Positions 1-64,000 of a stretch of 64,000 nt of DNA are shown one piece after another (the first letter of the stretch is position 1; every line of letters begins with the position of its first letter). Under the pieces are notes generated by a model that was given only the letters and a program-made list of their open reading frames with translations, was not told where the DNA came from and did not search any database. Origin of the DNA: Pseudomonadota bacterium (GTDB lineage Bacteria > Pseudomonadota > Gammaproteobacteria > Arenicellales > Poriferihabitantaceae); NCBI GenBank assembly GCA_039029455.1, contig JBCCGE010000007.1, positions 370 to 64,369 of the forward strand, in the 5' to 3' direction. Made by a program: the position numbers and the translations under genes.

Positions 1-1
1 T

Positions 2-1018
2 CGACCGACGATACTGCTGGTGTTTCGCGACGGAGAGACGCATCTGATTACGCCGGAGATCGACCACAACACGGCAAAAGATGCCGCCCGGGTCGATCAT
101 ATTTACCCCTGGAATGATGGTGTCGGTGACGAGTGGCGGACCCGGCTGCCGGATCTTCTGAAACGCGCATCGGTCGTCGGTGTCGAAACCGAACAGATGC
201 CGTCAATTGTCAAAAGCTATATGCAGAATCTGAATGCTGATCGGGGGTTTATCGACATCATGCCGTCACTGGCCGGCATGCGCATGATTAAATCGGGTGA
301 AGAGTTGCAGCTTGCCAGGCATGCGGGTCAGGTTGCAACCGCCATGATGGAGGCCGGTCGCGAGGCGATCGCAAGCGGCGTCCCGGAGTACGAGGTCGCG
401 ATTGCGACCAGCAATGCAGGTACGCGAACCGCCGCCGCTATTCTCGCAGAACACCATGCAGATTCATCGATGTCACCCAACACCCACTTTTTACAGATCA
501 TGGCGTCGGGTGATCAGATCACTCGCACTCATCACCGCGCTACCAATCGAATCATGAAAACCGGCGAACCCGTATTTTTGTGTTTCTGCGGCATGACCAA
601 TTTTCATCGATTCAAACTTGGCTTCGATCGCACATTCTGGATTGGCGAACCCGCAGATAAACAACAGCTGGAGATCTATCAGGTTGCCGTCGACAGTCAG
701 GCCGCCGCGCTGCGCGCACTTAAACCCGGGGTTAGTGCTGAATCTGTTCACGCTGCATATGCCGAAGTCATTCAGTCTGCGGGCTACGATTTTCCGTTTC
801 GGTGCGGGCGCGGCACCGGGTTCAGCTTTCTGGAAAAACCCCAGCTGGTGTTTGGTGACAACACGACTATTCAACCCGGTATGGTGCTTGCTGTCGACGG
901 TTCGGTGAACACCGATACATTTCGGGCACAGGTTGGCGACAGCTTCATCATCACTGAAGACGGCTTCGAAGCACTGACATTTCATGGGAAAAGCCTCGAA
1001 GATGTCACCTTACACTGA
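2..1018 (+). CDS. M24-family metallohydrolase (creatinase / Xaa-Pro dipeptidase / ectoine-hydrolase DoeA-EutD-like), 5'-truncated by window edge
   Basis: The frame is open from nt 2, with no stop before the GTG at 20 used by the ORF track. The C-terminal region looks pita-bread-like (HHRATNRIMKTGEPVFLCFCG, GMVLAVDGS, VGDSFIITEDGFE). An EutA-like gene follows directly, as in ectoine-utilisation clusters. Confidence 0.7.
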   Translation, partial: RPTILLVFRDGETHLITPEIDHNTAKDAARVDHIYPWNDGVGDEWRTRLPDLLKRASVVGVETEQMPSIVKSYMQNLNADRGFIDIMPSLAGMRMIKSGEELQLARHAGQVATAMMEAGREAIASGVPEYEVAIATSNAGTRTAAAILAEHHADSSMSPNTHFLQIMASGDQITRTHHRATNRIMKTGEPVFLCFCGMTNFHRFKLGFDRTFWIGEPADKQQLEIYQVAVDSQAAALRALKPGVSAESVHAAYAEVIQSAGYDFPFRCGRGTGFSFLEKPQLVFGDNTTIQPGMVLAVDGSVNTDTFRAQVGDSFIITEDGFEALTFHGKSLEDVTLH

Positions 1019-1090
1019 TTGACAAGATTTCGCGGCAGGATCACTATTCCCCAGATTGAACAAAGAGAAACCATACAGAGGAGACGAATC

Positions 1091-1894
1091 ATGTTTCGAC
1101 CCGGCGACACGGTGAATTCAACACCACGCACACCTAGTTTGGACGGAGGGCGGCACCATCGAGCAAAAATCGGATTCATTCTGATGTCCACCGACCTGGC
1201 TGCGGAGGCCGACTTTTTCGATATGGCGCCGAAAGATGTCGGCATCCATATCGCGCGTCTCAAAACGAACGACACCACGACAAATGAAACGCTGGCGGAG
1301 CACATTACTCACATGGCCGATGCGGCGTCCCGCGTTCAGCCCGACACGCGACCGTCGGTCATCAGCTACAGTTGCACATCCGGGTCGATCGTCAACGGCG
1401 AGCAACCTATCATGCGGGAAATAAAAAAAGGCGCGCCCTATGCCGAGCCAATGACTCTGGTGACCGGTGTGGTTGATGCACTGCGCGAGCTGGATGCACA
1501 ACGCATTGTGGTGGGAACACCCTACCTCGATGAAATTAATCAGCTCGAGGCGGAATTTCTGCACGCCAAGGGATTTGGTGTGCTCGATATTCAGGGTCTG
1601 AACCTTAAGACCGGCGTTGAATTCGGTCGTGTAACTCCCGAGTACTGGATTCAATTCGCACAGGAAATTGATCGGCCGGATGCGGACGCGGTTTTTCTCA
1701 GTTGCGGAGGTATTCGCACAGCAGAAGTTGCGGAACAAGTCGAACAGCTTATCGGCAAACCCGTCATTACCAGCAACACCGGACAGATGTGGAGCTGCCT
1801 GCGTCGCGCCGGCATTGATGATCAGATCAAGGGTTTCGGTCAGATTTTTGATCTGCCAGGCAATCGAATAGAACGACTCGATCTGGCGGCCTGA
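1091..1894 (+). CDS. Asp/Glu/hydantoin racemase-superfamily protein (maleate isomerase / arylmalonate decarboxylase / EutA-like)
   Basis: ATG at 1091 is preceded by a GGAG Shine-Dalgarno sequence; the ORF-track start at 1019 is an upstream extension. It carries the paired catalytic-Cys contexts SYSCTSGS and FLSCGGIR typical of this family. A paralog lies at 34621..35361. Confidence 0.75.
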   Translation: MFRPGDTVNSTPRTPSLDGGRHHRAKIGFILMSTDLAAEADFFDMAPKDVGIHIARLKTNDTTTNETLAEHITHMADAASRVQPDTRPSVISYSCTSGSIVNGEQPIMREIKKGAPYAEPMTLVTGVVDALRELDAQRIVVGTPYLDEINQLEAEFLHAKGFGVLDIQGLNLKTGVEFGRVTPEYWIQFAQEIDRPDADAVFLSCGGIRTAEVAEQVEQLIGKPVITSNTGQMWSCLRRAGIDDQIKGFGQIFDLPGNRIERLDLAA

Positions 1895-1908
1895 ATACTG
1901 AAGCAGAC

Positions 1909-2736
1909 ATGATTGATACAGAAAAATTCAGGCGTGACGGCATCGTTTTCCCTGCCGGGAAAATTGATGTCGATGGTTTCGAACAGGCCTACTACGACTT
2001 CCAGGAAAGTTCACAAAAGCTGCGCGGCAAAGATACGTATTTAAAGCCGCATCTGGTCAGCCCGTGGCTGGATGAACTTGTTCGACATCCGCAGATACTT
2101 GACGACGTCGAAGCATTGATCGGGCCGGATATTGTGCTGTGGGAATCTGACTGGAGCGTAAAACGCGCCGGCACCGGAGACTATGTCCCCTGGCATCAGG
2201 ATTCCCCGTACTGGAATCTGTCGAGTGACGATGTGGTTTCAGTGTGGGTCGCGATCAATGATGTCACTGTGGATAACGGCGCCATGATGGTAGTGCCGGG
2301 GACACACGCGAAGGGTCAACTCGGTGAAATTGATGCCGACGGGAATCTTCATCAGGCCTATGCCGACGGTCAGCGCACCACCGACGAAAACTGCATGTTT
2401 CCCTTCGCCCACCTGAAAACCGACTACACGGATGAGGCGGTGTCAGTAGAACTCGACGCCGGAGAGTATTCGATTCACTCCGTGCACTTGATCCATGGAG
2501 GTGGACCCAATCCGTCCGACAAGGACCGGATCGGTTTTGCCATGCGGTACATCTCCGCAGAAACACGCAACATTGGCAGCGTGGATTCAGTGACAGCGGT
2601 CAGGGGGAACTGTGACCGGGACTATTACGTATTTGAATCCAGACCAAGCGGCGATTTCGTTCCGACAGATCTGGCCGCAATGGAGGAAGCGCTGACCTAT
2701 CCGAGTGGTTTTGGCGAAGCCAAGCGAGCGCGATAG
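1909..2736 (+). CDS. Phytanoyl-CoA dioxygenase (PhyH) family Fe(II)/2-oxoglutarate oxygenase
   Basis: 275 aa. It has an HxD motif in VPWHQDSPYW and a distal His in SVHLIHGGGPN, and its length and layout are typical of PhyH/ectoine-hydroxylase-like enzymes. Confidence 0.75.
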   Translation: MIDTEKFRRDGIVFPAGKIDVDGFEQAYYDFQESSQKLRGKDTYLKPHLVSPWLDELVRHPQILDDVEALIGPDIVLWESDWSVKRAGTGDYVPWHQDSPYWNLSSDDVVSVWVAINDVTVDNGAMMVVPGTHAKGQLGEIDADGNLHQAYADGQRTTDENCMFPFAHLKTDYTDEAVSVELDAGEYSIHSVHLIHGGGPNPSDKDRIGFAMRYISAETRNIGSVDSVTAVRGNCDRDYYVFESRPSGDFVPTDLAAMEEALTYPSGFGEAKRAR

Positions 2737-3041
2737 TCCTCGTTTTGACTTCACGAGTGGTTGTTTTAACAAATTAATCAGCTAACTTTCGCGGCAGCTT
2801 CTTCAGGTAATCCTCGAAAACCTTCGTATGTCACACCTACGGATTCCGCGCCCAACAGAATCGGATCACGCCCTCAGCTTCTCGCTTAAAGACGAGATTG
2901 GCTTTCAATTAAAAGGGCCAGGGAAACCGACGGTTACTCAAAACAGCGTGCACAATCCACTATGTATGTCAATGTGTGGGCAAGGATCTCACTTATCCGG
3001 TCGCATCAATCGTTTGGAATAAATGCGCTGCGGTCAGTGTT

Positions 3042-5906
3042 TTACGTTTTTTGAAGAATTGCAGTAAGGTGGGAGTGATCGCCATCGCGATCGTAGATAA
3101 TAACTTTCGATACGTTGCGTTCTATAAAATCCAGTTCTTTAGGGCCGATAAACGGGACGGACAAAGACTGTTTTCTGAGCAAGGCCTTCACCAAATCATA
3201 AGTCGTGGGCTGGTTACGTTCTACACCAGTTGGATACGAGTGCATCAACTTTCCGGAATCATATATATTTATCTCGGAAAGAAACGAGGTGTGCAAATCC
3301 TCGACAATGTAAACGCCGCCGGATTTCAAGTGGGGAAATAGGTAGGCCAGACTGATTTGCTGTTGCGACATCGTGTGTCCGCCGTCGTCAATAATAAGGT
3401 CAAACCCCGAACCTGCGAATTCAGCAAATGCTGTCAGGTCATCCGGGTTGCGTTGGTCGACTGTGTGCATGCTTATTCGGTCAGCATTTTCCAGTTCCGG
3501 AACCAGAATATCGATACCGTAGATGTTGGCGTTAGAAAAATAATCACGCCACATAAGCAACGATGAGCCGTTGAATATTCCGATTTCCAATACTTTAGTT
3601 ATCCGATCACGATGAGGCTCAAGATGTTCTGAGTAGAAATTGGTAAATCCGTGCTGAACCTTGTCTGTTCCGTAACGCTTCCCAAGAACGGTTAAAGCAT
3701 CTATTTTCGGTTGAAACGATTGAATCGGTTCAACTTCATGAATGTGTTGAGTTTTATCGTGGGTTAACACAGGCCCATCACTTTTGGAATCTACTGAATT
3801 GGAAACCAAATCATCACTTGACGACGCCCCGGGTCGGTTTCTCAAATAGCGCGACCACATATCCTCGAAGGCGTCTTCCAAAGTGGTGGCCAACGAAATT
3901 GGATCGCATAACGAACTACTTGCCATTTTTGAACGTAGCGTGCTGTGGTAGTGCTGAATCAGTTTTTGATCTTTTGCGAGCGCAACAGCTTTTTCAACAT
4001 ACTCATCGACACTTCCCGCCACTAACTCAGAAACTCCTGCAGCAACAAGTTTAGTTGCGCTCAGACGCTCTACATACCAGTCACCTGCGAGCGTAATCAC
4101 TGGCACACCCATCCACATAGCATCGCATGTAGTCGTACCACCTGTTCTGGGAAATGCGTCCAAAGCGATATCGATTTCCTGATAAGATTTCATGTAAACA
4201 TGATGTGGTTCGTTCGCCAAAAAACTAATCCGTTGTTTATCGATTCCGCGGCGGCGGAATCTCTTTGACCAGGTTTGACGTACTTGGCCATTCGAAAACC
4301 GTCGGTCTTTAAGCACGAGTTTAGATTCCGGGCATTGCTTTAGTATGGATACCCATGCATCAATAACTGACATATTGACTTTCGATACGTTATTGAAACA
4401 ACCGAACACCACGCTTTTGACATAACCTTGCCGGGGATTTTTTCTTTTTGATGATTTGAGCGACGAATACGGGACGCCATAACAAAAACTGCATCTCGGT
4501 AACCGGTATATCGTCTCTACCGCTGGCTCCGAGGTTTTTTCAGGATGCAGTACTTCATCAGTAATCCAGTAGTCGATTGCAGACATTCCGGTACTGCCGA
4601 AATATCCAAGATATGTCGCCTGAACAGGTGCAGGTCGCAAAGCCATCACACCGAGTCGATGATTTGCGGTGTGACCGGCCAGATCAATCAGAATATCAAC
4701 CTTATCCTGCTGAATCTGTGCAGCAACATCTTTATCCGACAGGCGAAACGTTGAAAACCACCGATCTGCTACTGATTTGAGCACCTGGGTGGCATCATCT
4801 TCGCGACTGGATTCGGAATAGCAAAATATTTTGACACGCTCGCCCGAGTGCACCAGCAAAACCGGTTCAAGAAACTGGCGGACTACATGATTTCTGAAGT
4901 CCGGTGACAAGTAACCTATATGTAAAGTACGATCGAGAGTCGGATCACGTTCATGTCGCAAATTTGATTTAGCAACTGATCCACCGTGATATCTATCCCA
5001 CTCTTGCAATTCCCTGCGCATCGATTCTGCAGATTTTATTCTTGAAGCATGCAATGCAAACAGGTAGTTGCTGCGCAGCTTGGATTCGGGGCTAAGGGAT
5101 AGTGCCGCTTTGTATGCTTTATCCGACTGCCCGTATTTTCCCAGGTTGCTAAGAGCGGCTGCTTTTCCAGACTGAACTGCAAATCCTGTGAGTCCATCCT
5201 TCTCCATTTTTTTGTATATTTTCAGTGCGTCATGATCTCGCGCGCAGCTTGAATATGCATTGGCCAACATGATCAACAGCTCCGGACTTTCCGGACGCTC
5301 CTTAATGAGTGTTTTGTACTGCGACAGTGCTTTTTTGTGGCGTCCGGTTTTGGTGTGTATCTCAGCAAGTCCTGTTCTCGCGCTAAGATTTTCCCGATCG
5401 ATTTTCAAAGCGCTCTGAAATGCAGCCCCGGCATGATCGAATTCTTCAAGTAAGTGATAACACCTACCCAGGCCGAGGTGACCGCTGAGCAGATGTCGAT
5501 CAAGCTCAATCGCGGCTTTGAACTGATCAATCGCAGACTCTAATTTGTCTAGCTTTTCCATAACCAACCCATAGTTGGCATAGGTTAACGCTAGATTTGG
5601 ATTGAGAGTGAGAGCCTTTTTGTGATGTCTGGCAGCTGCATCTAATTTGCCAAGAGAAGATAAGACCACACCGAGATTGTCGTGGGCCACTGCATTTTGC
5701 GGACCCAGTTCAACTGCCTTTTTTAACGTCGATGCCGCCTCATCCAGCAGACCCAAACGATGTTGTGTTGCCCCAAGATTTACAAGCAATGACTGATTCG
5801 TAGGATCAAGCGCGGATAACTGTTTATAACAAAGATGCGCCTGCTCATAGTTTCCGGCGGAAAAATGATTTTCAGCTTGGCGAGATTTTGTGTCGGATTC
5901 CGTCAA
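3042..5906 (-). CDS. Three-module protein: N-terminal TPR repeats + GT41 (O-GlcNAc transferase / SPINDLY-like) glycosyltransferase + C-terminal class I SAM-dependent methyltransferase
   Basis: 954 aa. About 8 TPR-like units occupy roughly aa 10-290. GT41 hallmarks are ILIDLAGHTANHRLGVMALRPAPVQATYLGYFGSTG and RTGGTTTCDAMWMGVPVITLAG. A Ser/Asp linker is followed by a methyltransferase fold (VLEIGIFNGSSLLMWRDYF, LIIDDGGHTMSQQQ, GGVYIVEDLH). The only possible start is TTG at 5906, because a stop lies 2 codons upstream, and it has no clear Shine-Dalgarno sequence. Confidence 0.85.
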   Translation of the reverse strand: MTESDTKSRQAENHFSAGNYEQAHLCYKQLSALDPTNQSLLVNLGATQHRLGLLDEAASTLKKAVELGPQNAVAHDNLGVVLSSLGKLDAAARHHKKALTLNPNLALTYANYGLVMEKLDKLESAIDQFKAAIELDRHLLSGHLGLGRCYHLLEEFDHAGAAFQSALKIDRENLSARTGLAEIHTKTGRHKKALSQYKTLIKERPESPELLIMLANAYSSCARDHDALKIYKKMEKDGLTGFAVQSGKAAALSNLGKYGQSDKAYKAALSLSPESKLRSNYLFALHASRIKSAESMRRELQEWDRYHGGSVAKSNLRHERDPTLDRTLHIGYLSPDFRNHVVRQFLEPVLLVHSGERVKIFCYSESSREDDATQVLKSVADRWFSTFRLSDKDVAAQIQQDKVDILIDLAGHTANHRLGVMALRPAPVQATYLGYFGSTGMSAIDYWITDEVLHPEKTSEPAVETIYRLPRCSFCYGVPYSSLKSSKRKNPRQGYVKSVVFGCFNNVSKVNMSVIDAWVSILKQCPESKLVLKDRRFSNGQVRQTWSKRFRRRGIDKQRISFLANEPHHVYMKSYQEIDIALDAFPRTGGTTTCDAMWMGVPVITLAGDWYVERLSATKLVAAGVSELVAGSVDEYVEKAVALAKDQKLIQHYHSTLRSKMASSSLCDPISLATTLEDAFEDMWSRYLRNRPGASSSDDLVSNSVDSKSDGPVLTHDKTQHIHEVEPIQSFQPKIDALTVLGKRYGTDKVQHGFTNFYSEHLEPHRDRITKVLEIGIFNGSSLLMWRDYFSNANIYGIDILVPELENADRISMHTVDQRNPDDLTAFAEFAGSGFDLIIDDGGHTMSQQQISLAYLFPHLKSGGVYIVEDLHTSFLSEINIYDSGKLMHSYPTGVERNQPTTYDLVKALLRKQSLSVPFIGPKELDFIERNVSKVIIYDRDGDHSHLTAILQKT

Positions 5907-5910
5907 ACGT

Positions 5911-5943
5911 TAAATTAAAAAGTGATTGCTTCGATTCAATCAC
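5911..5943 (-). terminator. Intrinsic-terminator-like hairpin between the exported-protein gene and the TPR-GT41-MT gene
   Basis: The minus strand reads GTGATTG-aatcgaag-CAATCAC followed by TTTTTAATTT. That is a perfect 7-bp stem with an 8-nt loop and a T-run ending about 10 nt before the TTG start at 5906. Confidence 0.5.
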
Positions 5944-6077
5944 GGGACAGACCGATCAACACGAAAACGAGCAATTAGCTTTCGGTTTCTCAAGTTGCTC
6001 TAAACCGGGATACGATCCAAAGATTGGTCCGTATTACCCCAGAAAGTGATGACCCTAAAATAACATCTCTCGAGACT

Positions 6078-6731
6078 TTAAGATAACACAACGATGGAAC
6101 ACACTCCTTGTGGCGATATTTCCAGGCGGCTAAATCCATTAACTCGGGTTGTAACGAAAAATCCGGTAGGTTCCCCAAAGAGAACAACTCCTGTCTCATC
6201 ACAACACGTCACATTAGCAACATTTGAGTTAAAGAAATTGAAAGAATTTGAATCCCCGATTACGGCGGTCAGATCGATGTCATATGTTCCTGGATCGAAG
6301 GTTGAAGATCCCGTGATTGTGTAGAAACCGGAACTCCCTTGATCTGCACTGCCGAGCTGCTGACCTCCTACAATCAGAGCAACCCGGACTTCCTGAGCGA
6401 ATCCGCTCACGCTAAATGAGACCGGACAAAAAGGTTCGGTCGTTGCTGGCGGGTTTGTCGTACTATCCCCGGGAGGGTTTGTGGTATTTGTTCCTTCACC
6501 AGGCCCCCCTCCTGTGTCCGGGGAGGTAGACGCGTGCGCCGGAATCACCAACGACTCTATCACCGGTTTTTTCCATCCACTGGCGACCAAACCACCCATG
6601 GCCAATCCGCCACTGCCTGCGATCGTTCGTATCAGCTTACGCTTTGCAGAACCCGAAGGATTGTCAAAATCTTTCAATACACCGCGTCTTTTGATACTTG
6701 TATTTTCGTCGGTTTCACGCACTTTTTTCAC
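6078..6731 (-). CDS. Exported protein P1: long basic leader ending in PAHA, Thr/Pro/Gly-rich linker, Cys-containing beta-rich C-terminal domain (unknown family)
   Basis: The preferred start is GTG at 6731, with GAGGGAG 8 nt upstream. The ORF track starts at GTG 6836 (252 aa) with no Shine-Dalgarno sequence, which would add an uncharged hydrophobic N-extension. The leader is ...SAKRKLIRTIAGSGGLAMGGLVASGWKKPVIESLVIPAHA, followed by STSPDTGGGPGEGTNTTNPPGDSTTNPPATTEP. The motif is shared with the gene at 28652..28987. Confidence 0.65.
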   Translation of the reverse strand: MKKVRETDENTSIKRRGVLKDFDNPSGSAKRKLIRTIAGSGGLAMGGLVASGWKKPVIESLVIPAHASTSPDTGGGPGEGTNTTNPPGDSTTNPPATTEPFCPVSFSVSGFAQEVRVALIVGGQQLGSADQGSSGFYTITGSSTFDPGTYDIDLTAVIGDSNSFNFFNSNVANVTCCDETGVVLFGEPTGFFVTTRVNGFSRLEISPQGVCSIVVLS

Positions 6732-7082
6732 AACATTGACTCCCTCGTTAGCCTGAATATGAGTGTAGGTGAAAGTCACAAAAAGTGTCAAGCAACTGGT
6801 TGAAAGGATCAAATTGACGCCGGTCGTAGTCGACACGAGGCGTGTGCTGACGGTCGACGTGCAATGGATAAATCAGTCTGATTACGTTTTCACTCCAGTT
6901 GAAGCAGGTGAGTAGACGGTCCAATACATGGATACTGTAAAAAAGGTGGCCAGGGAAGAACAGATCGGCGGCGACACAGTAAGCACTGATCTTCCAGAGC
7001 GGTCCTTGCGAAAACAGACGATCGCGCTAAATCGTGTAAAACTACGGCTCCTTTCATCGGTAGCGCACCAAGCCCTATGAGA

Positions 7083-8285
7083 TCAGCGTTCTAACACAAA
7101 CAGACGTATCGGATCTCTGACATTTTTAAGTTCAACTTCCCCAACATCAATCCACGGCCTGTCAATCAACGACCGAAACGAACCGGAAACCACCATCGGC
7201 TTTTTCAAATCCCTGCATTTGTCCGTAATCCGGGCAGCCACATTGGCTGCGGACCCCACTACGGTGAAGTTGAGGCGCGTCCGCGTACCGATATTCCCAA
7301 ACATTACGGTACCCACATGCAGACCGATTCCATACCCCACCGGCTCCAGGTTCTTTTGAACACGCTCGCGGTTCATAGTGCCGATGGATTCAGCGGTTTT
7401 CTCAACCGCCTTCATCGCAGCCTGCGCCGCGCTTTCAGGGCTACCAAAACTTTCGAACGAAAATATGGCCATCACTGAATCCCCAATGTAGCTCAGTACC
7501 TCACCCCCCACCGACTCCACAGACCCGGCGGTGGATTCAAAAAACCCATTCAGCAACTCCAGAAAACGATCTCTCCCCAGGGATTCAGCGAGACGGGTGG
7601 ACGACCGCATATCTGAGAACCAGATTACAGCGTCAATATCTTCACCGTCTCCACGCCGCACCTGTCCCGCAAGCACCCGATAACCCGCATCGCGGCCGAT
7701 ATATGCGGTCAGTACATTTTCCGCAAGCTGTTGGTTGACCCACTGTCGGATAGCAACGGCCATGTGGGCCTGAATCCGGCGCACAACATCGCGATGATCC
7801 TCCTGCCATCCACCCGGACAGTCACAGACCCAGGTTGCGATGAATCCGTCCTCGCGCTCCATCGCAGTTGCCTGATCACCAAAAACCGTGACCTTGCCGA
7901 AGTAACCGGTCTCACCACTTGCGTGTAACCTCTCGAACAACGGGTACGGTTGCTCTTCCGCGGTGTCCTGCAGACAGTGATCAAGCTCAAAAACGAGGTT
8001 TTCCACCATATGCCGAAGTGGACTCTGGCGCCACTCGTCACTGTCAATATCCGCGGGTGTATAGGTGTCTTGTTCCAAACCGGATTCACGCGTCCACGTG
8101 ACTGACGTGCCCGAGTAAATCGGATGCAGGAGACGCACCGTAACGTGCAGCCGGGTAAGCGGCAGACCCGCTTCAGTAAGACGCACAGCGGTTTGTTCAG
8201 TAAGTGTTTGCAGCGAAAATTCGCCGAGAGCAAGTGCAAGCAGCCAACGTTCAGTCTGCTCTATCGCGTCCAGGTTGCACATCAA
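7083..8285 (-). CDS. Class III adenylate/guanylate cyclase with N-terminal sensor-like domain of unknown type
   Basis: 400 aa. The C-terminal cyclase homology domain includes VIWFSDMRSSTRLAE, LSYIGDSVMAIF, GIGLHVGTVMFGNIG and NFTVVGSAANVAARI. Confidence 0.85.
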   Translation of the reverse strand: MMCNLDAIEQTERWLLALALGEFSLQTLTEQTAVRLTEAGLPLTRLHVTVRLLHPIYSGTSVTWTRESGLEQDTYTPADIDSDEWRQSPLRHMVENLVFELDHCLQDTAEEQPYPLFERLHASGETGYFGKVTVFGDQATAMEREDGFIATWVCDCPGGWQEDHRDVVRRIQAHMAVAIRQWVNQQLAENVLTAYIGRDAGYRVLAGQVRRGDGEDIDAVIWFSDMRSSTRLAESLGRDRFLELLNGFFESTAGSVESVGGEVLSYIGDSVMAIFSFESFGSPESAAQAAMKAVEKTAESIGTMNRERVQKNLEPVGYGIGLHVGTVMFGNIGTRTRLNFTVVGSAANVAARITDKCRDLKKPMVVSGSFRSLIDRPWIDVGEVELKNVRDPIRLFVLER

Positions 8286-8299
8286 CTAATGCGAGCCTC

Positions 8300-9460
8300 C
8301 TAGTCGCTGATCTCCGCACCAATCGCTTCAACGATCATTCGCTGGAAATGATGTACCGCGTGTTCGGAAAGCTCTGTCATACCTTCGTCCACCATGAAAC
8401 GCCCCTGGTTGTAGGCTTTGGAGTTAAGCCCCCTCTGAACACTTTCACATAGAGAAATGTCTTCTGGTTGCAGAACTTCACGTTGGTAGTCCATGGCGTC
8501 TTTGAGTTGCGCCGACGGGGTCTCGGTGGGGATGAACCAATCCTGATATTCAATCGTGCCTTCCGGCCCGTCCGGAATCATCTGCAGGATCGACATATTT
8601 GCCTCCCCGGGATAGATCCAGATCGTTAGATTAGGCCATAGAAACCAACCCGCATAGCCAAAGTCCACGTCGCCTTTCTCAAACTTGAAGGCGTTGTTGT
8701 CTAATGACTTCGGTGCGTCTGAGACCTGAGCCGAATAGATTCCCTTGACCTCCGTTCGATATGAATCCATATCGACCAAATCCACAAAGTCATGATGCGC
8801 CACGTGACAGTGATAGCACTCCAGAAAATTGTCGACCATCACTTTCCAGTTGCAGGGCACTTCATAGGGATCACGCTGGGCGAAAACCAGATCATCAACA
8901 GTCGGACAATAACTTCTGATTTCGCTTTCGAGATTCCCCGACTGAATGTGTAGCGGCTCTGCATCGTCGTTAAGATTGATAAACACCATACCGCAGAACA
9001 CTTCGACCTGAACTCTTTTGAGAGTGAAATCATCCTTTTCAAAGTCCGAGACATTTTCTGAATTACGGGCCGAACGAAGTGCCCCATCAAAGTCATACGC
9101 CCACGCATGGTAGGGGCAGACAACAACGTTTGTTCTGCCGTTACCGGTCAGGAGTTCGTGTCCGCGATGCAGACAGACATTATAAAACGCATTCAATTCC
9201 CCTGATCGACTGCGTATAACAAACACACTCTGATCGTGAATTCGGGTGGTGATGTACTGACCGGGTGACTTCAGCTGACTCACGTGACCCGCATACCACC
9301 AACTCCTGAAAAACACATTGTCTTTTTCAAGATCATAGACCGAGACATCCGTATAGAAGCGCGCCGGCATGGTGTAGGATTTCTTCGGGTCCCGACAAAA
9401 CGGCATGTCACCATTCTGTCTCGCTGTCACTTTTATCGCAGTGCCGACTGCTTTATTCAT
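8300..9460 (-). CDS. Rieske [2Fe-2S] non-heme-iron oxygenase alpha subunit (GbcA / stachydrine demethylase Stc2 / carnitine monooxygenase CntA-like)
   Basis: The Rieske motif is CLHRGHELLTGNGRTNVVVCPYHAWAY (C-x-H-x17-C-x2-H). The mononuclear-iron region is ECYHCHVAHHDF. 386 aa. Confidence 0.85.
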   Translation of the reverse strand: MNKAVGTAIKVTARQNGDMPFCRDPKKSYTMPARFYTDVSVYDLEKDNVFFRSWWYAGHVSQLKSPGQYITTRIHDQSVFVIRSRSGELNAFYNVCLHRGHELLTGNGRTNVVVCPYHAWAYDFDGALRSARNSENVSDFEKDDFTLKRVQVEVFCGMVFINLNDDAEPLHIQSGNLESEIRSYCPTVDDLVFAQRDPYEVPCNWKVMVDNFLECYHCHVAHHDFVDLVDMDSYRTEVKGIYSAQVSDAPKSLDNNAFKFEKGDVDFGYAGWFLWPNLTIWIYPGEANMSILQMIPDGPEGTIEYQDWFIPTETPSAQLKDAMDYQREVLQPEDISLCESVQRGLNSKAYNQGRFMVDEGMTELSEHAVHHFQRMIVEAIGAEISD

Positions 9461-9523
9461 ATCGTCTTGACGTAAACTAAACCGGAATCACTATTCTAGA
9501 GGGAGTTTAACGGGCTAGACAAG

Positions 9524-10285
9524 TTAGACTGTGAACAACAGGTCGGTTCGTACAATGTATTTGGTACCACTAACGATCGGGGCTGAACTGTGCACACAGT
9601 GCAAAGGATGTGTGCCGTGTGGGAAAAGCAATAATCCGCCTTTGGGCACTCTGATATTCATTACTACGGGTGTATCACCCTGAACAGCGGGCCTGTCAGG
9701 ATTACTCTGACTCACCATAAACTGAGTGTCACCGCCCTCAAAGTCGTCAGATAGAAAGAACAATGCGCTCATTCGACTGAATCGATCACCAAACGCGTCC
9801 GCGCGCAGTTCTCCATCCACGATTCGACTGCCTGGCCACGCTCCATCGGTATGTGGCCTGAAATAATCGCCCTTTTGATAACGATAGAATCGAAAACGAC
9901 AATTCAATCCAACGGGCGGCCTGCCACCAAAGATGTCCGGCAACTGCTGAAGGCAATTCTCAATTCTGGACCACAGTATATCGTGCGTCTGGTCGTCGAT
10001 CACCCAAACGATGTTGTCGTTATGGCGAACCGATCGCGGCAGTGATACAGCAGCATCGGGCAGGTACTCAAGAGTTTCGGACAACTCAATAAAGTTACTG
10101 CACTCATTTTCTTTAAGAACGTCGTTAATCTGACACGCGCCGGGTACCGTCGAGATGTGCTCAAGACTGACTTGATCTGCGGAATCACACAGGTTAAGCG
10201 GATTCGCGGTGTGACATCCCCACGTCGGCAACGCCGAATGCTCAGCACCGGACTCATATGCGGCCACGTAAAACCCGTGCATCAC
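9524..10285 (-). CDS. Prolyl 4-hydroxylase-like (P4Hc-type) 2OG-Fe(II) oxygenase
   Basis: It has HxD in FRPHTDGAW, then FEGGDTQF, then LLLFPHGTHPLHCVHSSAPIVSGTKYIVRTD (distal His plus the K/R that binds 2OG). This pattern is typical of P4H alpha-subunit homologues. Confidence 0.7.
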   Translation of the reverse strand: MMHGFYVAAYESGAEHSALPTWGCHTANPLNLCDSADQVSLEHISTVPGACQINDVLKENECSNFIELSETLEYLPDAAVSLPRSVRHNDNIVWVIDDQTHDILWSRIENCLQQLPDIFGGRPPVGLNCRFRFYRYQKGDYFRPHTDGAWPGSRIVDGELRADAFGDRFSRMSALFFLSDDFEGGDTQFMVSQSNPDRPAVQGDTPVVMNIRVPKGGLLLFPHGTHPLHCVHSSAPIVSGTKYIVRTDLLFTV

Positions 10286-10310
10286 CGAATCAGACAGATA
10301 AACGAACGAT

Positions 10311-10694
10311 TCAGTCTGACAGATCTGAGAGCAGACCTCGAATGTAAGCTACCCGGTGTTCGTGCTCCTCTTCTAGTCGAGTCAATTCCTCGTGCAACAG
10401 CTCCAGCGTGTGCTCCCTGTTGTGCTTGGCCTTAACCAGTGGATCGAGCACAGCCATGGCTTGTGTCACTATTGGCGCCACTTCGTGGTCGACCACCGAT
10501 TGACCGTTTTCGTCGGTACGCATCACTTCACGCCGCTCAAACCGAAACTTTTTACTGTCGGGTCGAAACGATCCTTTTTGTCGACGATAAACCACTCTAA
10601 GAACATCTACATTTCCAATGGTCTGCAGAGAGTAACGATCAATTTGTTCCGGGTTTGTAATACCCAGATCGTTCAGTACTGAATGATTGCTCAT
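10311..10694 (-). CDS. Small conserved cytoplasmic protein (DUF3461-like)
   Basis: 127 aa. The N-terminus LNDLGITNPEQIDRYSL and the basic middle KKFRFERRE resemble the gammaproteobacterial DUF3461 family as I recall it. The C-terminus is an acidic coiled-coil-like tail. Confidence 0.5.
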   Translation of the reverse strand: MSNHSVLNDLGITNPEQIDRYSLQTIGNVDVLRVVYRRQKGSFRPDSKKFRFERREVMRTDENGQSVVDHEVAPIVTQAMAVLDPLVKAKHNREHTLELLHEELTRLEEEHEHRVAYIRGLLSDLSD

Positions 10695-10784
10695 AGTGAA
10701 TTAAGACTCGCTTTGAAGTTGATGTACTTTAAACATGGAATATATCGAAAATACCGTAATGCGCAGCTATCAAATTTTCATAGA

Positions 10785-11534
10785 TCAGAACTCTCCGGAG
10801 ACAATTTTTGATCGTATTTCGCGAGCGGGCGGCAAATCATTGAGCTGTTTTGGTCGCCGACCTCTGAAAAACGACCACCGGTAGTGCGCGAATTTAAGAA
10901 ACTCCACCGCAACCTGCACCAGTCCGTACTCGGACCGCCACCATTCCGTACGTGTTGCCCGACTGAACGCGGTGGAGTAGGCAGTGATCCGATATTTGGA
11001 TCCCAAAACCTGACGGAACGTCCAGCACGCTCTTCGTGTGTGATACAGATCCGTTACGATGCAAATATTCCGAACAGGTTTTGAATCCAAAAAGTCTCTG
11101 ACTGCAAGGGCCTCACTCCAGGTACCCGCAATCCAATACGGCGTATCCAGCAGATGGACTGACGAGTCGCCCACACCGAGACGATGCAGTAATTGTACGC
11201 TTGCCTCACTGATATTCGGAATCACACCAAGGCTCACCTCTTCTGTATCAGCCAGACGCACAATAAAAATCGGCGCGCCGGTTCGATCACAGAGTGACTT
11301 GGCCGCGTAGGTTCGGGTACTCAGATTGCCGTTCATTAAAACGATCGCGTCTGCGTGTGAAACTTCTTCAGTTTCAATCAGCGGCACAACCAGCCACCGC
11401 AGTATTAATCCACGGCAGAACCACAGCAATAAAAAAACTATAAGGAGTGCGGTGACAATCACTGGTCGACAACACCGCTTATTGATTCTGGTACACAGCG
11501 CAGCAAAAAAACTTGCCATTCCCATGATGAGCAC
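10785..11534 (-). CDS. DUF218 (YdcF/ElyC-like) membrane-anchored protein
   Basis: It has an N-terminal TM helix followed by ADAIVLMNGN...IVTDLYHTRRA, typical of DUF218. The start is uncertain (MLIMGM...). Confidence 0.65.
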   Translation of the reverse strand: MLIMGMASFFAALCTRINKRCCRPVIVTALLIVFLLLWFCRGLILRWLVVPLIETEEVSHADAIVLMNGNLSTRTYAAKSLCDRTGAPIFIVRLADTEEVSLGVIPNISEASVQLLHRLGVGDSSVHLLDTPYWIAGTWSEALAVRDFLDSKPVRNICIVTDLYHTRRACWTFRQVLGSKYRITAYSTAFSRATRTEWWRSEYGLVQVAVEFLKFAHYRWSFFRGRRPKQLNDLPPAREIRSKIVSGEF

Positions 11535-11722
11535 GTGCCTGACGTCGGTTCAAAATGACGACAATTCAGTTGTGCGTCAAAGAGCACCGGCTGGAACGTG
11601 GCTGATGACGTGGTCAATCGGTGACTGACATTGAAAAACCATTGCCGCACCCGCATTAATCTGATCACACCTCAATCCATCCAACTGCCAAAAACAGGCA
11701 TAGACCTCAATGCCTGATTAGA

Positions 11723-12103
11723 TTACTCAATTCCAAGTTCGGCCATGACCTTTTTCGCCGAGCGAAAACACTCCAGAGACTGAGGTACGCCGCAATAAAT
11801 CCCAATAACATGAATAATCGCTCGCATTTGTTCTTTGGTGACGCCATTCGTAAACGCACCGCGACAGTGAATTTCCCACTCATGCATCTTTCCCAACGCC
11901 CCAATCATGGTGAGGTTCATCATAGAGCGTGTTTTTGGATCAATACACTCATCGCCCCATCCAAAACCCCAACACCATTCGGTCATCATTTCCTGAAACG
12001 GGCGGGTGAAATCGTCTGCTGCTGCCAGATTTTTTTCAACATATTCCGCCCCCAGAGTCGCTTTACGCTGTGCGAGGCCGGTTTCGAATAGCTCTTTGTC
12101 CAT
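11723..12103 (-). CDS. Carboxymuconolactone decarboxylase (CMD/PcaC) family protein
   Basis: 126 aa. WCWGFGWGDECIDPKTRSMMNLTMIGALGK..EWEIHCRGA..GVTKEQMRAIIHVIGIYCGVP matches the CMD-domain pattern. Confidence 0.8.
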   Translation of the reverse strand: MDKELFETGLAQRKATLGAEYVEKNLAAADDFTRPFQEMMTEWCWGFGWGDECIDPKTRSMMNLTMIGALGKMHEWEIHCRGAFTNGVTKEQMRAIIHVIGIYCGVPQSLECFRSAKKVMAELGIE

Positions 12104-12287
12104 TGGTTATCTCCCACGGATTGTGATTAAACGTCGTATCCTAATCGTAGCAGTCAAGAATGTGGAGAGATATTGATCTCAAGTTGCTCAACAGGCACGA
12201 TCCAGCCTTGCGGAGAAGTCTTCCGGGTATTCGTTATTAGCCCGGTGAACCGCAAAACGTGAATCAATGAATCCTCACTGAAATATC

Positions 12288-13211
12288 ATGACCCGTAAAC
12301 GATATCAGCGCTTTGTGGAACGCATCGAACTTGGAGATAGCATTCTGATTGATGGTGCAACCGGAACAGAAGTCGAAATTCGCGGCGTACCCCAGCTCGA
12401 GAATGCATGGAACGGCGGGGCGGCACTGTCGCACCCGGAGATTCTTAAACAGGTGCATTTGGATTATCTGAATCACGGTGCCGAATTGATTATCTCCAAC
12501 ACCTTCGGCACAGCCCTGCATGCGCTTATTGACAGCGGGGTTGGGGATGATTTCGAAGCGTTAAATCGACGCGGAGTCGAGATCGCAATCGAGGCGCGTG
12601 AACAGGCCGGCAAACCCGATGTTCTGGTTGCGGGCGGAGTCACACACTGGTCCTGGAACGGACGACATCCGGCGTTGGATGAATTGAAATCCTCAGCTAC
12701 CGAGCAAGCGCAAATCATGGCGGATGCCGGTGCTGATCTGATCATGCTTGAGATGATGGTTTACATCGACAAAATGGTGGCGCTAATTGAGGCCGGGCAG
12801 GCTTGTGACTTACCGGTTTGGGTCGGCTTGACACTGGAGATACACGACGACGGGTCGATCCGACTGCCCGGTCGTGGGGAACGGCTCGAAGAAGCGATCG
12901 ATTCCATTCGGTCATACAACGTTCCCCTCGTCTCAGTGATGCATACGGAAGTTGATGATGTCGATGCCTGCCTGGCAGAACTCAAAAACCACTGGACGGG
13001 CCCTATAGGTGTCTATGCCCACTCGACTCGATTTCACGATCAGCGTACCGTTGTTCGAAACACCACGATTTCGCCGGAGTCTTATGCTGAGGCCAGCCAA
13101 CGATGGCTTCGTGCCGGCGTCCAGGTCATCGGCGGCTGCTGCGGCGTAGGCGTCCCTCACATCAAGACCTTATCAGAACAGATGGCCGCGTCGCGTCGCC
13201 CGTCGCAATGA
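12288..13211 (+). CDS. Homocysteine S-methyltransferase family protein (MmuM/BHMT-like, Zn-dependent)
   Basis: 307 aa. It has ILIDGATGTE near the N-terminus and the Zn-binding GGCCGVGVPHI near the C-terminus. Confidence 0.8.
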   Translation: MTRKRYQRFVERIELGDSILIDGATGTEVEIRGVPQLENAWNGGAALSHPEILKQVHLDYLNHGAELIISNTFGTALHALIDSGVGDDFEALNRRGVEIAIEAREQAGKPDVLVAGGVTHWSWNGRHPALDELKSSATEQAQIMADAGADLIMLEMMVYIDKMVALIEAGQACDLPVWVGLTLEIHDDGSIRLPGRGERLEEAIDSIRSYNVPLVSVMHTEVDDVDACLAELKNHWTGPIGVYAHSTRFHDQRTVVRNTTISPESYAEASQRWLRAGVQVIGGCCGVGVPHIKTLSEQMAASRRPSQ

Positions 13212-13420
13212 CACCACTCTCTTCATCAGGGCAACACGCGGCACAGAAACAACTGCCGTCATTGGGAGCCGCAGGCGAAGCAATCTCGTAACGAATTCGG
13301 GCTGCTAATCAAAACCCCAACCCGATTGCCGCAGTCGCTAACGCTCCCTCGCAATCACACCACTCTTGTCATTAGGACCACACCCGGCACAAAAACAACC
13401 GCCGCCATTGCGAGCCATAG
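13188..13420. repeat. BIME-like cluster A of alternating inverted REP-type motifs
   Basis: X motif GATTGCCGCAGTCGCTaACGCTCCcTCGCAATcAC lies at 13324..13358. Its inverted partner Y, GTCATTGgGAGCcGcAGGCGAAGCAATCTC, lies at 13258..13287. Degenerate copies lie at about 13188..13212 (overlapping the stop codon of the preceding gene) and about 13403..13420. About 85% of a roughly 100-bp unit (13258..13358) recurs at 33331..33428. Confidence 0.8.
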
Positions 13421-13425
13421 GTCAT

Positions 13426-14289
13426 TCAATGCGTGACTTTGTGTTGAGACAGGCTGTGTCGAATACCATCCAGCGCAATCTGAATGTCGGATTCGATCGC
13501 AGAATCGCGCTGGTACACGACGTAACTGGAACGATTGAAAACAGGGGCATTGTCGACGACATGCAGTTGTCCAGCGTCCAGATGCTCGTCAACCTCGTCA
13601 CGGGTGAAGTACGCTGACCCACCCTGCCCCAGAATAAAACTCAATCCAACTGCCGCGGAACCCACGGAAAGTGGCGGAGCCGGCAACTCTGGAAATGCCG
13701 TCCGATGCATGGTTTCGAATTCTTCACTGCGATCAACAAAAACATAGTTGGACATCCAATCGTCATCGACACTCTGACGCGTTGTGGACACCAGAATCAG
13801 ATCTTCATCCAGAATCTTGGTCGCAACGGATTTTCCACTCTGTCGAACGTTGTAGACGAGCACCAGATCCAGCAACCCATCCCGCATGCGGCTCAACAGC
13901 TCCTCGGAATAATCTGCAACTACACGAGTAGCCAGATGACTGGCGTGATTCCGCATCCAATCCTGCCAGGGTAAGACTATTCGATCCCAGAAGTTCATCT
14001 GGATGCCGAGGCCTATTTGATGATCGACGCCCGCAGGCAGCGCAATTTCCTGTTGGCCGCGTTCCCATGACTGCACGCACGACTGTGCGTGTCGCAGAAA
14101 TTGACTGCCCGCCGGGGTCAATTCCATACCCGCTCGCTTGCGATAGAACAACGTTCTGCCGACTCGGGTCTCGAGCTGCTTTAATCGTGCGCTGACCGCA
14201 GATTGCGTGATGTGCAAGCGTTCGGCGGCGCTCAACACACTACCTGAGGAGGCGATTTCGAGAAATGCACGAAGAGATTCAATATTCAT
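13426..14289 (-). CDS. LysR-family transcriptional regulator
   Basis: It has the N-terminal HTH LRAFLEIASSGSVLSAAERLHITQSAVSARLKQLE. 287 aa. It is divergent from the oxidoreductase/aldolase pair. Confidence 0.9.
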   Translation of the reverse strand: MNIESLRAFLEIASSGSVLSAAERLHITQSAVSARLKQLETRVGRTLFYRKRAGMELTPAGSQFLRHAQSCVQSWERGQQEIALPAGVDHQIGLGIQMNFWDRIVLPWQDWMRNHASHLATRVVADYSEELLSRMRDGLLDLVLVYNVRQSGKSVATKILDEDLILVSTTRQSVDDDWMSNYVFVDRSEEFETMHRTAFPELPAPPLSVGSAAVGLSFILGQGGSAYFTRDEVDEHLDAGQLHVVDNAPVFNRSSYVVYQRDSAIESDIQIALDGIRHSLSQHKVTH

Positions 14290-14309
14290 AAATCAAATAT
14301 ATTCGAATT

Positions 14310-14324
14310 TATAAGACAATTATA
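14310..14324. promoter_or_regulatory. Candidate LysR-type dyad in divergent promoter region
   Basis: TATAA-GACAA-TTATA is a perfect 5-bp inverted repeat in the AT-rich 94-bp gap between the LysR gene and the gene at 14384. Binding is not demonstrated. Confidence 0.3.
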
Positions 14325-14383
14325 TTCATTATTATTGATTAACATATGAGATTACAATTCTGTTTTTACAATAGGTATTCGCG

Positions 14384-15280
14384 ATGAAAATCGGGTTTAT
14401 CGGGCTCGGCGTCATGGGCGGGCCCATGGCCACAAACCTTGCAAAGGATGGGCGTTTCGAAGTCACGGGGTTCGATCTCGACTCGGACAAAGTATCCAAC
14501 CTGGCAACTGCAGGGGGTTGCGCCGCATCATCGGTGCGTGAGGCCGCCACTGATCGGGACGTTGTGATGACGTCGCTTCCCGGGCCAAAACAGATCGAGC
14601 AGGTCGCCTTTGATTCCGGACTGATCGATTCACTGGTCAGCGACAGTTGCTGGATTGATCTCAGCACCAACAACCAGTCCACGCGACGAAAACTTGTAGA
14701 TGCCGTTCACTCACATGGCGCCTCTTTTCTGGACGCTCCGGTATCCGGCGGTGACGAAGGCGCACGAGCCGGAACATTAACCATTCTCGCGGGCGGTGAT
14801 CGAGAGGTTTTTGAACGCTGTCTCCCTGTATTCGAAGTGATCGGTGCGAACATTAATCATCTCGGGTCTCATGGTGCCGGATATGCCGCGAAAATCGCTC
14901 AGGTTGTGCTGTGCTACCTGCATTCACTTGCGCTTGGAGAGGCGATGATGCTGGGTGTTAAAGGCGGCGTCGCACCGGCAAAAATGCTGGATATCATTCA
15001 GAACAGCACCGGGAAGAGCTATGTTTCCGACCGCTATGGCCCTCCCATCGTGAACGGTGATTACGACCCGTCCTTTACCGTCGGGCTGGCACACAAAGAC
15101 ATGCGACTGGCCAATGAAATGGCCTCTGATCTGGGAATTGATCTACCCATGTGTGAACTCACAACGAAAACCTATGCTCGCGCAATCGAGGAATTCGGAT
15201 TTGACGCGAACCATTTAAAAGCCGTCCGACTTTTGGAGGACGATCACCAAACCTATCTGCAACAACCCAATTCTGAGTAA
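14384..15280 (+). CDS. NAD(P)-dependent oxidoreductase, 3-hydroxyisobutyrate / tartronate-semialdehyde reductase family
   Basis: It has the Rossmann N-terminus MKIGFIGLGVMGGPMATNL, and its length and C-terminal helical domain are typical of the HIBADH family. Confidence 0.85.
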   Translation: MKIGFIGLGVMGGPMATNLAKDGRFEVTGFDLDSDKVSNLATAGGCAASSVREAATDRDVVMTSLPGPKQIEQVAFDSGLIDSLVSDSCWIDLSTNNQSTRRKLVDAVHSHGASFLDAPVSGGDEGARAGTLTILAGGDREVFERCLPVFEVIGANINHLGSHGAGYAAKIAQVVLCYLHSLALGEAMMLGVKGGVAPAKMLDIIQNSTGKSYVSDRYGPPIVNGDYDPSFTVGLAHKDMRLANEMASDLGIDLPMCELTTKTYARAIEEFGFDANHLKAVRLLEDDHQTYLQQPNSE

Positions 15281-15327
15281 TGCACTCGGACGGGTATTAT
15301 TTAACTCTACTAAAATGAGTCCAAGCT

Positions 15328-16101
15328 ATGAAAACCGAAGTTACCGCTGAAGATTTCAAAAACGTCGATGGCGCTGTCGCTGCATCTGAGGCCGAATGGG
15401 AGGCTAGAGTCGATCTGGCGGCCATGTTTCGTCTTACGGCCCTGATGGGATGGGATGACACGATCTGGAATCATATAACCGCGCGCGTGCCTGGCACCGA
15501 CCACACATTCTTAATGCACCGGTTTGGCCTGCTCTACGAGGAGGTCACCGCATCAAACCTGATTAAGGTCGACGAGCACGGCAACGTTCTTGAGGGTCCA
15601 CCTGATGTAAATACTGCCGGATTTGTAATTCACAGCGCCATTCATCTGCATCACCCGACAAATCATTACGTCTTTCATGCACACCCTCCAACTGCTCTTG
15701 CCGCGACCTCATTCAAAGACGGTATTCCTTTCTGGGTGCAGGACTCATCCATGCTGTATGGAAAAATTGGCTATCACAACTGGGAAGGCTTGTCCGTCGA
15801 CCTGGATGAGCGATTCCGAATTGCCGAAAACCTTGGCGATAACAAAGTTCTGATTATGCGCAACCACGGCTTTCTGAGTGTTGGCGCGACCGCGGGTGAA
15901 GCGTTCATGAACATGTATTACATAATACGAATGTGTGAAGTCGCTGTGCAGGCTGAAAGCAGTGGTCTGAAACTGGAAACTGCGCCCCCTGAACTTTGGG
16001 CGATGTCTTCCAAGCAGTACGAATCGTTTTCACCCGGGAAGTACGAGTGGCCCGCGCTGAAGCGCCGTGCGGACAGGGCCGATCCGTCCTACAAAAACTA
16101 G
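15328..16101 (+). CDS. Class II aldolase/adducin-domain protein
   Basis: 257 aa. The metal-binding histidine cluster is HSAIHLHHPTNHYVFHAHP, and MRNHGFLSVG is typical of the family. Confidence 0.8.
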   Translation: MKTEVTAEDFKNVDGAVAASEAEWEARVDLAAMFRLTALMGWDDTIWNHITARVPGTDHTFLMHRFGLLYEEVTASNLIKVDEHGNVLEGPPDVNTAGFVIHSAIHLHHPTNHYVFHAHPPTALAATSFKDGIPFWVQDSSMLYGKIGYHNWEGLSVDLDERFRIAENLGDNKVLIMRNHGFLSVGATAGEAFMNMYYIIRMCEVAVQAESSGLKLETAPPELWAMSSKQYESFSPGKYEWPALKRRADRADPSYKN

Positions 16102-16321
16102 CTGACCGGCCGTGATCAATGTTCGCCTGCATCGTGAAGCGCTGCTGCGCCAGAACATAAATACCCGTGTAATAAACACGCCACTGAATTCATTTGAGTT
16201 CGGCACGTTTTGATATCCGGAACATCGGTTTGCCTACTGCCACTGCCAGCTCGATGAAGTCAGATAAACAGGGTATGCTTGCGCGCACAAAAACAATCAA
16301 GCCTGTGAGGCCGGCAAACCA

Positions 16322-17986
16322 ATGTCATTTTTCTTTCAGCGATTCACAGTGGTACCCGTTGTGGCTCTGGCTGTTGTCATCTCTCTGGCAACATCTGTTG
16401 TGCATGCAGATCAGTCTCAGGATCGACCGCTCTATCTGATATTCGACGCGTCGAATTCAATGTGGGGTGAACTACCTGACAAATCAAGAAAGATCACCAC
16501 AGCTAAATCGGTATTCAATCAGCTCGAACCTTCCATGCTCGCCAATCGCCCGCTGGCGCTGCGGCTATACGGTCATCGCAGAAAGAGCGATTGCAGCGAC
16601 ACCGAACTGGCGGTTCCATTTGACGATAGTGCGGATACTCTTGACGCCATATCCGCAAAAATAAATTCGGTCTCTCCAAGAGGAAAAACACCCATTTCCA
16701 GAAGTCTCACCGCCGCACTTGAGGACTTCAACGGAAAGCCGGGCGATATCCTGCTGATATCCGACGGTATCGAAACCTGTGACGATGATCCGTGCGCTCT
16801 GGTGCAAAGCTGGCGGCGAAACAATATCGATATTCGTGTTCATGTTGTCGGACTCGGGTTAACGGAAGTTTCCAGAAACGCTATGAGCTGCATTGCAGAA
16901 GCATCATCTGCGCAATACACCGACGCGGATTCTGCTAAGGATCTGGAACTTGCAATCATAAAGACCGCAGGCACCCCGCTCGAACCCGGAACTCCGAATC
17001 CAACGCCGGATCAGGACGAGCCGGAGTTTCACGTCAGCGGTGTTGATGCAAATGGTGCCTATCTTCCCGTGTCCGGACTACTGCGTGCATCAGACGGCAC
17101 GACCAGTGAAATCAAGAGCAGTCGCCGCTACGTATTTGAGGGCGGCACTTACGAAATGACGGTTGGTGTGCCAACCGTCAACGGAATACTGTACAAGCCC
17201 ATAACCCAGGTGGTCGACGTGTCAGCAACCGGGACAACACATATCACTGTGGAGTTGATTCGCCCGCCGGTTATTCGAACGCTGTTCGTTCAATCCGGTG
17301 AAGAAATTCCAGGCGTTCTTACCCGTGTTGAAAATGGCGAAGGGCAAAACTTCAATTTAAGGACCGGAGAGGACTACTTCATCCTTCCGGGCAATTATAA
17401 TTTCAGTGCAGAGCTCAATCAGGACAATAAAATAACCGTTACCGAATCGGTTGTAAGCGGCGACAACAAAGACATTGTGTTTGACGTAATCGTTACCGTA
17501 AACACGCGTTTTGAAGTCTACGCCGGGAACAGTGAAAAACCGCTGCGCTTCAATCAGGAACTGTGGCAGCACGGTAAGAAAGTGTACGATGTACATATCC
17601 ACAACGGTGCGGATATCCGTCCCGGAACCTACACGCTGCGAGCCGACGATGCACTGACACCGTATGTCTTTGATGGTGTGACTATACCGACGGTCGACAA
17701 TCAGGTCCTGAGTTTCAGAATGCGCACAGGCAGTGCTCGTGTCAGTTACCCGACTGATATCGTGAACTCCAATTCCGACCTGCGATGCTGGCTGCGGCGA
17801 ATCGACGAAAACGGAAAAAACATTGGCAAGCGCAGCAGGACATTGCAATGCAATGGGTCTGACCTGCAATTGGTTGAAGGCCGCTATCGGATCAGAACGT
17901 GGAGTAAACTCGGGAAGTTCGAAGAGACCACGTTCAATATCAAGAACGAACAGTCAGTGGATATCATTCTGCAACCACAAAACTGA
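16322..17986 (+). CDS. Secreted von Willebrand factor A (VWA) domain protein with long beta-rich C-terminal region
   Basis: It has a signal peptide (VVPVVALAVVISLATSVVHA) and MIDAS elements LIFDASNSMW, GKTPIS and LISDGIETC. The C-terminal roughly 330 aa belongs to no family I recognise. Confidence 0.8.
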   Translation: MSFFFQRFTVVPVVALAVVISLATSVVHADQSQDRPLYLIFDASNSMWGELPDKSRKITTAKSVFNQLEPSMLANRPLALRLYGHRRKSDCSDTELAVPFDDSADTLDAISAKINSVSPRGKTPISRSLTAALEDFNGKPGDILLISDGIETCDDDPCALVQSWRRNNIDIRVHVVGLGLTEVSRNAMSCIAEASSAQYTDADSAKDLELAIIKTAGTPLEPGTPNPTPDQDEPEFHVSGVDANGAYLPVSGLLRASDGTTSEIKSSRRYVFEGGTYEMTVGVPTVNGILYKPITQVVDVSATGTTHITVELIRPPVIRTLFVQSGEEIPGVLTRVENGEGQNFNLRTGEDYFILPGNYNFSAELNQDNKITVTESVVSGDNKDIVFDVIVTVNTRFEVYAGNSEKPLRFNQELWQHGKKVYDVHIHNGADIRPGTYTLRADDALTPYVFDGVTIPTVDNQVLSFRMRTGSARVSYPTDIVNSNSDLRCWLRRIDENGKNIGKRSRTLQCNGSDLQLVEGRYRIRTWSKLGKFEETTFNIKNEQSVDIILQPQN

Positions 17987-18071
17987 AAATTTCGTTTTGG
18001 AAGACTGATGGAATCGGGTTGACCGTGTCGCTGAATCACTCCACCGGCGACCGAACACACCTGTCTAAATA

Positions 18072-18653
18072 ATGTCTCCCGAGCAGCGAAAAAAACCCTA
18101 TGTTGTCAATGTAGGCCTGCCCCGGACCGGAACCACTTCGTTCACAAAGGCGTCTCAAATTCTTGGTCTCAGCAGCCTTCACGTTTGGCTTGAGGCAGAG
18201 TACGATACCGACGTATGCAACGACATCAGGAACTTTGGTAAGTACTCACAGCGGTTTCTAAGTCAGTACGCAACGCTGAGTGACACGCCCTTTTTTATCC
18301 TGCGCAAAACATTCGAAAAACACTACCCTGGGACCCGCCTTATATTTACGACACGATGCAAGGCAAGCTGGATCAAAAGCATGATCAGTCACGGCACTGC
18401 AGGGGGCCAATTTTTACGCGACATATATGACGTGCCGTCGGGAGATTACACAAGCGAACATACGCCGTATCTCAGTACTATTTACGACCGACATCATCAG
18501 GCCGAATGCGCAGGGTTGCCTGAAATTCACCTGACTGAAATGTCCGATGACGACAAATGGCGCGTATTGTGTGAAGCGCTACCGGATTCGGATCGATATA
18601 TGTCGATATGTCGGGGCTTACCCTGGCCCCATCAGAACAAGAGCCGGAAGTAA
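18072..18653 (+). CDS. Sulfotransferase-family protein (Sulfotransfer_4-like)
   Basis: 193 aa. The 5'-PSB-like loop VGLPRTGTTSF lies at the N-terminus. Confidence 0.6.
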   Translation: MSPEQRKKPYVVNVGLPRTGTTSFTKASQILGLSSLHVWLEAEYDTDVCNDIRNFGKYSQRFLSQYATLSDTPFFILRKTFEKHYPGTRLIFTTRCKASWIKSMISHGTAGGQFLRDIYDVPSGDYTSEHTPYLSTIYDRHHQAECAGLPEIHLTEMSDDDKWRVLCEALPDSDRYMSICRGLPWPHQNKSRK

Positions 18654-18729
18654 TCCGATAATTCTGCTCTGGCAGATTGGTGTTGCACGAAATCCGCATG
18701 TATTCAAACAACCGGTTCAACAACAGGGG

Positions 18730-20985
18730 TCAGACCTCCTCGAAAAAGACGCGGTCGTATTTGATTCGTGCATCCGGATTAATATCCATTTCGAGCTCAC
18801 GCGCATAGCGATGCCCGGAGAAAATCGCACCGGCAATGATCGCCGGAGCGTCACAGTCTCCTAACCGGGTGACGCTCGGTCGTTCGTTCTCGTCTATCGA
18901 TTCAACGCGGCTCAGCAACTCATAATAGAGACTGTCATTGGGCTGTCGAGATGATACGTTCACAAAGCTGTCGCAAGGTAGCGCCGATACCACTTCGGTA
19001 AACACATCAAACAACTCTGCTGAATCGCCTGTAAAGGCCGTGACCTCGCTGTTGACCACAATATCGATGCCATCATCATACATCTGCTTGTGACTGCGCT
19101 CCTGCTCACCCGTTCGGCCGCCCCAGCTCGACACAACGCTGGCGGGAGTAACAAGTGTCACTGACAAACCGCTTTGTCGAAGCATGAGTGCCAGTACGCT
19201 GCCCATATAGTAGTGATCATCGTCATATACGACGACGTGCCCGCCGGGCAACCGACCGGACATAATGTCATCCGGCGTAAAAACATTTTCTGCCTCCTGC
19301 AGCCCTGGAATCGGTGCTGATGACTGCAGCCCGACTCCGTTCCGTCGCCATACCGCACCAGTCGCAACCGCAATATGTCGGGCGCCTGTTTCCAGCGCAT
19401 CTTCTGCAGTCATATAACTCTCCTGATACAGATCCACATTGGCCATTTGCGGCAGTTGCTGAAGGCGATAATTGATCACGCGCACCCATTCACTTAACCC
19501 GGGTAAGCGGGACTCCTTTAACACACGCCCGCCGGCTTCCTTTTCAGCATCTGCAACCATGACATGATAGCCGCGTCGCCCCAAAGCGCGAGCAGCTTCC
19601 AGTCCGGACGGTCCGGCTCCGATGACCAGCACCGTGGAGTCGGAGCATTTGGGTTCAATCGCCTCAGGGTGCCAGCCCCGACGCCACTCTTCACTGATGG
19701 TGGGATTTTGGGTGCAGCGTATCGGAGTGCCGGTGCCATCCCCGGAATAACAGATATTGCAACCGATACATTCACGGATATCGTCAAACCGACCCTGTTC
19801 GATCTTAGTTGGCAGAAACGGGTCGGCTATTGAAGGCCGTGCCGCGCCGATTAAATCGACAACACCGCGCCTGATCTGTGATGCCATCGTATCCGGTGAT
19901 GTAAATCGTCCCACCGTGACCACGGGTTTGCTGGTGACAGACTTCACCCAGGACATATGAGACTCCAGCGATCCTTCCTTGACGAATCGGGACACGCCCA
20001 TTTCATGATAGTAGTCGCTGACATTGATGTCCCAGAGGTCCGGCAATTCCGCCAGCATTTCGAACATGTCGCCCCGTTCGCCCAGCACCGGATTGTCATC
20101 AGTGCTCTCAGCAGTATCCGCTGCAAATCGCACCGCGACCGCACATTTATCGCCCACCGCCTCTTTCGTTTCTTCAATCAATTCGCGAATGAGTCGCACG
20201 CGGTTTTCGAGTGACCCACCGTATTCGTCGGTGCGCTGATTTTGGCTCGGTGACAGGAAATTGGACAACAGATAGCCGTGAGTTGCATACACATACACAA
20301 TATCGAATCCGGCGTCACGTGCACGCAATGCAGCCGCCCGATGCCACCGGCGGAGATTTCGTATATCTGACTTGTCCATGGCACGGGTCTGGTAAGGCAC
20401 ACCCGTCGCATTTGGGCGCGACGACACGTCCATTGCGGTTTCATTGGTAAAAAGATTGGACGCGCGCGATCCACCGGCCCAGAGTTCCACTCCCGCGAGC
20501 GCACCGTGAGCGTGCACCTGTTCGGTCATCAAACTGTGCGCGCGAATATCACCCTGATCCCATAATGACGCATACGGATAAGGCAAATCGTCTGAAGTCG
20601 GATGGATGGAACAGTATTCGGTGCATACCGCACCCCAGCCACCTTCTGCTTTCATCCCACGGAGATGCGCAACCATGCGCGGTCGCAGCCAGCCCAGACC
20701 TGTACAGTGCGGGACCTGATAAAAGCGATTTTTCGCAGTCACCGGTCCGATCGAGACAGGTTCAAATAAGATATCGTGTTGTTTGGGGCGCACTATTGAT
20801 TGTGTTCTGTTCTGCAGCAGAATACCAAACCAAATCGGGAAGTGGGTCGTTTGTCGAGGCAGGAATCCGTGCGATGTTTCCGCGTTGTGCACAATTTCCT
20901 GATCACTCTGTTGAACGATGACTGACCGGTTCAGTGACGTTCGACAGAAATCAAACGACCGATTAATCGGCTGCTTGTGGAACAA
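18730..20985 (-). CDS. Trimethylamine/dimethylamine/histamine dehydrogenase-family flavoprotein (OYE-like FMN domain + 4Fe-4S + ADP-binding domains)
   Basis: DILFEPVSIGPVTAKNRFYQVPHCTGLG contains the Cys aligned with the 6-S-cysteinyl-FMN Cys of TMADH. It also has the 4Fe-4S motif CIGCNICYSG and the dinucleotide fold VLVIGAGPSGLEAARALG. The true start is probably downstream of 20985, for example GTG at 20793. Confidence 0.8.
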   Translation of the reverse strand: MFHKQPINRSFDFCRTSLNRSVIVQQSDQEIVHNAETSHGFLPRQTTHFPIWFGILLQNRTQSIVRPKQHDILFEPVSIGPVTAKNRFYQVPHCTGLGWLRPRMVAHLRGMKAEGGWGAVCTEYCSIHPTSDDLPYPYASLWDQGDIRAHSLMTEQVHAHGALAGVELWAGGSRASNLFTNETAMDVSSRPNATGVPYQTRAMDKSDIRNLRRWHRAAALRARDAGFDIVYVYATHGYLLSNFLSPSQNQRTDEYGGSLENRVRLIRELIEETKEAVGDKCAVAVRFAADTAESTDDNPVLGERGDMFEMLAELPDLWDINVSDYYHEMGVSRFVKEGSLESHMSWVKSVTSKPVVTVGRFTSPDTMASQIRRGVVDLIGAARPSIADPFLPTKIEQGRFDDIRECIGCNICYSGDGTGTPIRCTQNPTISEEWRRGWHPEAIEPKCSDSTVLVIGAGPSGLEAARALGRRGYHVMVADAEKEAGGRVLKESRLPGLSEWVRVINYRLQQLPQMANVDLYQESYMTAEDALETGARHIAVATGAVWRRNGVGLQSSAPIPGLQEAENVFTPDDIMSGRLPGGHVVVYDDDHYYMGSVLALMLRQSGLSVTLVTPASVVSSWGGRTGEQERSHKQMYDDGIDIVVNSEVTAFTGDSAELFDVFTEVVSALPCDSFVNVSSRQPNDSLYYELLSRVESIDENERPSVTRLGDCDAPAIIAGAIFSGHRYARELEMDINPDARIKYDRVFFEEV

Positions 20986-21130
20986 TCTTTATTTTCACAT
21001 GCAGAAAATAACACTTTCGCCCCGTGCAAATGTGAAGGCGTGTGTTCGGCGGACGCTATATTCGACGCTCGGCACGGGCTGCTGGATGCAGTTGGCCTGA
21101 AGGGTTTGACGGACTGAGTTGAGGCAAGAC

Positions 21131-22090
21131 CTATTCCCAGTCCCTGAAAACAGGTCCCGTGTACTCTCCATTAATAATGCGCTGACGAGCCGCTTCCCAG
21201 TTCGTTTGCCATACCACCGGATCGCGCAATTCGGATTCCGGATTTGAACGGCTGCGCGCAATAAAACCGGGAAACGCCGGACGACCGCTGGGTTGTCCGG
21301 TCGGATGGTAGCGAATGTCGACACTCCATCTCAGGCGAGCAGATCGATTCGGTGTGGAACTGTGAATATTCTGCTTGTGAAAAAGAATTATGCCGCCCCG
21401 CTTCACCGGCAACGGCTTACCTTGTCTTCCGTCTATTATTTCATCGGGCACGCACGGTTCTCTGGCAATCTTTCCAGGTTGATGCGGCTGCGGGCCCTGC
21501 AGATGGCTCTTGGGAATTGATGCCAGACACCCGTTATCCAGGTCGGCATCGGTGACTGCCACCCAGACCGTCACCTGGTCTGTATTGTCTGCCTCCGGCA
21601 GGACAGCAACAGTATCCTGATGCCAGGTCGTAATGCCGACGTTTGAATGCGCCAGACTGTTGGCATCCAGCTGCTGCTGCGGAGGTTTGATTCGCATTTG
21701 CTGGACCGGACTTGACGAAATCTCGGGACCAATAACGCTCTCTACTATATCCAGGATTTTGGCATTACTCTGCAATCCAAATACCGCCGGTCCAAAGTGC
21801 GCCCGGTACGTATCCGGATCAACGCCATCATTCACCAATGGCAGAGAAATGTTGAATTGGTCCACGCAGTCGGGATACTCCGTCAGCAGCTTTGCATAAC
21901 GCTCAGCAAAAGGAAGTTCGACCAGCGGATCAGATATAAAGCCCCGCTCATAGTACTGTTGGCACTTGTCGTCCAGCAGCTCCTCGTATTCGGTTTCAAG
22001 CGGTTCAATGTCTGCGTCAGCAAGCACGTTCTCCACCACCAGAAATCCGTTTTCGTGGAACGAGTTCAGCTGTTCAGTACTCAATGACAT
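21131..22090 (-). CDS. Phytanoyl-CoA dioxygenase (PhyH) family Fe(II)/2OG oxygenase
   Basis: 319 aa. It has HxD in TTWHQDTVAV and a distal His in FHKQNIHSSTPN. Confidence 0.75.
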   Translation of the reverse strand: MSLSTEQLNSFHENGFLVVENVLADADIEPLETEYEELLDDKCQQYYERGFISDPLVELPFAERYAKLLTEYPDCVDQFNISLPLVNDGVDPDTYRAHFGPAVFGLQSNAKILDIVESVIGPEISSSPVQQMRIKPPQQQLDANSLAHSNVGITTWHQDTVAVLPEADNTDQVTVWVAVTDADLDNGCLASIPKSHLQGPQPHQPGKIAREPCVPDEIIDGRQGKPLPVKRGGIILFHKQNIHSSTPNRSARLRWSVDIRYHPTGQPSGRPAFPGFIARSRSNPESELRDPVVWQTNWEAARQRIINGEYTGPVFRDWE

Positions 22091-22093
22091 CGA

Positions 22094-23062
22094 TCAAATC
22101 TCCGGCGAACGGTTAGTGACAACGACCTCTGCACCTCGGGCTTCCGGTTCATAGTCAACCAGTTCATCCGGAAAACCAGTCGCTCTCAGATCCGTATCGC
22201 AGGCGTCTTCCAGTCGCTTGACGACCATAGAAGACCACGCCCTTGCGCCGTATTTCTTCAGACCGTCGCGCATAATCTGAACACACAGTGGCGACAGCTC
22301 CAGCGGCACATCAAGCTGCTTACCCAAATCGTCGAACAGCGACAGATCCTTGACCTCGTGATCCATGGTGAAATTAATGTTGTAGCTTCCATTCAGTATG
22401 AGCTGCCCCTCAGTCTCGTGCACAAATGAATTGCCGGAAGATATGCGGATAGCCTCGTATGCCACATTGAGGTCAATACCTGCTTTTTTGGCAACCATAA
22501 ACGCTTCGCCGGTCGATATCAGCTGCACACCCGCCAGATAGTTGGTGGCAACTTTGAGAATAGACGCCGTTCCGAGTTCTCCGGTATGGAGAACATTGCG
22601 TCCTACAGTTGTGAGTAGCGGCAGGACTTTTTCAAACGCTTCGCGTTTACCGCCCGCGAAAATAGCGATATTGCCGGTCGCCGCTCGATGGCAGCCGCCG
22701 GATACCGGACAATCCATGGCCACAGCACCTCTGGCCTCGACAAGGTGTCCCAACCGGCGCACTTCATCCGCATCCGTTGAGCTCATCTCGAGCCAGACCT
22801 TGCCCTCGCATAAACCTTCCAGCACACCCGCTGCTTCTTCCATCACCTGAGCAGAAACCCGTGGAGACGGCATACAAGTGATTACAATATCGCAGCTCTC
22901 GGCCATCTCGCGTGCGGAACCTGCCGTTGTCGCACCCTGATCAATCAGTTGTTCCAAAGCATCAGGATCGATGTCACGAACGCAAACCTGAAAATTATTT
23001 CTGACCAGACTTCCTGCAAGTTTGGCACCCACGTTGCCCAGACCAATAAACCCAATCTTCAT
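22094..23062 (-). CDS. NAD(P)-dependent oxidoreductase, HIBADH family
   Basis: The N-terminus is MKIGFIGLGNVGAKLAGSL. 322 aa. Its stop lies 3 nt upstream of the PhyH gene start, so the two are probably co-transcribed. Confidence 0.8.
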   Translation of the reverse strand: MKIGFIGLGNVGAKLAGSLVRNNFQVCVRDIDPDALEQLIDQGATTAGSAREMAESCDIVITCMPSPRVSAQVMEEAAGVLEGLCEGKVWLEMSSTDADEVRRLGHLVEARGAVAMDCPVSGGCHRAATGNIAIFAGGKREAFEKVLPLLTTVGRNVLHTGELGTASILKVATNYLAGVQLISTGEAFMVAKKAGIDLNVAYEAIRISSGNSFVHETEGQLILNGSYNINFTMDHEVKDLSLFDDLGKQLDVPLELSPLCVQIMRDGLKKYGARAWSSMVVKRLEDACDTDLRATGFPDELVDYEPEARGAEVVVTNRSPEI

Positions 23063-23239
23063 AAATAACCTCGAATGCAGTGAGATCGTATGTATGCAGG
23101 CCGGCCATCAAACTGAGTCAGTTCGAGAATTTATATCCGGCGATTTCAGCGGAAGAATACTGCCGGATTTCGATTTTTTCCAGTTTTTTAAAGCGTTATA
23201 CCCGCGCGCAAAATCACTTGCAGGAGAACAACCAGAACA

Positions 23240-23794
23240 CTAGTTTGCAACCAGCAAACTATCGAGAAGAGATGTAATACGAGGGTCGTAAGGCGCCACG
23301 GTAGCACCGAATCGGGCCACCACTTCTCCGTTGCGATCAACCACATACTTGAAGAAGTTCCATTTCGGTGCACCTGCCTGTTCGGCGAGCTCCATAAAAA
23401 GTGGATGTGCATCAGGGCCCTTGACCGGCACCGGCGCCATCATCGGAAAACTCACACCAAAATTTAAGAAGCAGATCTTTGCGGCTTCCTGCTCCGTCCC
23501 AGCAGCCTGATGAAACGAATCGGATGTCACGCCGAGGAACCCGACGCCGCGCTTCCCGTACTCCTGATGCAGTGCTTCAAGACCCTCGAACTGATGTGTG
23601 AATCCACAGTGGCTGGCGGTATTCACTACAAGGGCAGGTTTGCCGGCGAGAAGCTCACACAAATGACTACTTTCCGAGCTGTGCAGATGTTTCATCTGAT
23701 GATCAAACACTGCCGGACACAGGTCACTGGCCCAGCCCACTCCGGGAATCAGACAACAAAATAATATCGCCAGATACCCGCGCACTATATCCAC
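23240..23794 (-). CDS. Glutathione peroxidase-family protein with signal peptide
   Basis: NTASHCGFTHQFEGLEALHQEYGKRGVGFLGVTSDSF is the Cys-type GPx active-site context. The N-terminal hydrophobic leader is AILFCCLIPGVGWA. Confidence 0.8.
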   Translation of the reverse strand: MDIVRGYLAILFCCLIPGVGWASDLCPAVFDHQMKHLHSSESSHLCELLAGKPALVVNTASHCGFTHQFEGLEALHQEYGKRGVGFLGVTSDSFHQAAGTEQEAAKICFLNFGVSFPMMAPVPVKGPDAHPLFMELAEQAGAPKWNFFKYVVDRNGEVVARFGATVAPYDPRITSLLDSLLVAN

Positions 23795-25341
23795 TCAGGT
23801 TCAAGTTGGGGCTCGTCACGACCCAGAGATTCCTTTCGTTTTGCGACGTATTCGTTGAGAGCTTCCCTGATCCCCGGATCTGTAGGTGGCGCCTCAAATT
23901 CCTGCAATACGTTTTGCCAGAGCTCTGTGGCACGTTCGGTGGCATTTTTTGACCCGGCCTGCGTCCAGTTCTCATGGTTCTGCCAGTCACTTAGAAACGG
24001 TTCGTAGAACGCACTTTTGTAGCGCTCCATGGTGTGAGCACAACCAAAGAAGTGACCGCCGGGCCCGACCTCTTCCATTGCCTCGAGACCAATCTCACCC
24101 AGATCAATTTTGGGAGGCTGCAGGAATTGACTCATGTGCTGAAGCATTTCGACATCGGTAATTATTTTTTCAAAAGACGCGACCAGTCCGCCTTCGAGCC
24201 ATCCTGCCGTGTGATAGATCAAATTACCGTGACCGAGCACCGACCCCCATAACGACATCTGGGTCTCGTACGTGGATTGAGCGTCAACGGCATTGGAAGC
24301 GTTACAGGCGCTGGTCCGGTGGGGCAATTTATAGAGCCTGGAAAGTTGCCCACCTGCCATATTCGCCAGTGAGTTTTCCGGTGTGCCAAACGCCGGGGAG
24401 CCGGACCGCATATCAACATTGGATGTAAAACCACCATATATCACCGGTGTTCCGGGATTCGTCAGTTGCAACAGTGTGATCCCAAGCAGGGCCTCGGCAT
24501 TAGCCTGCACCAGAGCCCCTCCAAGAGTCGCTGGTGTCATCGCGCCCATCAACGTAAACGGCGTGACGGTTACCGGCTGACCAAGTATGGCGAGTTGCAT
24601 TGCTCCGTAGGCCATACTGTCATCGAGCTTGCGTGGAGAATTAATATTGATGTTCGTCATCACGAGCGGACGGCTCTTCAGATCCTCCAGACTCAGGCCG
24701 TTTGCGATGGCGCCCATATTTGCCGCATCAAGCACACGACCCGCACCGATACCGGTTGCGAAAAAAGGTTTATCCGACAGCGTCAGATTCTCGAAAGTCG
24801 TATCGAGGTGACGGTTATTCACCGGCAGATCTGTGGGCGCAGTTGCCTGATTGCCATAAAACGTCAGGACGTTGAAGTACTGGCCAAACTTGATCAGTTT
24901 TCGATAGTCCTCGATGTTGCCCATCCGACGACCACCAATATTGTCGTGCACATTCGGGGTACCCGACACCAGACCAAAATTGATCACATCGCCGCCGACC
25001 CGGAGTGTGTTGTCCGGGTTGCGGGGAACAACCTCGAACGTTTCCGGCGCCTTTGCAATAGTTTCCATCACCAGATTTCGATCGAGCCGAACGATACCGT
25101 TCGAACTTACATCAGCGCCGGATTTCGAGAACATATCGAGAGCCTGCTGCCCCAGAACTTCCACACCCTGCTCTTCAAGCAGCTGCAGAGAGGTATTATG
25201 TATCAGCTGCACCTGATCTTCGCTAAGAGGCTCAACTGGGGCAAACCGGTTGCGAAGGACGCGACGCTCAATCTGTTTTACCGCAGACTCAACAACCTGT
25301 TCTACTTCAGTATTTTGTCTTCGACGACCTCTGCGAGCCAT
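23785..25341 (-). CDS. MttB-superfamily methyltransferase, non-pyrrolysine type (quaternary amine:corrinoid/THF methyltransferase-like)
   Basis: 518 aa uninterrupted, with no in-frame TAG. The N-terminus MARRGRRRQ...EPLSEDQVQLIHNTSLQLLEEQGVEV...VRLDRNLVMETIAKAPETFEVVPRNP matches the bacterial MttB-family layout as I recall it. Confidence 0.8.
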   Translation of the reverse strand: MARRGRRRQNTEVEQVVESAVKQIERRVLRNRFAPVEPLSEDQVQLIHNTSLQLLEEQGVEVLGQQALDMFSKSGADVSSNGIVRLDRNLVMETIAKAPETFEVVPRNPDNTLRVGGDVINFGLVSGTPNVHDNIGGRRMGNIEDYRKLIKFGQYFNVLTFYGNQATAPTDLPVNNRHLDTTFENLTLSDKPFFATGIGAGRVLDAANMGAIANGLSLEDLKSRPLVMTNININSPRKLDDSMAYGAMQLAILGQPVTVTPFTLMGAMTPATLGGALVQANAEALLGITLLQLTNPGTPVIYGGFTSNVDMRSGSPAFGTPENSLANMAGGQLSRLYKLPHRTSACNASNAVDAQSTYETQMSLWGSVLGHGNLIYHTAGWLEGGLVASFEKIITDVEMLQHMSQFLQPPKIDLGEIGLEAMEEVGPGGHFFGCAHTMERYKSAFYEPFLSDWQNHENWTQAGSKNATERATELWQNVLQEFEAPPTDPGIREALNEYVAKRKESLGRDEPQLEPEWI

Positions 25342-25509
25342 AGTTATCTCCGATCAGTTTTTAATGAATAGCAGGCATTCTCAACGCCATGGAGTTCTAT
25401 GGTACCGAACACGATGACCCTAAATTGCGTCATCGGGAAGCATTCTGTCGTTTTTTCGGCGCAAGTCACAAAAAAACGACGATGCAATCGACGTTCACGA
25501 TTTATCGCT

Positions 25510-26106
25510 TCAGCGTTGGCTTTTGGAAAATACAAACCTGAGAGTGATGCGCTCGCCTTCTTCACCAGCGTATTCGCATCGATTGGCCTCTATGTCATAG
25601 GGCAGCCAGGCAGGAAACAACAGGATATCGCCGGCATCCACATCAATGGCATGCTTGAGGGTATTTGGACCGCTCTTGTCTGTATTGGGCTGTTCGCATT
25701 GCGTTCGAGGATCACTGAATATCGGCCGTCCACTTTTTTCCGGTGCCCGGACGAAATAGAGACCGCGCCACACTCCTCTGTTTGCGTGCATTTCCTTGTC
25801 GTAGCCAAAGCGATCGCAGATATTTGCCCACAAGGCTGAAAGCCAGAGCGGCGTTGCTTGCTCTTCTGCAGTCAGAGAATTCTCAACCTTCTGACGCAAG
25901 GCATCTGCAAACATTGTGAAACCGCTCTCCTCATGGAGTGCATCGTGGCTGTGCCAGCCTCCCTTAGACTGCCTGCTCGGGCTAATGCCTCTGCGCTCTT
26001 GTGTTCTTAGGCTGATCAATCTGGAAGAGAGATAGACGTTGATTAAATCGGCATCCGTAAGTGTCGTTCGGATAACGGGCGTTGGAAACAAATGCAGGCG
26101 TTCCAT
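25510..26106 (-). CDS. TIGR02466 / 2OG-FeII_Oxy_5-like protein (putative 2OG oxygenase fold, metal ligands possibly degenerate)
   Basis: The preferred start is ATG at 26106 (MERLHLFPTPVIRT...); the ORF-track start at 26232 overlaps the upstream gene. The family-like elements are LFPTPV, WANICDRFGYDKEMHAN and ILLFPAWLPYDIEAN. Confidence 0.55.
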   Translation of the reverse strand: MERLHLFPTPVIRTTLTDADLINVYLSSRLISLRTQERRGISPSRQSKGGWHSHDALHEESGFTMFADALRQKVENSLTAEEQATPLWLSALWANICDRFGYDKEMHANRGVWRGLYFVRAPEKSGRPIFSDPRTQCEQPNTDKSGPNTLKHAIDVDAGDILLFPAWLPYDIEANRCEYAGEEGERITLRFVFSKSQR

Positions 26107-26137
26107 CAGCGAAGTACTCGTTTGAATCCTGTCATCT

Positions 26138-27196
26138 TCATGTAAACGTCGGTTGTATTCCGTGGCCGAAATCTGGCGACGGTCCGATTCTCCATGGCGC
26201 AGAGCGCCGAATGTCGCCCCAGTTTTCCTCAATCAAAAGAGGTTGTCGCAAGTCACAACTTGCAACCAGCGAGTCCTTCGGCGTTCCACAGGCCAGGCTG
26301 ACAACCGCGGCTGCGGCGACCGAACCACACCATGGTCCGTCAACGCGCACTCGCATACCGCACTCCATACAGAGATCACGCGCCGTTCGTGCTGGCACCA
26401 GACCACCCAGGAAGGCCGGTTTTATTGCCAGGGAATGCGGCAAATCTGATTCAAGCGCCTGCATGAACGCCGGCAATCCGTCCATACACTGGTCCAGCAT
26501 CACCGCTTTGCCGGTTCGTTCGATGACTTCGAGATTGTCGTCCAATACTTTACACGGCTCTTCCCAGATCAGCCGTGGATCGTCAAATTGAACCACCGTT
26601 TCAATAGCGCGCTCACGTGTCAGTCCACCGTTAAAGTCGGCGAGCACGATTTGCTCTTGACTAGCGTATTTCATCGCGATCTCGATGCGTTCTATGTCAC
26701 TTTTGAGTGAATCCACGCCAAGTTTTAACTGAAATACACGCCATAACCTCGGACTGGTGCTCAACAATGTTTCGAGCTCATCTACAGACATGGCCGTCGG
26801 CCCATAATACTCGTCCAGAATTTCCTGTCTTAATCCCCCAAGCATCTTATAGAGCGGACAGCGCAGTTGTCTTGCAGTTGCGTCCAGCATTGCGGTTTCC
26901 AGTCCGAACGCCAGACCTCTCATCTCAGGCCCCTGTCTGCGAAGGTCGACGACAACTTCCTCAAGAGCATTCTCAGATGCACCTTGCAAAGACGTCACAA
27001 CCTGATCTTCTTTTTGCGGCGCCAGGTCGTTATAAAAGCCCTTTCGAACCACCTCACCCCACCCCATTCGACCATCGGCGAACTCAAGCCGAACAAGACG
27101 AACGGGCAGATCAACCTGCGTAATGTGGGACATGACATACGGTCCGTCCCTGAATTTGTAAACGTAATCGATCAGGCTCAGATGGGTGATTTTCAT
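26138..27196 (-). CDS. Enolase-superfamily enzyme (mandelate racemase / muconate lactonizing enzyme family; epimerase/racemase/cycloisomerase type)
   Basis: 352 aa. The metal-ligand contexts are VLADFNGG, LIWEEPC and VMLDQC. An AAGGA Shine-Dalgarno sequence sits in the 5-nt gap after the upstream glycosyltransferase gene. Confidence 0.8.
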   Translation of the reverse strand: MKITHLSLIDYVYKFRDGPYVMSHITQVDLPVRLVRLEFADGRMGWGEVVRKGFYNDLAPQKEDQVVTSLQGASENALEEVVVDLRRQGPEMRGLAFGLETAMLDATARQLRCPLYKMLGGLRQEILDEYYGPTAMSVDELETLLSTSPRLWRVFQLKLGVDSLKSDIERIEIAMKYASQEQIVLADFNGGLTRERAIETVVQFDDPRLIWEEPCKVLDDNLEVIERTGKAVMLDQCMDGLPAFMQALESDLPHSLAIKPAFLGGLVPARTARDLCMECGMRVRVDGPWCGSVAAAAVVSLACGTPKDSLVASCDLRQPLLIEENWGDIRRSAPWRIGPSPDFGHGIQPTFT

Positions 27197-27201
27197 AGTC
27201 C

Positions 27202-28506
27202 TTATTCGTTCCAGATGCAGGTTTCTCTACGATTTACCCATTCGCCTGACTTAAGACAGGGCCAGGTCACGATGCGTGTCGGTGGCAGCGTAGATTCAAA
27301 TTTCAGGTAAAAAAAATGTTCATCCCGGTCCCAGACCTCTGCATGGGTCTCCTGGGTGATGTCTGTGCGATGAATCAGAAACATATTGTCGGTATGCGCA
27401 GCACAACAAATCATCTCGATATCCGATTTATCCACACCCTCAAAATGGCTGGGATCAAATTTGAATTCAATATTGTGTACCAGCTTCCCGTTATCGTTCA
27501 GCAACGCACGTTTCCGATAAATTATGCCGCTCTTCTGGATAAACTCATCACGGGTTCTGACATCGCCGAGTCCGAATTTGCCCAGTTCCAGAGAGTCATC
27601 GCCTGTACCAAAAAGAGCCCGGCATCGACTCTGTGACGTCAGATCGCGTTCATGCCAGACAGTGCTGTCCTGAATTTCACTGCGTTTATCCTCCTCGTGA
27701 TCACTCCAGTGTTTATGCAGCGTGTACATTCGCATGTACTCGTGCCAGATCACACATTTCGGCGGATGAAATACGTCATAACCATGGGTAAAGGCACGCA
27801 GCGAGATCGTGTTTTCCTCGCCGAGAAAGTAGATCTCCGGATCGTGTGGTACATCGGAAACAAACGATCCGTGCGCAAAACAAAAATGGCCTGAATACAG
27901 CGTTCCGGGCGTTGGCGCGTCCGACGGCTTAATGTGACCGGCTTGATGCATCGGCACGCCGTGATGAGTAAAGGCGCTAACAACCAAGCCATTTCCGTGT
28001 TGTTCCAGTCGCGATGTATCCGCGCATGGCTCCGTATACAAAAAGTTCAGACTGTCTGGATCCGGATCTGTTTCCTGATAGAAGGATTCCGACCCCATGG
28101 GTCGATAGTTATTGACATATGTGGTCAGCATGGGCTTTTTAATACCGTCCCGGACTAGCGTTTCGAAGGTATTAATCAGGTATGTATCCCAACCGCGAGC
28201 AAATCGATGATGAGAATCCAGATGTAGCGTATAAGGTTCACTGTCGTATTGCTGCTGGAGCTGATATCGGGCCCAGCATACGCCTTTGCTTTCCTGCCAC
28301 GGGAATTCCAGTATTTTGAACTGTGCTTTGTCTGATAGTGCATCAAGTTCAGGCTTGACCTGTTCGTACTCCGATGGACTGTGCTGCCATGCAATCGAAA
28401 ACACCAGATTTTCAGGCGCATCCGCTTTAAAAACGCAATCCTTTAAAGTCGAAACCAGCTCTGGGTCACGATACGAGGCAATTTGAACAAAAATCTTCGA
28501 ATTCAC
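27202..28506 (-). CDS. GT60/GT27-like polypeptide glycosyltransferase, paralog a (Pfam 'GlcNAc' / Skp1-HyPro GlcNAc-transferase Gnt1-like)
   Basis: The motifs are IFVQIASYRDPEL, YTLHLDSHHRF (a DxH metal motif like LDSHCE of ppGalNAc-transferases) and GHFCFAHGSFVSDVPHDPEIYFLGEENTISLRAFTHGYDVFHP. The ORF-track start at 28581 would include a terminator hairpin, so the likely start is GTG 28506 or TTG 28515. A C-terminal domain of roughly 130 aa is unassigned. Confidence 0.75.
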   Translation of the reverse strand: MNSKIFVQIASYRDPELVSTLKDCVFKADAPENLVFSIAWQHSPSEYEQVKPELDALSDKAQFKILEFPWQESKGVCWARYQLQQQYDSEPYTLHLDSHHRFARGWDTYLINTFETLVRDGIKKPMLTTYVNNYRPMGSESFYQETDPDPDSLNFLYTEPCADTSRLEQHGNGLVVSAFTHHGVPMHQAGHIKPSDAPTPGTLYSGHFCFAHGSFVSDVPHDPEIYFLGEENTISLRAFTHGYDVFHPPKCVIWHEYMRMYTLHKHWSDHEEDKRSEIQDSTVWHERDLTSQSRCRALFGTGDDSLELGKFGLGDVRTRDEFIQKSGIIYRKRALLNDNGKLVHNIEFKFDPSHFEGVDKSDIEMICCAAHTDNMFLIHRTDITQETHAEVWDRDEHFFYLKFESTLPPTRIVTWPCLKSGEWVNRRETCIWNE

Positions 28507-28518
28507 TTCCTTCAACGC

Positions 28519-28547
28519 ATAAAAAAGCCGACTTACGGAGTCGGCTT
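28519..28547 (-). terminator. Rho-independent terminator downstream of exported-protein gene P2
   Basis: The minus strand reads AAGCCGACT-ccgta-AGTCGGCTT followed by TTTTTTAT. That is a perfect 9-bp GC-rich stem with a 5-nt loop and a T6 run. Confidence 0.85.
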
Positions 28548-28651
28548 GTTTGGTCAATCTCTGTCGTAGAGGCCAGACCACACTGCATCCGTGTAATCCG
28601 TCCTATCACACGGAATCGGCCCAAATTCTACACTTGGTTAATTTGACTTGG

Positions 28652-28987
28652 TTAAGGGGGAGCCGTCGGTGATGGCGATGGGCTCGTCGACATTGAAACA
28701 AGTGGAGCCGACGGACTCGGTGACATCATGGGAGTTTGTGAAACCATAGGCGATGGTGTTGGCGGTGGCTGTGTCGTCCCTCCGCCCGGACCGCCGCCTG
28801 TATCGGTGGTGGCCGCATGTGCAGGCATAACCACAGATCGAACCGTCGGCTTCACCCATTCTTTGTCGAGGGTTTGTGTAATGCCTATGGCACCACTTGC
28901 AGCCAGCAGTTTGCTGATTGCTTTTCGTCTGGATGTCGTTCTATCCAGTTCTTCACGGGACACGGATTTTTTATCATTTGTGCTCAC
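28652..28987 (-). CDS. Exported protein P2: same PAHA leader as P1, followed by a Ser/Thr/Pro-rich tail (or a frameshifted C-terminus)
   Basis: The preferred start is GTG at 28987, with GGAG 6 nt upstream; the ORF-track start is TTG at 28999. The leader ...TSRRKAISKLLAASGAIGITQTLDKEWVKPTVRSVVMPAHA is followed by ATTDTGGGPGGGTTQPPPTPSP.... A second open frame (28638..28859) overlaps the 3' half. Confidence 0.6.
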   Translation of the reverse strand: MSTNDKKSVSREELDRTTSRRKAISKLLAASGAIGITQTLDKEWVKPTVRSVVMPAHAATTDTGGGPGGGTTQPPPTPSPMVSQTPMMSPSPSAPLVSMSTSPSPSPTAPP

Positions 28988-29493
28988 TGTGTTCTCCAAA
29001 TTTTACGCCCATAGAATTCAATGAAATATTAGTGGCGATTGAGGACAAAGTCAATCTGTACCGCAGAAGCCATGTACAATTTCCCTTATTTTTTAATGGC
29101 TTAGCTCGTAAACCAACCCAATCAGAATGCTGGCGAGAAGATTGGATCGTGTCAATCTGCGGTTTAAATTCGTTTAGCGTTATTCAATTCAAAAGAAACC
29201 ATTGGATTTTGTATCGATGGCTTTTTCCCTGCTCTTTCGAAAAAAGGCGCTATGCGCCGGTCAATCCGCAACTGGCATCAGACAACTACGCGTCACCGCC
29301 TCAAAATTCTGATTTTGATCGTAAATACAACATAACTGTGTAAGTATCCATCACCAAAGTTGTGCCTCGCCAGAATCTTCTCTCAGGGTGGTGTTCTCTT
29401 TGCGGAAATTGTCCACCGCTTATCAATAGAAACCTGACAACAACGAACTCATTCGCAGTATAAGAATATTTCGAACACCCCGAATCACTGTCC

Positions 29494-30765
29494 GTGCCCT
29501 CTGATCAATCACGCATACTTCTGCATATCCCGGCCTATCGCGAGCCAGAGTTGATCCCGACAATAGAAGACGCGCTGCAGCAGGCCAAATATCCCGAGCG
29601 CGTTGTCTTCGGGATTTGTCGACAATTCAGCGAAACTGATGGTTTTGACAATCTCGATCGATATCGATCAGACCCTCGCTTCAAGATTATCGATATGCCT
29701 CACACTGAAGCCAGGGGACTCGCATACGCCAGAGCATTGATCAACGACACGCTGCTCGACGATGAAGAATATATTCTCCAGCTGGATTCTCATCATCGCT
29801 TTGCCCATCATTGGGATGACACTCTGATCACCTGGCACCGGGATCTTGAGCGAGATGGATACAACCCAATCCTCACTGGCTATCTGCCCAGCTACAACCC
29901 CAAAAACGACCCGGATGAGCGCGTTCAGGAGCCCTGGATGCAGCGCGTCAACTATTTTTTCAGCCACGGCACTATCTTTATCCAACCGGTCTTGCTAACG
30001 GACTGGGAAAACTGTGATGCTCCAGTGCCGTCTCGTTTTATCTCGGGTCACTTTGCGTTTGCACGGAACGCCTGGGCGAAAACAGTTCGCCACGATCCGG
30101 GAATTTTTTTCTCAGGTGAGGAAATTTCACTAACCGTGCGCTCCTACACCCACGGCTATGATCTTTTTCATCCGCACAGAGTCGTTGTCTGGCATGAAAC
30201 CATGCGTGATTCTCGAGACGGCAAACTCGTATGGGATGACATGGCAAAAACCGACCGCAGCGACCAGTTCTGGCAGAAGGAGTCTGACGCCCGTGCTCGC
30301 ATTCGTCATCTTCTCGGAAGCAGTGATGAGTCGCATGATATGACAGGGTTCGAGTTAGGCACAGTCAGAACACTTGGCGAATACGAGCGTTATGCTGGCA
30401 TACATTTTGCCAGCCGACGGGTTCAGCCAGAAACGTATGATGCAAGGTTTCCACCCAACCCTTTTCAAAGCGATGACCAGTGGACAGAGTCGCTAAAGTA
30501 TATCGGTGCCTGCCATTTCCAGATCACTTCACGAGACTTTCCGTCAAAGGACTACGATTTCATTCTGGTCGCCTTTGACGATGATCAGGGACTCTGTATC
30601 AGACGATTAAACGTATCGGGCGCCCCGTTAAAGTCGTTGATGGAGCAGGGTACCGAGGTTACAGTCAACGAACGCTTCTTATCCGACGTTAGGATTGCCC
30701 GAGTTGTTTGCTGGGGATATAGTGACGCACGCGGCTGGCTTGAACGAACCGAAATCCGTCTCTAA
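29494..30765 (+). CDS. GT60/GT27-like polypeptide glycosyltransferase, paralog b
   Basis: The motifs are ILLHIPAYREPEL, YILQLDSHHRF and GHFAFARNAWAKTVRHDPGIFFSGEEISLTVRSYTHGYDLFHP, colinear with 27202..28506. The start is GTG. 423 aa. Confidence 0.75.
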   Translation: MPSDQSRILLHIPAYREPELIPTIEDALQQAKYPERVVFGICRQFSETDGFDNLDRYRSDPRFKIIDMPHTEARGLAYARALINDTLLDDEEYILQLDSHHRFAHHWDDTLITWHRDLERDGYNPILTGYLPSYNPKNDPDERVQEPWMQRVNYFFSHGTIFIQPVLLTDWENCDAPVPSRFISGHFAFARNAWAKTVRHDPGIFFSGEEISLTVRSYTHGYDLFHPHRVVVWHETMRDSRDGKLVWDDMAKTDRSDQFWQKESDARARIRHLLGSSDESHDMTGFELGTVRTLGEYERYAGIHFASRRVQPETYDARFPPNPFQSDDQWTESLKYIGACHFQITSRDFPSKDYDFILVAFDDDQGLCIRRLNVSGAPLKSLMEQGTEVTVNERFLSDVRIARVVCWGYSDARGWLERTEIRL

Positions 30766-30772
30766 ACACGCG

Positions 30773-32362
30773 ATGACCCAATCAGACGTAACTTATGTAA
30801 CCGGCCTTTGGGACCTGTCACGGCCAGGGCGCGATTTTGGCAGTCACTATCTGCATTACTTCTCCCAGCTGCTTGAACTGGATATCGCGCTGTACATATT
30901 CGCTGACGAGTCCCTCAAGGATTGGGTGTTTGAACGACGCAGTGAAAAAAATACAGTTTTTCATGGTTTTAGCCTCGACGAGATCAAGCACTTTTATCAG
31001 GATCACTGGGATGCCACCCAAAAAATTCGCACGGACTCTGAATGGCAGTCGCAGGCTGAATGGTTGCGACAATCACCCCAGGCAACTTTGGAATTCTACA
31101 ACCCGATTGTGCAGTCGAAACTGCCCTGGTTGAATGACGTCACTTTTTTTGACCCGTTCAAATCAGAGGAGTATTTCTGGATTGATGCCGGAATTACGCA
31201 CACTGTGCGTGCTGACCTTCTGTCAGAGGTGCTCGGGATGCCTCGATCGAATCGATTTATTTTTCTGACCTACCCTCATCACGGCGATTCTGAGATTCAT
31301 GGCTTTGATCGAACGGGGATGAATCAATACTGCAACATGAACTTCGTCGATCGTATCAGTCGCGGTGGTTTCTTTGGCGGGGATAAATTCCACATCAATA
31401 CGCTGAATGGTATCTATCACGAACTTTTAAAAGAAACCCAGGATGCGGGGTACATGGGGACAGAGGAAAGCATCTTCACCATCATGTCCTACCGACATCC
31501 CGAGATCATCAAGACATTTGAGCTGGAAAACGGTCTGTTACAGCCCTATTTCGAAGACCTTCGGTCCCACTCCTTAACTCAGGAAACAATACTGTACATC
31601 CAGACTTACAACACTCCCGAGCAGGTTCGCTGTTTGCTTGAATCGATGAATCAATATGATCCCGACTTGCTCAAACGACCAAAAGTTGTGTTGCTGGACA
31701 ATTCAGACGACCCTGAAGTTGAAGCGGGCTATCAGTCACTTTGTGGGGAATTTCCATTCATAGAGCGCTTAAAGCGCGACAACCCGGGAATTACCGGAGG
31801 TCGGGTGCTGGCTGCCGAGCATTTTGAAACCACCGATGCCGTGCAGTACCTGTATTTCGAAGACGACATGATGCTTTTCGATGGCCACAGTACCGATCGT
31901 CAGGGGTTCCCCCGACGAATCGATGGTCTGTATCAGAAACTCTGCAAAATCATGGAAGCCGAGGGCTTTGATTTTTTGAAATTAAACTTTCAGGAGCTGT
32001 ACGCCATCAACACAACGAATACCGCCTGGTTCAATGTGTCACAGAGGGTGCGCCAGAAAGCGTGGCCAGACACCTCAAGCGGACCGCCATACACGCAGTT
32101 CGATCGCATAAAATCCATGTACGGTCTGGCCTACGCGAGTGGCGACATTTTTTACGCGAACTGGCCTCACATAATGAGCCGATCAGCCAATCGGAGAATA
32201 TTTCTTGACCAGAAAATTCAGCACCCAAGCGAGCACAACGTCATGGCACACTGCTACGAACTATGGATGCAGGGTGACTTGAATGTTGCGGTTTTACTGG
32301 CGTCCCCTATCGAGCACAACCGCATCCATGACTATGATCGAACTGCAAGAAAAGAGTATTAG
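30773..32362 (+). CDS. Two-domain putative glycosyltransferase (N-terminal WlaTC/HtrL-like domain + C-terminal GT-A/GT2-like domain)
   Basis: ATG at 30773 lies 7 nt after the upstream stop; the ORF-track start at 30695 overlaps the upstream gene. The N-domain has YVTGLWDLSR...YFWIDAGITHTV. The C-domain has ILYIQTYNTPEQV..VVLLDNSDDPE..YLYFEDDMMLF (acidic DxD-like motifs). Confidence 0.6.
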   Translation: MTQSDVTYVTGLWDLSRPGRDFGSHYLHYFSQLLELDIALYIFADESLKDWVFERRSEKNTVFHGFSLDEIKHFYQDHWDATQKIRTDSEWQSQAEWLRQSPQATLEFYNPIVQSKLPWLNDVTFFDPFKSEEYFWIDAGITHTVRADLLSEVLGMPRSNRFIFLTYPHHGDSEIHGFDRTGMNQYCNMNFVDRISRGGFFGGDKFHINTLNGIYHELLKETQDAGYMGTEESIFTIMSYRHPEIIKTFELENGLLQPYFEDLRSHSLTQETILYIQTYNTPEQVRCLLESMNQYDPDLLKRPKVVLLDNSDDPEVEAGYQSLCGEFPFIERLKRDNPGITGGRVLAAEHFETTDAVQYLYFEDDMMLFDGHSTDRQGFPRRIDGLYQKLCKIMEAEGFDFLKLNFQELYAINTTNTAWFNVSQRVRQKAWPDTSSGPPYTQFDRIKSMYGLAYASGDIFYANWPHIMSRSANRRIFLDQKIQHPSEHNVMAHCYELWMQGDLNVAVLLASPIEHNRIHDYDRTARKEY

Positions 32363-32365
32363 TGC

Positions 32366-33304
32366 ATGTCTATACTAATTGATATCCGAGCAGACGACTG
32401 GATGACCGAGGAACAACTTGAGAGTTTTTTGCAGCCACTGCTTCCCGGGGTGTCGATGCACTGCCGTGATGCGGGCGAACAAAAAGCCGACGTCACCATG
32501 ATCGCCACCGCGCAACTTCGACCCGGCATCCTCAGCGAATACCCTAACGTACGTCTGATTCAAAAACTCGGAGCTGGTGTCGACGCCATAGTGTCGGATT
32601 CGGACGTCAATAGAAAAAATATCCGCGTCTGTCGGCTTAAACCCGATATGCCCGCACACGAAATTGCTGAATACTGTCTGACCTACGTGCTGCATTTCCA
32701 GCGTCAAGTCGCACACTACGACCAGGCTCAAAAAAACGGTCTCTGGAAGCCCTTACCACCGATGAAAGCCAGTGAGACTACCGTATGCGTGCTGGGTCTT
32801 GGACATATCGGAGCACGAACAGCCGACTACTTTGCACATATGGGGTATCGCGTAATCGGTTGGAGCCGATCGCAAAAACATCTGCCCGATGTCGACTGCC
32901 GCGCAGGGGAAGACGCGTTATCTGATGTTCTCGCTACCGGAGACTACGTTGTTTCAATCCTGCCCTCCACCGAATTAACGAGGAATCTGATCAACAGCGA
33001 AACACTGTCCGGCATGAAGTCATCGGCCGTATTGATCAACGCCGGCCGCGGCGATCTGGTCAATCAGGAAGATCTGCTCGAGGCATTGGATCAGGGAACA
33101 ATCAAAGCCGCTGTTCTCGACGTTTTCCAGCAGGAGCCTGTGCCCGCAGATCATCCGCTCTGGACCCACCCCAATGTCATTATGACACCCCACGTTTCCG
33201 GCTGGCATCTGGACGATGGGCTTGATGTGGTCGCAAAGAATTATCTCGCACTCATTAACAATCAACCTCTCGCCCACGAGGTCGATATACACGCAGGGTA
33301 CTAA
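32366..33304 (+). CDS. D-isomer-specific 2-hydroxyacid dehydrogenase (GhrA/glyoxylate-hydroxypyruvate reductase-like)
   Basis: It has the NAD fold VCVLGLGHIGARTADYF and the catalytic contexts INAGRGDLV and TPHVSG. The start lies 3 nt after the upstream stop. Confidence 0.85.
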   Translation: MSILIDIRADDWMTEEQLESFLQPLLPGVSMHCRDAGEQKADVTMIATAQLRPGILSEYPNVRLIQKLGAGVDAIVSDSDVNRKNIRVCRLKPDMPAHEIAEYCLTYVLHFQRQVAHYDQAQKNGLWKPLPPMKASETTVCVLGLGHIGARTADYFAHMGYRVIGWSRSQKHLPDVDCRAGEDALSDVLATGDYVVSILPSTELTRNLINSETLSGMKSSAVLINAGRGDLVNQEDLLEALDQGTIKAAVLDVFQQEPVPADHPLWTHPNVIMTPHVSGWHLDDGLDVVAKNYLALINNQPLAHEVDIHAGY

Positions 33305-33330
33305 TCACGAGAATCACCGCATAGTCACTC

Positions 33331-33513
33331 GTCATTGAGAGCCGAAGGCGAACCAATCTCGTAGCGAATCCGAACAGCAAAACAAAACCACCAGATTGCC
33401 GCAGTCGCTTACGCTCCTTCGCAATGACGTTCCTTTTGCAGTTGCCACCCTACCCAGCACTGCGAGCCTTCATCCGTCATTGCGAACCGAAGGCTTCGCA
33501 GACCTTCGTAATG
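33331..33513. repeat. BIME-like cluster B of alternating inverted REP-type motifs
   Basis: Y lies at 33331..33360 (GTCATTGAGAGCCGAAGGCGAACCAATCTC). X lies at 33394..33428 (GATTGCCGCAGTCGCTTACGCTCCTTCGCAATGAC). Y2 lies at 33476..33513. The cluster sits between convergent genes. Confidence 0.8.
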
Positions 33514-33522
33514 GTCACCTGT

Positions 33523-34617
33523 CTATATTAATGCGCGTATCGCATCCAGCGTGCGGTCAATATGATCGTACTCCGCAACCGTAATACGAATGTGGTCAGG
33601 CAGGTGATAGCCTGCCATCGAACGGATCATGACGCCCTGGGAACGCAGCGTTGAATCTATTTGCTTTGCATTCAGCGAGCAGCCCTCAGGTATTTTCGCC
33701 AGCACAAAATTGGTCTGACTCGGATACGGCGCGAAACCAAGTGCGGTCAAGCCATCGGCCAGATAGGTCCGGGCTTCGTGCGCATGTTTAAGCGTCTGCT
33801 CAACAAATAACTCATCGTTCATCGCTGCACTCGCAGCGGCGACAGAGAGCGATGACAAATTATTCGGCTGACGAAACCGGTGCATCAGATTGGCCATATA
33901 GATCGGGAAATAACCCCAGCCAATGCGCAATCCCGCCAGTCCATGGACCTTTGAAAACGTTCGCAACATGACAACGTTATCAAATTCTTCAACCATGCCC
34001 GCACCCGCATCGTAGTGTTCATTGTCGACATATTCGGCATACGCAGAATCCAGTACCAGCACCACGTCTTTCGGTAAGGCGGTATGAAGATTCGTAATTT
34101 GCTCTAGGGTCGACATTACGCCAACCGGGTTCTGCGGGTTATCCACAAACACGATCCGTGTACGTTCTGTCACGCACGCTGCCAGGCTGGCGACGTCCAG
34201 CGCCACGCTGCTGATTTCAGGCATTACGATGTTCGCGTCCACGACCTGTGCCGAGGTACGAAAGTACATGTAGCTGTAAGGACCCACGACAATTTCATCA
34301 CCGGGATTGCAGAATAATCGACACAACATTGAGATCAGTTCGCTGGATCCGTTGCCACAAACAATCCCGTCCGCGTTCAGCCCGTGACGTTCAGCAAGTT
34401 GCTGTCGAAGATTGCGCGCACTGCCCTCAGAATAGTAGTTCGCCGACCCTGCAGCGTGGGTAATAGCTTCGATCACCTTCGGAGACGGCGACAACCAGTG
34501 CTCGTTGTTATCGAGATGGCTCAGCGTCAGCGATGCGTCTGTTATGGGTGCACCCAGAGGATAGTCCGCCAGATCAGCAATGCACTGCCGTGGCTGTGGT
34601 CTTGGTTGAGATGCCAT
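33523..34617 (-). CDS. PLP-dependent aminotransferase, class I/II (histidinol-phosphate aminotransferase-like)
   Basis: 364 aa. The PLP-lysine context is LRTFSKVHGLAGLRIGWGY, with NPQNPVG upstream. This layout is typical of HisC/CobD-like enzymes. Confidence 0.8.
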   Translation of the reverse strand: MASQPRPQPRQCIADLADYPLGAPITDASLTLSHLDNNEHWLSPSPKVIEAITHAAGSANYYSEGSARNLRQQLAERHGLNADGIVCGNGSSELISMLCRLFCNPGDEIVVGPYSYMYFRTSAQVVDANIVMPEISSVALDVASLAACVTERTRIVFVDNPQNPVGVMSTLEQITNLHTALPKDVVLVLDSAYAEYVDNEHYDAGAGMVEEFDNVVMLRTFSKVHGLAGLRIGWGYFPIYMANLMHRFRQPNNLSSLSVAAASAAMNDELFVEQTLKHAHEARTYLADGLTALGFAPYPSQTNFVLAKIPEGCSLNAKQIDSTLRSQGVMIRSMAGYHLPDHIRITVAEYDHIDRTLDAIRALI

Positions 34618-34620
34618 TTC

Positions 34621-35361
34621 TTAATTCAACAGAGTACCCAGTCGGCCCGGTACGTTACCACGCAGACCCAGACGCTTGCAGGCCACATACATGAGTGCCT
34701 GATTGCTCGTTACAACAGGTTTATCAATTTGTGTTTCAAGATCATCAACCACCTCGACCGCTCGCATGTCGGTGCACGAGAGAATGACCGCCGCAGCGCG
34801 ATCGTTATTCGCCTGCAGGCCGAGCTGCAGCACGGCCGACGGAGTCAACTCTCCCTGGCCGTAGTTGCCCAGGTCTTCACCGACGTATTGCAGCTGAACC
34901 ACATCAATTCCGCTTTGACGGACAAACTCCGCTCCTTCCCGGTTCAGCGTTTCCGTATACGGCGACGCAAATGATGCCGAATCAATGTTGAGATCGCGCA
35001 ACGCTTCAACCAGCGCACCCGCGGCCGTGATAGCGGACACGCCCGACCGGGTCTCCATACGCTGACGAAATGTTTGGTCGTAGTCCGGACCAAAAGACAG
35101 AGTAGCGGAGGTGCAACCATAGATCACCGCGTCCGGACGAACCGCACACAGGGCATCGAGAACCGATTCAAGCGACGTCTCAGCGAACTGCCGCATCTGC
35201 TCCGAATCGGGTATCTCGTCCAGATCATAGCCACCGGCACGCATGCTGTGGATCGACACACCTGCGGGCTTCATCATCTGCATATCCGGTTCCAGATTAG
35301 AATTCGACACAGGAACAATGACACCGATCCGAGCAGATCCACGATCAGTCGTGTTTTTCAT
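34621..35361 (-). CDS. Asp/Glu/hydantoin racemase-superfamily protein (maleate isomerase/arylmalonate decarboxylase-like)
   Basis: It has the paired Cys contexts IYGCTSATLS and ILSCTDMRA. Its ATG overlaps the upstream stop (ATGA). Confidence 0.75.
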   Translation of the reverse strand: MKNTTDRGSARIGVIVPVSNSNLEPDMQMMKPAGVSIHSMRAGGYDLDEIPDSEQMRQFAETSLESVLDALCAVRPDAVIYGCTSATLSFGPDYDQTFRQRMETRSGVSAITAAGALVEALRDLNIDSASFASPYTETLNREGAEFVRQSGIDVVQLQYVGEDLGNYGQGELTPSAVLQLGLQANNDRAAAVILSCTDMRAVEVVDDLETQIDKPVVTSNQALMYVACKRLGLRGNVPGRLGTLLN

Positions 35362-38300
35362 AAACCGGCCTCCGTCGTGCTAGTAGATTCAAGCATCTCG
35401 TGTCGGGCATCGCGCGCTTCAGCCAGCGGCTCACGATGATATGGGTCACCCACACCACCCCCACCAGGTGTATAAATTGTCAGGGATTCGCCGGGCTCCA
35501 GCGTGCAGCTCCCCTTGCCAAAAAATGCGTCACCTCTGGAATGCACAAAACGTCCCGGGCTGCCATCCTCACCACCTCGCAGGCCACGCGCCGGATATCG
35601 GACGCGATCCACCGTACCATAAATCACCAGACGGGTTCCTGGTAATGCTTCGACGTTTATGACCTGCCCGTGGCCACCGCAAAATTCTCCGCGTCCGGCT
35701 GAACCCGGACGAAATTCGCGCCGTCTGATCAGCAATGGCGTTGTGCTCTCCGTAATTTCAACCAGACTGCCCATGACACCGCTTGGATAGGCGGTCGCGG
35801 ACAAGCCGTCTTTGTCCGGTCGCGCGCCGGTACCCCCGTTAAACACCAACTCCTGAGCGAAGGTCTCTCCCGATGCTGTGTAGACACCCTGGATCGGCAG
35901 GTCCCAAAGTGTGGCAGCGCCTTCGGCCGGAACCACGTCCGGCAGTACCTGTCGCAGACAGCCAAGCGCCACATCGGGCAACAACTGGCCCAGAATGTGT
36001 CGTGAACATACCGGTACCGGCTTGCGCGCATTCAATATGGTTCCTTCCGCAGCGATGACCACCAGCGGTGCCAGTGAACCGTGGTTGTTCGGAATATCGG
36101 GCGCGATGGCGCATTTCAAACCGAAGACTGCGTAGGCGATCGTGTAATTCAACGGCACGTTAATGCCGTGGAGAGAGGGGGCGGCGGATTCGTAAAAATC
36201 CAGCAGAACCCGATCGTTCGAAATCGACAGTCGCGCCTTGATTGTGACCGGCTCCTCGTAACCGTCGACTGTCATCTCATACTCGAATTCACCAGTCCGC
36301 AGATTGGCAATTTTTCGGCGCACCGCGGATTCCGACGCCGTCAGAATTTCCCGCGACAGTGCGCTCAACTCGTTCAGCCCAAAATCCGACATCATTTCGT
36401 TCAGTCGCCGCGCACCGTGTTCACAACACGCGATCAGCGCATAAAGATCGCCTTCCGCCTGTGCCTCGCTGCGTGAATTTGCCTTTAGCAGATGGAGTAA
36501 TGTTTCGTCGATCCGACCTTCATGCATCAACCGCATATGCGGGATGTACAGACCTTCGTCAAACACATCGTTGCCGTCGGGCCCAAGACAACGCCCACCA
36601 ATGTCTACCAGATGACTGGTGCAGGAGATCATGCCGACAAGATGATCGTCGTAAAAACAAGGCTGGAGCACAACGAAGTCGTTCAGATGCCCCGCGCCAT
36701 CCCATGGGTCGTTGGTCAGGTACATATCCCCGGGTTGCATGCTGTGCGGCGGGAATCGTCTGAAAAACTTTTCGCATGCCGACGCCATCGTGTTTACGTG
36801 TCCGGGTGTACCGGTCACCGCTTGCACCAGCATTCGGCCCTGCGGATCAAAAATGCCAACCGACAGATCGCCTGACTCACGAACAATCGGACTGAAAGCC
36901 GTGCGCATCAGCACGCCCGCCTGCTCATCCACAATGGATTGCAGACGATTCCACTGCGCCTGCAGCGCCAAGACGCTATCGCTCTTTTGCGCAGAAGTGC
37001 GGGCCGGGTCAGATCTGTTTAGCCGCAACTGACCGTCTTCATCCACCCATGCGGTAAAGCCCGGCGGCACCACGGTGGTGGTCTGTGGCTCCGCGATTAA
37101 TGCCGGACCGTGCACAGTCTGACCAGCAGACAGGTCTGAACGCCACCATCTCCGGGCATCCATAGGCAGCGCACTCTGTCGGTCATGCATCTGACAATGT
37201 TCAGCGCGCCCGCTCGCTGTTTCCGATTCAACGCCATCAGGCTCTGCAGCCTGCATCAGTGGACGCTCCGAAGTGGTTCTCACCAACAGACTCAGCAGTT
37301 CGATATCTCCCTCCGGAAGATCCCGCTGGTATCGTTCGCGGTAAGCCGCGATATAACGTTGCCGCAGGACGTCTGTGACGTCGCTGGCCGCAAGGTCATG
37401 CGGGAGCTCGATTTCAATCTCGTGCCCCTGACCGGTGTAGCGCATGAGTGCAAACCACCGGGTCACCCGCGGCGATGTCGGCATCGCGGATTCAACTATG
37501 GATTCGGCGTCCGCCGCCAGTGCCTGCAGCACCTGAGTCGCAGCTGACGGAGCAAAATCCGACAAGGTCATATAGCGACTGCGAGACAGCTCGCAGGATG
37601 CGGGCATCGACAGGAAACCCAGAGCTGAACCCACCCCCGGATAGTCCGGAATCACCACTTTGTCGATGCCGAGTTTGGTAGCCAGACTGGCAGCGTGCAG
37701 GGGGCCCGCGCCACCAAAGGCCACCAGCGTATAGTCCGACAGGTTGCGCCCGTGTTCCATCGCGTGAATCCGTGCCGCGTTGGCCATATTTTCGTCTACC
37801 AGTTCCAGCATCGCACCCGCTGCATGCACGGGACTCTCAAACAGCGACGCATCAAATGCAGACGACATCGCCATCCGCGCCGCATCCAGGTTCAGCGGCA
37901 ACCGCCCCTCAGCGAACCGGGTCGGATCAAGATGTCCCAGCACTGCATCGGCATCGGACACCGTCGGCAGCGTGCCGCCCTTGTCGTAGCAGGCCGGTCC
38001 GGGATCCGCTCCGGCGCTTCCGGGTCCGACATAAATACGCCCGACGTCGTCCACGCCACCAATAGAGCCCCCTCCGGCGCCGATTTCGATCATTTCGGTC
38101 ACCGGAATTCGCAGCGGCAGTCCGCTGCCGCGAGTAAATCGGTCCGACCGCGCTGCTTCAAACTGACGTGTCGTGCGACACTGAAAATCGTCGATCAGAC
38201 AAATCTTGGCCGTGGTGCCGCCCATGTCGAAAGACAGCACACGCTCACTGTTTATTCGTTTCGCCGTCAATTCGGCCAGCACCGCGCCACCGCTGGGCCC

Positions 38301-39092
38301 TGATTCAACCAGCTGAATCGGTCTGGTTGATGCCGACCGGACATCCATCAAACCGCCTGCCGAGGTCACCAGGAACAGCGGACAACCGAATCCCTCCGCG
38401 ATAAGGGCGTCAGACACCGAACGCAAATAACTCTGCATAACCGGCTTAACGTAGGCATCGGCTGCTGTGGTCGACAGACGCTCATATTCTCGAATCTCCG
38501 GACAGACCTCGCTGGACAAACTGACCGGGACATCGGGCAATTCTTCCGTCAGCACCCGCGCAATCGTTTGTTCGTGGTCGGGATTGGCATAGGCATGAAT
38601 CAGTCCCACAGCAACCGATTCAACCTCGAGGTTCTTCAGCTGATGGATGACCGATTCCAGTTGGGCAATATTCAATTCCGTATCGACACAACCGCTGGCC
38701 AGCATCCGTTCCTCGACAACCAAACGCAGATCGCGCGGAACCAGAGGCGGCAGTTTCTCCAGCCCGAGGTCATACTGGTCGAAACGCGCCTCATACCCAA
38801 TCTCGAGACTGTCGCGAAACCCGCGCGTGGTTATCAATGCGGTGCGGGCACCTTTGCGTTCGATCAGTGCATTTGTTGCGATGGTCGTGCCGTGAATAAT
38901 GGCGGCGACGTCGTCCGGTCGCACCCCGGATTCGTCGATCAGTCTGCGGGCAATATCGAGAAAGCCACGTTCAGGTGCAGCCGACGTGGTTGGCACCTTG
39001 GCGCTGTAAAGGTGCGAGCCCACCTGCAGCATGGCATCGGTAAATGTGCCGCCGATATCGACGGCCAGTCGCACAGGAGAATCCATAGTCAA
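35358..39092 (-). CDS. Fused hydantoinase/oxoprolinase (HyuA-like N-half + HyuB-like C-half), ATP-dependent lactamase/carboxylase family
   Basis: 1244 aa. The N-terminus VRLAVDIGGTFTDAML is a HyuA hallmark, and the C-half begins around LQAQWNRLQSIVDEQAGVLMRTAFSPIVRESGDLSVGIFD (HyuB). The single-polypeptide architecture resembles eukaryotic 5-oxoprolinase. Confidence 0.85.
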   Translation of the reverse strand: MTMDSPVRLAVDIGGTFTDAMLQVGSHLYSAKVPTTSAAPERGFLDIARRLIDESGVRPDDVAAIIHGTTIATNALIERKGARTALITTRGFRDSLEIGYEARFDQYDLGLEKLPPLVPRDLRLVVEERMLASGCVDTELNIAQLESVIHQLKNLEVESVAVGLIHAYANPDHEQTIARVLTEELPDVPVSLSSEVCPEIREYERLSTTAADAYVKPVMQSYLRSVSDALIAEGFGCPLFLVTSAGGLMDVRSASTRPIQLVESGPSGGAVLAELTAKRINSERVLSFDMGGTTAKICLIDDFQCRTTRQFEAARSDRFTRGSGLPLRIPVTEMIEIGAGGGSIGGVDDVGRIYVGPGSAGADPGPACYDKGGTLPTVSDADAVLGHLDPTRFAEGRLPLNLDAARMAMSSAFDASLFESPVHAAGAMLELVDENMANAARIHAMEHGRNLSDYTLVAFGGAGPLHAASLATKLGIDKVVIPDYPGVGSALGFLSMPASCELSRSRYMTLSDFAPSAATQVLQALAADAESIVESAMPTSPRVTRWFALMRYTGQGHEIEIELPHDLAASDVTDVLRQRYIAAYRERYQRDLPEGDIELLSLLVRTTSERPLMQAAEPDGVESETASGRAEHCQMHDRQSALPMDARRWWRSDLSAGQTVHGPALIAEPQTTTVVPPGFTAWVDEDGQLRLNRSDPARTSAQKSDSVLALQAQWNRLQSIVDEQAGVLMRTAFSPIVRESGDLSVGIFDPQGRMLVQAVTGTPGHVNTMASACEKFFRRFPPHSMQPGDMYLTNDPWDGAGHLNDFVVLQPCFYDDHLVGMISCTSHLVDIGGRCLGPDGNDVFDEGLYIPHMRLMHEGRIDETLLHLLKANSRSEAQAEGDLYALIACCEHGARRLNEMMSDFGLNELSALSREILTASESAVRRKIANLRTGEFEYEMTVDGYEEPVTIKARLSISNDRVLLDFYESAAPSLHGINVPLNYTIAYAVFGLKCAIAPDIPNNHGSLAPLVVIAAEGTILNARKPVPVCSRHILGQLLPDVALGCLRQVLPDVVPAEGAATLWDLPIQGVYTASGETFAQELVFNGGTGARPDKDGLSATAYPSGVMGSLVEITESTTPLLIRRREFRPGSAGRGEFCGGHGQVINVEALPGTRLVIYGTVDRVRYPARGLRGGEDGSPGRFVHSRGDAFFGKGSCTLEPGESLTIYTPGGGGVGDPYHREPLAEARDARHEMLESTSTTEAGL

Positions 39093-39285
39093 TGTGATAA
39101 AAATTTACGGGCGCGCAAAAAATACGCGGGCGTGGACCGGGCATTAGTCCGTGAGAGTGACGGATGGATTAGGGATAGATCGCAAAGCCACCTTCGCGGC
39201 GGCATTCTGGTCTGTGGGAGCGATCGGTCAATGGACGGTTATGGTGTGTGTGATGCAGAAATCCTAAATCAGTGTCGTGTGCAAA

Positions 39286-40182
39286 TCAATCCGCTTCCTG
39301 CAGCGCCGCATTGTCGATTAGTCGCACCTCGCCGGCGTAAACCGCGACCAGAACCCTTGCGGAATCATTGAGCTGCGTCGGTGTGTCTGCGGTCCATTGA
39401 TCCGCATTTCGAACTGCCACGTAGTCGATCACGAACTCATTTTTCGCCAGGATATCCCGCGCCGCGGATTCCAGATTCGACGCATTGCGCTCACCCTGAT
39501 TCCACAAACACTGGACCTGCTGAATACCCTGATAGATTGACGGGGCACGCTGACGCCACTTCGGCTCGAGTCGAACATTTCGCGACGACAGTGCCAATCC
39601 ATCGGGTTCGCGCACGGTCGCGCAAGGCACAATCTCGATACTGAGATCATCACTATTCGACATTCGACCCGCCAGATCTGTAACCACCTGCAGCTGCTGG
39701 AAATCCTTTTCACCAAAATAGGCGCGGCAGGAACCGACTGTTCGAAACAGGCGCTCAACAATCATCCAGACACCGGCCAGATGACCCGGTCGATAGTCAC
39801 CCTCCAGTCCCCTGCCAGCGGGACTGGGACATTCTTGCTTTAGAGAAAAGGGGTCGTCTGCTTCGGGGAAAAACTCCGCCAGTGTGCCGGTGTAGACCAT
39901 ATCGCAGCCAAGCTCGTACAACAGCTTCAGGTCATCATCAAAAGTATCCGGGTAGGCCGCCAGATCGTCCGGATTGTTGAATTGCAGCGCATTGACAAAG
40001 ATGCTGGCGCAGGTCACATCGTTTTCCCGCACGCTTTGTTCAATCAGGGCGGCATGGCCGGCATGAAGCGCCCCCATAGTGGGAACATTGCCTACAGTTC
40101 GACGCCGCGCCCTCTGCTCAGCACACCATTTGGTGGCCTCCGATGGTGACGGTAAATGCAATACCTGAGGGACCGATGTCAT
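39286..40182 (-). CDS. panC: Pantoate--beta-alanine ligase
   Basis: The HIGH-type motif VPTMGALHAGHAALI and the 298-aa length and layout are typical of PanC. Confidence 0.9.
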   Translation of the reverse strand: MTSVPQVLHLPSPSEATKWCAEQRARRRTVGNVPTMGALHAGHAALIEQSVRENDVTCASIFVNALQFNNPDDLAAYPDTFDDDLKLLYELGCDMVYTGTLAEFFPEADDPFSLKQECPSPAGRGLEGDYRPGHLAGVWMIVERLFRTVGSCRAYFGEKDFQQLQVVTDLAGRMSNSDDLSIEIVPCATVREPDGLALSSRNVRLEPKWRQRAPSIYQGIQQVQCLWNQGERNASNLESAARDILAKNEFVIDYVAVRNADQWTADTPTQLNDSARVLVAVYAGEVRLIDNAALQEAD

Positions 40183-40327
40183 GATTCAGTAAACAACCCG
40201 GAAAAACAGTTCCCCTGTATCTTAAAACCGAAGTGCGACAAAACTAAACAAGAAAATCTTTGAACGGTTCTCGCCACCCAGGGAAACTTTGGTCTAAGAT
40301 CTGCACAAACAATGTTGAGGGATTCCC

Positions 40328-41512
40328 ATGATCGTTCGACGTCCCGCCGCCCTGATGGTTGTCTCCGGCAAAGCCGGGGAATACTTCGCACGACTGAACG
40401 CCATGGAGGGAATGCGATCTTTGATCATCGGCATCATCCCTTTGCTGGCACTGGATGTTCTGGGTACCAAGGAAAAGGTCACGCAGGCCTACCTGCTGGG
40501 TTCGGTGCTCACCCTGGCCATCACCCTCAACTTTGCTCTGCTTGAAAAGCTCATCCAGCGCCGCTGGGTGATGACTCTTGGTGTCGGGCTAAACCTCGCA
40601 GCCATTGGTTTTTTGCTTTCCGGTTCTCCGAACCTTTTAATGATCGCCATTGGTCTGCAGCAGGCCGCCGCTTCTATTTTTTCGGTATGTCTGTCGCTGT
40701 ACATCATGGACCATATCGGTAAGAAAGATCTGATCTACACCGAGACGCGACGCATGCTCTATACCGGCGCCGTCTGGCTGGTGGGTCCGACACTCGGCCT
40801 CTGGCTGTGGGATAACGCGGGCCACTGGACACCGCTCGCCGCCGCCGCAGTCAGTTCCGTTTTGATGCTGGCCTATTTCTGGTACCTACGCATTGCACCG
40901 CAGACCGGAATCCAGAAGGCAAAGTCAAAATCCGTCAATATCTTCAAAATCATCCCCCGATACTTCGCGCAGAAATCGCTGCGGATTGCCTACTGGATCA
41001 CGTTGTCGCGCTCCATTTTCTGGGTGACGCTGTTCGTGTACGGACCGATTTATGTTGTTGAAGCCGGACTGCCCAAATGGATGGCCGGAGTTATGCTGTC
41101 TGCGGTCAGCGCGCTGTTGATGATCAGTCCGTTCATTCGTCGAATCGCCGGCCGGTTCAGCACCCGACGAACCATTATCGGGGGATTGGTGCTCACATCG
41201 GCATCAATCATGGTGCTGTATCTTCTTGGCGAACCCAGACCTGCCGGCGTCTCTCTCTGGTTCTTCGCAGCCATCGGCGGAGTCACTCTGGACGTATTGG
41301 GGAATATTCCGTTTATGCGCACGGTTAAACCGCGAGAGCGAACGGAAATGACCATGATTTTTTCGACCTGGCGTGAGGGCTCCCAGTTGCTGACGCCACT
41401 GCTTGTGTCACTGGTTCTGCTCGTCGCACCGTTCGAAATGTTCTATCTGCTGCTGGCCGCGGTATTGTTGAGCGCGGCCGTGACCGCCAGCTTTTTACCG
41501 CGGCGGTTATAG
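40328..41512 (+). CDS. MFS-type transporter
   Basis: 394 aa with about 11-12 hydrophobic segments and a basic inter-helix loop motif. Confidence 0.7.
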   Translation: MIVRRPAALMVVSGKAGEYFARLNAMEGMRSLIIGIIPLLALDVLGTKEKVTQAYLLGSVLTLAITLNFALLEKLIQRRWVMTLGVGLNLAAIGFLLSGSPNLLMIAIGLQQAAASIFSVCLSLYIMDHIGKKDLIYTETRRMLYTGAVWLVGPTLGLWLWDNAGHWTPLAAAAVSSVLMLAYFWYLRIAPQTGIQKAKSKSVNIFKIIPRYFAQKSLRIAYWITLSRSIFWVTLFVYGPIYVVEAGLPKWMAGVMLSAVSALLMISPFIRRIAGRFSTRRTIIGGLVLTSASIMVLYLLGEPRPAGVSLWFFAAIGGVTLDVLGNIPFMRTVKPRERTEMTMIFSTWREGSQLLTPLLVSLVLLVAPFEMFYLLLAAVLLSAAVTASFLPRRL

Positions 41513-41556
41513 ACCTATCATCCGACTTGCCACAGCGGATCGATCATCGGTAAGCT

Positions 41557-42528
41557 TTGTCCACCGACTTAAATTTTTTACGATTCTTGGACGCACAATA
41601 CCATCGCCGCTGCAATCGACTGCATTCCTTCGTACTGATCGCCGGCATGGTGTGCATTCTGGGCTTTTGCGGATACACGCTGGCAAAAACCACCGGTCTC
41701 ATTATCGCGCTGGTGGCGGCAGTGGGTATCGTTGTCGCCACCGGCCGGGCCTCGGCCTCCATGGTTCTGAATATGTACAAGGCGGTACCGATTCAACGGC
41801 AACAAGCACCGGGGCTGGTCGATTTATACGATTCACTGGTCGAGCGCTCAACTCTGGAGTATCGCCCGGAGTTCTACTACATCCCCTCGCAAATGATGAA
41901 CGCATTTGCCACCGGACGCGGCGATCAGGTCGCTGTGGCCGTCACCGATGGACTGATCCGCAATCTGAATGCCCGGGAAATGGCCGGCGTACTGGCCCAT
42001 GAACTCAGCCACGTAATGCACGACGATGTGTTCGTAATGACACTGGCCGATGCGTTCAGTCGGGTCACCAGCTTTATCGGTCAGGCCGGAATCTGGATTC
42101 TGATTTTGTCGCTGCCCGCTTATTTCGCCGGCTACAACTTTCCCTGGTTCGCCGGCATTTTGTTCCTGATTGCACCTTCTGTCACCGTGCTGCTGCAACT
42201 GGCGCTGTCGCGCAGCCGGGAATACGATGCCGACGAGAGCGGTGCGCGGTTGACCGGCGATCCCATCGGACTGGCCATGGCACTGAAGAAAATCGAACAC
42301 CGTCAGGGCGGATGGATGGAGCGCATCCTATTACCCGGTCGCAAAGACCCCCATCCTGCCGCGCTCAGGACTCACCCGCCCACTCAGGAGCGCATCGACA
42401 TCCTGAAAAAAATGGCCGGCATCGATCCATCGATCAAACTCCCGGTCGATGTGGGACTGGCGGCAATGCCGCGACCGGTCAGGATTATCCACGCGCCGCG
42501 ATGGCACATGACCGGGCTCTGGTACTAG
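41557..42528 (+). CDS. M48-family zinc metalloprotease (HtpX-like)
   Basis: It has the HExxH motif HELSHVMHDD, a downstream SREYDADESG (third ligand Glu), and TM helices before and after. The start is TTG as in the ORF track. Confidence 0.8.
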   Translation: MSTDLNFLRFLDAQYHRRCNRLHSFVLIAGMVCILGFCGYTLAKTTGLIIALVAAVGIVVATGRASASMVLNMYKAVPIQRQQAPGLVDLYDSLVERSTLEYRPEFYYIPSQMMNAFATGRGDQVAVAVTDGLIRNLNAREMAGVLAHELSHVMHDDVFVMTLADAFSRVTSFIGQAGIWILILSLPAYFAGYNFPWFAGILFLIAPSVTVLLQLALSRSREYDADESGARLTGDPIGLAMALKKIEHRQGGWMERILLPGRKDPHPAALRTHPPTQERIDILKKMAGIDPSIKLPVDVGLAAMPRPVRIIHAPRWHMTGLWY

Positions 42529-42573
42529 GCGCTGCTCCGGACCTCGACAGGAACTGAACTTCGAGCAGTCGCG

Positions 42574-43707
42574 TCACAAACAGACCGGAAACACAGTTCC
42601 ACTACTGTCCTGAATGGCTGCACAAACTTCAGTGTCTGGAATGTAGTAGTACACAGCACCATTCCATGTTCTTGGGCTAAACGTGATATTGTTTGAAAAA
42701 GGCGTTGTGGCACCAATTCCATCTTCGGTATCCAGCACAAAATCGCTGAAGTCGTACGAACTCTGTGCCCCGTTGTTTGGTGTAATCGTGTATGCGACAG
42801 TAGTCGACACACCTTCGCAGTGCACATAAAATGAGCCGGTTGCGTTTGCATCGATAGTTACATCATCAATGTCTACCACCGCTTCAAGGTCACCGGTGCC
42901 GACGCTGATCCCTTCGAATACCTTCGTCCAGGCGCCCTCATTCGCGAGAAATCCGTCGTAACCGCCTTTTTTGAAAAATACTCGAGAGGTGCAGATTCCA
43001 TCTATATTCAAACCAAGATTCGTCACTGCGATAGGTTCAGATTTGGCTGTTATGGAAAAAACACTGCCCTTGCCGCCAGTATCTGAATTAAACAATGTCA
43101 TTGCCGAACGTCCATCGACAACTTCCAGAATGCCGGAATCCCAGGTGCCCTCAACAACGTCATCATTGTCTAACACCCGAAGTGACCAGACACCAGGAGC
43201 GTATTTTGATCGAAAGCTGTCCGTGATCGACGTTATGGCTCCTGCGTTCGCAGCTCCACCGGGCAGGCTAGAGCGGTAGTTGTTTGTGGGCATCGTTTCA
43301 CCACCCTCTAGAACTTCCGCCAAGCTCCACCAATCAACCGGCCACACCGAGAGGTTGTCAGTAAATGTATACACCCCATCAACGTCGCTGGAATCACCTG
43401 CGCCACCGCCCTCAGATACGCCGGTACTGGCAAAAATAATATGTTCTTCGCCGTTAGGCGAGGTCAGTATGACCTCCAGATCCCCCAACCACGTATGTTG
43501 TAGTCCTAATCTTAGGTTAATAAACTGAATATCATTGAATGCGGGCATATTGATGCCAATCACTACACCATCTGGATCTCCATCAGGGATAGTGGTGGGA
43601 AATCCGCCGACCGGCGTACCCGTGCGTTCAATAATCAGTTGCGAATACGCCGGTTGTCCGAATGAAAAACTCAGCGCAATGATCAGTGCGGTAATGTGAC
43701 ACTTCAT
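42574..43707 (-). CDS. Secreted protein with proprotein-convertase P-domain and a C-terminal Cys-bounded domain
   Basis: ATG at 43707 has GGAGG upstream; the ORF-track start at 43800 is an extension. It has a Sec signal (MKCHITALIIALSFSFGQPAYSQ) and the P-domain signature LGLQHTWLGDLEVILTSPNGEEHIIF...GVWSLRVLDND. The C-terminal domain recurs at 46690..47016. Confidence 0.75.
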   Translation of the reverse strand: MKCHITALIIALSFSFGQPAYSQLIIERTGTPVGGFPTTIPDGDPDGVVIGINMPAFNDIQFINLRLGLQHTWLGDLEVILTSPNGEEHIIFASTGVSEGGGAGDSSDVDGVYTFTDNLSVWPVDWWSLAEVLEGGETMPTNNYRSSLPGGAANAGAITSITDSFRSKYAPGVWSLRVLDNDDVVEGTWDSGILEVVDGRSAMTLFNSDTGGKGSVFSITAKSEPIAVTNLGLNIDGICTSRVFFKKGGYDGFLANEGAWTKVFEGISVGTGDLEAVVDIDDVTIDANATGSFYVHCEGVSTTVAYTITPNNGAQSSYDFSDFVLDTEDGIGATTPFSNNITFSPRTWNGAVYYYIPDTEVCAAIQDSSGTVFPVCL

Positions 43708-44013
43708 GATTTTCGTCCTCCCTTTCGGAAAGACTAACATATTCAAGTAAACGAACGATGACCGCAAGAAACACAGATTCGATTGAATCGGCTCTGTCAT
43801 TTGGCGCAGAAATCACGTCATTGAGAGCCACGTTGAAACAATCGCGGAACGCCTCTGGACTCATGAAAAAACAATCCTGACCGGATTACCGTCATCACTG
43901 TCATATCGCAAGTCTGTTCAGCAAATCAACCTTCTCTCCACCGCCGTCATCCGATTGCCTGACGTCCGGTGTTCCGGATCGAAATAACGATCAATCTCTT
44001 CAAGTCCTGCTTT

Positions 44014-44424
44014 TCACATCATGCCGGCCGACACCCGATTTTCGTCGTGGCGTTTGGCATAGACTGCGCTGATCCCCCGGGCACCGGCCTGTCGAATGGA
44101 TTCCTCAAGCATCAGACTGCCCAGACCCTTACCGACATGCTCGCGATGCACCACGACTTCCTGCGCGTAGGCAATGTCATCCCGTGCAGCGTAGTTCTGT
44201 AGATCAGCCGGCATGTCCTCACCAAAGGTCAGTAAACATGCACCGACGATCATTTCGTTTTCGATGGACAGCGACGCCACTGCTCTGCCGTTTTGCAAAA
44301 GCTCGAGCACCCTTCCGGTGGTCTCTGGGGTAATGTAATTCCATTCATTGGGCGCGTGTTCGTCGAGCAACACTTTGATTGCCGCGATATCAGATTCGCT
44401 GGCGGGTCGGGTAACTATGGACAT
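44014..44424 (-). CDS. GNAT-family N-acetyltransferase
   Basis: 136 aa. The acetyl-CoA motif A context is VVVHREHVGKGLGSLMLEESI. Confidence 0.8.
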   Translation of the reverse strand: MSIVTRPASESDIAAIKVLLDEHAPNEWNYITPETTGRVLELLQNGRAVASLSIENEMIVGACLLTFGEDMPADLQNYAARDDIAYAQEVVVHREHVGKGLGSLMLEESIRQAGARGISAVYAKRHDENRVSAGMM

Positions 44425-44435
44425 GTTCTACTGTA

Positions 44436-45425
44436 TCAGTTTGATCCAAACCCGCTCTGATGAACGGGCGCAAAACCTTTCTGGAAATCTCCCACCGTCG
44501 AATTCAGATTCCTCTTGAATGCGCGCTGCATCCGCTGAAAATCACCAAAACCCGACAGCTCGATAACTCTGGACTGGGGCATCCCGCTCGAGATGGCGTT
44601 GCAGGCAAATTTGACCCGAACCTTCTCCACAAAATGCACCGGCGAATCGTTTAACTCCTGTGCAAAACGTCGCGACAGGGTTCGCGGCGTCATCGCGACC
44701 CGATCCGCCATCGACTGCAGCGTCCAGTTTGCCGACGGATTCTGCAACAGCTCGGAAATCAACCCCTGCAGTGCGGTGGACGTCTTGAACTGAGACTCCA
44801 GCAGCTCGGAAAACTGACTCTGACCGCTGTGGCGATGCAGATATACAACCAGTTCACGGGCCACACTCAACGCGGTTTCTGCACCCGCATCCTGTCGAAC
44901 GATGGCCAGACATAGATCGATTCCCGCAGTGACTCCGGCGGACGAGTAGGTACTGCCGTCCCGACAAAACAACTCATCCAAACGCCAGCGCACGTCGGGA
45001 AACTGCTGCGCCGCCCGCTCGGCGCGCTCCCAGTGGGTGGTCGCCGATTTCCCCTCCAGCGCACCGGCACCGGCCAGAAGGAGGGCACCCGAACACACCG
45101 AGATAAGCCGCCCGTGTGGTCGGGTCTCGAGCCACTTCCCAATCAACGCATCGACCTCTGGCCGCCCCATCATGGCATCCACGCCGGGACCGCCCGGAAC
45201 CAGCAAATCGTCTGCATCACGAGTCACGCCGGCCGGTCCATCTGCGTTCAGACTGACGCCGCATGAAGACCGCACGGATGCGCCGTCCATAGAGACCGTT
45301 CGCAGATCATAGTGGGTCCCGCCGAAGTAGCTCGCCTGATAGAACACCTGCAGGGGCCCGGCCATGTCCAGCAGGTTCATTTGCGAGAACACGAGAATAT
45401 CGATAGATCGGGATGTTTTGTCCAT
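44436..45425 (-). CDS. GlxA-family transcriptional regulator (DJ-1/PfpI-like domain + AraC-type HTH)
   Basis: The N-domain has LISVCSGALLLAGAGALEGKSATTHW. The C-terminal AraC HTH has two helix-turn-helix units. Confidence 0.85.
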   Translation of the reverse strand: MDKTSRSIDILVFSQMNLLDMAGPLQVFYQASYFGGTHYDLRTVSMDGASVRSSCGVSLNADGPAGVTRDADDLLVPGGPGVDAMMGRPEVDALIGKWLETRPHGRLISVCSGALLLAGAGALEGKSATTHWERAERAAQQFPDVRWRLDELFCRDGSTYSSAGVTAGIDLCLAIVRQDAGAETALSVARELVVYLHRHSGQSQFSELLESQFKTSTALQGLISELLQNPSANWTLQSMADRVAMTPRTLSRRFAQELNDSPVHFVEKVRVKFACNAISSGMPQSRVIELSGFGDFQRMQRAFKRNLNSTVGDFQKGFAPVHQSGFGSN

Positions 45426-45506
45426 AATTGATGATCATATGTCAAATAAGACAATGCGACAAGCGTGACAATCAGCGTCAACCTATCGCTGCTGTGAGTC
45501 GACCTG

Positions 45507-46679
45507 ATGAACAACCGAACACCATCACCCCGCAATTTCTGGCTGATCCTTCTGGCTAATATTGTTCTCGGCGCGCCCATGCCCATGCTGATACTGCTCG
45601 GTGGGCTCGCCGGTGCTCACCTGTCGCCGACACCGTTTGCCGCAACCGTGCCGCCGACCGTTCAGATGCTGGCGGGAATTCTTGTGGCAACACCGATCTC
45701 CCTGTTCATGGGCCGATACGGACGAAAGATCGGTTTCCTGGTCAGCAGCGGGATGATGATCGCGGGGGGACTGGTGGGTTGTCTGTCGCTGTGGTGGCAG
45801 AGTTTTATGCTGTTGAATGCCGCGCATTTCCTGCTGGGCGCCGCGCTCATCGGCATCAACTACTTCCGCTTCGCCGCCGCCGAGTCCGTTCCTGAATCCA
45901 AACAGCCGCGAGCCATTGGGTTCACACTGGCGTCAGGAATCATAGCAGCCATTATTGGACCATCAATTTACTCGGCGACCAGTCATGCGGTGTCCGGATA
46001 CGCTTATGTCGGCGCTTACCTCTCTATCAGCGTGATCGGATTCATCGGCGCCATAGTGGTCGCATTTTTTGCACATATACCCACTCGTAAAAAAGCGAAT
46101 ACCGCATCAACCAAGTCAAAATCTGCACTCTTCTCTAACCCGGACGTCGTCTTCGCGATTAGCTCAGCAGCTATCACTCAGGGTATGATGATGTTGCTGA
46201 TGACGCCAACAGCGCTGGCCATGGTGGGACATGGCTTTAGCGAGCACAACGCAAGTGACGTCATTCGCTGGCACGTGATCGCCATGTTTGCTCCCGGACT
46301 ATTCACCGGGCAGCTGATCGAACGCTTCGGTGCACACCGAATTATTCTGACCGGCATGATCATACTGGTCGCATCCACTGCGGTGGCCGCAGTGGATCAC
46401 GGACTGCTCGAGTTTTATGTCTCGCTGATCCTGCTGGGAATCGGCTGGAATTTTGGATTCATCGGCGGAACCTCGCTGCTTCAGTCGGCACTCAGTGAAG
46501 ACGAGCGACCGCTGGTGCAGGGCACCAACGACACCATTCTTGCCATCGCCTCAACTGTCGCATCGCTGTTCTCCGGAGTACTGTTTGCCGGAATCGGCTG
46601 GACCTGGCTGGCCATCATTTCAACCGGCGTGATGATCGGCTTTTTAGTGCTGTCATCTTCCCGAACAATCAGAGCCTGA
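45507..46679 (+). CDS. MFS-type transporter
   Basis: 390 aa with 12 predicted hydrophobic segments. It is divergent from the GlxA-family regulator. Confidence 0.75.
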   Translation: MNNRTPSPRNFWLILLANIVLGAPMPMLILLGGLAGAHLSPTPFAATVPPTVQMLAGILVATPISLFMGRYGRKIGFLVSSGMMIAGGLVGCLSLWWQSFMLLNAAHFLLGAALIGINYFRFAAAESVPESKQPRAIGFTLASGIIAAIIGPSIYSATSHAVSGYAYVGAYLSISVIGFIGAIVVAFFAHIPTRKKANTASTKSKSALFSNPDVVFAISSAAITQGMMMLLMTPTALAMVGHGFSEHNASDVIRWHVIAMFAPGLFTGQLIERFGAHRIILTGMIILVASTAVAAVDHGLLEFYVSLILLGIGWNFGFIGGTSLLQSALSEDERPLVQGTNDTILAIASTVASLFSGVLFAGIGWTWLAIISTGVMIGFLVLSSSRTIRA

Positions 46680-46689
46680 TCTGTTTGGA

Positions 46690-47016
46690 TCAAAAGCACA
46701 ATGGAATAACGTTGCCGTCCGCATCTTGTCTGGCGGCCCACACCTCACCACCTTCAGGAATGTGGTACTAGACGGTTCCGTTCCAGGTTCGATTGCTTAT
46801 TGTCCCACTGGATTGGGAAGAGATACTGGTTGTAACAGCATCCCTGGTATTAATCGCTAAATCACTAAAGTCGTAGAGCATTAGCGCTCCGTTAGAACCA
46901 CTATTGGTATAGCGGATCACGCCTGCGCCTTCACAGCGCACAAAAAACGACCCAGTGGTGTTCGGACCAACCATACGCACCACCAGCAGAATCAGTGAGG
47001 TTAGATGGTTTTTCAT
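46690..47016 (-). pseudogene. Amber-interrupted short paralog of the C-terminal domain of the P-domain protein
   Basis: MKNHLTSLILLVVRMV...TGSFFVRCEGAGVIRYTN...YDFSDLAINT...RTWNGTV is followed by TAG (46768..46770). The frame then continues in register with YHIPEGGEVWAARQDADGNVIPLCF and a stop at 46690. This parallels TGSFYVHCEGVS...YDFSDFVLDT...RTWNGAVYYYIPDTEVCAAIQDSSGTVFPVCL of 42574..43707. Confidence 0.6.
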
Positions 47017-47092
47017 TGTTATACCCTCTAACCCGTGCAGGCTATGACACTCTTGTTTTCGCGGAGACAAAAAATAAGTTTCATACGATTGG

Positions 47093-48205
47093 GTGATTTA
47101 CAAAGTGATTGTCATTAACAGAAAATTTGTAGAAGTAACAAACACATGTAACAGGACCAAATTATTGAACTTAACGACGGATAACTCTCCACGTATTCCA
47201 CTTCGATTATGCGCAGTGTTGTTGCTTGTCTGGCCGGTGCTTTCAACTGCCAACACCAATGTTCTTGCGTCGAACGCCATTGACGCCTGGGAATCATGGA
47301 CCAAGAAAACCCGGATATCGGACAGCACAATAGTGATCTCCTACAAAGGGGAAGTCGTTGCGTCTTCAGAGAAAAACCGGAGCATCGATGCCCCCTATCC
47401 TGTCGCGAGTTTGAGCAAAGCCATAACGGGAATCTGCGCAACGCAATATCTGGAGGATTCCGAGCACACTACCGCCAGCACCATTGGCGATGTAGTGGGT
47501 GATCGGCTTTCCAGTGAGAAAATTAAACAGTGGGATAAAAAGCAGAACATCACTATAAAGCAATTGTTGAACCAGACCTCAGGCATCAAGAAAGACATTA
47601 CGCAGAAAAAAAGCCTGAACAAAACACCGGACTTCGGCACGCCCAATGTCGATACCATCGCCCTGCGATGGATCAAACAGAAACAAAAAGGTAAAGCCGG
47701 TGGTGATTTCATCTACAACAACGGGCACTACGCCATGCTCGGGTTGATCATCGAGACGCTGAGCGGAAAGGACTACGAAATGGCGTGTTTGGAAAAAACC
47801 CTGAGACCTGCGGGCATTGGGTCGGCCGAGCTCAATCCCGAATGGCGCATCATGTCGTCCTGGGGTGGCTGGAAAATCTCGGCAGTCGACTACCTTAAGT
47901 TCGTTAACCACTACTTTTCGCCGAGAAAAGTGGACGGCAAGCGTCCGCAACGATTCGGCATGGGCTTTGTCAGTGATGCTGTTCGATACGGCGCCGGATT
48001 CTTCTGGCGTAACACCCGCAGCGGCAACAACTACTGGCATTTCGGCCGCTGGCGCTGGGACGGCGGCGGTCGCTACGCCAACTTCGGCGCGTACTTCGTC
48101 TATTACGCCTCGGAATGGGCCGTGTCGGTGAACTACAACAAATACGTTGACCGCAAGACCGGACTCAAACTCGACAAAGCTCTGTGGCAAGCTCTGCACC
48201 CGTAG
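47093..48205 (+). CDS. Serine hydrolase, beta-lactamase/PBP (class C-like) family, probably exported
   Basis: It has the SxxK motif in YPVASLSKAITG and a hydrophobic leader (LRLCAVLLLVWPVLSTANT). The start is uncertain: GTG 47093 in the ORF track, or a TTG about 75 nt downstream. Confidence 0.7.
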   Translation: MIYKVIVINRKFVEVTNTCNRTKLLNLTTDNSPRIPLRLCAVLLLVWPVLSTANTNVLASNAIDAWESWTKKTRISDSTIVISYKGEVVASSEKNRSIDAPYPVASLSKAITGICATQYLEDSEHTTASTIGDVVGDRLSSEKIKQWDKKQNITIKQLLNQTSGIKKDITQKKSLNKTPDFGTPNVDTIALRWIKQKQKGKAGGDFIYNNGHYAMLGLIIETLSGKDYEMACLEKTLRPAGIGSAELNPEWRIMSSWGGWKISAVDYLKFVNHYFSPRKVDGKRPQRFGMGFVSDAVRYGAGFFWRNTRSGNNYWHFGRWRWDGGGRYANFGAYFVYYASEWAVSVNYNKYVDRKTGLKLDKALWQALHP

Positions 48206-48218
48206 TTAATTCGCAAGA

Positions 48219-48340
48219 GATTGCCGCAGTCGCTCCACTCCGTCGCAATGACAAATTAACCGTCACCGTCAAACAACCCGATCACCGTCGTTACAAGCCC
48301 GAACCCCAACCGTCATTGCAAGCGAACGCGAAGCAATCTC
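48219..48340. repeat. BIME-like cluster C: one inverted pair of REP-type motifs
   Basis: X lies at 48219..48252 (GATTGCCGCAGTCGCTCCACTCCGTCGCAATGAC) and Y at 48312..48340 (GTCATTGCAAGCGAACGCGAAGCAATCTC). The pair sits directly after the stop of the hydrolase gene. Confidence 0.8.
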
Positions 48341-48446
48341 GTGACACCAGCGAAAAACTAAATTAACTTTTTGAAACCCAACATTCACGCCGGCTCTGTC
48401 GCCATCTCATACAATGTCGGAACACTTTCACCGAACCGATATCGAT

Positions 48447-49355
48447 ATGAATCGCAGAGATCTGATTCGCTACTCCACCGGCGGTGTTTTGAGCGCGGCC
48501 CTCCCAGGTCTCGGCTTCGCCGCCGACGCGCCCCTGGCCACGATTCCGTCGACCGGAGAAAAAATACCCACCATTGGTCTGGGCACATGGATCACGTTTA
48601 ACGTCGGCAACAAGGAATCGATCCGCGTTCAGCGATGCGAGGTCTTGAATCGTTTTTTTGAGCTCGGCGGACGCATGGTGGATTCGTCGCCCATGTACGG
48701 TGCAGCCGAAGACGTTCTCGGGTTTTGTGAGGAACGCGCAGCGGGACCAAAAGACTATCTGCGCACCACCAAGGTCTGGACATCATCCAACTCCGAAGGC
48801 CGACAGCAGATTGAGCAGTCGTTCGATCTCTGGTCCGCCAATCAGTTCGCGATATATCAGGTGCACAACCTCGTCAACTGGGAGCACCACCTGCCCTATC
48901 TGCACGAGCTCAAAGCGGAAGGACGAATTCGCTACGTCGGCATCACCACCTCACACGGCCGTCGTCACCGGGAAATGGAAGAACTGATGCGCTCACAGGA
49001 TCTGGATTTCGTGCAACTGACCTACAATCTGGAAGACCGTGAGGTCGAAGATCGACTGCTGCCACTGGCTGCGGACCGCGGTATCGGCGTTATCGTCAAC
49101 CGCCCATTCCAGCGCGGAGCGCTGTTCCGCAAACTTAACCGGCAGCCGCTTCCCGACTGGGCCGCAGACATTGACTGCACCAACATGGCGCAAATCATGC
49201 TGAAATTCGTTATCTCCCACCCGGCTGTCACCTGCGCCATTCCCGCTACCAGTCAGCTGGCCCATCTCGAGGAAGATATGGCCGCGCGATACGGACCCAT
49301 GCCGGATGCGGCACTGCGCACTGAAATGACGAAGTGGTTCGACCGCATTTACTAA
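48447..49355 (+). CDS. Aldo/keto reductase with twin-arginine-type signal peptide
   Basis: ATG at 48447 gives MNRRDLIRYSTGGVLSAALPGLGFAADA (an RR motif, an h-region and A-x-A). An AKR core follows (IPTIGLGTW, YVGITTSHG). Confidence 0.8.
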   Translation: MNRRDLIRYSTGGVLSAALPGLGFAADAPLATIPSTGEKIPTIGLGTWITFNVGNKESIRVQRCEVLNRFFELGGRMVDSSPMYGAAEDVLGFCEERAAGPKDYLRTTKVWTSSNSEGRQQIEQSFDLWSANQFAIYQVHNLVNWEHHLPYLHELKAEGRIRYVGITTSHGRRHREMEELMRSQDLDFVQLTYNLEDREVEDRLLPLAADRGIGVIVNRPFQRGALFRKLNRQPLPDWAADIDCTNMAQIMLKFVISHPAVTCAIPATSQLAHLEEDMAARYGPMPDAALRTEMTKWFDRIY

Positions 49356-49485
49356 GCCGCTGAAGAGATTTGGTGTCGATGTCGGGGGCACAGCATTGCC
49401 GCGCCAAGAAACCTGCGCGCCCGGTTCTCAGTGACCGCGAGAAACCTCGGCTACAATCGGGCCACCCAATCCCGCAAACCTCAGC

Positions 49486-50154
49486 GTGTTCTCCGATCTC
49501 CTTTATCAACTCGCAGACTACGTTCCGTATTCCGCAGACATCTGGCGCAGTCTGATCGAGACAATTAATCTGGATCACTGGCCGGAGTCACTGGTGCTGC
49601 TGCCCATTTTGGCTTTGCTGATCACTGCCGATCGCATGAGCTCGCGATTTGTCGACGCGTTCTCTTTCATCCTTCTGGCGCTGTGCTGGGCATTTAGCGC
49701 ATGGGTATTTCTGGCGCAGCATTACGCACCACTGTACTGGGTGGCGGAAAAGATTATTCCGTTTTTTCTGATTCAGGCATTTTTGCTATTGTCCTTCGGC
49801 GCCCGATGTCTGAAGCCGGACACTGAACTCGTCGAACGCGACGGTCACCCCGGCGGTATTTTGCTGCTCGTTGTTCTGCTCGCGCTGCCCGCGCTGCAGT
49901 TCGTGTTCGGGAATTCCTCTGCTCAGCTCAGCTGGCTCGCGCTGAGTCCCGACGCAACCGCCATCATTACCCTGGCCTGGCTGATCACAACCGGCCAGAT
50001 TCGTTCCATGCTGATTCTGATACCGCTGGCCTGGCTGGGTCTTGCATCCCTGAACGGGCTGGCGTTAGGACTGTGGGCGGAAGCCCTGCTGCTGCCGGCT
50101 GCGCTCGTCATGATCAATTTATACTGGCGCCCGAAACCGGTCACCAACCCGTAG
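49486..50154 (+). CDS. Integral membrane protein of unknown function
   Basis: 222 aa with about 6 hydrophobic segments. I could not confidently recall a family. Confidence 0.5.
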   Translation: MFSDLLYQLADYVPYSADIWRSLIETINLDHWPESLVLLPILALLITADRMSSRFVDAFSFILLALCWAFSAWVFLAQHYAPLYWVAEKIIPFFLIQAFLLLSFGARCLKPDTELVERDGHPGGILLLVVLLALPALQFVFGNSSAQLSWLALSPDATAIITLAWLITTGQIRSMLILIPLAWLGLASLNGLALGLWAEALLLPAALVMINLYWRPKPVTNP

Positions 50155-50161
50155 CGTTCAA

Positions 50162-51199
50162 TTACGTCATCGACGCAAACAGCACCCCGGCCAGTATTGA
50201 TCCGACAAGACCCAGCGCCAGATACAAAACAAACACACGCATATTCACCAGTGAATACACCGCAATAGCCGCGGGAATCGACGACACCGCGCCGGCAATC
50301 ATGAACGCCATGGCCGCACCGGACGACATTCCGAGAGACATCATTTCTCCGATCAGCGGGATGGCGGCGTAACCGTTCAGATAAGACGGCATACCAATCA
50401 CCGAGGCCAGCGGAATGGTCAGCCATGACTCTCCGGACAGATAGCGCTGGATCCACTCGGGATCGATGTAAGCCACCATCAGGCTTTCCAGGAAAAACGC
50501 GAGCAGTAACCATTTGCCGAGAAACAGCGCAGTCTGAATGCTCTCGCGCTTGAAAAGCTCGAGCCGTTCGGCTGATCTCCAGAACGCCCACACTATGGAC
50601 TGCTCCTTGTTTGCGCTGCAGGTGGATACGCATCCCGCCGCGACCTGGGGTTTGAGGGGATTCGACAGACCACCCATGCGCTTGATCAGCAGGATCGAAA
50701 ATCCCGCCATCAAACCGATCATGATGGCGAAGCCCGCTTTCGCCGCGGCAAATTCAAAGCTGATCCCCGCGCTGGTCAGGACAAACATCTCCGGATCCAT
50801 CACCGGTGAAGCGATCCAGAATGTCATCACCGGCGCCAGAGGAACGCCGGCCGCCAGCATGGCTGCGATCAGGGGGATTACGCCGCAGGAGCAAAACGGT
50901 GACAGCGCGCCAAACACCGCGGCAATCATCACCGACTTCACCGGACTGCCCGACAGCGCGCGAACCACCATCTGGTCCGCGCCGGTGGCCTTGATACTGG
51001 CGGCAAGAGCCACAGCGAGCAGCAAAAACGGCAGAATGTACAGCGCCGCATCGAGGGTGAAGCGAACACTGTCTGCAGCCTGATGGCTGTCGGCCGCAAA
51101 CAAAACCAGCAGCGACAGAATCAGAAACAGGACAACCCGATCAATGTTTTTCAGGCTGCCCAATGCGAGGGCCGGTAGCTGTTGTATCAATGTGCTCAT
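50162..51199 (-). CDS. Permease of the DUF318/ArsP family (putative organoarsenical or metal(loid) efflux permease)
   Basis: 345 aa, polytopic. The hallmark vicinal-Cys motif is SPFCSCGVIP. It lies directly downstream of an ArsR-family gene. Confidence 0.7.
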   Translation of the reverse strand: MSTLIQQLPALALGSLKNIDRVVLFLILSLLVLFAADSHQAADSVRFTLDAALYILPFLLLAVALAASIKATGADQMVVRALSGSPVKSVMIAAVFGALSPFCSCGVIPLIAAMLAAGVPLAPVMTFWIASPVMDPEMFVLTSAGISFEFAAAKAGFAIMIGLMAGFSILLIKRMGGLSNPLKPQVAAGCVSTCSANKEQSIVWAFWRSAERLELFKRESIQTALFLGKWLLLAFFLESLMVAYIDPEWIQRYLSGESWLTIPLASVIGMPSYLNGYAAIPLIGEMMSLGMSSGAAMAFMIAGAVSSIPAAIAVYSLVNMRVFVLYLALGLVGSILAGVLFASMT

Positions 51200-51223
51200 G
51201 GTGCGCTCCTGTTAAATCTATGA

Positions 51224-51239
51224 TTCTAGAATTATCGAA
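51224..51239. promoter_or_regulatory. Candidate ArsR operator copy 1 (upstream of permease gene)
   Basis: TTCTAGAATTATCGAA is a 16-mer identical to the one at 51609..51624. It contains the perfect palindrome TTCTAGAA and is 12/16 self-complementary overall. Confidence 0.55.
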
Positions 51240-51263
51240 TTAATTAGCCAAAAAAAATCAAAC

Positions 51264-51602
51264 TCACTTAGTGTCGACCCGCACGCAGCAGGCGGACTGC
51301 AAATAATCGATCGCCGAATTGATCACGTCGAACTGGGCCGTGCACACCAGCGCATTGCGGTCCTTGTGCTGGGCAATCAGACCGGCATTTTTTAAGTGCA
51401 ACAAGTGATGCGACAGGGTTGACGCCGGCACACCGACTTCCTGCTGAATCTCTCCGACACGCAAGCCCTCACCCCCCGCTTCAACGAGAATGCGGATAAT
51501 GCACAGTCGAGTATCGTTCCCGAGCTGGGCAAAAATGGTCGCGGCTTGCAGGTGATCAATGCTCATGTCGCGCAGTGTGGACCTCTTGAAACCATTTGTC
51601 AA
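51264..51602 (-). CDS. ArsR/SmtB-family metalloregulator
   Basis: It has a winged-HTH (LRVGEIQQEVGVPASTLSHHLLHLKNAGLI) and a C-terminal vicinal cysteine pair (LQSACCVRVD). Confidence 0.85.
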   Translation of the reverse strand: MTNGFKRSTLRDMSIDHLQAATIFAQLGNDTRLCIIRILVEAGGEGLRVGEIQQEVGVPASTLSHHLLHLKNAGLIAQHKDRNALVCTAQFDVINSAIDYLQSACCVRVDTK

Positions 51603-51608
51603 CTATAT

Positions 51609-51624
51609 TTCTAGAATTATCGAA
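51609..51624. promoter_or_regulatory. Candidate ArsR operator copy 2 (upstream of arsR-like gene)
   Basis: This TTCTAGAATTATCGAA is an exact repeat of 51224..51239 in the same orientation. It begins 7 nt upstream of the ORF start at 51602. Confidence 0.55.
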
Positions 51625-51645
51625 ATATATAAAACCGAATCAGAC

Positions 51646-52578
51646 CTACTGTCTCGATTTGTTGACGAGCCAGGGCGGATTGCTGCCGATTCGATCGATC
51701 AGAAAATCGATAAATGCCCGGACCTTCGCTGACAGGACATTGGATTTGGGATACACCAGCCACAGTGCGGATCGATCCTTGACGTCGTATCGTGGCAAAA
51801 CGCGGATCAGCGAACCGTCCTGCAGCTCCCGATAGACACTCCAGAGCGAATTCGCGGAAATTCCGCATCCGGCAACCGTCGCCAGCTTCTGGGTCAGGCC
51901 GTCGTCAATCGTCAGTCGACTTCTGGCAAGACGCGGATCGAAGATACCCTCTTTCCCTGAAGAGCTCGCAAGCCGTCGAGATTTCTGCTCCCGAAAGCCG
52001 ATCAGGCTGTGCTCCGCAAGCTCGTCAGGATGTTCGGGAACACCGTTTGCTTTCAGGTAATGCGGAGATGCGCAGAGTATTCGGTCGTCATCCGCCAGTT
52101 TGCGACAGCGCAGACTGGAGTCTTCAATCTCGGAGTTTCTGAGCGCGAGGTCAAAGCTGCCCTGAATCAGATCAAATGGGAGATCCGAAAGCCGCAGGTC
52201 AAGATGAATGGCGGGATGAGCCCTCAGGAATTCCGGTAGCAATGGCGTCAGATGAAGCTGTGCAAAGGTGCTGGACGCGGCGACGCGAAGGGTGCCCGAA
52301 ATCGTCTCACTTTCGAGTCCAAGTGCCGCCCGAGCCGCCTGTTCCTGAGCCAGTATTTCTCGCGCATACGGCAGGAATTCCGAACCTTCGGTTGACAGTG
52401 ATACCTTGCGGGTTGAGCGATGAAACAGATCGCAGCCCAGAGTCCGTTCAAGCTTGGCCAGCCGGGTACTGGCCACCGACGGAGCCAGCCCCATGGCCTG
52501 CCCGGCGGCGCTGATGTTCAGAGATTCCGCGGCCAGCACAAACAATTGAATCGATTCAGTATTCATGATTATTTTCAA
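51646..52578 (-). CDS. LysR-family transcriptional regulator
   Basis: It has the HTH IQLFVLAAESLNISAAGQAMGLAPSVASTRLAKLE. 310 aa. Confidence 0.9.
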   Translation of the reverse strand: MKIIMNTESIQLFVLAAESLNISAAGQAMGLAPSVASTRLAKLERTLGCDLFHRSTRKVSLSTEGSEFLPYAREILAQEQAARAALGLESETISGTLRVAASSTFAQLHLTPLLPEFLRAHPAIHLDLRLSDLPFDLIQGSFDLALRNSEIEDSSLRCRKLADDDRILCASPHYLKANGVPEHPDELAEHSLIGFREQKSRRLASSSGKEGIFDPRLARSRLTIDDGLTQKLATVAGCGISANSLWSVYRELQDGSLIRVLPRYDVKDRSALWLVYPKSNVLSAKVRAFIDFLIDRIGSNPPWLVNKSRQ

Positions 52579-52671
52579 AAGCTGAATTATCTATTCCAAT
52601 TTACAGCGTTTATATTCTTTTTGAAAAGTGTTTTTATCCGAGACCTGATCACATCGTATTGGAGAATCAAC

Positions 52672-52977
52672 ATGACCTACTATTCTGTTCTCGCTGTTAC
52701 CCCCACTTCCGACGACTGGGTCGGTGATTACGTTGAACCGGCTACCGCGCTGGTATCCGCCCACGGCGGTGAGTACCTGGCACGCACCGCGAGCCACGAG
52801 CGCCTGGAGGGCGAGGGAGACGACGCCGCGCTTCGCATCATCATTCGATGGCCGTCAAAAGACGCTGCGAACGCATTTATGACCGATCCTGAATACGTCC
52901 CTTTGCTGGCCGCGCGAACCAATGGCTCTATCAGTCATCATTTCCTGATCGAAGGCAAAGACGATCTGGCACAGTGA
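52672..52977 (+). CDS. DUF1330-domain protein
   Basis: ATG at 52672 has GGAGA upstream; the ORF-track start at 52420 overlaps the LysR gene. It is about 101 aa with GGEYLARTASHERLEGEG...IIIRWPSKDAANAFMTDPEY, typical of DUF1330. Confidence 0.7.
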   Translation: MTYYSVLAVTPTSDDWVGDYVEPATALVSAHGGEYLARTASHERLEGEGDDAALRIIIRWPSKDAANAFMTDPEYVPLLAARTNGSISHHFLIEGKDDLAQ

Positions 52978-53078
52978 GCAAAATTTGTGTCGGAAAATAG
53001 TGTTGCCCAGCGATACCATTTTCCGGCACGAAAAACTGCAATTTGCAGCTCAGTAACCAGACGGTCTTCTGCCTGCTC

Positions 53079-53714
53079 TCAGCAGATTTGGTATACAAAT
53101 ATCCGCGCGATCACATTGGGCTCTTCGACGGTAAACGGGCGAAATCGATCGCTTTTTTCAATCAGCGTCCACAAACCTTCGGCCTCTATCGAGTCCTGTT
53201 TCTCGCGGAACCCTCCCTGCTCATATATGTCATCTCTGACGTTGAAAACCAGATAACCCCGTGAAGCCGTCACCCGCACGAGTTCGTCAAAGCTCGAACT
53301 TGGTGCATGCCCTTCGGTAAAAACCCCGGTGGATATAACTGCGGCGAAATAGTCGTCTGGAAAATCCAGATGATCACCGAGCGTCATATTCTGCAGCCGA
53401 CTGTAGGCACCGGTTTGTTGCGCCACATCAAGCATATTCTCCGACAAATCGATGCCCTCGATATTTCGGTAACCCAGTATTTTCAGATTGTCTCCTGTCA
53501 ATCCGGTACCGCAACCTGCGTCAAGTATCGGCAGATCAGAAGGCGCAACGTATCGACTCAAAAACCCGGGGGTGAGTGACGGCAGTCTAAACCCGGCTTT
53601 CGCATTCTCTCGGTCATAACTGGACGCCCAATCCTGATAGTGTGATTCAAGGGAGGCATTGTCCGTTGCTCCAAATGCGGCCGCGACCGACTCGTTGTCA
53701 AATTTGTCGTTCAT
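53079..53714 (-). CDS. Class I SAM-dependent methyltransferase
   Basis: Motif I is ILDAGCGTGLTGDNL. 211 aa. Confidence 0.8.
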   Translation of the reverse strand: MNDKFDNESVAAAFGATDNASLESHYQDWASSYDRENAKAGFRLPSLTPGFLSRYVAPSDLPILDAGCGTGLTGDNLKILGYRNIEGIDLSENMLDVAQQTGAYSRLQNMTLGDHLDFPDDYFAAVISTGVFTEGHAPSSSFDELVRVTASRGYLVFNVRDDIYEQGGFREKQDSIEAEGLWTLIEKSDRFRPFTVEEPNVIARIFVYQIC

Positions 53715-54094
53715 TAAACCTGTCGATGTGAATCAGTTCAGGGAGATGATCGCACAATTCACAGAACCAGAGACGAACCCGGGCGCTGTTCAATGTGATC
53801 GACGAAATCTTGTTTTTCTGTCAAACAGTTGGAATACGGAGAAGTCGGTCGGCCTTACACCAGAGAATGTTTTACCTCAGGGTCACTTCAGCTTTTGGGT
53901 TGCCTTCGGCAAGTACCTTAATTAACCCATCATTATGCATTTCAACACGTGCGTGCACGTCGGATCGTGGTGCGAAAAACCAGATGATAGATTTTTGCAG
54001 GAAGCGTCAAACACACTCGCATTGGCGTATTCGAGATAGGAAGCTTGTTTGTCTTCACTGTAATTGCGAGAAACCCGGTGACGCGGCAATCGTG

Positions 54095-55090
54095 TTAACC
54101 CAACTGCCGGCGTAACCTCGTCACCGTCGTCTCAAACTCGCTGCGAAAGGCTCGACAGAAAGACGACGCTGAGGGAAAGCCGCAGCGCAGCGCGATCTGC
54201 TCCACGCCCAATTCAGTGTCCTGCACCAGATAGCGGGCGCGCTGCAGGCGGAACATTTTCTGGTAGCGACCGGGGGTCATGCCGAGCTCGCGTTCGAACA
54301 CACGGTTCAATGTTCTCTTGGACGTCGACACTTTCCGCGCCAGCTCGGACACGGACAGCGGGGTCTCCACATGACTGGCCATAATGTCCATTGCATCCAG
54401 CAGCAGGGGCGAACCCCGCTCTTCCGCACCCGCGGTCGATTCGTTGGCGCGATGCTGATTGGCGGGATCGTAGGCGAACATGGTTGAGGCGCTGAAGGCC
54501 GCCGCCGCGCCGTACTTTTTCTGAATCAGTTCCAGCATCATCGACAGCGTGGCGGCCGCGCTGCCGCTGGTGATATAGGGTTTCGATTCGACAAAACGCT
54601 TCCGCGACACCCGGACTCTTGGAAACGCCTCCTTGAAATCATCCAGCTCCTGCCAGTGGATAGTAGCGTCGTGCCCGTCGAGCACCCCCGCCGACGCCAG
54701 CAGCCAGGCCGAGGAATCCAGCGCCAGCACACTCGCAACTTTTCGTATCGCCGACCGCAGAACCGGTCTGAGCGCCGACTGATCCATTTTGCGGATGTTG
54801 TATCCGGCGACCAGCACCAGATTCTCACCCACGTCATTGACATCGAAACGCCCGTCCGGCGCAATGGTCAGCTCGCTGGAACTCACAGCGGGTTCACCGC
54901 TCAGCGTCGACACTCGCCAGCTCGGAGGATTGCCCGCCGCAGCACGGGCATTGCGCTTGACGTCTCGCAGCGGTTCCAGCGCATTGGCCAGCACCATGTT
55001 TGAAAAGCCGTCAAACAGCAGAAATTCGAAATCGGGTCGATGTTTTGGCAGCATTTGACAATTTAATGGCACATTTTGGCAATGTGTCAA
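54095..55090 (-). CDS. GlxA-family (GATase1-like + AraC HTH) regulator, CdhR/GbdR-like
   Basis: It has the same two-domain layout as 44436..45425 and is divergent from the carnitine operon. In Pseudomonas, CdhR controls carnitine catabolism from that position. Confidence 0.75.
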   Translation of the reverse strand: MTHCQNVPLNCQMLPKHRPDFEFLLFDGFSNMVLANALEPLRDVKRNARAAAGNPPSWRVSTLSGEPAVSSSELTIAPDGRFDVNDVGENLVLVAGYNIRKMDQSALRPVLRSAIRKVASVLALDSSAWLLASAGVLDGHDATIHWQELDDFKEAFPRVRVSRKRFVESKPYITSGSAAATLSMMLELIQKKYGAAAAFSASTMFAYDPANQHRANESTAGAEERGSPLLLDAMDIMASHVETPLSVSELARKVSTSKRTLNRVFERELGMTPGRYQKMFRLQRARYLVQDTELGVEQIALRCGFPSASSFCRAFRSEFETTVTRLRRQLG

Positions 55091-55164
55091 GGATGATCTG
55101 GTGAAAAATCGAGCGTCTAAACCGGTCTGTTCCCCTCTACTGACCGATCATTTTTTGCCCCGGA

Positions 55165-57126
55165 ATGAAGGCCAACGCGATGAATGAGCCCACAGCACTC
55201 TGGACCCCTGAAGACGCATCAGCGGGCGACACCCTGATGCACGACTTCGCGCGTCTGGCAGAGCAAACCACCGGGCAGACATTTCCGCAGTACGCCGACC
55301 TGCACCGCTGGTCCGTTGAACAGCCCGGCAAGTTCTGGTCGCTGGCCTGGTCCTTTTGCGGCCTGCAGGGTAAGCCGGGAGATGTCGACTATGTTGGCGA
55401 TCAAAGCATCCGCAACTGCCGCTTTTTTCCCGAGGCAAGACTCAACGTCGTTGACTCGTTTCTGAAAAATGCCGACGACCGCGAAGCCATTGTCTTTATC
55501 GGTGAAGACGGTCGACGCAGCGTCTGCACTCGCGCCGAACTGAAAGTCGAAGTCGCCGAGCTCGCCGAGGCCATACGTCGGCAGGGCATTGAAAAAGACG
55601 ATCACGTGGTTGGCTTCGTGCCCAACATGCCGCAGACGGTTGCCGCCATGCTGGCCACTGTATCGTTGGGCGCCGTCTGGTCATCCTGCGCTCCGGAGAG
55701 CGGTGTCGACGTTGTCGTTGATCGCTTCGGTCAGCTCGATCCCAAACTGATGTTCGCCGCGGACGGCTATCACTACGCCGGCAAAACCTTCGACACCCTG
55801 CCCACCGTTCAGGCGGTGTGCGAGCGCATTCCGTCCATTGAAAAGGTCGTCGTCTGGCCCTACGCCCACGACGCCGGCAACCTGTCGGACCGGACGGTTG
55901 CATACGACGCATTCCGGATCAGTGACGCACCCGAACTGGATGCCGAATCCGTCGGCTTCAGCCATCCGATGTACGTCATGTTTTCATCGGGCACCACCGG
56001 CAAGCCAAAATGCATCGAGCATTCCGGCGGCGGCACTCTGCTGCGCCTGATGGTCGAGCAGCAGATCCACAGCGACGTGCGCCCGGGCGATCGACTGCTG
56101 TACTACTCCACCTGCAACTGGATGATGTGGAACTGGCAGGTGGCCGCACTGGCCTCGGAAGCCACCATCGTGATCTACGACGGCAACCCCATGTTCCCCG
56201 ACGTGTCCCGGTTGTTTCAGATCGCCGAATCCGAACGCCTGAACCAGCTCGGTGTATCGGCAAAATTTATCGACGCCGTCGCCAAGGCCGGCTATCGACC
56301 CGCGGAGCATCACGACCTGTCGAACCTGCGCACCGTGTTCTCCACCGGATCTCCCCTGTCCCCCGACGGCTTTCATCACGTCTACGACGACTGGGCTTCC
56401 GATATCTATCTCGCCTCGATCTGCGGCGGCACCGACATACTCGGCGCATTTATCGGCGGCTGTCCCACCCTGCCGGTCTATCCGGGCGAGATCACCTGCG
56501 CCCTGCTCGGCATGGACGTCAGCGTTTTTAATAGTGACGGCGACGAGATTGCCGACAGCCCGGGTGAACTGGTCTGCCGTAACGCGCACCCGTCCATGCC
56601 GACGCGTTTTCTCGGCGACGAAGACGGACAGCGCTACCACAGCGCCTATTTCGACAAATTCGACAACGTCTGGTGCCAGGGCGATTTCACCATCCGCACC
56701 GGGCGCAACAGTTTCGTCGTTCTCGGCCGCTCCGACGCGACCCTGAATCCCGGCGGCGTGCGCATCGGCACTGCGGAAATTTATCGTCAGCTCGATCGAA
56801 TCGACGCGGTCACCGACTCGGTGGTTGTCGGCCAGCAATTCGACAGCGACACCCGGGTCGTGCTGTTTGTTGTCCTCGCCGACGACCAGAACCTGGACGA
56901 CGATCTCGTCAAACGGATCAAAATCGATATCCGAAAAAATGCATCACCCCGTCACGTGCCGGCGAAAATCATCGCCGTGCCCGACGTGCCGCGAACCAAG
57001 TCTGGCAAAATTGCCGAGCTCGCGGTGCGCGACGTGGTGAATCAACAACCGGTTCGCAATATCTCCGGGCTCGCCAATCCGGACGCGCTGGACCATTTTA
57101 AAAATCAACCCGAACTCGATACCTAA
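55165..57126 (+). CDS. Acetoacetate--CoA ligase (acetoacetyl-CoA synthetase)
   Basis: 653 aa. The N-terminus is LWTPEDAS...FPQYADLHRWSVEQPGKFW, the AMP-binding motif is MFSSGTTGKPKCI, and the C-terminus has PRTKSGKIAE. An alternative start is ATG 55180. Confidence 0.85.
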   Translation: MKANAMNEPTALWTPEDASAGDTLMHDFARLAEQTTGQTFPQYADLHRWSVEQPGKFWSLAWSFCGLQGKPGDVDYVGDQSIRNCRFFPEARLNVVDSFLKNADDREAIVFIGEDGRRSVCTRAELKVEVAELAEAIRRQGIEKDDHVVGFVPNMPQTVAAMLATVSLGAVWSSCAPESGVDVVVDRFGQLDPKLMFAADGYHYAGKTFDTLPTVQAVCERIPSIEKVVVWPYAHDAGNLSDRTVAYDAFRISDAPELDAESVGFSHPMYVMFSSGTTGKPKCIEHSGGGTLLRLMVEQQIHSDVRPGDRLLYYSTCNWMMWNWQVAALASEATIVIYDGNPMFPDVSRLFQIAESERLNQLGVSAKFIDAVAKAGYRPAEHHDLSNLRTVFSTGSPLSPDGFHHVYDDWASDIYLASICGGTDILGAFIGGCPTLPVYPGEITCALLGMDVSVFNSDGDEIADSPGELVCRNAHPSMPTRFLGDEDGQRYHSAYFDKFDNVWCQGDFTIRTGRNSFVVLGRSDATLNPGGVRIGTAEIYRQLDRIDAVTDSVVVGQQFDSDTRVVLFVVLADDQNLDDDLVKRIKIDIRKNASPRHVPAKIIAVPDVPRTKSGKIAELAVRDVVNQQPVRNISGLANPDALDHFKNQPELDT

Positions 57127-57138
57127 CCGGAGGTCACC

Positions 57139-58053
57139 ATGCCCCTTTCCATGAATCGCGATGTTTTTATTACCTGCGCCGTCACCGGCTCGGGCGGCAC
57201 CCAGGATCGCTCGCCCCACGTACCGCGCAGCCCGGAGCAGATCGCCAACTCGGCCATTGACGCCGCCAAAGCCGGCGCCGCCGTCGTCCACTGCCACGTG
57301 CGCGATCCGGAAACCGGCACACCGTCGCGACGGGTCGACCTCTACCGCGAACTCACCGAACGCGTACGCGACGCTGGCGTCGACGCCGTCCTCAACCTGA
57401 CTGCCGGCATGGGCGGTGACATGGTGTTCGGCTCGCCCGAAGCGCCATTGCCGATCAATGAAAACGGCACCGACATGGCGGGCGCCACTGAGCGGATGGA
57501 GCATGTGCGCGTGTGCCGGCCGGAAATCTGCACTCTGGACTGCGGCACCATGAACTTCGCCGAGGCCGACTACGTTATGACCAATACCCCCGGCATCCTG
57601 CGCGCGATGGGTCAACAGATGACTGACCTCGACGTGCGCGTCGAAATCGAAGCTTTCGACACCGGTCATCTCTGGTTTGCCAAGCAGCTGGTCGATGAAG
57701 GCGTTCTGAAATCACCCGCCCTGGTGCAGCTGTGCATGGGGGTTCCCTGGGGCGCACCGAACGATCTGAACACGCTGATGGCGATGGTCAACAACGTTCC
57801 CAGCGACTGGTTCTGGTCGGCGTTCTCCCTCGGCCGCGACCAGATGCCCTATGTTGCCGCGGCGGTACTCGCCGGCGGTAACGTCCGTGTAGGTCTGGAA
57901 GACAATCTCTATCTCGAGCGCGGTGTGCTCGCGACCAACGCCCAGCTGGTGGAAAAAGCCGTCGGCATCATCGAGGCCCTTGGCGCCAACGTCATCGGTC
58001 CCGAGGCGGTGCGCGAGAAACTTGGCCTGACCAAACGCGCACCCGCGTCCTGA
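57139..58053 (+). CDS. BKACE-family beta-keto acid cleavage enzyme (3-keto-5-aminohexanoate cleavage / dehydrocarnitine cleavage enzyme; DUF849)
   Basis: VFITCAVTGSGGTQDRSPHVPRSPEQIANSAIDAAKAGAAVVHCHVRDPETG matches the DUF849 TIM-barrel N-terminus. It is adjacent to LcdH. Confidence 0.85.
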   Translation: MPLSMNRDVFITCAVTGSGGTQDRSPHVPRSPEQIANSAIDAAKAGAAVVHCHVRDPETGTPSRRVDLYRELTERVRDAGVDAVLNLTAGMGGDMVFGSPEAPLPINENGTDMAGATERMEHVRVCRPEICTLDCGTMNFAEADYVMTNTPGILRAMGQQMTDLDVRVEIEAFDTGHLWFAKQLVDEGVLKSPALVQLCMGVPWGAPNDLNTLMAMVNNVPSDWFWSAFSLGRDQMPYVAAAVLAGGNVRVGLEDNLYLERGVLATNAQLVEKAVGIIEALGANVIGPEAVREKLGLTKRAPAS

Positions 58054-58066
58054 CCGGAACACTCCC

Positions 58067-59041
58067 ATGACAGACAAGGCAACGATTGTTGGCGGCGGCG
58101 TCATCGGCGGCGGCTGGGCCGCCCGCTTCCTGTTCAACGGCTGGAACGTGTCGGTGTTCGATCCAGACCCGGAAGCGGAGCGCAAGATCGGTGAAGTACT
58201 GGCCAATGCGCGTCAGGCTTTGCCACAGCTCTACGACCGCGCCCTGCCCGCAGAGGGCGCCCTGACCTTTCACGACGATCTGGCCGAAGCGCTCACGGGC
58301 GCGCGCTGGATTCAGGAAAGCGTGCCCGAGCGACTCGAGTTCAAGCACGTCATCTACAAACAGATTCAGGAACACGCTCCCGCGGATGCCGCACTCGGCT
58401 CGTCGACGTCGGGCTTCAAGCCGTCCGAGCTGCAGGAAGGCGCAACCGCCCCTGAGCAGATTGTCGTCACCCACCCGTTTAACCCGGTGTATCTGTTGCC
58501 GCTGGTTGAAGTGGTGCCCTCCGACGTCACCAACCCGGAAGTGGTTAGCGACGCGAAAGAGATTCTTACCTCCCTCGGCATGAAACCCCTGGTGGTGCGT
58601 AAAGAAATCGAAGCGCATATCGCCGACCGCATGCTCGAGGCCGTGTGGCGCGAAGGGCTGTGGCTAATCAAGGACGGCATCTGCACCACCGAAGAACTCG
58701 ACGACGCCATTCGCTACGGGTTCGGCCTGCGCTGGGCGCAGATGGGACTGTTCGAAACCTATCGCATCGCCGGCGGCGAAGCGGGCATGAAACATTTCAT
58801 GGCCCAGTTCGGACCCGCGCTGGAATGGCCCTGGACCAAGCTGATGGACGTGCCCGAATTTAACGACGAGCTGGTGGACCTGATCGCCGGACAGTCCGAC
58901 GATCAGTCGGGGCATATGTCGATCCGCGAGCTGGAGCAACTGCGCGACACCAATCTCGTCGGCATTATGCGGGCGCTGAAGAAAACCGGCACCGGCGCAG
59001 GCGACACCATCAACACACACGAATCCACACTGGCGGGCTGA
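58067..59041 (+). CDS. lcdH: L-carnitine dehydrogenase
   Basis: IVGGGVIGGGWAARFL, ESVPERLEFK, GSSTSGFKPSEL, HPFNPVYLLPLVEVV and AGMKHFMAQFGPALEWPW closely track Pseudomonas LcdH as I recall it. Confidence 0.85.
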   Translation: MTDKATIVGGGVIGGGWAARFLFNGWNVSVFDPDPEAERKIGEVLANARQALPQLYDRALPAEGALTFHDDLAEALTGARWIQESVPERLEFKHVIYKQIQEHAPADAALGSSTSGFKPSELQEGATAPEQIVVTHPFNPVYLLPLVEVVPSDVTNPEVVSDAKEILTSLGMKPLVVRKEIEAHIADRMLEAVWREGLWLIKDGICTTEELDDAIRYGFGLRWAQMGLFETYRIAGGEAGMKHFMAQFGPALEWPWTKLMDVPEFNDELVDLIAGQSDDQSGHMSIRELEQLRDTNLVGIMRALKKTGTGAGDTINTHESTLAG

Positions 59042-59128
59042 CGCGTTTCGACCCGCGCCGCAAACCAGTATGATCCACACACTATTTTAGACAGCAGTAC
59101 CTCACCCGACCGCGCGTCAGGAATTGTT

Positions 59129-60292
59129 ATGAATTTTGCACTTACCGAAGAACACGAAATGATCATGGACACGACGAAGGCTTTCGTCGAAAAGGAATTG
59201 AATCCCTACGAGGACGAGATCGAGCGCACCGGCGTGATCCCGCCGGAAATCGTGCCGGTCCTGCGGCAGAAGGCCATCGAGGCCGGTCTGTTCGCCGCCA
59301 ACCTGCCGGAAGAAGTCGGCGGCGCGGGTCTGGATACGGTGTCGTGGGTCTGCTTCGAAAAAGAGCTGTCGAAAACCAACTACGGCCTGCACTGGACGGT
59401 AGTCTGCCGTCCGTCCAACGCCCTGCTGGCCTGCGAGGGCGAGCAGCGCGAGAAATACCTGTTCCCCTGCGTGCGGGGCGAGAAGTCGGACTGCCTGGCG
59501 ATGACCGAACCCGGCGCCGGCTCCGACCTGCGCGGCATGAAAGCCTCAGCCAAACAAGACGGCGACGACTGGATTCTGAACGGCACCAAACATTTCATCT
59601 CCTACGCCGACTGGGCCGACTTTGCTATTTGCTTCATGGCCACCGGCGAGGAAGACACCCCGCGCGGCAAGAAGAAACTCATCACCGCGTTCTTCGTCGA
59701 CAAAGGCCATCCGGGATTCACCATTCGCGACGGCTACAAGAACGTCGCCCACCGCGGCTTCAACAACAGCATCCTCGAATTCAACAACTGCCGCGTGCCG
59801 AAAGAAGCGATCCTTGGCGAAGTGCATAAAGGTTTCGATGTGGCCAACACCTGGCTCGGCGCCACCCGTCTGCAGATCGCGGCCGGTTGCGTCGGTCGTG
59901 CGGAAGTGGCGATGGATCAATCATTGAACTGGGCCGCCGAGCGCGAACAGTTCGGCCAGAAAATCGGCAAGTTCCAGGGCGTCTCCTTCAAACTCGCCGA
60001 CATGGCCATGCAGATGAAAGCCTCCTGGTTAATGACGCTGGAATGCGCCTGGAAATGCGACGAAGGCACGGTCACCGATCAGGACATGGCCATGGCCAAG
60101 CTCCACGCTACCGAAATGCTGCAGATGGTTTCCGACGAGGCGATCCAGATTCACGGCGGCATGGGTCTGATGGACGACCTGCCGCTGGAGCGCATCTGGC
60201 GCGACGCGCGACTGGAGCGGATCTGGGAAGGCACCAGCGAAATCCAGCGCCACATTATTTCCCGCGCCCTGCTGCGACCGCTCGGCGCTTGA
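59129..60292 (+). CDS. Acyl-CoA dehydrogenase (CaiA / gamma-butyrobetainyl-CoA dehydrogenase-like by context)
   Basis: 387 aa. It has MTEPGAGSDL and the C-terminal ERIWEGTSEIQRHIISRAL. Confidence 0.85.
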   Translation: MNFALTEEHEMIMDTTKAFVEKELNPYEDEIERTGVIPPEIVPVLRQKAIEAGLFAANLPEEVGGAGLDTVSWVCFEKELSKTNYGLHWTVVCRPSNALLACEGEQREKYLFPCVRGEKSDCLAMTEPGAGSDLRGMKASAKQDGDDWILNGTKHFISYADWADFAICFMATGEEDTPRGKKKLITAFFVDKGHPGFTIRDGYKNVAHRGFNNSILEFNNCRVPKEAILGEVHKGFDVANTWLGATRLQIAAGCVGRAEVAMDQSLNWAAEREQFGQKIGKFQGVSFKLADMAMQMKASWLMTLECAWKCDEGTVTDQDMAMAKLHATEMLQMVSDEAIQIHGGMGLMDDLPLERIWRDARLERIWEGTSEIQRHIISRALLRPLGA

Positions 60293-62313
60293 TGTCTGCG
60301 AGTCGGCTGCAACGACTGTTCTCGCCGCAATCCGTGGCCGTCCTCGGCGGCCGCGTGGCGGACAGCGTGGTCGCCGAAATGCAGAAGCTGGGATTCGGCG
60401 GCGACATCTGGCCGGTCAATCCCAACCGCGCCGACATGGCGGGCATCCCCTGTTTCAAAACGCTGGATGATTTACCCGGCGTCCCCGACGCGGTCTATCT
60501 CGGCATTCCCGGCGGCGCTGTGGTTGAAGTTGTCGAACAGCTGGCAAAAATAGGCGCGGGCGGTGTCATCTGCCACGCCTCCGGTTTCTCCGAAGTCGGC
60601 GATGAGGGCAAAGCAAGAAGCAAAGCGCTGATCAAAGCCGCCGGCGATATGCCGGTCGTCGGCCCCAACTGCTGGGGCGTGCTGAACCTGATGAACAGGG
60701 CCGCCATGTGGCCGGATTTTCACGGCGCGGTCCCGGTGGAATCGGGCGTCGCCATCGTCAACCAGTCGGGCAACATGGCGATCAACTACACCATGCAGCA
60801 ACGCGGCCTGTCCATGGCTATGCTGGTGACGCTGGGCAACCAGCTGATGATCGATTCCAACGACTGCCTGGAAGCCTTTCTCGATGACGAGCGCATCACC
60901 GCCATCGGACTGCACATCGAAGGCATCAACGACCTCGAACGGTTTTCAAAACTGGCGATTCGCGCGTCCGAACTCGGCAAGCCCATCGTTGCGTTAAAAA
61001 CCGGCTCGTCGGAAAAAGGCGCTCATGCTACCGTCAGCCACACCGCCACTCTGGCCGGTTCCGACAAACTCTACGACGCCTTGTTCAAACGCCACGGCAT
61101 TGCCCGGGTGTATTCCGTGCCGGCGTTTATCGAAACCCTGAAACTGATGTCCATCGTCGGCATCCCCAGCGGCAACCGGATATCCACCTTAAGTTGCTCC
61201 GGCGGCGAAGCGTCATTACTGGCGGACCGGGTCGAACCGCGCAATCTGGAATTCCCGGATCTCACGCCCGAACATACGGAACGTGTGCAGGCGACCCTGA
61301 ACGAATACGTCGACGTCACCAACCCGCTCGACTACCACACCTTTATCTGGGGCGACCAACCCGCTATGACCGCCACCTTCGGCACCATGATGGAAGGCGG
61401 CTTTGATATAACCGCGCTCATCCTCGATTTTCCCAGAGAAGATCGCTCCCGCGTAGTCGAATACCACATGGCGGTCGACTCCTGGATCGACGCCACCAAA
61501 GCCAATAACGCAACCACCGCAATCGTCGCCACCTTCCCGGAATGCATGCCGGAAAACGTCGCGCTGAAACTGGTCAGCAACGGCATCGTGCCCTTCTCCG
61601 GCGTTGAAGAATTTCTCGATGCATTCGAAGCGGCGCAATCAACAAGAAATTGCAGTAAGCAACCGATCGTAATCAGCCAAGGCTGGCCGGACAATCCGAC
61701 CACCCTCGACGAAGCCACCAGCAAAAAGATGCTGGAGGAATACGGACTCACCGTAGCGAAAAGCAAACTGACCACCCCTTACAACGCCGGCGCGGACGCT
61801 GACGAACTTGGCTACCCGGTGGTGATGAAAGCCACCGGTATCGCGCATAAAACCGAAGCGGGTGGCGTAAAACTAAACTTACGAACCAAAGGGGACGTAC
61901 ACGGCGCCGCAGTGCAACTATCAAAACTCAGCAACGAGTTGTTGATCGAACAAATGATCCCGACGCCGACCTGCGAACTAATAGTTGGTGTTAATCGCGA
62001 CCCGCAATTCGGACTCGCGCTGATTGTCGGCGCAGGCGGTATTCTGACCGAACTATTACAAGACAGCGCGCCTATTTTGTTGCCAACAAGTCGCAACCAA
62101 ATAGACGCTGCCCTGAAATCCCTGAAAGTCGATAAACTGTTACAAGGCTATCGAGGCAAAACCGCCAACCGCGAAGCAGTCATCGACGCAATCGAAAACG
62201 TCGCGCGCTTTGCCCGGGATCATGCATCCACCTTACTCGAACTCGACATCAACCCCATTATGGTCAGTGATCAGGCCACCGTCGCCGATGCCCTGATCCG
62301 AATACAGAACTAG
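60292..62313 (+). CDS. ADP-forming (NDP-forming) acyl-CoA synthetase, fused CoA-binding + succinyl-CoA-synthetase-like + ATP-grasp domains
   Basis: Its ATG overlaps the upstream TGA (ATGA at 60290..60294). The N-terminus is LFSPQSVAVLGG...IWPVNP and the ATP-grasp tail is GYPVVMKATGIAHKTEAGGVKL. The ORF-track start at 59887 is an Arg-rich out-of-frame overlap of the ACAD gene. Confidence 0.8.
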   Translation: MSASRLQRLFSPQSVAVLGGRVADSVVAEMQKLGFGGDIWPVNPNRADMAGIPCFKTLDDLPGVPDAVYLGIPGGAVVEVVEQLAKIGAGGVICHASGFSEVGDEGKARSKALIKAAGDMPVVGPNCWGVLNLMNRAAMWPDFHGAVPVESGVAIVNQSGNMAINYTMQQRGLSMAMLVTLGNQLMIDSNDCLEAFLDDERITAIGLHIEGINDLERFSKLAIRASELGKPIVALKTGSSEKGAHATVSHTATLAGSDKLYDALFKRHGIARVYSVPAFIETLKLMSIVGIPSGNRISTLSCSGGEASLLADRVEPRNLEFPDLTPEHTERVQATLNEYVDVTNPLDYHTFIWGDQPAMTATFGTMMEGGFDITALILDFPREDRSRVVEYHMAVDSWIDATKANNATTAIVATFPECMPENVALKLVSNGIVPFSGVEEFLDAFEAAQSTRNCSKQPIVISQGWPDNPTTLDEATSKKMLEEYGLTVAKSKLTTPYNAGADADELGYPVVMKATGIAHKTEAGGVKLNLRTKGDVHGAAVQLSKLSNELLIEQMIPTPTCELIVGVNRDPQFGLALIVGAGGILTELLQDSAPILLPTSRNQIDAALKSLKVDKLLQGYRGKTANREAVIDAIENVARFARDHASTLLELDINPIMVSDQATVADALIRIQN

Positions 62314-62328
62314 CAAGAGATTACGACT

Positions 62329-63111
62329 ATGAGCGAACCGATCAAAACCGAAACGCGAGGCGAGGTCCTCGAAGTCACCATCGACCGACCGAAAGCCAAC
62401 GCCATCGATGCCGCCACCAGCCGCATCATGGGCGATATCTTCGCCGACTTCCGCGATAACGATATCCACCGCGCCGCCATTCTCACCGCAGAAGGCGAAC
62501 GATTCTTCTGCCCCGGCTGGGACCTCAAAGCCGCTGCAGCGGGCGAAGCCCCAGACAGCGACTACGGTGTCGGGGGCTTCGGTGGCTTGCAGGAACTTCC
62601 CGGACTCGGCAAACCCGTCGTCTGTGCCTGCAACGGTCTCGCCTTCGGCGGCGGTTTCGAAATCATGATCTCCTGCGACATCATCATCGCCGCCGACCAC
62701 GCAACATTCGCCCTACCCGAACTGCGATCCGGCGTCATCGCCGACGCGGCGACGATCAAACTCCCACGCCGCATCCCCTATCACGTCGCCACCGAAATGC
62801 TGTTCACTGGACGAGTCATCGACGTCGAAGAGGCCAAACACTGGGGCATCATCAACGAATACGTCCCCGCCGATCAGCTCATGACCAGAGCCAGAGAAGT
62901 CGCCGATCTACTTGCGGCTGGTCCGCCGCTTGTTTACGCGGCGATAAAGGAAACGCTGGAGAAGACGTCGCACTTGCCGGAGAAGGAAGCGCTGCAGGTG
63001 CTGATGCAACGTAAGCTACCGACTATCGATAAGCTGTATTCGTCTGAGGATCAGTTGGAAGGGGCTAGAGCGTTTGCGGAGAAGCGGGACCCGGTTTGGA
63101 AGGGGAAGTAG
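62329..63111 (+). CDS. Enoyl-CoA hydratase/isomerase (crotonase; carnitinyl-CoA dehydratase CaiD-like by context)
   Basis: 260 aa. The oxyanion-hole context is VVCACNGLAFGGGFEIMISCD. Confidence 0.85.
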   Translation: MSEPIKTETRGEVLEVTIDRPKANAIDAATSRIMGDIFADFRDNDIHRAAILTAEGERFFCPGWDLKAAAAGEAPDSDYGVGGFGGLQELPGLGKPVVCACNGLAFGGGFEIMISCDIIIAADHATFALPELRSGVIADAATIKLPRRIPYHVATEMLFTGRVIDVEEAKHWGIINEYVPADQLMTRAREVADLLAAGPPLVYAAIKETLEKTSHLPEKEALQVLMQRKLPTIDKLYSSEDQLEGARAFAEKRDPVWKGK

Positions 63112-63691
63112 CGATACCTAAAGTAAATCTATTAAACGTTTGCTCGTGCAAGCCGCAAACAGCTATTTTGATTGTTGTTCTTTGATCGCACTGTTTAGCA
63201 CCGCGTCCTACCACTCGTACCAAATCGAGAATTTTTCGAAACATAGCGAGCGCTAACATAAACCCGAGTGCTAACCCGGTTACTATGGGACTAAGAATTA
63301 TTGGCCCGGTCGCCTTGTAGACCTCAAGAATTGCAACACCAACTGCCGCTATCGCAGGTAGAAAGCCTAAATTTTGCACAGGACCATATATCCAGGTCAT
63401 CCTTTTCTTCAAGCGCTCCCGCTTAATCGAAAGGTGGTCCAACACTCCGTCTAAATCAGCAGTTTCAAAATTGAGCAATTCGTCTTGAATTCTGGATATA
63501 AACATTTTATTTTGTTGCAGAAGTGCAACCTGATCACGAACAGGGTGTTTAAACGAGAGTCGTATTTCGCGAAAGCCAATAAAGCTTGAAAACATGCCAA
63601 CACATATGGCAAGGATGTAAGCTGCAACCGCATAGACCTTCATATCTAACTTAGCCAGCAAAAGACCAAGAACCCACAACAGGATAGCCAA
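63065..63691 (-). CDS. Hypothetical membrane protein in low-GC tail of window
   Basis: 208 aa with about 4 hydrophobic segments and no family recognised. Its 3' end overlaps the crotonase gene by 47 nt, so the end or the reality of the gene is uncertain. Confidence 0.4.
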   Translation of the reverse strand: MAILLWVLGLLLAKLDMKVYAVAAYILAICVGMFSSFIGFREIRLSFKHPVRDQVALLQQNKMFISRIQDELLNFETADLDGVLDHLSIKRERLKKRMTWIYGPVQNLGFLPAIAAVGVAILEVYKATGPIILSPIVTGLALGFMLALAMFRKILDLVRVVGRGAKQCDQRTTIKIAVCGLHEQTFNRFTLGIATSPSKPGPASPQTL

Positions 63692-64000
63692 TAAGAATAT
63701 AAACGTGGTTTTGTCAAAGAACTGCTCACCTTTTGCTTCGAAGTCTTCTACTTATTTCGTCAGCTATTTTTCGGGGGGATTACAGTGGGGAATGCTTTAA
63801 AAATTAAAACATCTTTCACTCATCAAAATAAAAGACATTTTCTCTTGCTGAACGCCAGACATTTAGTGATTTATAAAAGCTTATTGTTCTAACATAAAAA
63901 ACATATGGCGTGAGAATTATCCACTAACGTTCGGTTCGACTGATATGTGGCAAAAGTCACATAACAAATTTCTCTTAGTTAGTACATTGCATTCTAGAGA

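Follow-up and report, generated by a model that had tools for sequence, protein, structure and literature searches.

A composite leader with Tat-like and RiPP-like features on two candidate glycosylation substrates of a Poriferihabitantaceae bacterium

Described systems related to the leader and its neighbours

Linear polyphosphorylated peptides (LPP) are RiPPs reported to be restricted to Bacillota, whose clusters encode an RRE, an HprK kinase and an NTP-transferase together with a SipW-like SpI leader peptidase (LppS) and an MsbA-like exporter (Popov et al., Nat Commun 2026, PMC13381572). Their precursors are 35-200 aa long with a conserved leader and variable C-termini, and the kinase phosphorylates Ser3 of the core; LppK did not accept Thr. 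The leader is bound through the RRE motif [Y/W]xxPx[LVIFA], with Tyr at -16 in LPP leaders. In the paeninodin-type lasso leader PbaA, which is recognised by a B1 (PqqD-like) RRE, residues W-15, P-12 and L-10 sit in RRE pockets while residues -9 to -7 extend the RRE beta-sheet (PMC13381572). HprK kinase and nucleotidyltransferase tailoring is found in this type of lasso peptide (PMC13381572, PMC6993621, PMC10368454), and PsmK and PsmN phosphorylate and then glycosylate pseudomycoidin (PMC6993621).

Tat signal peptides combine an S-R-R-x-L-L-K motif, a weakly hydrophobic Gly/Ala-rich core and an A-x-A site, and some are bound by cytoplasmic chaperones of the TorD/DmsD/NapD type until the cargo is finished. 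Bufferins and DUF2282 precursors are RiPPs in which a general Sec export signal doubles as the removable N-terminal part of a modified precursor (PMC11626156, PMC12710340). Polypeptide alpha-GlcNAc transferases of family GT60 were characterised in Dictyostelium and Trypanosoma cruzi (PMC8724618, PMC3769586). The characterised enzymes are eukaryotic Golgi enzymes, and no bacterial GT60 substrate is known to us. Glycosylation in the cytoplasm by a neighbouring glycosyltransferase before export is exemplified by HMW1C/NGT (GT41) with the HMW1 adhesin and by GtfA/B with serine-rich repeat adhesins.

Two dissimilar proteins that share a leader

The window analysed here is a stretch of 64,000 nucleotides from a Pseudomonadota bacterium of the Arenicellales (assembly GCA_039029455.1, contig JBCCGE010000007.1, positions 370 to 64,369 of the forward strand). 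The first-pass annotation proposed that two otherwise dissimilar exported proteins, P1 (6078..6731, minus strand) and P2 (28652..28987, minus strand), share a long leader and a DTGGGPGxGT tract, each directly upstream of a protein-glycosyltransferase gene. This observation is confirmed, including the ORFs and their translations. A six-frame motif scan finds W.KP...PAHA plus GGGPG only at 6498..6575 and 28784..28858, both on the minus strand, and BLASTP of P1 against P2 aligns only the leader (E = 7e-8). An HMM built from 42 other family leaders, without P1 or P2, hits the six-frame window only at P1 (3.4e-20) and P2 (1.4e-19), the next hit having E = 0.29. In the 30-codon shared block 19 residues are identical but only 5 codons are, and nucleotide identity is 55/90. 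The similarity is thus conserved at the protein level, and recent duplication or gene conversion was rejected as its source.

The best start of P1 is GTG 6731, which follows GAGGGAG and lies downstream of a promoter-like TTGACA-18-TACACT at 6791..6762. The N-terminus of the resulting 217-aa protein aligns with those of 13 subfamily homologues, and the 252-aa ORF from 6836 and the deposited 244-aa call are probably too long. P2 starts at GTG 28987 behind GGAG, which equals the deposited 111-aa protein. The leaders extend to A-H-A over 67 aa in P1 and 58 aa in P2.

The P1 leader (6531..6731, minus; residues 1-67) has a long n-region with an extra K-R-R at residues 14-16, a degenerate twin-arginine motif S-A-K-R-K-L-I-R (28-35) and a Gly/Ala-rich h-region. 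It ends with W53-K-K-P-V-I-E-S-L-V-I-P-A-H-A67 (6531..6575, minus), a putative RRE-binding motif (W-15, P-12, I-10) plus a predicted A-x-A cleavage site. Residues 68-99 (6435..6530, minus), STSPDTGGGPGEGTNTTNPPGDSTTNPPATTE, place S-T-S at +1 to +3 and continue with a Gly/Thr/Pro/Asn tract that is absent from other members of the P1 subfamily; AF2 gives low pLDDT in this segment. The mature domain (6081..6434, minus; residues 100-217) is a predicted nine-strand beta-sandwich with four invariant Cys (C102, C176, C177, C211), for which pLDDT is mostly 62-92 per 10-residue block and no significant PDB fold match was found.

In P2 the corresponding element, W44-V-K-P-T-V-R-S-V-V-M-P-A-H-A58 (28814..28858, minus), is again a putative RRE-binding motif (W-15, P-12, V-10) plus a predicted A-x-A site and is preceded by T-S-R-R-K-A-I-S-K-L-L. 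It is followed by a 53-aa Ser/Thr/Pro-rich core (28655..28813, minus), ATTDTGGGPGGGTTQPPPTPSPMVSQTPMMSPSPSAPLVSMSTSPSPSPTAPP, which starts with A-T-T and is a mucin-like candidate acceptor. The spacing to the invariant W is 24 residues in P2 (R20 to W44) and 23 in P1 (K30-R31 to W53), within the 22-25 of the family, whose mode is 24. While the P2 sequence T-S-R-R-K-A-I-S-K fits the [ST]-R-R-x-[FL]-L-K motif of Tat signals, P1 has K-R instead of R-R at the canonical position, and neither protein gets a hit to the Tat models TIGR01409 and PF10518. Pfam and NCBIfam have no model for the leader or for the mature parts of P1 and P2.

Terminator-like hairpins with T-runs separate both genes from the glycosyltransferase genes that follow on the same strand, at 5922..5943 (minus) behind P1 and at 28525..28547 (minus, 9 pairs) behind P2. 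The gene at 3042..5906 (minus) codes for a protein of 954 aa in the longest ORF, with many TPR families, an OGT-like GT41 domain (PF13844, 4.3e-52; 177.5 bits against a cutoff of 25) and a C-terminal Methyltransf_24 domain (PF13578, 8.1e-07). It is a candidate modifier of P1. The gene at 27202..28506 (minus), GT60a, codes for a PF11397 GlcNAc family protein (2.5e-54; 185.5 bits against a cutoff of 21), a candidate polypeptide glycosyltransferase for P2. A second PF11397 gene, GT60b (29494..30765, plus; 1.8e-53; 182.7 bits), is transcribed divergently from P2 and is followed by a gene for an HtrL_YibB-like protein (30695..32362, plus; PF09612, 2.5e-15). No PqqD, HprK-like or PF14907 homologue was found in the window, and profile-profile comparison revealed no RRE-like region in the GT60 enzymes (probability 0.1%).

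A large unnamed leader family

Word-indexed homologue searches with P1 and with the two-leader alignment returned only the deposited proteins themselves, showing that a k-mer prefilter misses this family. A search of genome contigs with uninformative patterns (DTGGGPG[EG]G and the N-terminus) gave 321 unconfirmed stretches. An exhaustive HMMER search with the two leaders was needed and gave 1,681 representative protein clusters at E <= 1e-3; the family thus has at least 1,681 clusters, in Gammaproteobacteria, Alphaproteobacteria, Desulfobacterota and Chloroflexota. Of the best 150, 116 carry W.[KR]P.{7}P[AS]H[AS]. A degenerate DNA pattern for the motif hit at least 114 genome loci where about 2 would be expected by chance according to our estimate, and 106 of 118 motif hits have [RK]R at the expected upstream distance. 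Many members come from sponge symbionts and marine Arenicellales, and many paralogues per genome carry diverse cargo. Cultured carriers are Flexilinea flocculi TC1, Tepidamorphus sp. 3E244, Desulforhopalus singaporensis DSM 12130 and Caldilinea aerophila. Literature searches for the motif strings LPAHA, PAHAQ and VLPAHA found nothing relevant.

The consensus leader is S-R-R-K-L-L-K, a Gly/Ala-rich core, then L-P-x-x-W-x-K-P-V-V-x-S-V-x-L-P-A-H-A | Q-T-[ST]. In the logo anchored on the 116 proteins RR is present in 112, the RR-to-W spacing is 22-25, residues W, P, P, H and A are invariant and the median leader length is 50 aa. Position +2 is Thr in 81% and +3 is Thr or Ser in 99% of these proteins, while in the genome loci +3 is Ser in 75% and Thr in 22%. 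The only curated models that any members match are Tat-signal models, with weak hits to TIGR02811 in 23/100, TIGR01409 in 8/100 and PF10518 in 4/100.

Gene neighbourhoods of the leader

Across the 114 genome loci, PqqD was found in 24, HprK-like in 19, PF14907 in 15, GT2 in 5, GT60 in 3, HtrL in 3, GT41 in 1 and GT9-like in 1, with any of these in 30 loci. The remaining 84 loci show no modification gene in the DNA examined, which is at most 8 kb per locus. An association of the motif with glycosyltransferase genes had been set beforehand as a test of the substrate/enzyme reading: the motif is very common and most family members have no glycosyltransferase neighbour, but where the PqqD, HprK-like and PF14907 genes occur the leader gene usually lies directly next to them. 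Loci of Tepidamorphus sp. 3E244 and Flexilinea flocculi TC1 encode the RRE, kinase and NTP-transferase; in the Tepidamorphus locus (L119) the PqqD-like protein and its neighbouring leader are encoded by genes 12453..12722 and 10001..10264. RRE domains are fused to GT10, to GT2+GT25 and to pyruvyl transferase, and HprK is fused to GT2. The PqqD-like proteins match PqqD (5sxy, 1.3e-5) and the lasso RRE TbiB1 (5v1u, 2.1e-5). Among 136 ORFs in 22 of these loci there is no recurrent dedicated peptidase or ABC exporter, although only the 25 commonest families were listed and single occurrences cannot be excluded. Ser at +3 is no more frequent in HprK-adjacent loci than elsewhere (14/18 against 63/86, p = 0.78).

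Both pairs of the window recur in unrelated contigs (related loci are designated L followed by a number). P2-type precursors lie next to GT60 in four other loci, L127, L010/L119, L054 and L035, where the cores are analogously S/T/P-rich. A GT60a homologue lies directly downstream of the gene for P0087 in L127 (7.8e-70), and GT60a was aligned with the enzymes of L010, L054 and L119. The HtrL_YibB-like family accompanies GT60 in L010/L119, L054 and L035 (phmmer hits 1.2e-119 to 8.6e-50). P1-type proteins lie next to a GT41 orthologue in L120 and L124, the catalytic region of the window enzyme matching at E about 1e-166, with a partial case in L069 (two recurrences, perhaps three). A further arrangement, the leader gene with two TPR-GT9-like genes and DUF5672, is found in L003 and L126; a first GT41 hit in L003 was due to TPR cross-matching, as Pfam shows TPR plus a GT9-like domain there.

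Comparison with described systems

The related loci resemble LPP clusters in holding a discrete PqqD-type RRE, an HprK-like kinase and a PF14907-type NTP-transferase next to a precursor of tens to a few hundred residues with a conserved leader and variable C-termini. They also share an aromatic-x-x-P-x-hydrophobic motif about 15-16 residues before the cleavage site, here predicted, a hydroxyl residue at core position 3, a predicted signal-peptidase-I-type cleavage logic and frequent embedding among glycosyltransferases. They differ in that the motif is preceded by a Tat-like signal, the predicted cleavage site is A-x-A, W replaces Y, no SipW-like LppS or MsbA-like exporter recurs and the hosts are Pseudomonadota, Desulfobacterota and Chloroflexota. 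The window itself has only the glycosyltransferases.

The register of the motif, measured from the predicted cleavage site, is identical to that of PbaA, with W-15, P-12 and a hydrophobic residue at -10 followed by a strand-forming stretch. HprK kinase and nucleotidyltransferase tailoring genes are also shared with paeninodin-type lasso peptides. However, neither a macrolactam synthetase (C) nor a B2 cysteine peptidase appears among the recurrent neighbour families or among the window genes scanned next to P1 and P2, and the cargo reaches about 300 aa, including folded domains. The family leader shares with Tat signals bound by chaperones the S-R-R-x-L-L-K motif, the weakly hydrophobic Gly/Ala-rich core, a predicted A-x-A site and the concept of a cytoplasmic protein that binds the signal until the cargo is finished. 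Compared to such signals, the c-region is about 19 residues long and strongly conserved, the putative binder is a PqqD-fold RRE rather than a TorD-family protein and the "cofactor" would be a glycan or phosphate. Bufferin and DUF2282 precursors likewise have an export signal that doubles as the removable N-terminal part, but use Sec rather than the Tat route inferred here and different enzymes, and no specific RRE motif is reported in their leaders (PMC12710340), whereas here a strict motif follows the signal. The PF11397/GT60 enzymes lie next to a Thr/Ser/Pro-rich, mucin-like candidate acceptor, P2, but unlike the characterised Golgi enzymes the GT60 enzyme here has no signal sequence and would act in the cytoplasm. 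The window GT41 carries TPRs and scores 36 bits against a cutoff of 1000 for the NGT model, and the export route and leader differ from those of HMW1 and of the serine-rich repeat adhesins.

A candidate pathway of modification before export

The first-pass annotation read P1 and P2 as substrates of the adjacent enzymes, with the Thr/Pro/Gly tract as a mucin-like target possibly modified in the cytoplasm before export, an interpretation that our analysis supports in part. The pairing is supported by conserved synteny, and modification before export fits the frequent adjacency of cytoplasmic PqqD-type RRE, kinase and glycosyltransferase genes. The description of the leader as an unusually long Tat- or Sec-like presequence needs correction, as its conserved part has the register of a RiPP recognition motif (PMC13381572). 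The Thr/Pro/Gly tract may not be the acceptor for GT41, because GT41-linked P1 homologues lack it; what is nearly invariant is x-[TS]-[ST] at +1 to +3.

The explanation that we favour, with moderate confidence, is that P1 and P2 are precursors with a leader in three parts. A twin-arginine export signal, [ST]-R-R-x-L-L-K plus a Gly/Ala-rich core, would precede a W(-15)-x-[KR]-P(-12)-x-[VI](-10)-x-S-V-x-L-P element, read as the docking site for a PqqD-type RRE or for the modifying enzyme itself. An A-H-A signal peptidase I site would complete it, followed by x-[TS]-[ST] and often a Gly/Thr/Pro-rich tract. In this view the leader holds the newly made protein in the cytoplasm, where neighbouring enzymes would modify Ser/Thr just after the cleavage site or in the S/T/P tract. 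These would be the TPR-GT41 enzyme for P1 and the two GT60 enzymes plus the HtrL-like protein for P2; in other genomes they would be an HprK-like kinase, a PF14907 NTP-transferase and glycosyltransferases fused to an RRE or to the kinase. The product would then leave through Tat and housekeeping signal peptidase I would remove the leader, which fits the lack of a recurrent peptidase or exporter. The family, the motif and its register, the Tat-like features and the gene neighbourhoods are established by the sequence analysis, while RRE binding, glycosylation or phosphorylation and their acceptor sites, the donor sugars, Tat dependence and the cleavage site are inferred from sequence and synteny alone. 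The four invariant Cys of the P1 domain suggest disulfides formed after export, which is not expected of a protein folded before Tat transport. This feature counts against the model, as do the absence of PqqD, HprK-like and PF14907 homologues from the window, the absence of an RRE-like region in the GT60 enzymes, the failure of P1 and P2 to reach any Tat model, the K-R of P1, the 84 loci without a modification gene, the missing tract in GT41-linked homologues and the lack of Ser enrichment at +3 beside HprK.

A broader and more tentative possibility, which we consider slightly less likely than not, is that the leader defines a widespread, undescribed class of leader-guided protein and peptide modification in Gram-negative bacteria and Chloroflexota, in which a Tat export signal is fused to a lasso/LPP-type RRE recognition sequence. 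RiPP-style machinery (RRE, kinase, NTP-transferase and many glycosyltransferase families) could then decorate anything from 7-residue peptides to folded 300-residue proteins in the cytoplasm, the general Tat and signal peptidase machinery replacing the dedicated leader peptidase and exporter. P1/GT41 and P2/GT60 would be the first candidate native substrate/enzyme pairs for bacterial TPR-GT41 and GT60 enzymes, whose native substrates are largely unknown. If the reading is right, it joins RiPP leader recognition by RRE domains with general protein export and glycosylation, and extends the LPP and phosphorylated-lasso tailoring logic, reported only in Bacillota, to at least four other phyla and to full-size proteins. 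It also gives a simple sequence handle, [ST]RR-x(21-23)-W-x-[KR]-P-x7-P-A-H-A, for finding thousands of candidate modified secreted peptides and proteins. The composite leader could be useful for engineering leader-directed glycosylation coupled to export.

Alternative readings

The leader might be an ordinary Tat signal peptide of one expanded family, in which W-x-K-P...A-H-A is only a family-specific c-region serving Tat targeting or signal peptidase and the neighbouring glycosyltransferases act on polysaccharides or other proteins. This is compatible with the exclusive match to Tat-signal models among curated models, with the majority of loci lacking modification genes, with the absence of an RRE in the window and with a member that has a 7-aa core (P0161) and sits among unrelated genes. 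It is nevertheless unlikely, since the leader stays conserved across phyla while the cargo is unrelated and signal peptidase I or Tat recognition is not known to require an invariant W and two invariant P over 15 residues. Furthermore, PqqD-type RRE genes, which are rare in genomes, lie beside the leader gene in 24 of 114 loci, some fused to glycosyltransferases, and both specific pairs recur.

It is less likely still that the element is a sorting or processing signal read after export by a dedicated periplasmic or envelope factor, as an N-terminal analogue of sortase- or exosortase-type signals. Conservation across the predicted cleavage site (L-P-A-H-A | Q-T-S) and the many paralogues with diverse cargo are reminiscent of such signals. 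However, no recurrent candidate sorting enzyme was found in the neighbourhoods, the genes that do recur encode cytoplasmic-type proteins and the register matches a characterised cytoplasmic RRE-binding motif (PMC13381572).

An equally improbable reading, a pure RiPP-type leader without export role whose R-R and Gly/Ala-rich segment take part in enzyme recognition and which an unidentified protease removes, draws on the resemblance of the PqqD, HprK-like and PF14907 loci to LPP and lasso tailoring sets and on the failure of P1 and P2 in Tat models, but is opposed by the lack of a recurrent leader peptidase and exporter, which a stand-alone RiPP pathway would need, by the nearly invariant RR at fixed spacing in an S-R-R-x-L-L-K context followed by an uncharged Gly/Ala-rich stretch and A-x-A, and by the 23-31% of members that hit Tat-signal models.

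The P1 and P2 genes

Two proteins encoded in the window, P1 and P2, translate as reported in the first-pass annotation, and its observation of a shared leader is confirmed. A six-frame scan locates the W-x-K-P...P-A-H-A block and the GGGPG tract exclusively at 6498..6575 and 28784..28858, both on the minus strand. BLASTP aligns the two proteins only over the leader (E = 7e-8). In the shared block of 30 codons 19 residues are identical but only 5 of them use the same codon, and nucleotide identity is 55/90. The similarity is therefore kept by selection on the protein and does not result from a recent DNA copy.

P1 most likely starts at GTG 6731. This codon follows GAGGGAG and is localized downstream of a promoter-like TTGACA-18-TACACT, while the amino terminus of the resulting protein aligns with those of 13 homologues. 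The deposited annotation (244 aa, which would put the start at TTG 6812) and the longest ORF (252 aa) begin upstream of the promoter-like site and add, within 6732..6836 (minus), a hydrophobic stretch that no homologue has. The deposited start is thus probably miscalled. P2 starts at GTG 28987 behind GGAG, which corresponds to the deposited protein of 111 aa. Counted to A-H-A, the leaders of P1 and P2 are 67 and 58 residues long, respectively.

Each gene is separated from the next one by a terminator-like hairpin with a T-run. The next genes code for a TPR + GT41 + Methyltransf_24 protein, in the case of P1, and for a PF11397 (GT60) protein, in the case of P2. A second GT60 gene and an HtrL_YibB-like gene are transcribed divergently from P2.

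A leader shared by a very large, unnamed protein family

Word-indexed searches found only the deposited proteins, which come from a Pseudomonadota MAG. In contrast, an exhaustive HMMER search with a profile of the two leaders found 1,681 representative clusters at E <= 1e-3, and 116 of the best 150 carry W.[KR]P.{7}P[AS]H[AS]. A degenerate DNA pattern for the motif hit at least 114 loci in the species-representative genomes, where about two would be expected by chance according to our own estimate. Of 118 motif hits, 106 have [RK]R at the right distance upstream. The hosts are Arenicellales and other Gammaproteobacteria, including the sponge symbionts Poriferihabitaceae and Spongiihabitans; Xanthobacteraceae, Bradyrhizobium and Rhodobiaceae; Desulfobulbaceae and Desulfarculaceae; and Anaerolineae and Caldilineae. 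Several genomes carry many copies, sometimes in tandem. Two leader-bearing genes lie in the same locus in L037, L042, L082 and L103 (L numbers designate genome loci with leader genes), several of them nearly identical in the leader, which points to local duplication of precursors.

The anchored consensus is M-x(~8)-S-R-R-K-L-L-K-S-I-A-A-G-S-G-A-V-V-A-G-K-S-L-P-E-S-W-s-K-P-V-V-D-S-V-v-L-P-A-H-A, followed after the predicted cleavage site by Q-T-[TS] and often by D-D-G-G...T-T-T-P. RR is present in 112 of 116 sequences with an RR-to-W spacing of 22-25, the residues W, P, P, H and A are invariant, and the median leader has 50 residues. An HMM built from 42 other leaders finds P1 (3.4e-20) and P2 (1.4e-19) and nothing else in the window.

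The regions after A-H-A are unrelated to each other. They range from 7 to about 300 residues and include S/T/P-rich peptides, a His-rich peptide and Cys-containing domains. Some members have very short cores. The His-rich one (HHHYHDDSCTHDDHDHHYHD), found in the family protein P0221 (87 aa), could bind metal. A conserved TITSGMFAG(T/S)G core recurs in the three proteins P0173, P0234 and P0242, while P0161 has a core of 7 residues (QASPPTV) and is found on 17 contigs. The DTGGGPGxGT tract pointed out in the first-pass annotation is a recurrent variant of the family's linker, as P0014, P0018, P0058, P0062, P0065, P0087 and P0089 show [ST]GG[GDE]PGxGT.

Pfam and NCBIfam have no model for the extension. 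The only hits among family members are weak matches to Tat-signal models. Their source names are 'hypothetical protein' and, once, 'twin-arginine translocation signal domain-containing protein'.

Genomic neighbourhood of the leader genes

All ORFs of the 114 loci were clustered and a jackhmmer census was then taken. PqqD-family genes are found in 24 loci, HprK-related kinase in 19, PF14907 NTP_transf_5 in 15, GT2 in 5, GT60 in 3, HtrL in 3, GT41 in 1 and TPR-GT9-like in 1. At least one of these is present in 30 of the 114 loci. Most family loci show no modification gene, within the stretch of at most 8 kb examined for each. Identities were confirmed with NCBIfam and Pfam. Where the PqqD, HprK-like and PF14907 genes occur, the leader gene is usually their immediate neighbour. 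The PqqD-like proteins match PqqD and the lasso RRE TbiB1 in the PDB.

Large fusion proteins with a PqqD-type RRE or an HprK-like kinase domain are also encoded beside leader genes. They combine GT10 with PqqD in L068 (4371-6269), PqqD with GT2 and GT25 in L038 (2-2137), and polysaccharide pyruvyl transferase with PqqD in L044 (3722-5935). A similar pyruvyl-transferase protein in L077 (1189-3459) matched the PqqD seeds only in the jackhmmer census. DUF6065, HprK and GT2 are fused in L082 (2353-4956), and HprK and GT2 in L071 and L007. No signal peptidase or ABC exporter recurs among 136 ORFs from 22 loci with such modification genes.

Relation to linear polyphosphorylated peptides and lasso peptides

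Linear polyphosphorylated peptides (LPP) were described in Bacillota by Popov et al. (Nat Commun 2026, PMC13381572). The LPP clusters encode an RRE, an HprK kinase and an NTP-transferase. Their precursors have 35-200 aa with a conserved leader and variable carboxyl termini, and the kinase polyphosphorylates Ser3 of the core. The clusters often sit in glycosyltransferase-rich loci. The RRE binds a [Y/W]xxPx[LVIFA] motif and, in the crystal structure of the paeninodin-type pair, PbaA W-15, P-12 and L-10 fill RRE pockets while residues -9..-7 extend the RRE sheet. Counted from A-H-A, the leaders studied here feature W-15, P-12 and V/I-10, followed by x-S-V, which is exactly the same register. A hydroxyl residue is found at +3 in 97-99% of members. 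In pseudomycoidin, an HprK-type kinase and a PF14907-like nucleotidyltransferase phosphorylate and then glycosylate the peptide (PMC6993621). The authors of the LPP study state that LPP and paeninodins are restricted to Bacillota. Literature searches found no paper describing the version fused to a Tat signal.

Recurrence of the P1 and P2 gene pairs

P1 belongs to a subfamily of proteins of about 180-200 aa whose leader reads N-P-x-G-A-A-R-R-R-L-L-R-A-L-G-G-S-G-G and whose mature domain has four invariant Cys. AF2 models this domain as a nine-strand beta-sandwich without significant match in the PDB. The gene of the homologue P0030 is followed directly by a TPR-GT41 gene (L120). P0006 is found in the arrangement glmS - 68 aa - P0006 - 130 aa - TPR-GT41 - uvrD (L124, 5806-13981), with glmU a few genes upstream of glmS. 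GlmS and GlmU make UDP-GlcNAc, the usual GT41 donor. Both GT41 proteins match the catalytic region of the window enzyme at E about 1e-166. The window GT41 protein (3042..5906, minus) carries an extra carboxyl terminal Methyltransf_24 domain (residues 773-870) after its TPR and GT41 parts, while the proteins of L120 (695 aa) and L124 (658 aa) are shorter and seem to lack it. L069 shows a partial version of the same arrangement, and glmS lies close to the P1-type gene again in L122 and L069.

P2-type short precursors with S/T/P-rich cores lie next to GT60 genes in several loci. In L127 the gene of P0087 is followed by a GT60 that matches the window's GT60a, the GT60 gene that follows P2, at 7.8e-70. 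In the isolate Tepidamorphus sp. 3E244 (L010/L119) the order is precursor, GT60, HprK-like, PqqD and HtrL-like. The pairing is also found in a Rhodobiaceae MAG (L054) and in a Deltaproteobacteria MAG (L035). GT60 is the family of the protist polypeptide alpha-GlcNAc transferases that start mucin-type O-glycosylation on Thr (PMC8724618, PMC3769586).

A third arrangement, with a leader protein, two TPR-GT9-like genes and DUF5672, recurs in L003 and L126. The L126 precursor (P0065) has GTGGGPGGGT. Downstream of this cluster L126 codes (7389-8687) for a P450 fragment and an NRPS-type AMP-binding/PP-binding/thioesterase gene.

A putative composite leader

The most likely explanation, held with moderate confidence, is that the leader is composite, with a Tat signal followed by an RRE-type docking motif and an A-x-A site. 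In this view the docking motif would be bound in the cytoplasm by a PqqD-type RRE or directly by the modifying enzyme, the TPR domain being an obvious candidate in the case of GT41. Ser/Thr residues just after the cleavage site, or in the S/T/P tract, would be glycosylated and, in loci with the kinase, phosphorylated and then further decorated. Tat would then export the product and signal peptidase I would remove the leader, which would explain why no dedicated peptidase or exporter accompanies these loci. The family, its motif and register, the Tat-like features and the neighbourhood statistics are established by the sequence analysis, while binding, acceptor sites, Tat dependence and cleavage are inferred.

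Several results speak against this model. The window has no RRE, kinase or NTP-transferase, GT60 shows no RRE-like region, and most family loci show no modification gene in the stretch of at most 8 kb examined. P1 and P2 miss the Tat models and P1 has K-R at the canonical site. A second basic cluster, K-R-R (I-K-R-R-G-V-L-K; P1 residues 14-16, 6686..6694, minus), lies 15 residues upstream of this degenerate K-R-K and might make up for the missing twin arginine. The P1 homologues linked to GT41 lack the Thr/Pro tract, so that this tract need not be the GT41 acceptor. Ser at +3 is not enriched near kinases. The four invariant Cys of P1 suggest disulfides formed after export.

A plain Tat signal, next to unrelated glycosyltransferases, is an unlikely alternative. 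A sorting signal read after export, or a pure RiPP leader without export role, is slightly less likely still.

The interpretation of the first-pass annotation is thus partly supported. Its pairing of substrates with enzymes is backed by conserved synteny, but the leader, taken there as a long signal peptide, is better read as a Tat signal fused to a RiPP recognition sequence. Such a system would be close to the LPP and phosphorylated-lasso tailoring systems and to Tat signals, all already known. Its interest lies in the size of the family, its spread across phyla and the concrete experiments that it allows.

Other genes in the window

A PhyH-family dioxygenase gene (1909..2736, plus) lies convergent with the GT41 gene and a weak 2OG-Fe(II) oxygenase (9524..10285, minus) is found a few genes upstream of P1. 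In Dictyostelium a prolyl hydroxylase acts before the GT60-family enzyme on Skp1. The window codes also for two arylmalonate-decarboxylase/Asp-Glu-racemase-like proteins (1019..1894, plus, and 34621..35361, minus), a fused hydantoinase A/B (oxoprolinase-like, 1244 aa; 35358..39092, minus) and an MttB-family methyltransferase (23785..25341, minus), which looks like a catabolic context unrelated to the leader proteins.

Follow-up and report, generated by a model that had tools for sequence, protein, structure and literature searches.

A candidate mucin-type polypeptide O-glycosylation cassette built on two bacterial GT60 glycosyltransferases

Overview

The window analyzed here, a 64-kb stretch of bacterial DNA, contains a group of genes (27202–32362 plus P2) that probably forms a cytoplasmic mucin-type polypeptide O-glycosylation cassette, composed of a small Ser/Thr/Pro-rich (STP-rich) protein, P2, two paralogous GT60 glycosyltransferases, GT60a and GT60b, and a bifunctional two-domain glycosyltransferase, HtrL-GT. 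If this reading is right, the cassette would be a bacterial counterpart, undescribed so far, of eukaryotic mucin-type protein O-glycosylation, the likeness lying in GT60 enzymes encoded beside an STP-rich, putatively exported protein, and this pairing recurs across many bacterial phyla. No description of bacterial GT60 function was found in the literature searched.

Gene organization

The features of the window that bear on the cassette are as follows.

3042–5906 (−), fusion of TPR repeats, a GT41 (OGT-like) domain (PF13844, 177.5 bits), and a methyltransferase (Methyltransf_24)
6078–6836 (−), P1, second protein with a P2-type leader (leader HMM, 71.9 bits)
9524–10285 (−), P4H-like gene with an HxD…H motif seen in the sequence
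25510–26106 (−), TIGR02466-like protein, 2OG-oxygenase fold with degenerate metal ligands
26138–27196 (−), enolase-superfamily enzyme of the MLE subgroup (MR_MLE_N and MR_MLE_C)
27202–28506 (−), GT60a, soluble GT-A glycosyltransferase (PF11397/GT60) with a C-terminal β-sandwich
28525–28547 (−), terminator- or attenuator-like hairpin, 9-bp stem with five GC pairs, then TTTTAT
28652–28987 (−), P2, candidate acceptor protein, 111 aa counted from GTG 28987 (ORF first given as 28652–28999)
29026–29054 (−), sigma-70-like promoter candidate upstream of P2, TTGACT-17-TAATAT, a consensus match only
29494–30765 (+), GT60b, second GT60 paralog, of the mainstream bacterial clade
30773–32362 (+), HtrL-GT, bifunctional glycosyltransferase with an HtrL/WlaTC-like N-terminal domain and a GT-A-like C-terminal domain
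32366–33304 (+), GhrA-like D-2-hydroxyacid dehydrogenase (2-Hacid_dh_C, 180.8 bits)

The ORF coordinates that the initial annotation gave for the cluster genes were reproduced, and its intergenic distances are exact: 5 nt from GT60a to the enolase-superfamily gene and 31 nt from there to the TIGR02466-like gene on the minus strand, 7 nt from GT60b to HtrL-GT and 3 nt from HtrL-GT to the GhrA-like gene on the plus strand. The more likely start of P2 is GTG 28987, with GGAG 6 nt upstream. From this start, P2 comprises an extended Tat-type leader of ~58 residues (leader HMM, 74.7 bits) ending in PAHA and a core of 53 aa, of which 19 are Ser/Thr and 15 are Pro. The terminator proposed between P2 and GT60a is present as a hairpin with a T-run, located after the P2 stop codon and before the ribosome-binding site of GT60a, where it would hold acceptor transcripts in excess of enzyme transcripts. 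It should be noted that sigma-70-like sites are no more numerous in this region than in shuffled sequence.

The glycosyltransferases

Both paralogs match PF11397 far above its cut-off of 21 bits (GT60a, 185.5 bits, 2.5e-54; GT60b, 182.7 bits, 1.8e-53), carry the DxH motif, and have the GT-A fold, which confirms by HMM search the GT60 placement that had been made from motifs. Aligned end to end, they show 34% identity, and the shared motifs first noted are all in place, namely IFVQIASYRDPEL/ILLHIPAYREPEL, Y(T/I)L(H/Q)LDSHHRF, and GHFxFA…HDPxI(Y/F)F(L/S)GEE…THGYD(V/L)FHP. Across 117 sequences, both window paralogs among them, six residues do not vary (D97, H99, H207, D222, E231, and H255), and GT60b keeps every family-invariant residue. 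The C-terminal domain, which had been described as divergent and unassigned, does lie outside the Pfam model but is not idiosyncratic: it spans ~110 aa in the GT60 paralogs, is conserved family-wide with R380, F403, P409, W415, and W423 invariant or nearly so, and is predicted by AlphaFold2 to form a β-sandwich (pLDDT around 90 or more).

The AlphaFold2 model of GT60a as a whole (pLDDT 93.9) consists of a GT-A domain and this β-sandwich, and neither a transmembrane segment nor a signal peptide is predicted for the protein. The resemblance to mucin-type transferases suggested at the outset is upheld by Foldseek comparison of the model, in which the matches are GT-A enzymes and the best TM-scores are those of GalNAc-T1 and GalNAc-T7. 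GT60a carries an insertion common to a phage-rich subclade, and its closest homologues (44–46% identity), found on marine phage-like contigs, adjoin DNA-replication genes without an obvious STP-rich partner, so not every member of the family need be a polypeptide transferase.

In HtrL-GT, PF09612 (HtrL_YibB) covers the N-terminal half (57.3 bits), in agreement with the NCBI name, ‘WlaTC/HtrL family glycosyltransferase’. Its AlphaFold2 model (pLDDT 90.4) contains two GT-A-like domains, and its full-length Foldseek matches, K4CP, LH3, and heparosan synthase 2, are two-GT-A enzymes. Of 80 genome loci, 27 have this gene next to GT60.

Synteny with STP-rich genes

The initial proposal that the adjacent P2 is the substrate of these enzymes gains strong independent support from synteny across phyla. 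When the density of STP-rich ORFs was compared by distance from GT60 in 87 related loci, it was 3.67 per 10 kb within 300 bp (n = 18 ORFs), falling to 0.10 per 10 kb at 5–7.5 kb and 0.0 at 7.5–10 kb, an enrichment of about 35-fold (<300 bp vs 5–10 kb). The STP-rich gene and GT60 share a strand in at least 16 loci, the former ending a short distance upstream of the latter, and small genes combining leader and STP-rich region directly precede GT60 or HtrL-GT in members of the Alphaproteobacteria, Deltaproteobacteria, Acidobacteriota, and Gammaproteobacteria and also in soil metagenomes. Paired GT60 paralogs occur in 21 other loci. The entire set, P2-like, GT60a-like, GT60b-like, and HtrL-GT, is repeated on a sister metagenome contig (L093), where the P2 orthologue is 36% identical (E 8e-10) and the divergent GT60 is 55.8% identical to GT60b.

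These patterns bear on an unlikely alternative, in which the enzymes build a non-protein glycan, such as lipooligosaccharide, capsule, a teichoic-like polymer, or a small-molecule glycoside, and the adjacency of P2 is incidental. HtrL-family genes are contained in LPS/LOS core loci, the Foldseek matches of the GT60a and HtrL-GT models also include TarS, TarP, GlfT2, and polysaccharide synthases, and the phage homologues sit amid nucleotide-sugar and glycosyltransferase genes. Many homologues are labeled ‘glycosyltransferase involved in cell wall biosynthesis’ at JGI, but these names are automatic annotation. Against a non-protein product stands the STP-rich enrichment directly upstream of GT60, and the Pfam-scanned neighbors in the window include no flippase, polymerase, ABC polysaccharide exporter, or nucleotide-sugar gene.

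Proposed pathway and the hydroxyproline alternative

In the favored mucin-type pathway, P2 would be translated with its twin-arginine-type leader and Ser/Thr/Pro-rich core, and the core would then be modified by both soluble GT60 enzymes, acting as retaining GT-A transferases with a DxH metal site. By analogy with characterized GT60 members, the donor would be UDP-GlcNAc, and the first HexNAc would be placed on Ser/Thr hydroxyls, or possibly on hydroxyproline. GT60a and GT60b probably have different specificities, either for the site or for priming as opposed to follow-up transfer. The bifunctional HtrL/GT-A enzyme may then add up to two more sugars, after which the glycosylated, unstructured P2 would be exported by its Tat-type signal and cut after A-H-A, leaving in the envelope or the medium a small glycopeptide or glycoprotein of mucin-like character.

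A variant modeled on Skp1 modification in Dictyostelium, which we regard as improbable, holds that a prolyl 4-hydroxylase hydroxylates prolines in the Pro-rich core of P2 or P1, that GT60 adds α-GlcNAc to hydroxyproline (Hyp), and that the bifunctional enzyme extends the glycan. The core of P2 is rich in Pro, the P4H-like gene of the window has its HxD…H motif, and on an Arenicella contig (L098) the same leader family occurs beside a GT60 gene, a (PTSA)n ORF, and a gene whose 1203-aa product joins HPAT-like (38.6 bits), GT60 (158.8 bits), and P4H-type 2OG-FeII_Oxy_3 (61.7 bits) domains. However, a P4H domain was found in only two of ~90 loci examined, and the P4H-like gene of the window scores 24.5 bits, under the Pfam cut-off of 27; it is separated from the GT60 genes by ~17 kb and from P1 by unrelated genes. 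The oxygenase-fold gene within the cluster was also considered for this role. Its ‘2OG-oxygenase-like’ label holds as far as family is concerned (TIGR02466, 69.5 bits vs a cut-off of 62.5; PF13759 also matches), but of the three metal ligands that cyanophage homologues conserve, two are missing, the family motif HxH…H reading M-H-A-N … Y. Because of this loss, the protein cannot act in canonical form as the enzyme that hydroxylates proline in a Hyp-type pathway.

Neighboring genes of probable catabolic function

The initial annotation had treated the six enzymes of the cluster as one module, a view that does not survive comparison with related loci: the enolase-superfamily and TIGR02466-like genes were each found in 0 of 84 related loci tested, the GhrA-like gene gave weak matches in only two of the 84, and all three are missing from L093. 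Given this distribution, the three genes are probably part of the neighboring betaine/proline-derivative catabolism and outside the cassette. The suggestion, offered initially as an alternative, that the enolase-superfamily gene belongs to surrounding betaine catabolism thus fits both this distribution and its relatives. The closest solved relatives of its product are 4mgg, 2pmq/4h2h, and 4e8g, a group (4mgg, 2pmq, 4e8g) that we take to be enzymes acting on proline derivatives; an MttB methyltransferase gene lies downstream, and the genes flanking the cluster are catabolic. The best NCBIfam matches, GhrA and cis-3-Hyp dehydratase, fall far under their equivalog cut-offs (GhrA, 175.5 bits for the dehydrogenase vs 403).

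It is accordingly very unlikely that all six enzymes form one pathway, in which the three extra ones would produce or modify an unusual sugar or acidic substituent of the P2 glycan. In favor of such a pathway, gaps of just 3 and 5 nt separate the cassette from the dehydrogenase and enolase-superfamily genes, a spacing that argues for co-transcription, as does the 31-nt gap, and fusions to tailoring enzymes, for example, methyltransferases, are common among HtrL-GT homologues. The extra genes do not recur with GT60 or HtrL-GT, however, and the likeness to proline-derivative enzymes, the position upstream of MttB, and the lost metal ligands of the TIGR02466-like protein also speak against it. 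The tight junctions could reflect insertion of the cassette into a catabolic operon; base composition gives no clear mark of an island.

The leader family

P1 and P2 share the extended Tat-type leader, …W-x-K-P-x-I-x-S-V-V-x-P-A-H-A, which defines a large unnamed family (4965 cluster representatives). In canonical members of the family its N-terminal part matches the Tat-signal model; P2's own leader is below the threshold of that model. Glycosylation substrates are not the only proteins to carry the leader: it is found at the head of thousands of diverse proteins, and among its top matches an STP-rich sequence follows the cleavage site in only about 11%. A PqqD-like peptide chaperone is present in each of the 11 non-window loci with this leader, usually together with an HprK-like kinase, and 16 loci combine HprK-related kinases with leader-bearing genes. 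Neither was found in the 64-kb window, so the leader system there may operate in another way, rely on genes outside the window, or be vestigial.

This association invites a further reading, quite unlikely in our judgment, of P2 as the precursor of a RiPP-like product on the model of glycocin, its leader bound by a recognition protein and its core released as a bioactive glycopeptide. Consistent with it are the PqqD-family chaperones and kinases, an ABC exporter in one locus (L097), a GT25–PqqD fusion in L093, and the hairpin 3′ of the precursor gene. On the other hand, PqqD, kinase, protease, and ABC exporter are all missing near the window cluster, the cores are low-complexity and mucin-like, and the leader precedes ordinary-sized secreted proteins with passengers such as Peptidase_S74, Hint, and Ig-like domains, which indicates that it acts as a sorting signal instead of a RiPP leader.

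In P1, whose true start is probably downstream of 6836, the leader is followed by an STP-rich stretch, STSPDTGGGPGEGTNTTNPPGDSTTNPPATTEP, and a C-terminal domain of ~130 aa. Directly downstream of P1 lies the TPR–GT41–methyltransferase gene, whose domain content makes it a second candidate protein glycosyltransferase, and GT41-like genes also adjoin leader or STP genes in two other loci (L058 and L084).

Organization of the glycosyltransferase cluster

The ORF map of the cluster agrees with the coordinates in the initial annotation, and the intergenic gaps of 5, 31, 7, and 3 nt reported there are exact. The genes are arranged as follows:

25510-26106, minus strand: TIGR02466-like gene (start at ATG 26106, which yields the 31-nt gap)
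26138-27196, minus strand: enolase-superfamily gene
27202-28506, minus strand: GT60a
28652-28999, minus strand: P2
29494-30765, plus strand: GT60b
30773-32362, plus strand: HtrL-GT, a two-domain transferase (NCBI product for this start: P0160, 529 aa)
32366-33304, plus strand: 2-hydroxyacid dehydrogenase (GhrA-like)

A longer, TTG-initiated version of the TIGR02466-like ORF, reaching up to 26232, would overlap the upstream gene, and P2, a small leader-bearing protein that is the candidate acceptor, most likely starts at GTG 28987, after GGAG. Where a terminator was noted after P2, there is a terminator-like 9-bp hairpin with a T-run, lying between P2 and the ribosome-binding site of GT60a. The sequence motifs ascribed to both GT60a and GT60b are indeed present in the two proteins, which share 34% identity over their full length.

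GT60a and GT60b are members of GT60

Characterized GT60 enzymes carry out retaining transfer of GlcNAc from UDP-GlcNAc to the hydroxyl of polypeptide Thr/Ser or hydroxyproline (Hyp). Both paralogs lie far above the Pfam cut-off of 21 bits for PF11397 (185.5 bits for GT60a and 182.7 bits for GT60b), and both carry the DxH motif as LDSHHRF, of which D97 and H99 are invariant among 117 aligned sequences; the same alignment shows little or no variation at H207, D222, E231, H255, and a number of C-terminal positions. The AlphaFold2 model of GT60a (pLDDT 93.9, pTM 0.92) consists of a GT-A domain followed by a β-sandwich, and its best Foldseek TM-scores against the PDB, 0.43-0.46, are to the mucin-type enzymes GalNAc-T1 and T7, the other matches being GT-A transferases as well. 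A search of PDB sequences with the GT60 profile gave no match and hence no solved relative. The initial placement of the two proteins in GT60 is thus established, as profile, motif, and fold all agree.

The Pfam family, the DxH motif (LDSHH), and the GT-A fold are shared with the protist GT60 enzymes, namely Gnt1 of Dictyostelium and Toxoplasma and the mucin Thr GlcNAc-transferases of trypanosomatids. Signal peptides and hydrophobic segments are missing from both paralogs, so they are soluble and presumably cytoplasmic, as Gnt1 is. In contrast to the protist enzymes, those of the window are bacterial and possess an extra, conserved C-terminal β-sandwich of ~100 aa. This part had been regarded as a divergent, unassigned domain, but it is not special to the locus: among 5.8 billion proteins, 3955 relatives of GT60a were retrieved, and because most of them (~416 aa) cover 98-99% of the query, the C-terminal ~100 residues are conserved throughout a subfamily of bacteria and phages.

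A relationship to GT27, which had also been raised, fares differently. GT27 enzymes (GalNAc-T1, T2, and T7) resemble GT60a in the DxH motif, in an accessory C-terminal domain, and in having paralogous isoenzymes with Ser/Thr/Pro-rich (STP-rich) acceptors, which are candidate acceptors in the window, but the structural alignments contain only 10-13% identity. Moreover, both paralogs lack the ricin-B lectin domain and the signal anchor, and the GT2 profile PF00535 matches only GT60b, at 20.1 bits, under the cut-off of 23.3; they do not qualify as GT27 members. DxH in place of the DxD metal-binding motif is common to GT60 and GT27 (PMC7185993). A published survey records only the occurrence of GT60 in prokaryotes and protists (PMC7185993), and no functional study or description of any bacterial GT60 member was found in the literature.

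HtrL-GT is a putative bifunctional transferase

The N-terminal half of HtrL-GT matches PF09612 (HtrL_YibB) with 57.3 bits against a Pfam cut-off of 24.1, confirming the HtrL-like assignment, and the identical protein P0160 is named 'WlaTC/HtrL family glycosyltransferase' by NCBI; the YibB equivalog level is not reached (50 vs 264.9). A sequence search of the PDB returned no match. The structural model (pLDDT 90.4) contains two GT-A-like domains and aligns over its full length in Foldseek with two-GT-A enzymes, including chondroitin polymerase K4CP, LH3, and heparosan synthase 2. Judging from this model, HtrL-GT is best read as a bifunctional transferase. In the Skp1 pathway, the bifunctional two-domain transferase PgtA acts after Gnt1, and the two-domain transferase of the window parallels PgtA, an analogy confined to architecture.

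A four-gene cassette within a catabolic neighborhood

A scan of one genome per species identified 306 genomes encoding relatives, from which 80 loci were fetched (Sphingomonas, Verrucomicrobium, Azospirillum, Cupriavidus, Burkholderia, Ralstonia, Gemmatimonadota, Acidobacteriota, and others); the cluster proteins were compared with all ORFs of these and of four phage-like contigs (L001-L004), 84 loci in all. An HtrL/GT-A gene stands beside GT60 in 27 of the 80 genome loci, at times split into two genes or fused to other domains, and two full-length GT60 paralogs occur in 21 other loci. STP-rich ORFs crowd around GT60 genes and include anything from small peptides to large PT-linker proteins: their density is 3.67 per 10 kb within 300 bp, and the successive bins beyond, up to 10 kb away, have 0.48, 0.41, 0.33, 0.10, and 0.0 per 10 kb. 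In at least 16 loci, GT60 is immediately preceded on its own strand by the end of an STP-rich gene. Such crowding would be expected of an acceptor gene, and it constitutes the main support for the O-glycosylation module inferred in the initial annotation.

In several lineages, the STP-rich tail follows the same leader as in P2 and the gene directly precedes GT60 or HtrL-GT, as in Rhodobiaceae (L055), Tepidamorphus (L026), alphaproteobacterial and deltaproteobacterial MAGs (L029 and L023), Vicinamibacterales (L046), Halieaceae (L058), Wenzhouxiangella (L074), and soil metagenome contigs (L086, L087). Judging by gene content, the cluster of the window has a sister on the 7.3-kb contig L093. There, a GT60b-like gene (55.8% identity) faces a P2-like gene (36% identity, E 8e-10), which encodes the leader, then DAGGGDG, then SPMASVMPSP repeats; after it come a GT60a-like gene (42.5% identity) and HtrL-GT (48% identity). 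There is no enolase-superfamily, oxygenase, or dehydrogenase gene on L093, and since only P2, the two GT60s, and HtrL-GT are repeated there, these four make up the conserved unit.

The single cluster originally proposed, with the enolase-superfamily, oxygenase-like, and dehydrogenase genes as members, is therefore too wide. The enolase-superfamily and TIGR02466-like genes each recur in 0 of the 84 related loci, and the GhrA-like dehydrogenase has weak matches in two. The enolase-superfamily protein contains both MR_MLE domains (N-terminal, 69.1 bits; C-terminal, 33.2 bits); its best equivalog is cis-3-hydroxy-L-proline dehydratase (106 vs 500), and its closest solved relatives are 4mgg (1.2e-23), 2pmq/4h2h, and 4e8g/4izg, which we take to be cis-3-hydroxy-L-proline dehydratase and hydroxyproline-betaine/proline-betaine epimerases. 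The same strand continues downstream with genes for an MttB-family methyltransferase, a PhyH dioxygenase, and an OYE-type flavoenzyme, and the other flank encodes an aminotransferase, an Amdase-type racemase or decarboxylase, and hydantoinase A/B. The dehydrogenase reaches 175.5 bits with the GhrA model against a cut-off of 403 and is a generic D-2-hydroxyacid dehydrogenase, so that identity with GhrA at the equivalog level does not hold. The alternative already offered for the enolase-superfamily and oxygenase-like genes, a role in betaine catabolism, agrees with their lack of recurrence, with the proline-derivative-type solved relatives of the enolase-superfamily protein, and with the downstream MttB gene. 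The better reading is that all three non-core genes belong to the catabolism of proline-derived osmolytes, with the putative glycosylation cassette sitting among them.

The window as a whole is rich in osmolyte/betaine-type catabolic genes, including the MttB methyltransferase (23785-25341), PhyH dioxygenases (1909-2736, plus strand; 21131-22090, minus strand), and a Rieske oxygenase (8300-9460). In base composition, the cassette has a GC content of 0.49 vs 0.53-0.56 in its flanks, a weak hint of foreign origin; given that GC3 is similar, this evidence is too weak for a recently acquired horizontal island.

P1, P2, and an extended Tat-type leader

P2 and a second protein, P1 (6078-6836, minus strand), share a leader composed of R-R/K-R, a weakly hydrophobic stretch, and W-x-K-P-x-(V/I)-x-S-(V/L)-V-x-P-A-H-A; next come (S/T)-x-D-T-G-G-G-P-G and a tract rich in Ser, Thr, and Pro. 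The core of P2 has 53 residues, 19 of them Ser/Thr and 15 Pro, and candidate acceptor peptides, as plain or 4-Hyp forms, are:

TTDTGGGPGGGTTQPPPTPSP
SPMVSQTPMMSPSPSAP
STSPDTGGGPGEGTNTTNPPG

The Gly-rich motif (T/S)xDTGGGPG after A-H-A is encoded at 28784-28804 (minus strand) in P2 and at 6498-6518 (minus strand) in P1. P0401, a leader protein whose start resembles that of P1 and P2 and whose 2.6-kb contig offers no informative neighbors, has the variant TTDDTGSGGPG, and the L093 orthologue (2975-3466) has the related DAGGGDG a few residues after the A-H-A site.

When all of 1.84 billion cluster representatives were searched with the leader profile, 4965 leader proteins were recovered, 2289 of them at E <= 1e-10, mostly of 150-220 aa with the leader at residues 1-53. 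The passengers are diverse (Peptidase_S74, Hint, and Ig-like domains among them), and only ~11% of the top matches are STP-rich directly after A-H-A. In many cases, near-identical leaders (SRRKLLK…LP..W.(K/R)PVV.SV.LPAHAQTS) are found on different passengers (profile hits P0280-P0427), which suggests a dedicated sorting system. Tat signals are marked by S/T-R-R-x-F-L-K, moderate hydrophobicity, and an AxA cleavage site. A canonical member, P0133, reaches 17.7 with the Tat model TIGR01409 (cut-off 16.7); P2 (SRRKAISKLL…PAHA) and P1 (AKRKLIRTI…PAHA) gave no match to this model. The conserved extension of ~20 residues is not part of known Tat signals and has no model in Pfam or NCBIfam. Taken together, the leader can be read as an extended Tat-type export or sorting signal. 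A RiPP-specific leader, for which PqqD-family partners might speak, was rejected given its presence on thousands of ordinary secreted proteins; RiPP systems with a PqqD element are also expected to have the PqqD/RRE domain encoded with the precursor and the modifying enzymes, and the window is without one.

A PqqD-family domain is encoded in every non-window locus where the leader is near GT60 (11/11: eight of eight genome loci plus L086, L087, and L093), and in 16 loci PqqD comes together with a gene resembling HprK-related kinases. In L076 (8438-9232), L077 (9224-9964), and L059 (7270-7758), leader-bearing STP-rich proteins begin with a fused PqqD-like domain, and in L093 (6587-7327, minus strand) such a domain is fused to a GT25 domain; the GT60 ORFs of L040 and L069 show weaker matches at their C-terminal ends. 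From these arrangements, it is a reasonable inference that a peptide chaperone would hold the leader during cytoplasmic modification. Such gene pairs, next to the gene for the leader peptide, resemble the HPr-rel-A/SynChlorMet-type cassettes of NCBIfam/TIGRFAMs, which combine an HprK-related kinase with a PqqD-family peptide chaperone, the related loci reaching 52.6 bits with Pfam PqqD and 96.6 bits with the kinase model TIGR04352, under its equivalog cut-off of 200. To our knowledge, those cassettes have not been described with GT60 or HtrL transferases. The window differs from them in having neither gene: relaxed HMM searches of the 64 kb found no PqqD-like ORF (best E 2.2) and no HprK-like gene, and this absence is the main unexplained difference from the other leader loci.

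P1 lies directly upstream of a gene for a 954-aa fusion (3042-5906, minus strand) that joins TPR repeats to a GT41 (OGT-like) domain (177.5 bits) and to a methyltransferase domain, and GT41-like genes also adjoin leader or STP-rich genes in L058 and L084. Because of this neighbor and its recurrence, P1 may be served by a protein glycosyltransferase other than that of P2.

Serine/threonine or hydroxyproline as the acceptor

On the gene content of the loci, Ser/Thr would be the default acceptor, with Hyp as a live alternative that depends on a prolyl hydroxylase. The TIGR02466-like gene of the cluster, described as 2OG-oxygenase-like, falls in the TIGR02466/PF13759 2OG-Fe(II) oxygenase-like group and does match the TIGR02466 profile (69.5 vs a cut-off of 62.5), but the metal-binding triad is degenerate: the HxH…H positions of three cyanophage homologues read M-H-A-N … Y, two of the three ligands being replaced. 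Since the conserved metal-ligand positions are replaced, the protein is unlikely to be an active hydroxylase, and it was rejected as the prolyl hydroxylase of the pathway. Its family is otherwise common in cyanophages, with matches to 33 phage records, and the protein of the window may be a member that has degenerated or been repurposed. Another candidate hydroxylase is present elsewhere in the window:

9524-10285, minus strand: P4H-like 2OG oxygenase (PF13640 24.5 bits vs cut-off 27; HxD…H motif visible)

This gene is ~17 kb from the GT60 genes and ~3 kb upstream of P1, from which it is separated by a Rieske oxygenase gene and an adenylate-cyclase-domain gene. P4H domains occur in 2 of ~90 loci. 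Compared with the Skp1 pathway, a clear hydroxylase partner appears to be absent or degenerate in the window, and the putative extender is HtrL/GT-A rather than PgtA.

In Skp1 modification, PhyA and Gnt1 act in the order of hydroxylation and then GlcNAc addition. This logic is mirrored on an Arenicella sp. contig (L098), which encodes a 1203-aa fusion of HPAT-like, GT60, and P4H-type 2OG-oxygenase domains, along with sulfotransferase, MBOAT, and O-FucT-like genes:

L098, 4593-8204 (minus strand), 1356-2498 (minus strand), and 3811-4582 (plus strand), listed together: the fusion, a second GT60 gene, a leader-peptide gene (P0157), and a (PTSA)n ORF

L098 looks like a bacterial hydroxyproline-glycosylation gene set, and because the fusion is found near leader and (PTSA)n genes, some members of the system very probably glycosylate Hyp.

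Proposed pathway and relation to known systems

A bacterial polypeptide O-glycosylation module, as first proposed, is partly borne out, as a real and conserved gene set, but one smaller than envisaged, given that the non-core genes are not conserved. Gene neighborhood and analogy within the enzyme family make it somewhat more likely than not that the cassette O-glycosylates P2-type proteins. Protist GT60 pathways, sets of GalNAc-T isoenzymes, and the cytoplasmic glycosylation of serine-rich repeat adhesins share the general logic of the system; its enzyme set, leader, and partners differ from those of each. The protist acceptor is Skp1 or a Golgi mucin, whereas the candidate here is small, presumably exported, and STP-rich, and carries the Tat-type leader. 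Serine-rich repeat adhesins of Gram-positive bacteria receive GlcNAc in the cytoplasm from GtfA/GtfB, are extended by the bifunctional dGT1, and then leave through accessory Sec export. The logic of soluble transferases, multi-domain extension, and dedicated export would be the same, but that system relies on GT4/GT-B and DUF1792 enzymes and SecA2/Y2 export, in contrast to GT60 and HtrL, a putative Tat-type route, and small candidate substrates in the cassette; furthermore, the GT60 system is found in Gram-negative bacteria and diverse other phyla.

A broader scheme can be put forward, albeit as a tentative one that we consider rather doubtful in its entirety. It envisages a bacterial pathway, widespread but so far undescribed, in which mucin-like or Hyp-linked O-glycans would be assembled in the cytoplasm by soluble GT60 enzymes and their HtrL/GT-A, GT41, or HPAT/P4H partners; the proteins so modified would bear the extended Tat leader. 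As long as modification is under way, this leader would be bound by a PqqD-type chaperone and an HprK-like kinase, in the manner of Tat proofreading chaperones. Eukaryotic glycosylation of the GT60/GT27 mucin type and of Hyp in the Skp1/plant manner would have its prokaryotic root in this pathway, and marine and crAss-like phages would share it. 

In eukaryotes, GT60 and GT27 enzymes start mucin-type and Skp1-type O-glycosylation, and the cassette could bear on the origin of mucin-type and hydroxyproline glycosylation there. If the bacterial enzymes do modify the neighboring STP-rich proteins, they would represent a new general route of bacterial protein O-glycosylation that is cytoplasmic, free of lipid carriers, and tied to a Tat-type leader, and the long-discussed prokaryotic origin of eukaryotic polypeptide HexNAc transferases would become directly testable. 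The compact three- or four-gene cassettes could serve to make mucin-like glycopeptides in bacteria, and the unnamed leader family (about 5000 cluster representatives) with its PqqD/kinase partners deserves study.

Phage homologues and VgrG neighbors

The nearest relatives of GT60a (44-46% identity, with its insertion) are on marine phage-like contigs (L001-L004 and L095; the L001 gene at 10001-11269), wedged between a dUTPase/dCTP-deaminase gene and those for DNA polymerase B, RecA, DnaB, ThyX, and RNR, with GT2, GT47-like, and sugar epimerase genes upstream; no STP-rich partner was found within 10 kb. GT60-family relatives are also encoded by the cultured jumbo phages Xoo-sp13, XacN1, CM1, and RAS14. 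For HtrL-GT, the closest matches (52-56% identity) come from crAss-like phage contigs, L088 (10001-11659) and L089 (10001-11602), where they lie among ring and muzzle structural genes and beside a carbamoyltransferase gene, with a TylF-type methyltransferase gene in L089 as well. Exchange between phages and marine bacteria is likely, and the phage homologues offer a possible route to glycosylation of phage virions or host proteins. A role in DNA glycosylation, suggested by the phage homologues beside DNA polymerase and dUTPase genes, finds nothing in the window to support it. A protein of ~1950 aa encoded beside the phage HtrL-GT contains an extended run rich in Ser.

Loci of Paraburkholderia, Burkholderia, Achromobacter, and Ralstonia encode, near GT60, a VgrG of type VI secretion that includes a segment rich in Pro, Thr, and Ser, a hint from gene neighborhood that VgrG linkers might be glycosylated. 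VgrG lies ~5 kb downstream of GT60 in L067, L068, L072, L075, and L082, and the PSETPPP repeats at 15295-15702 of L079 are one VgrG-linked example.
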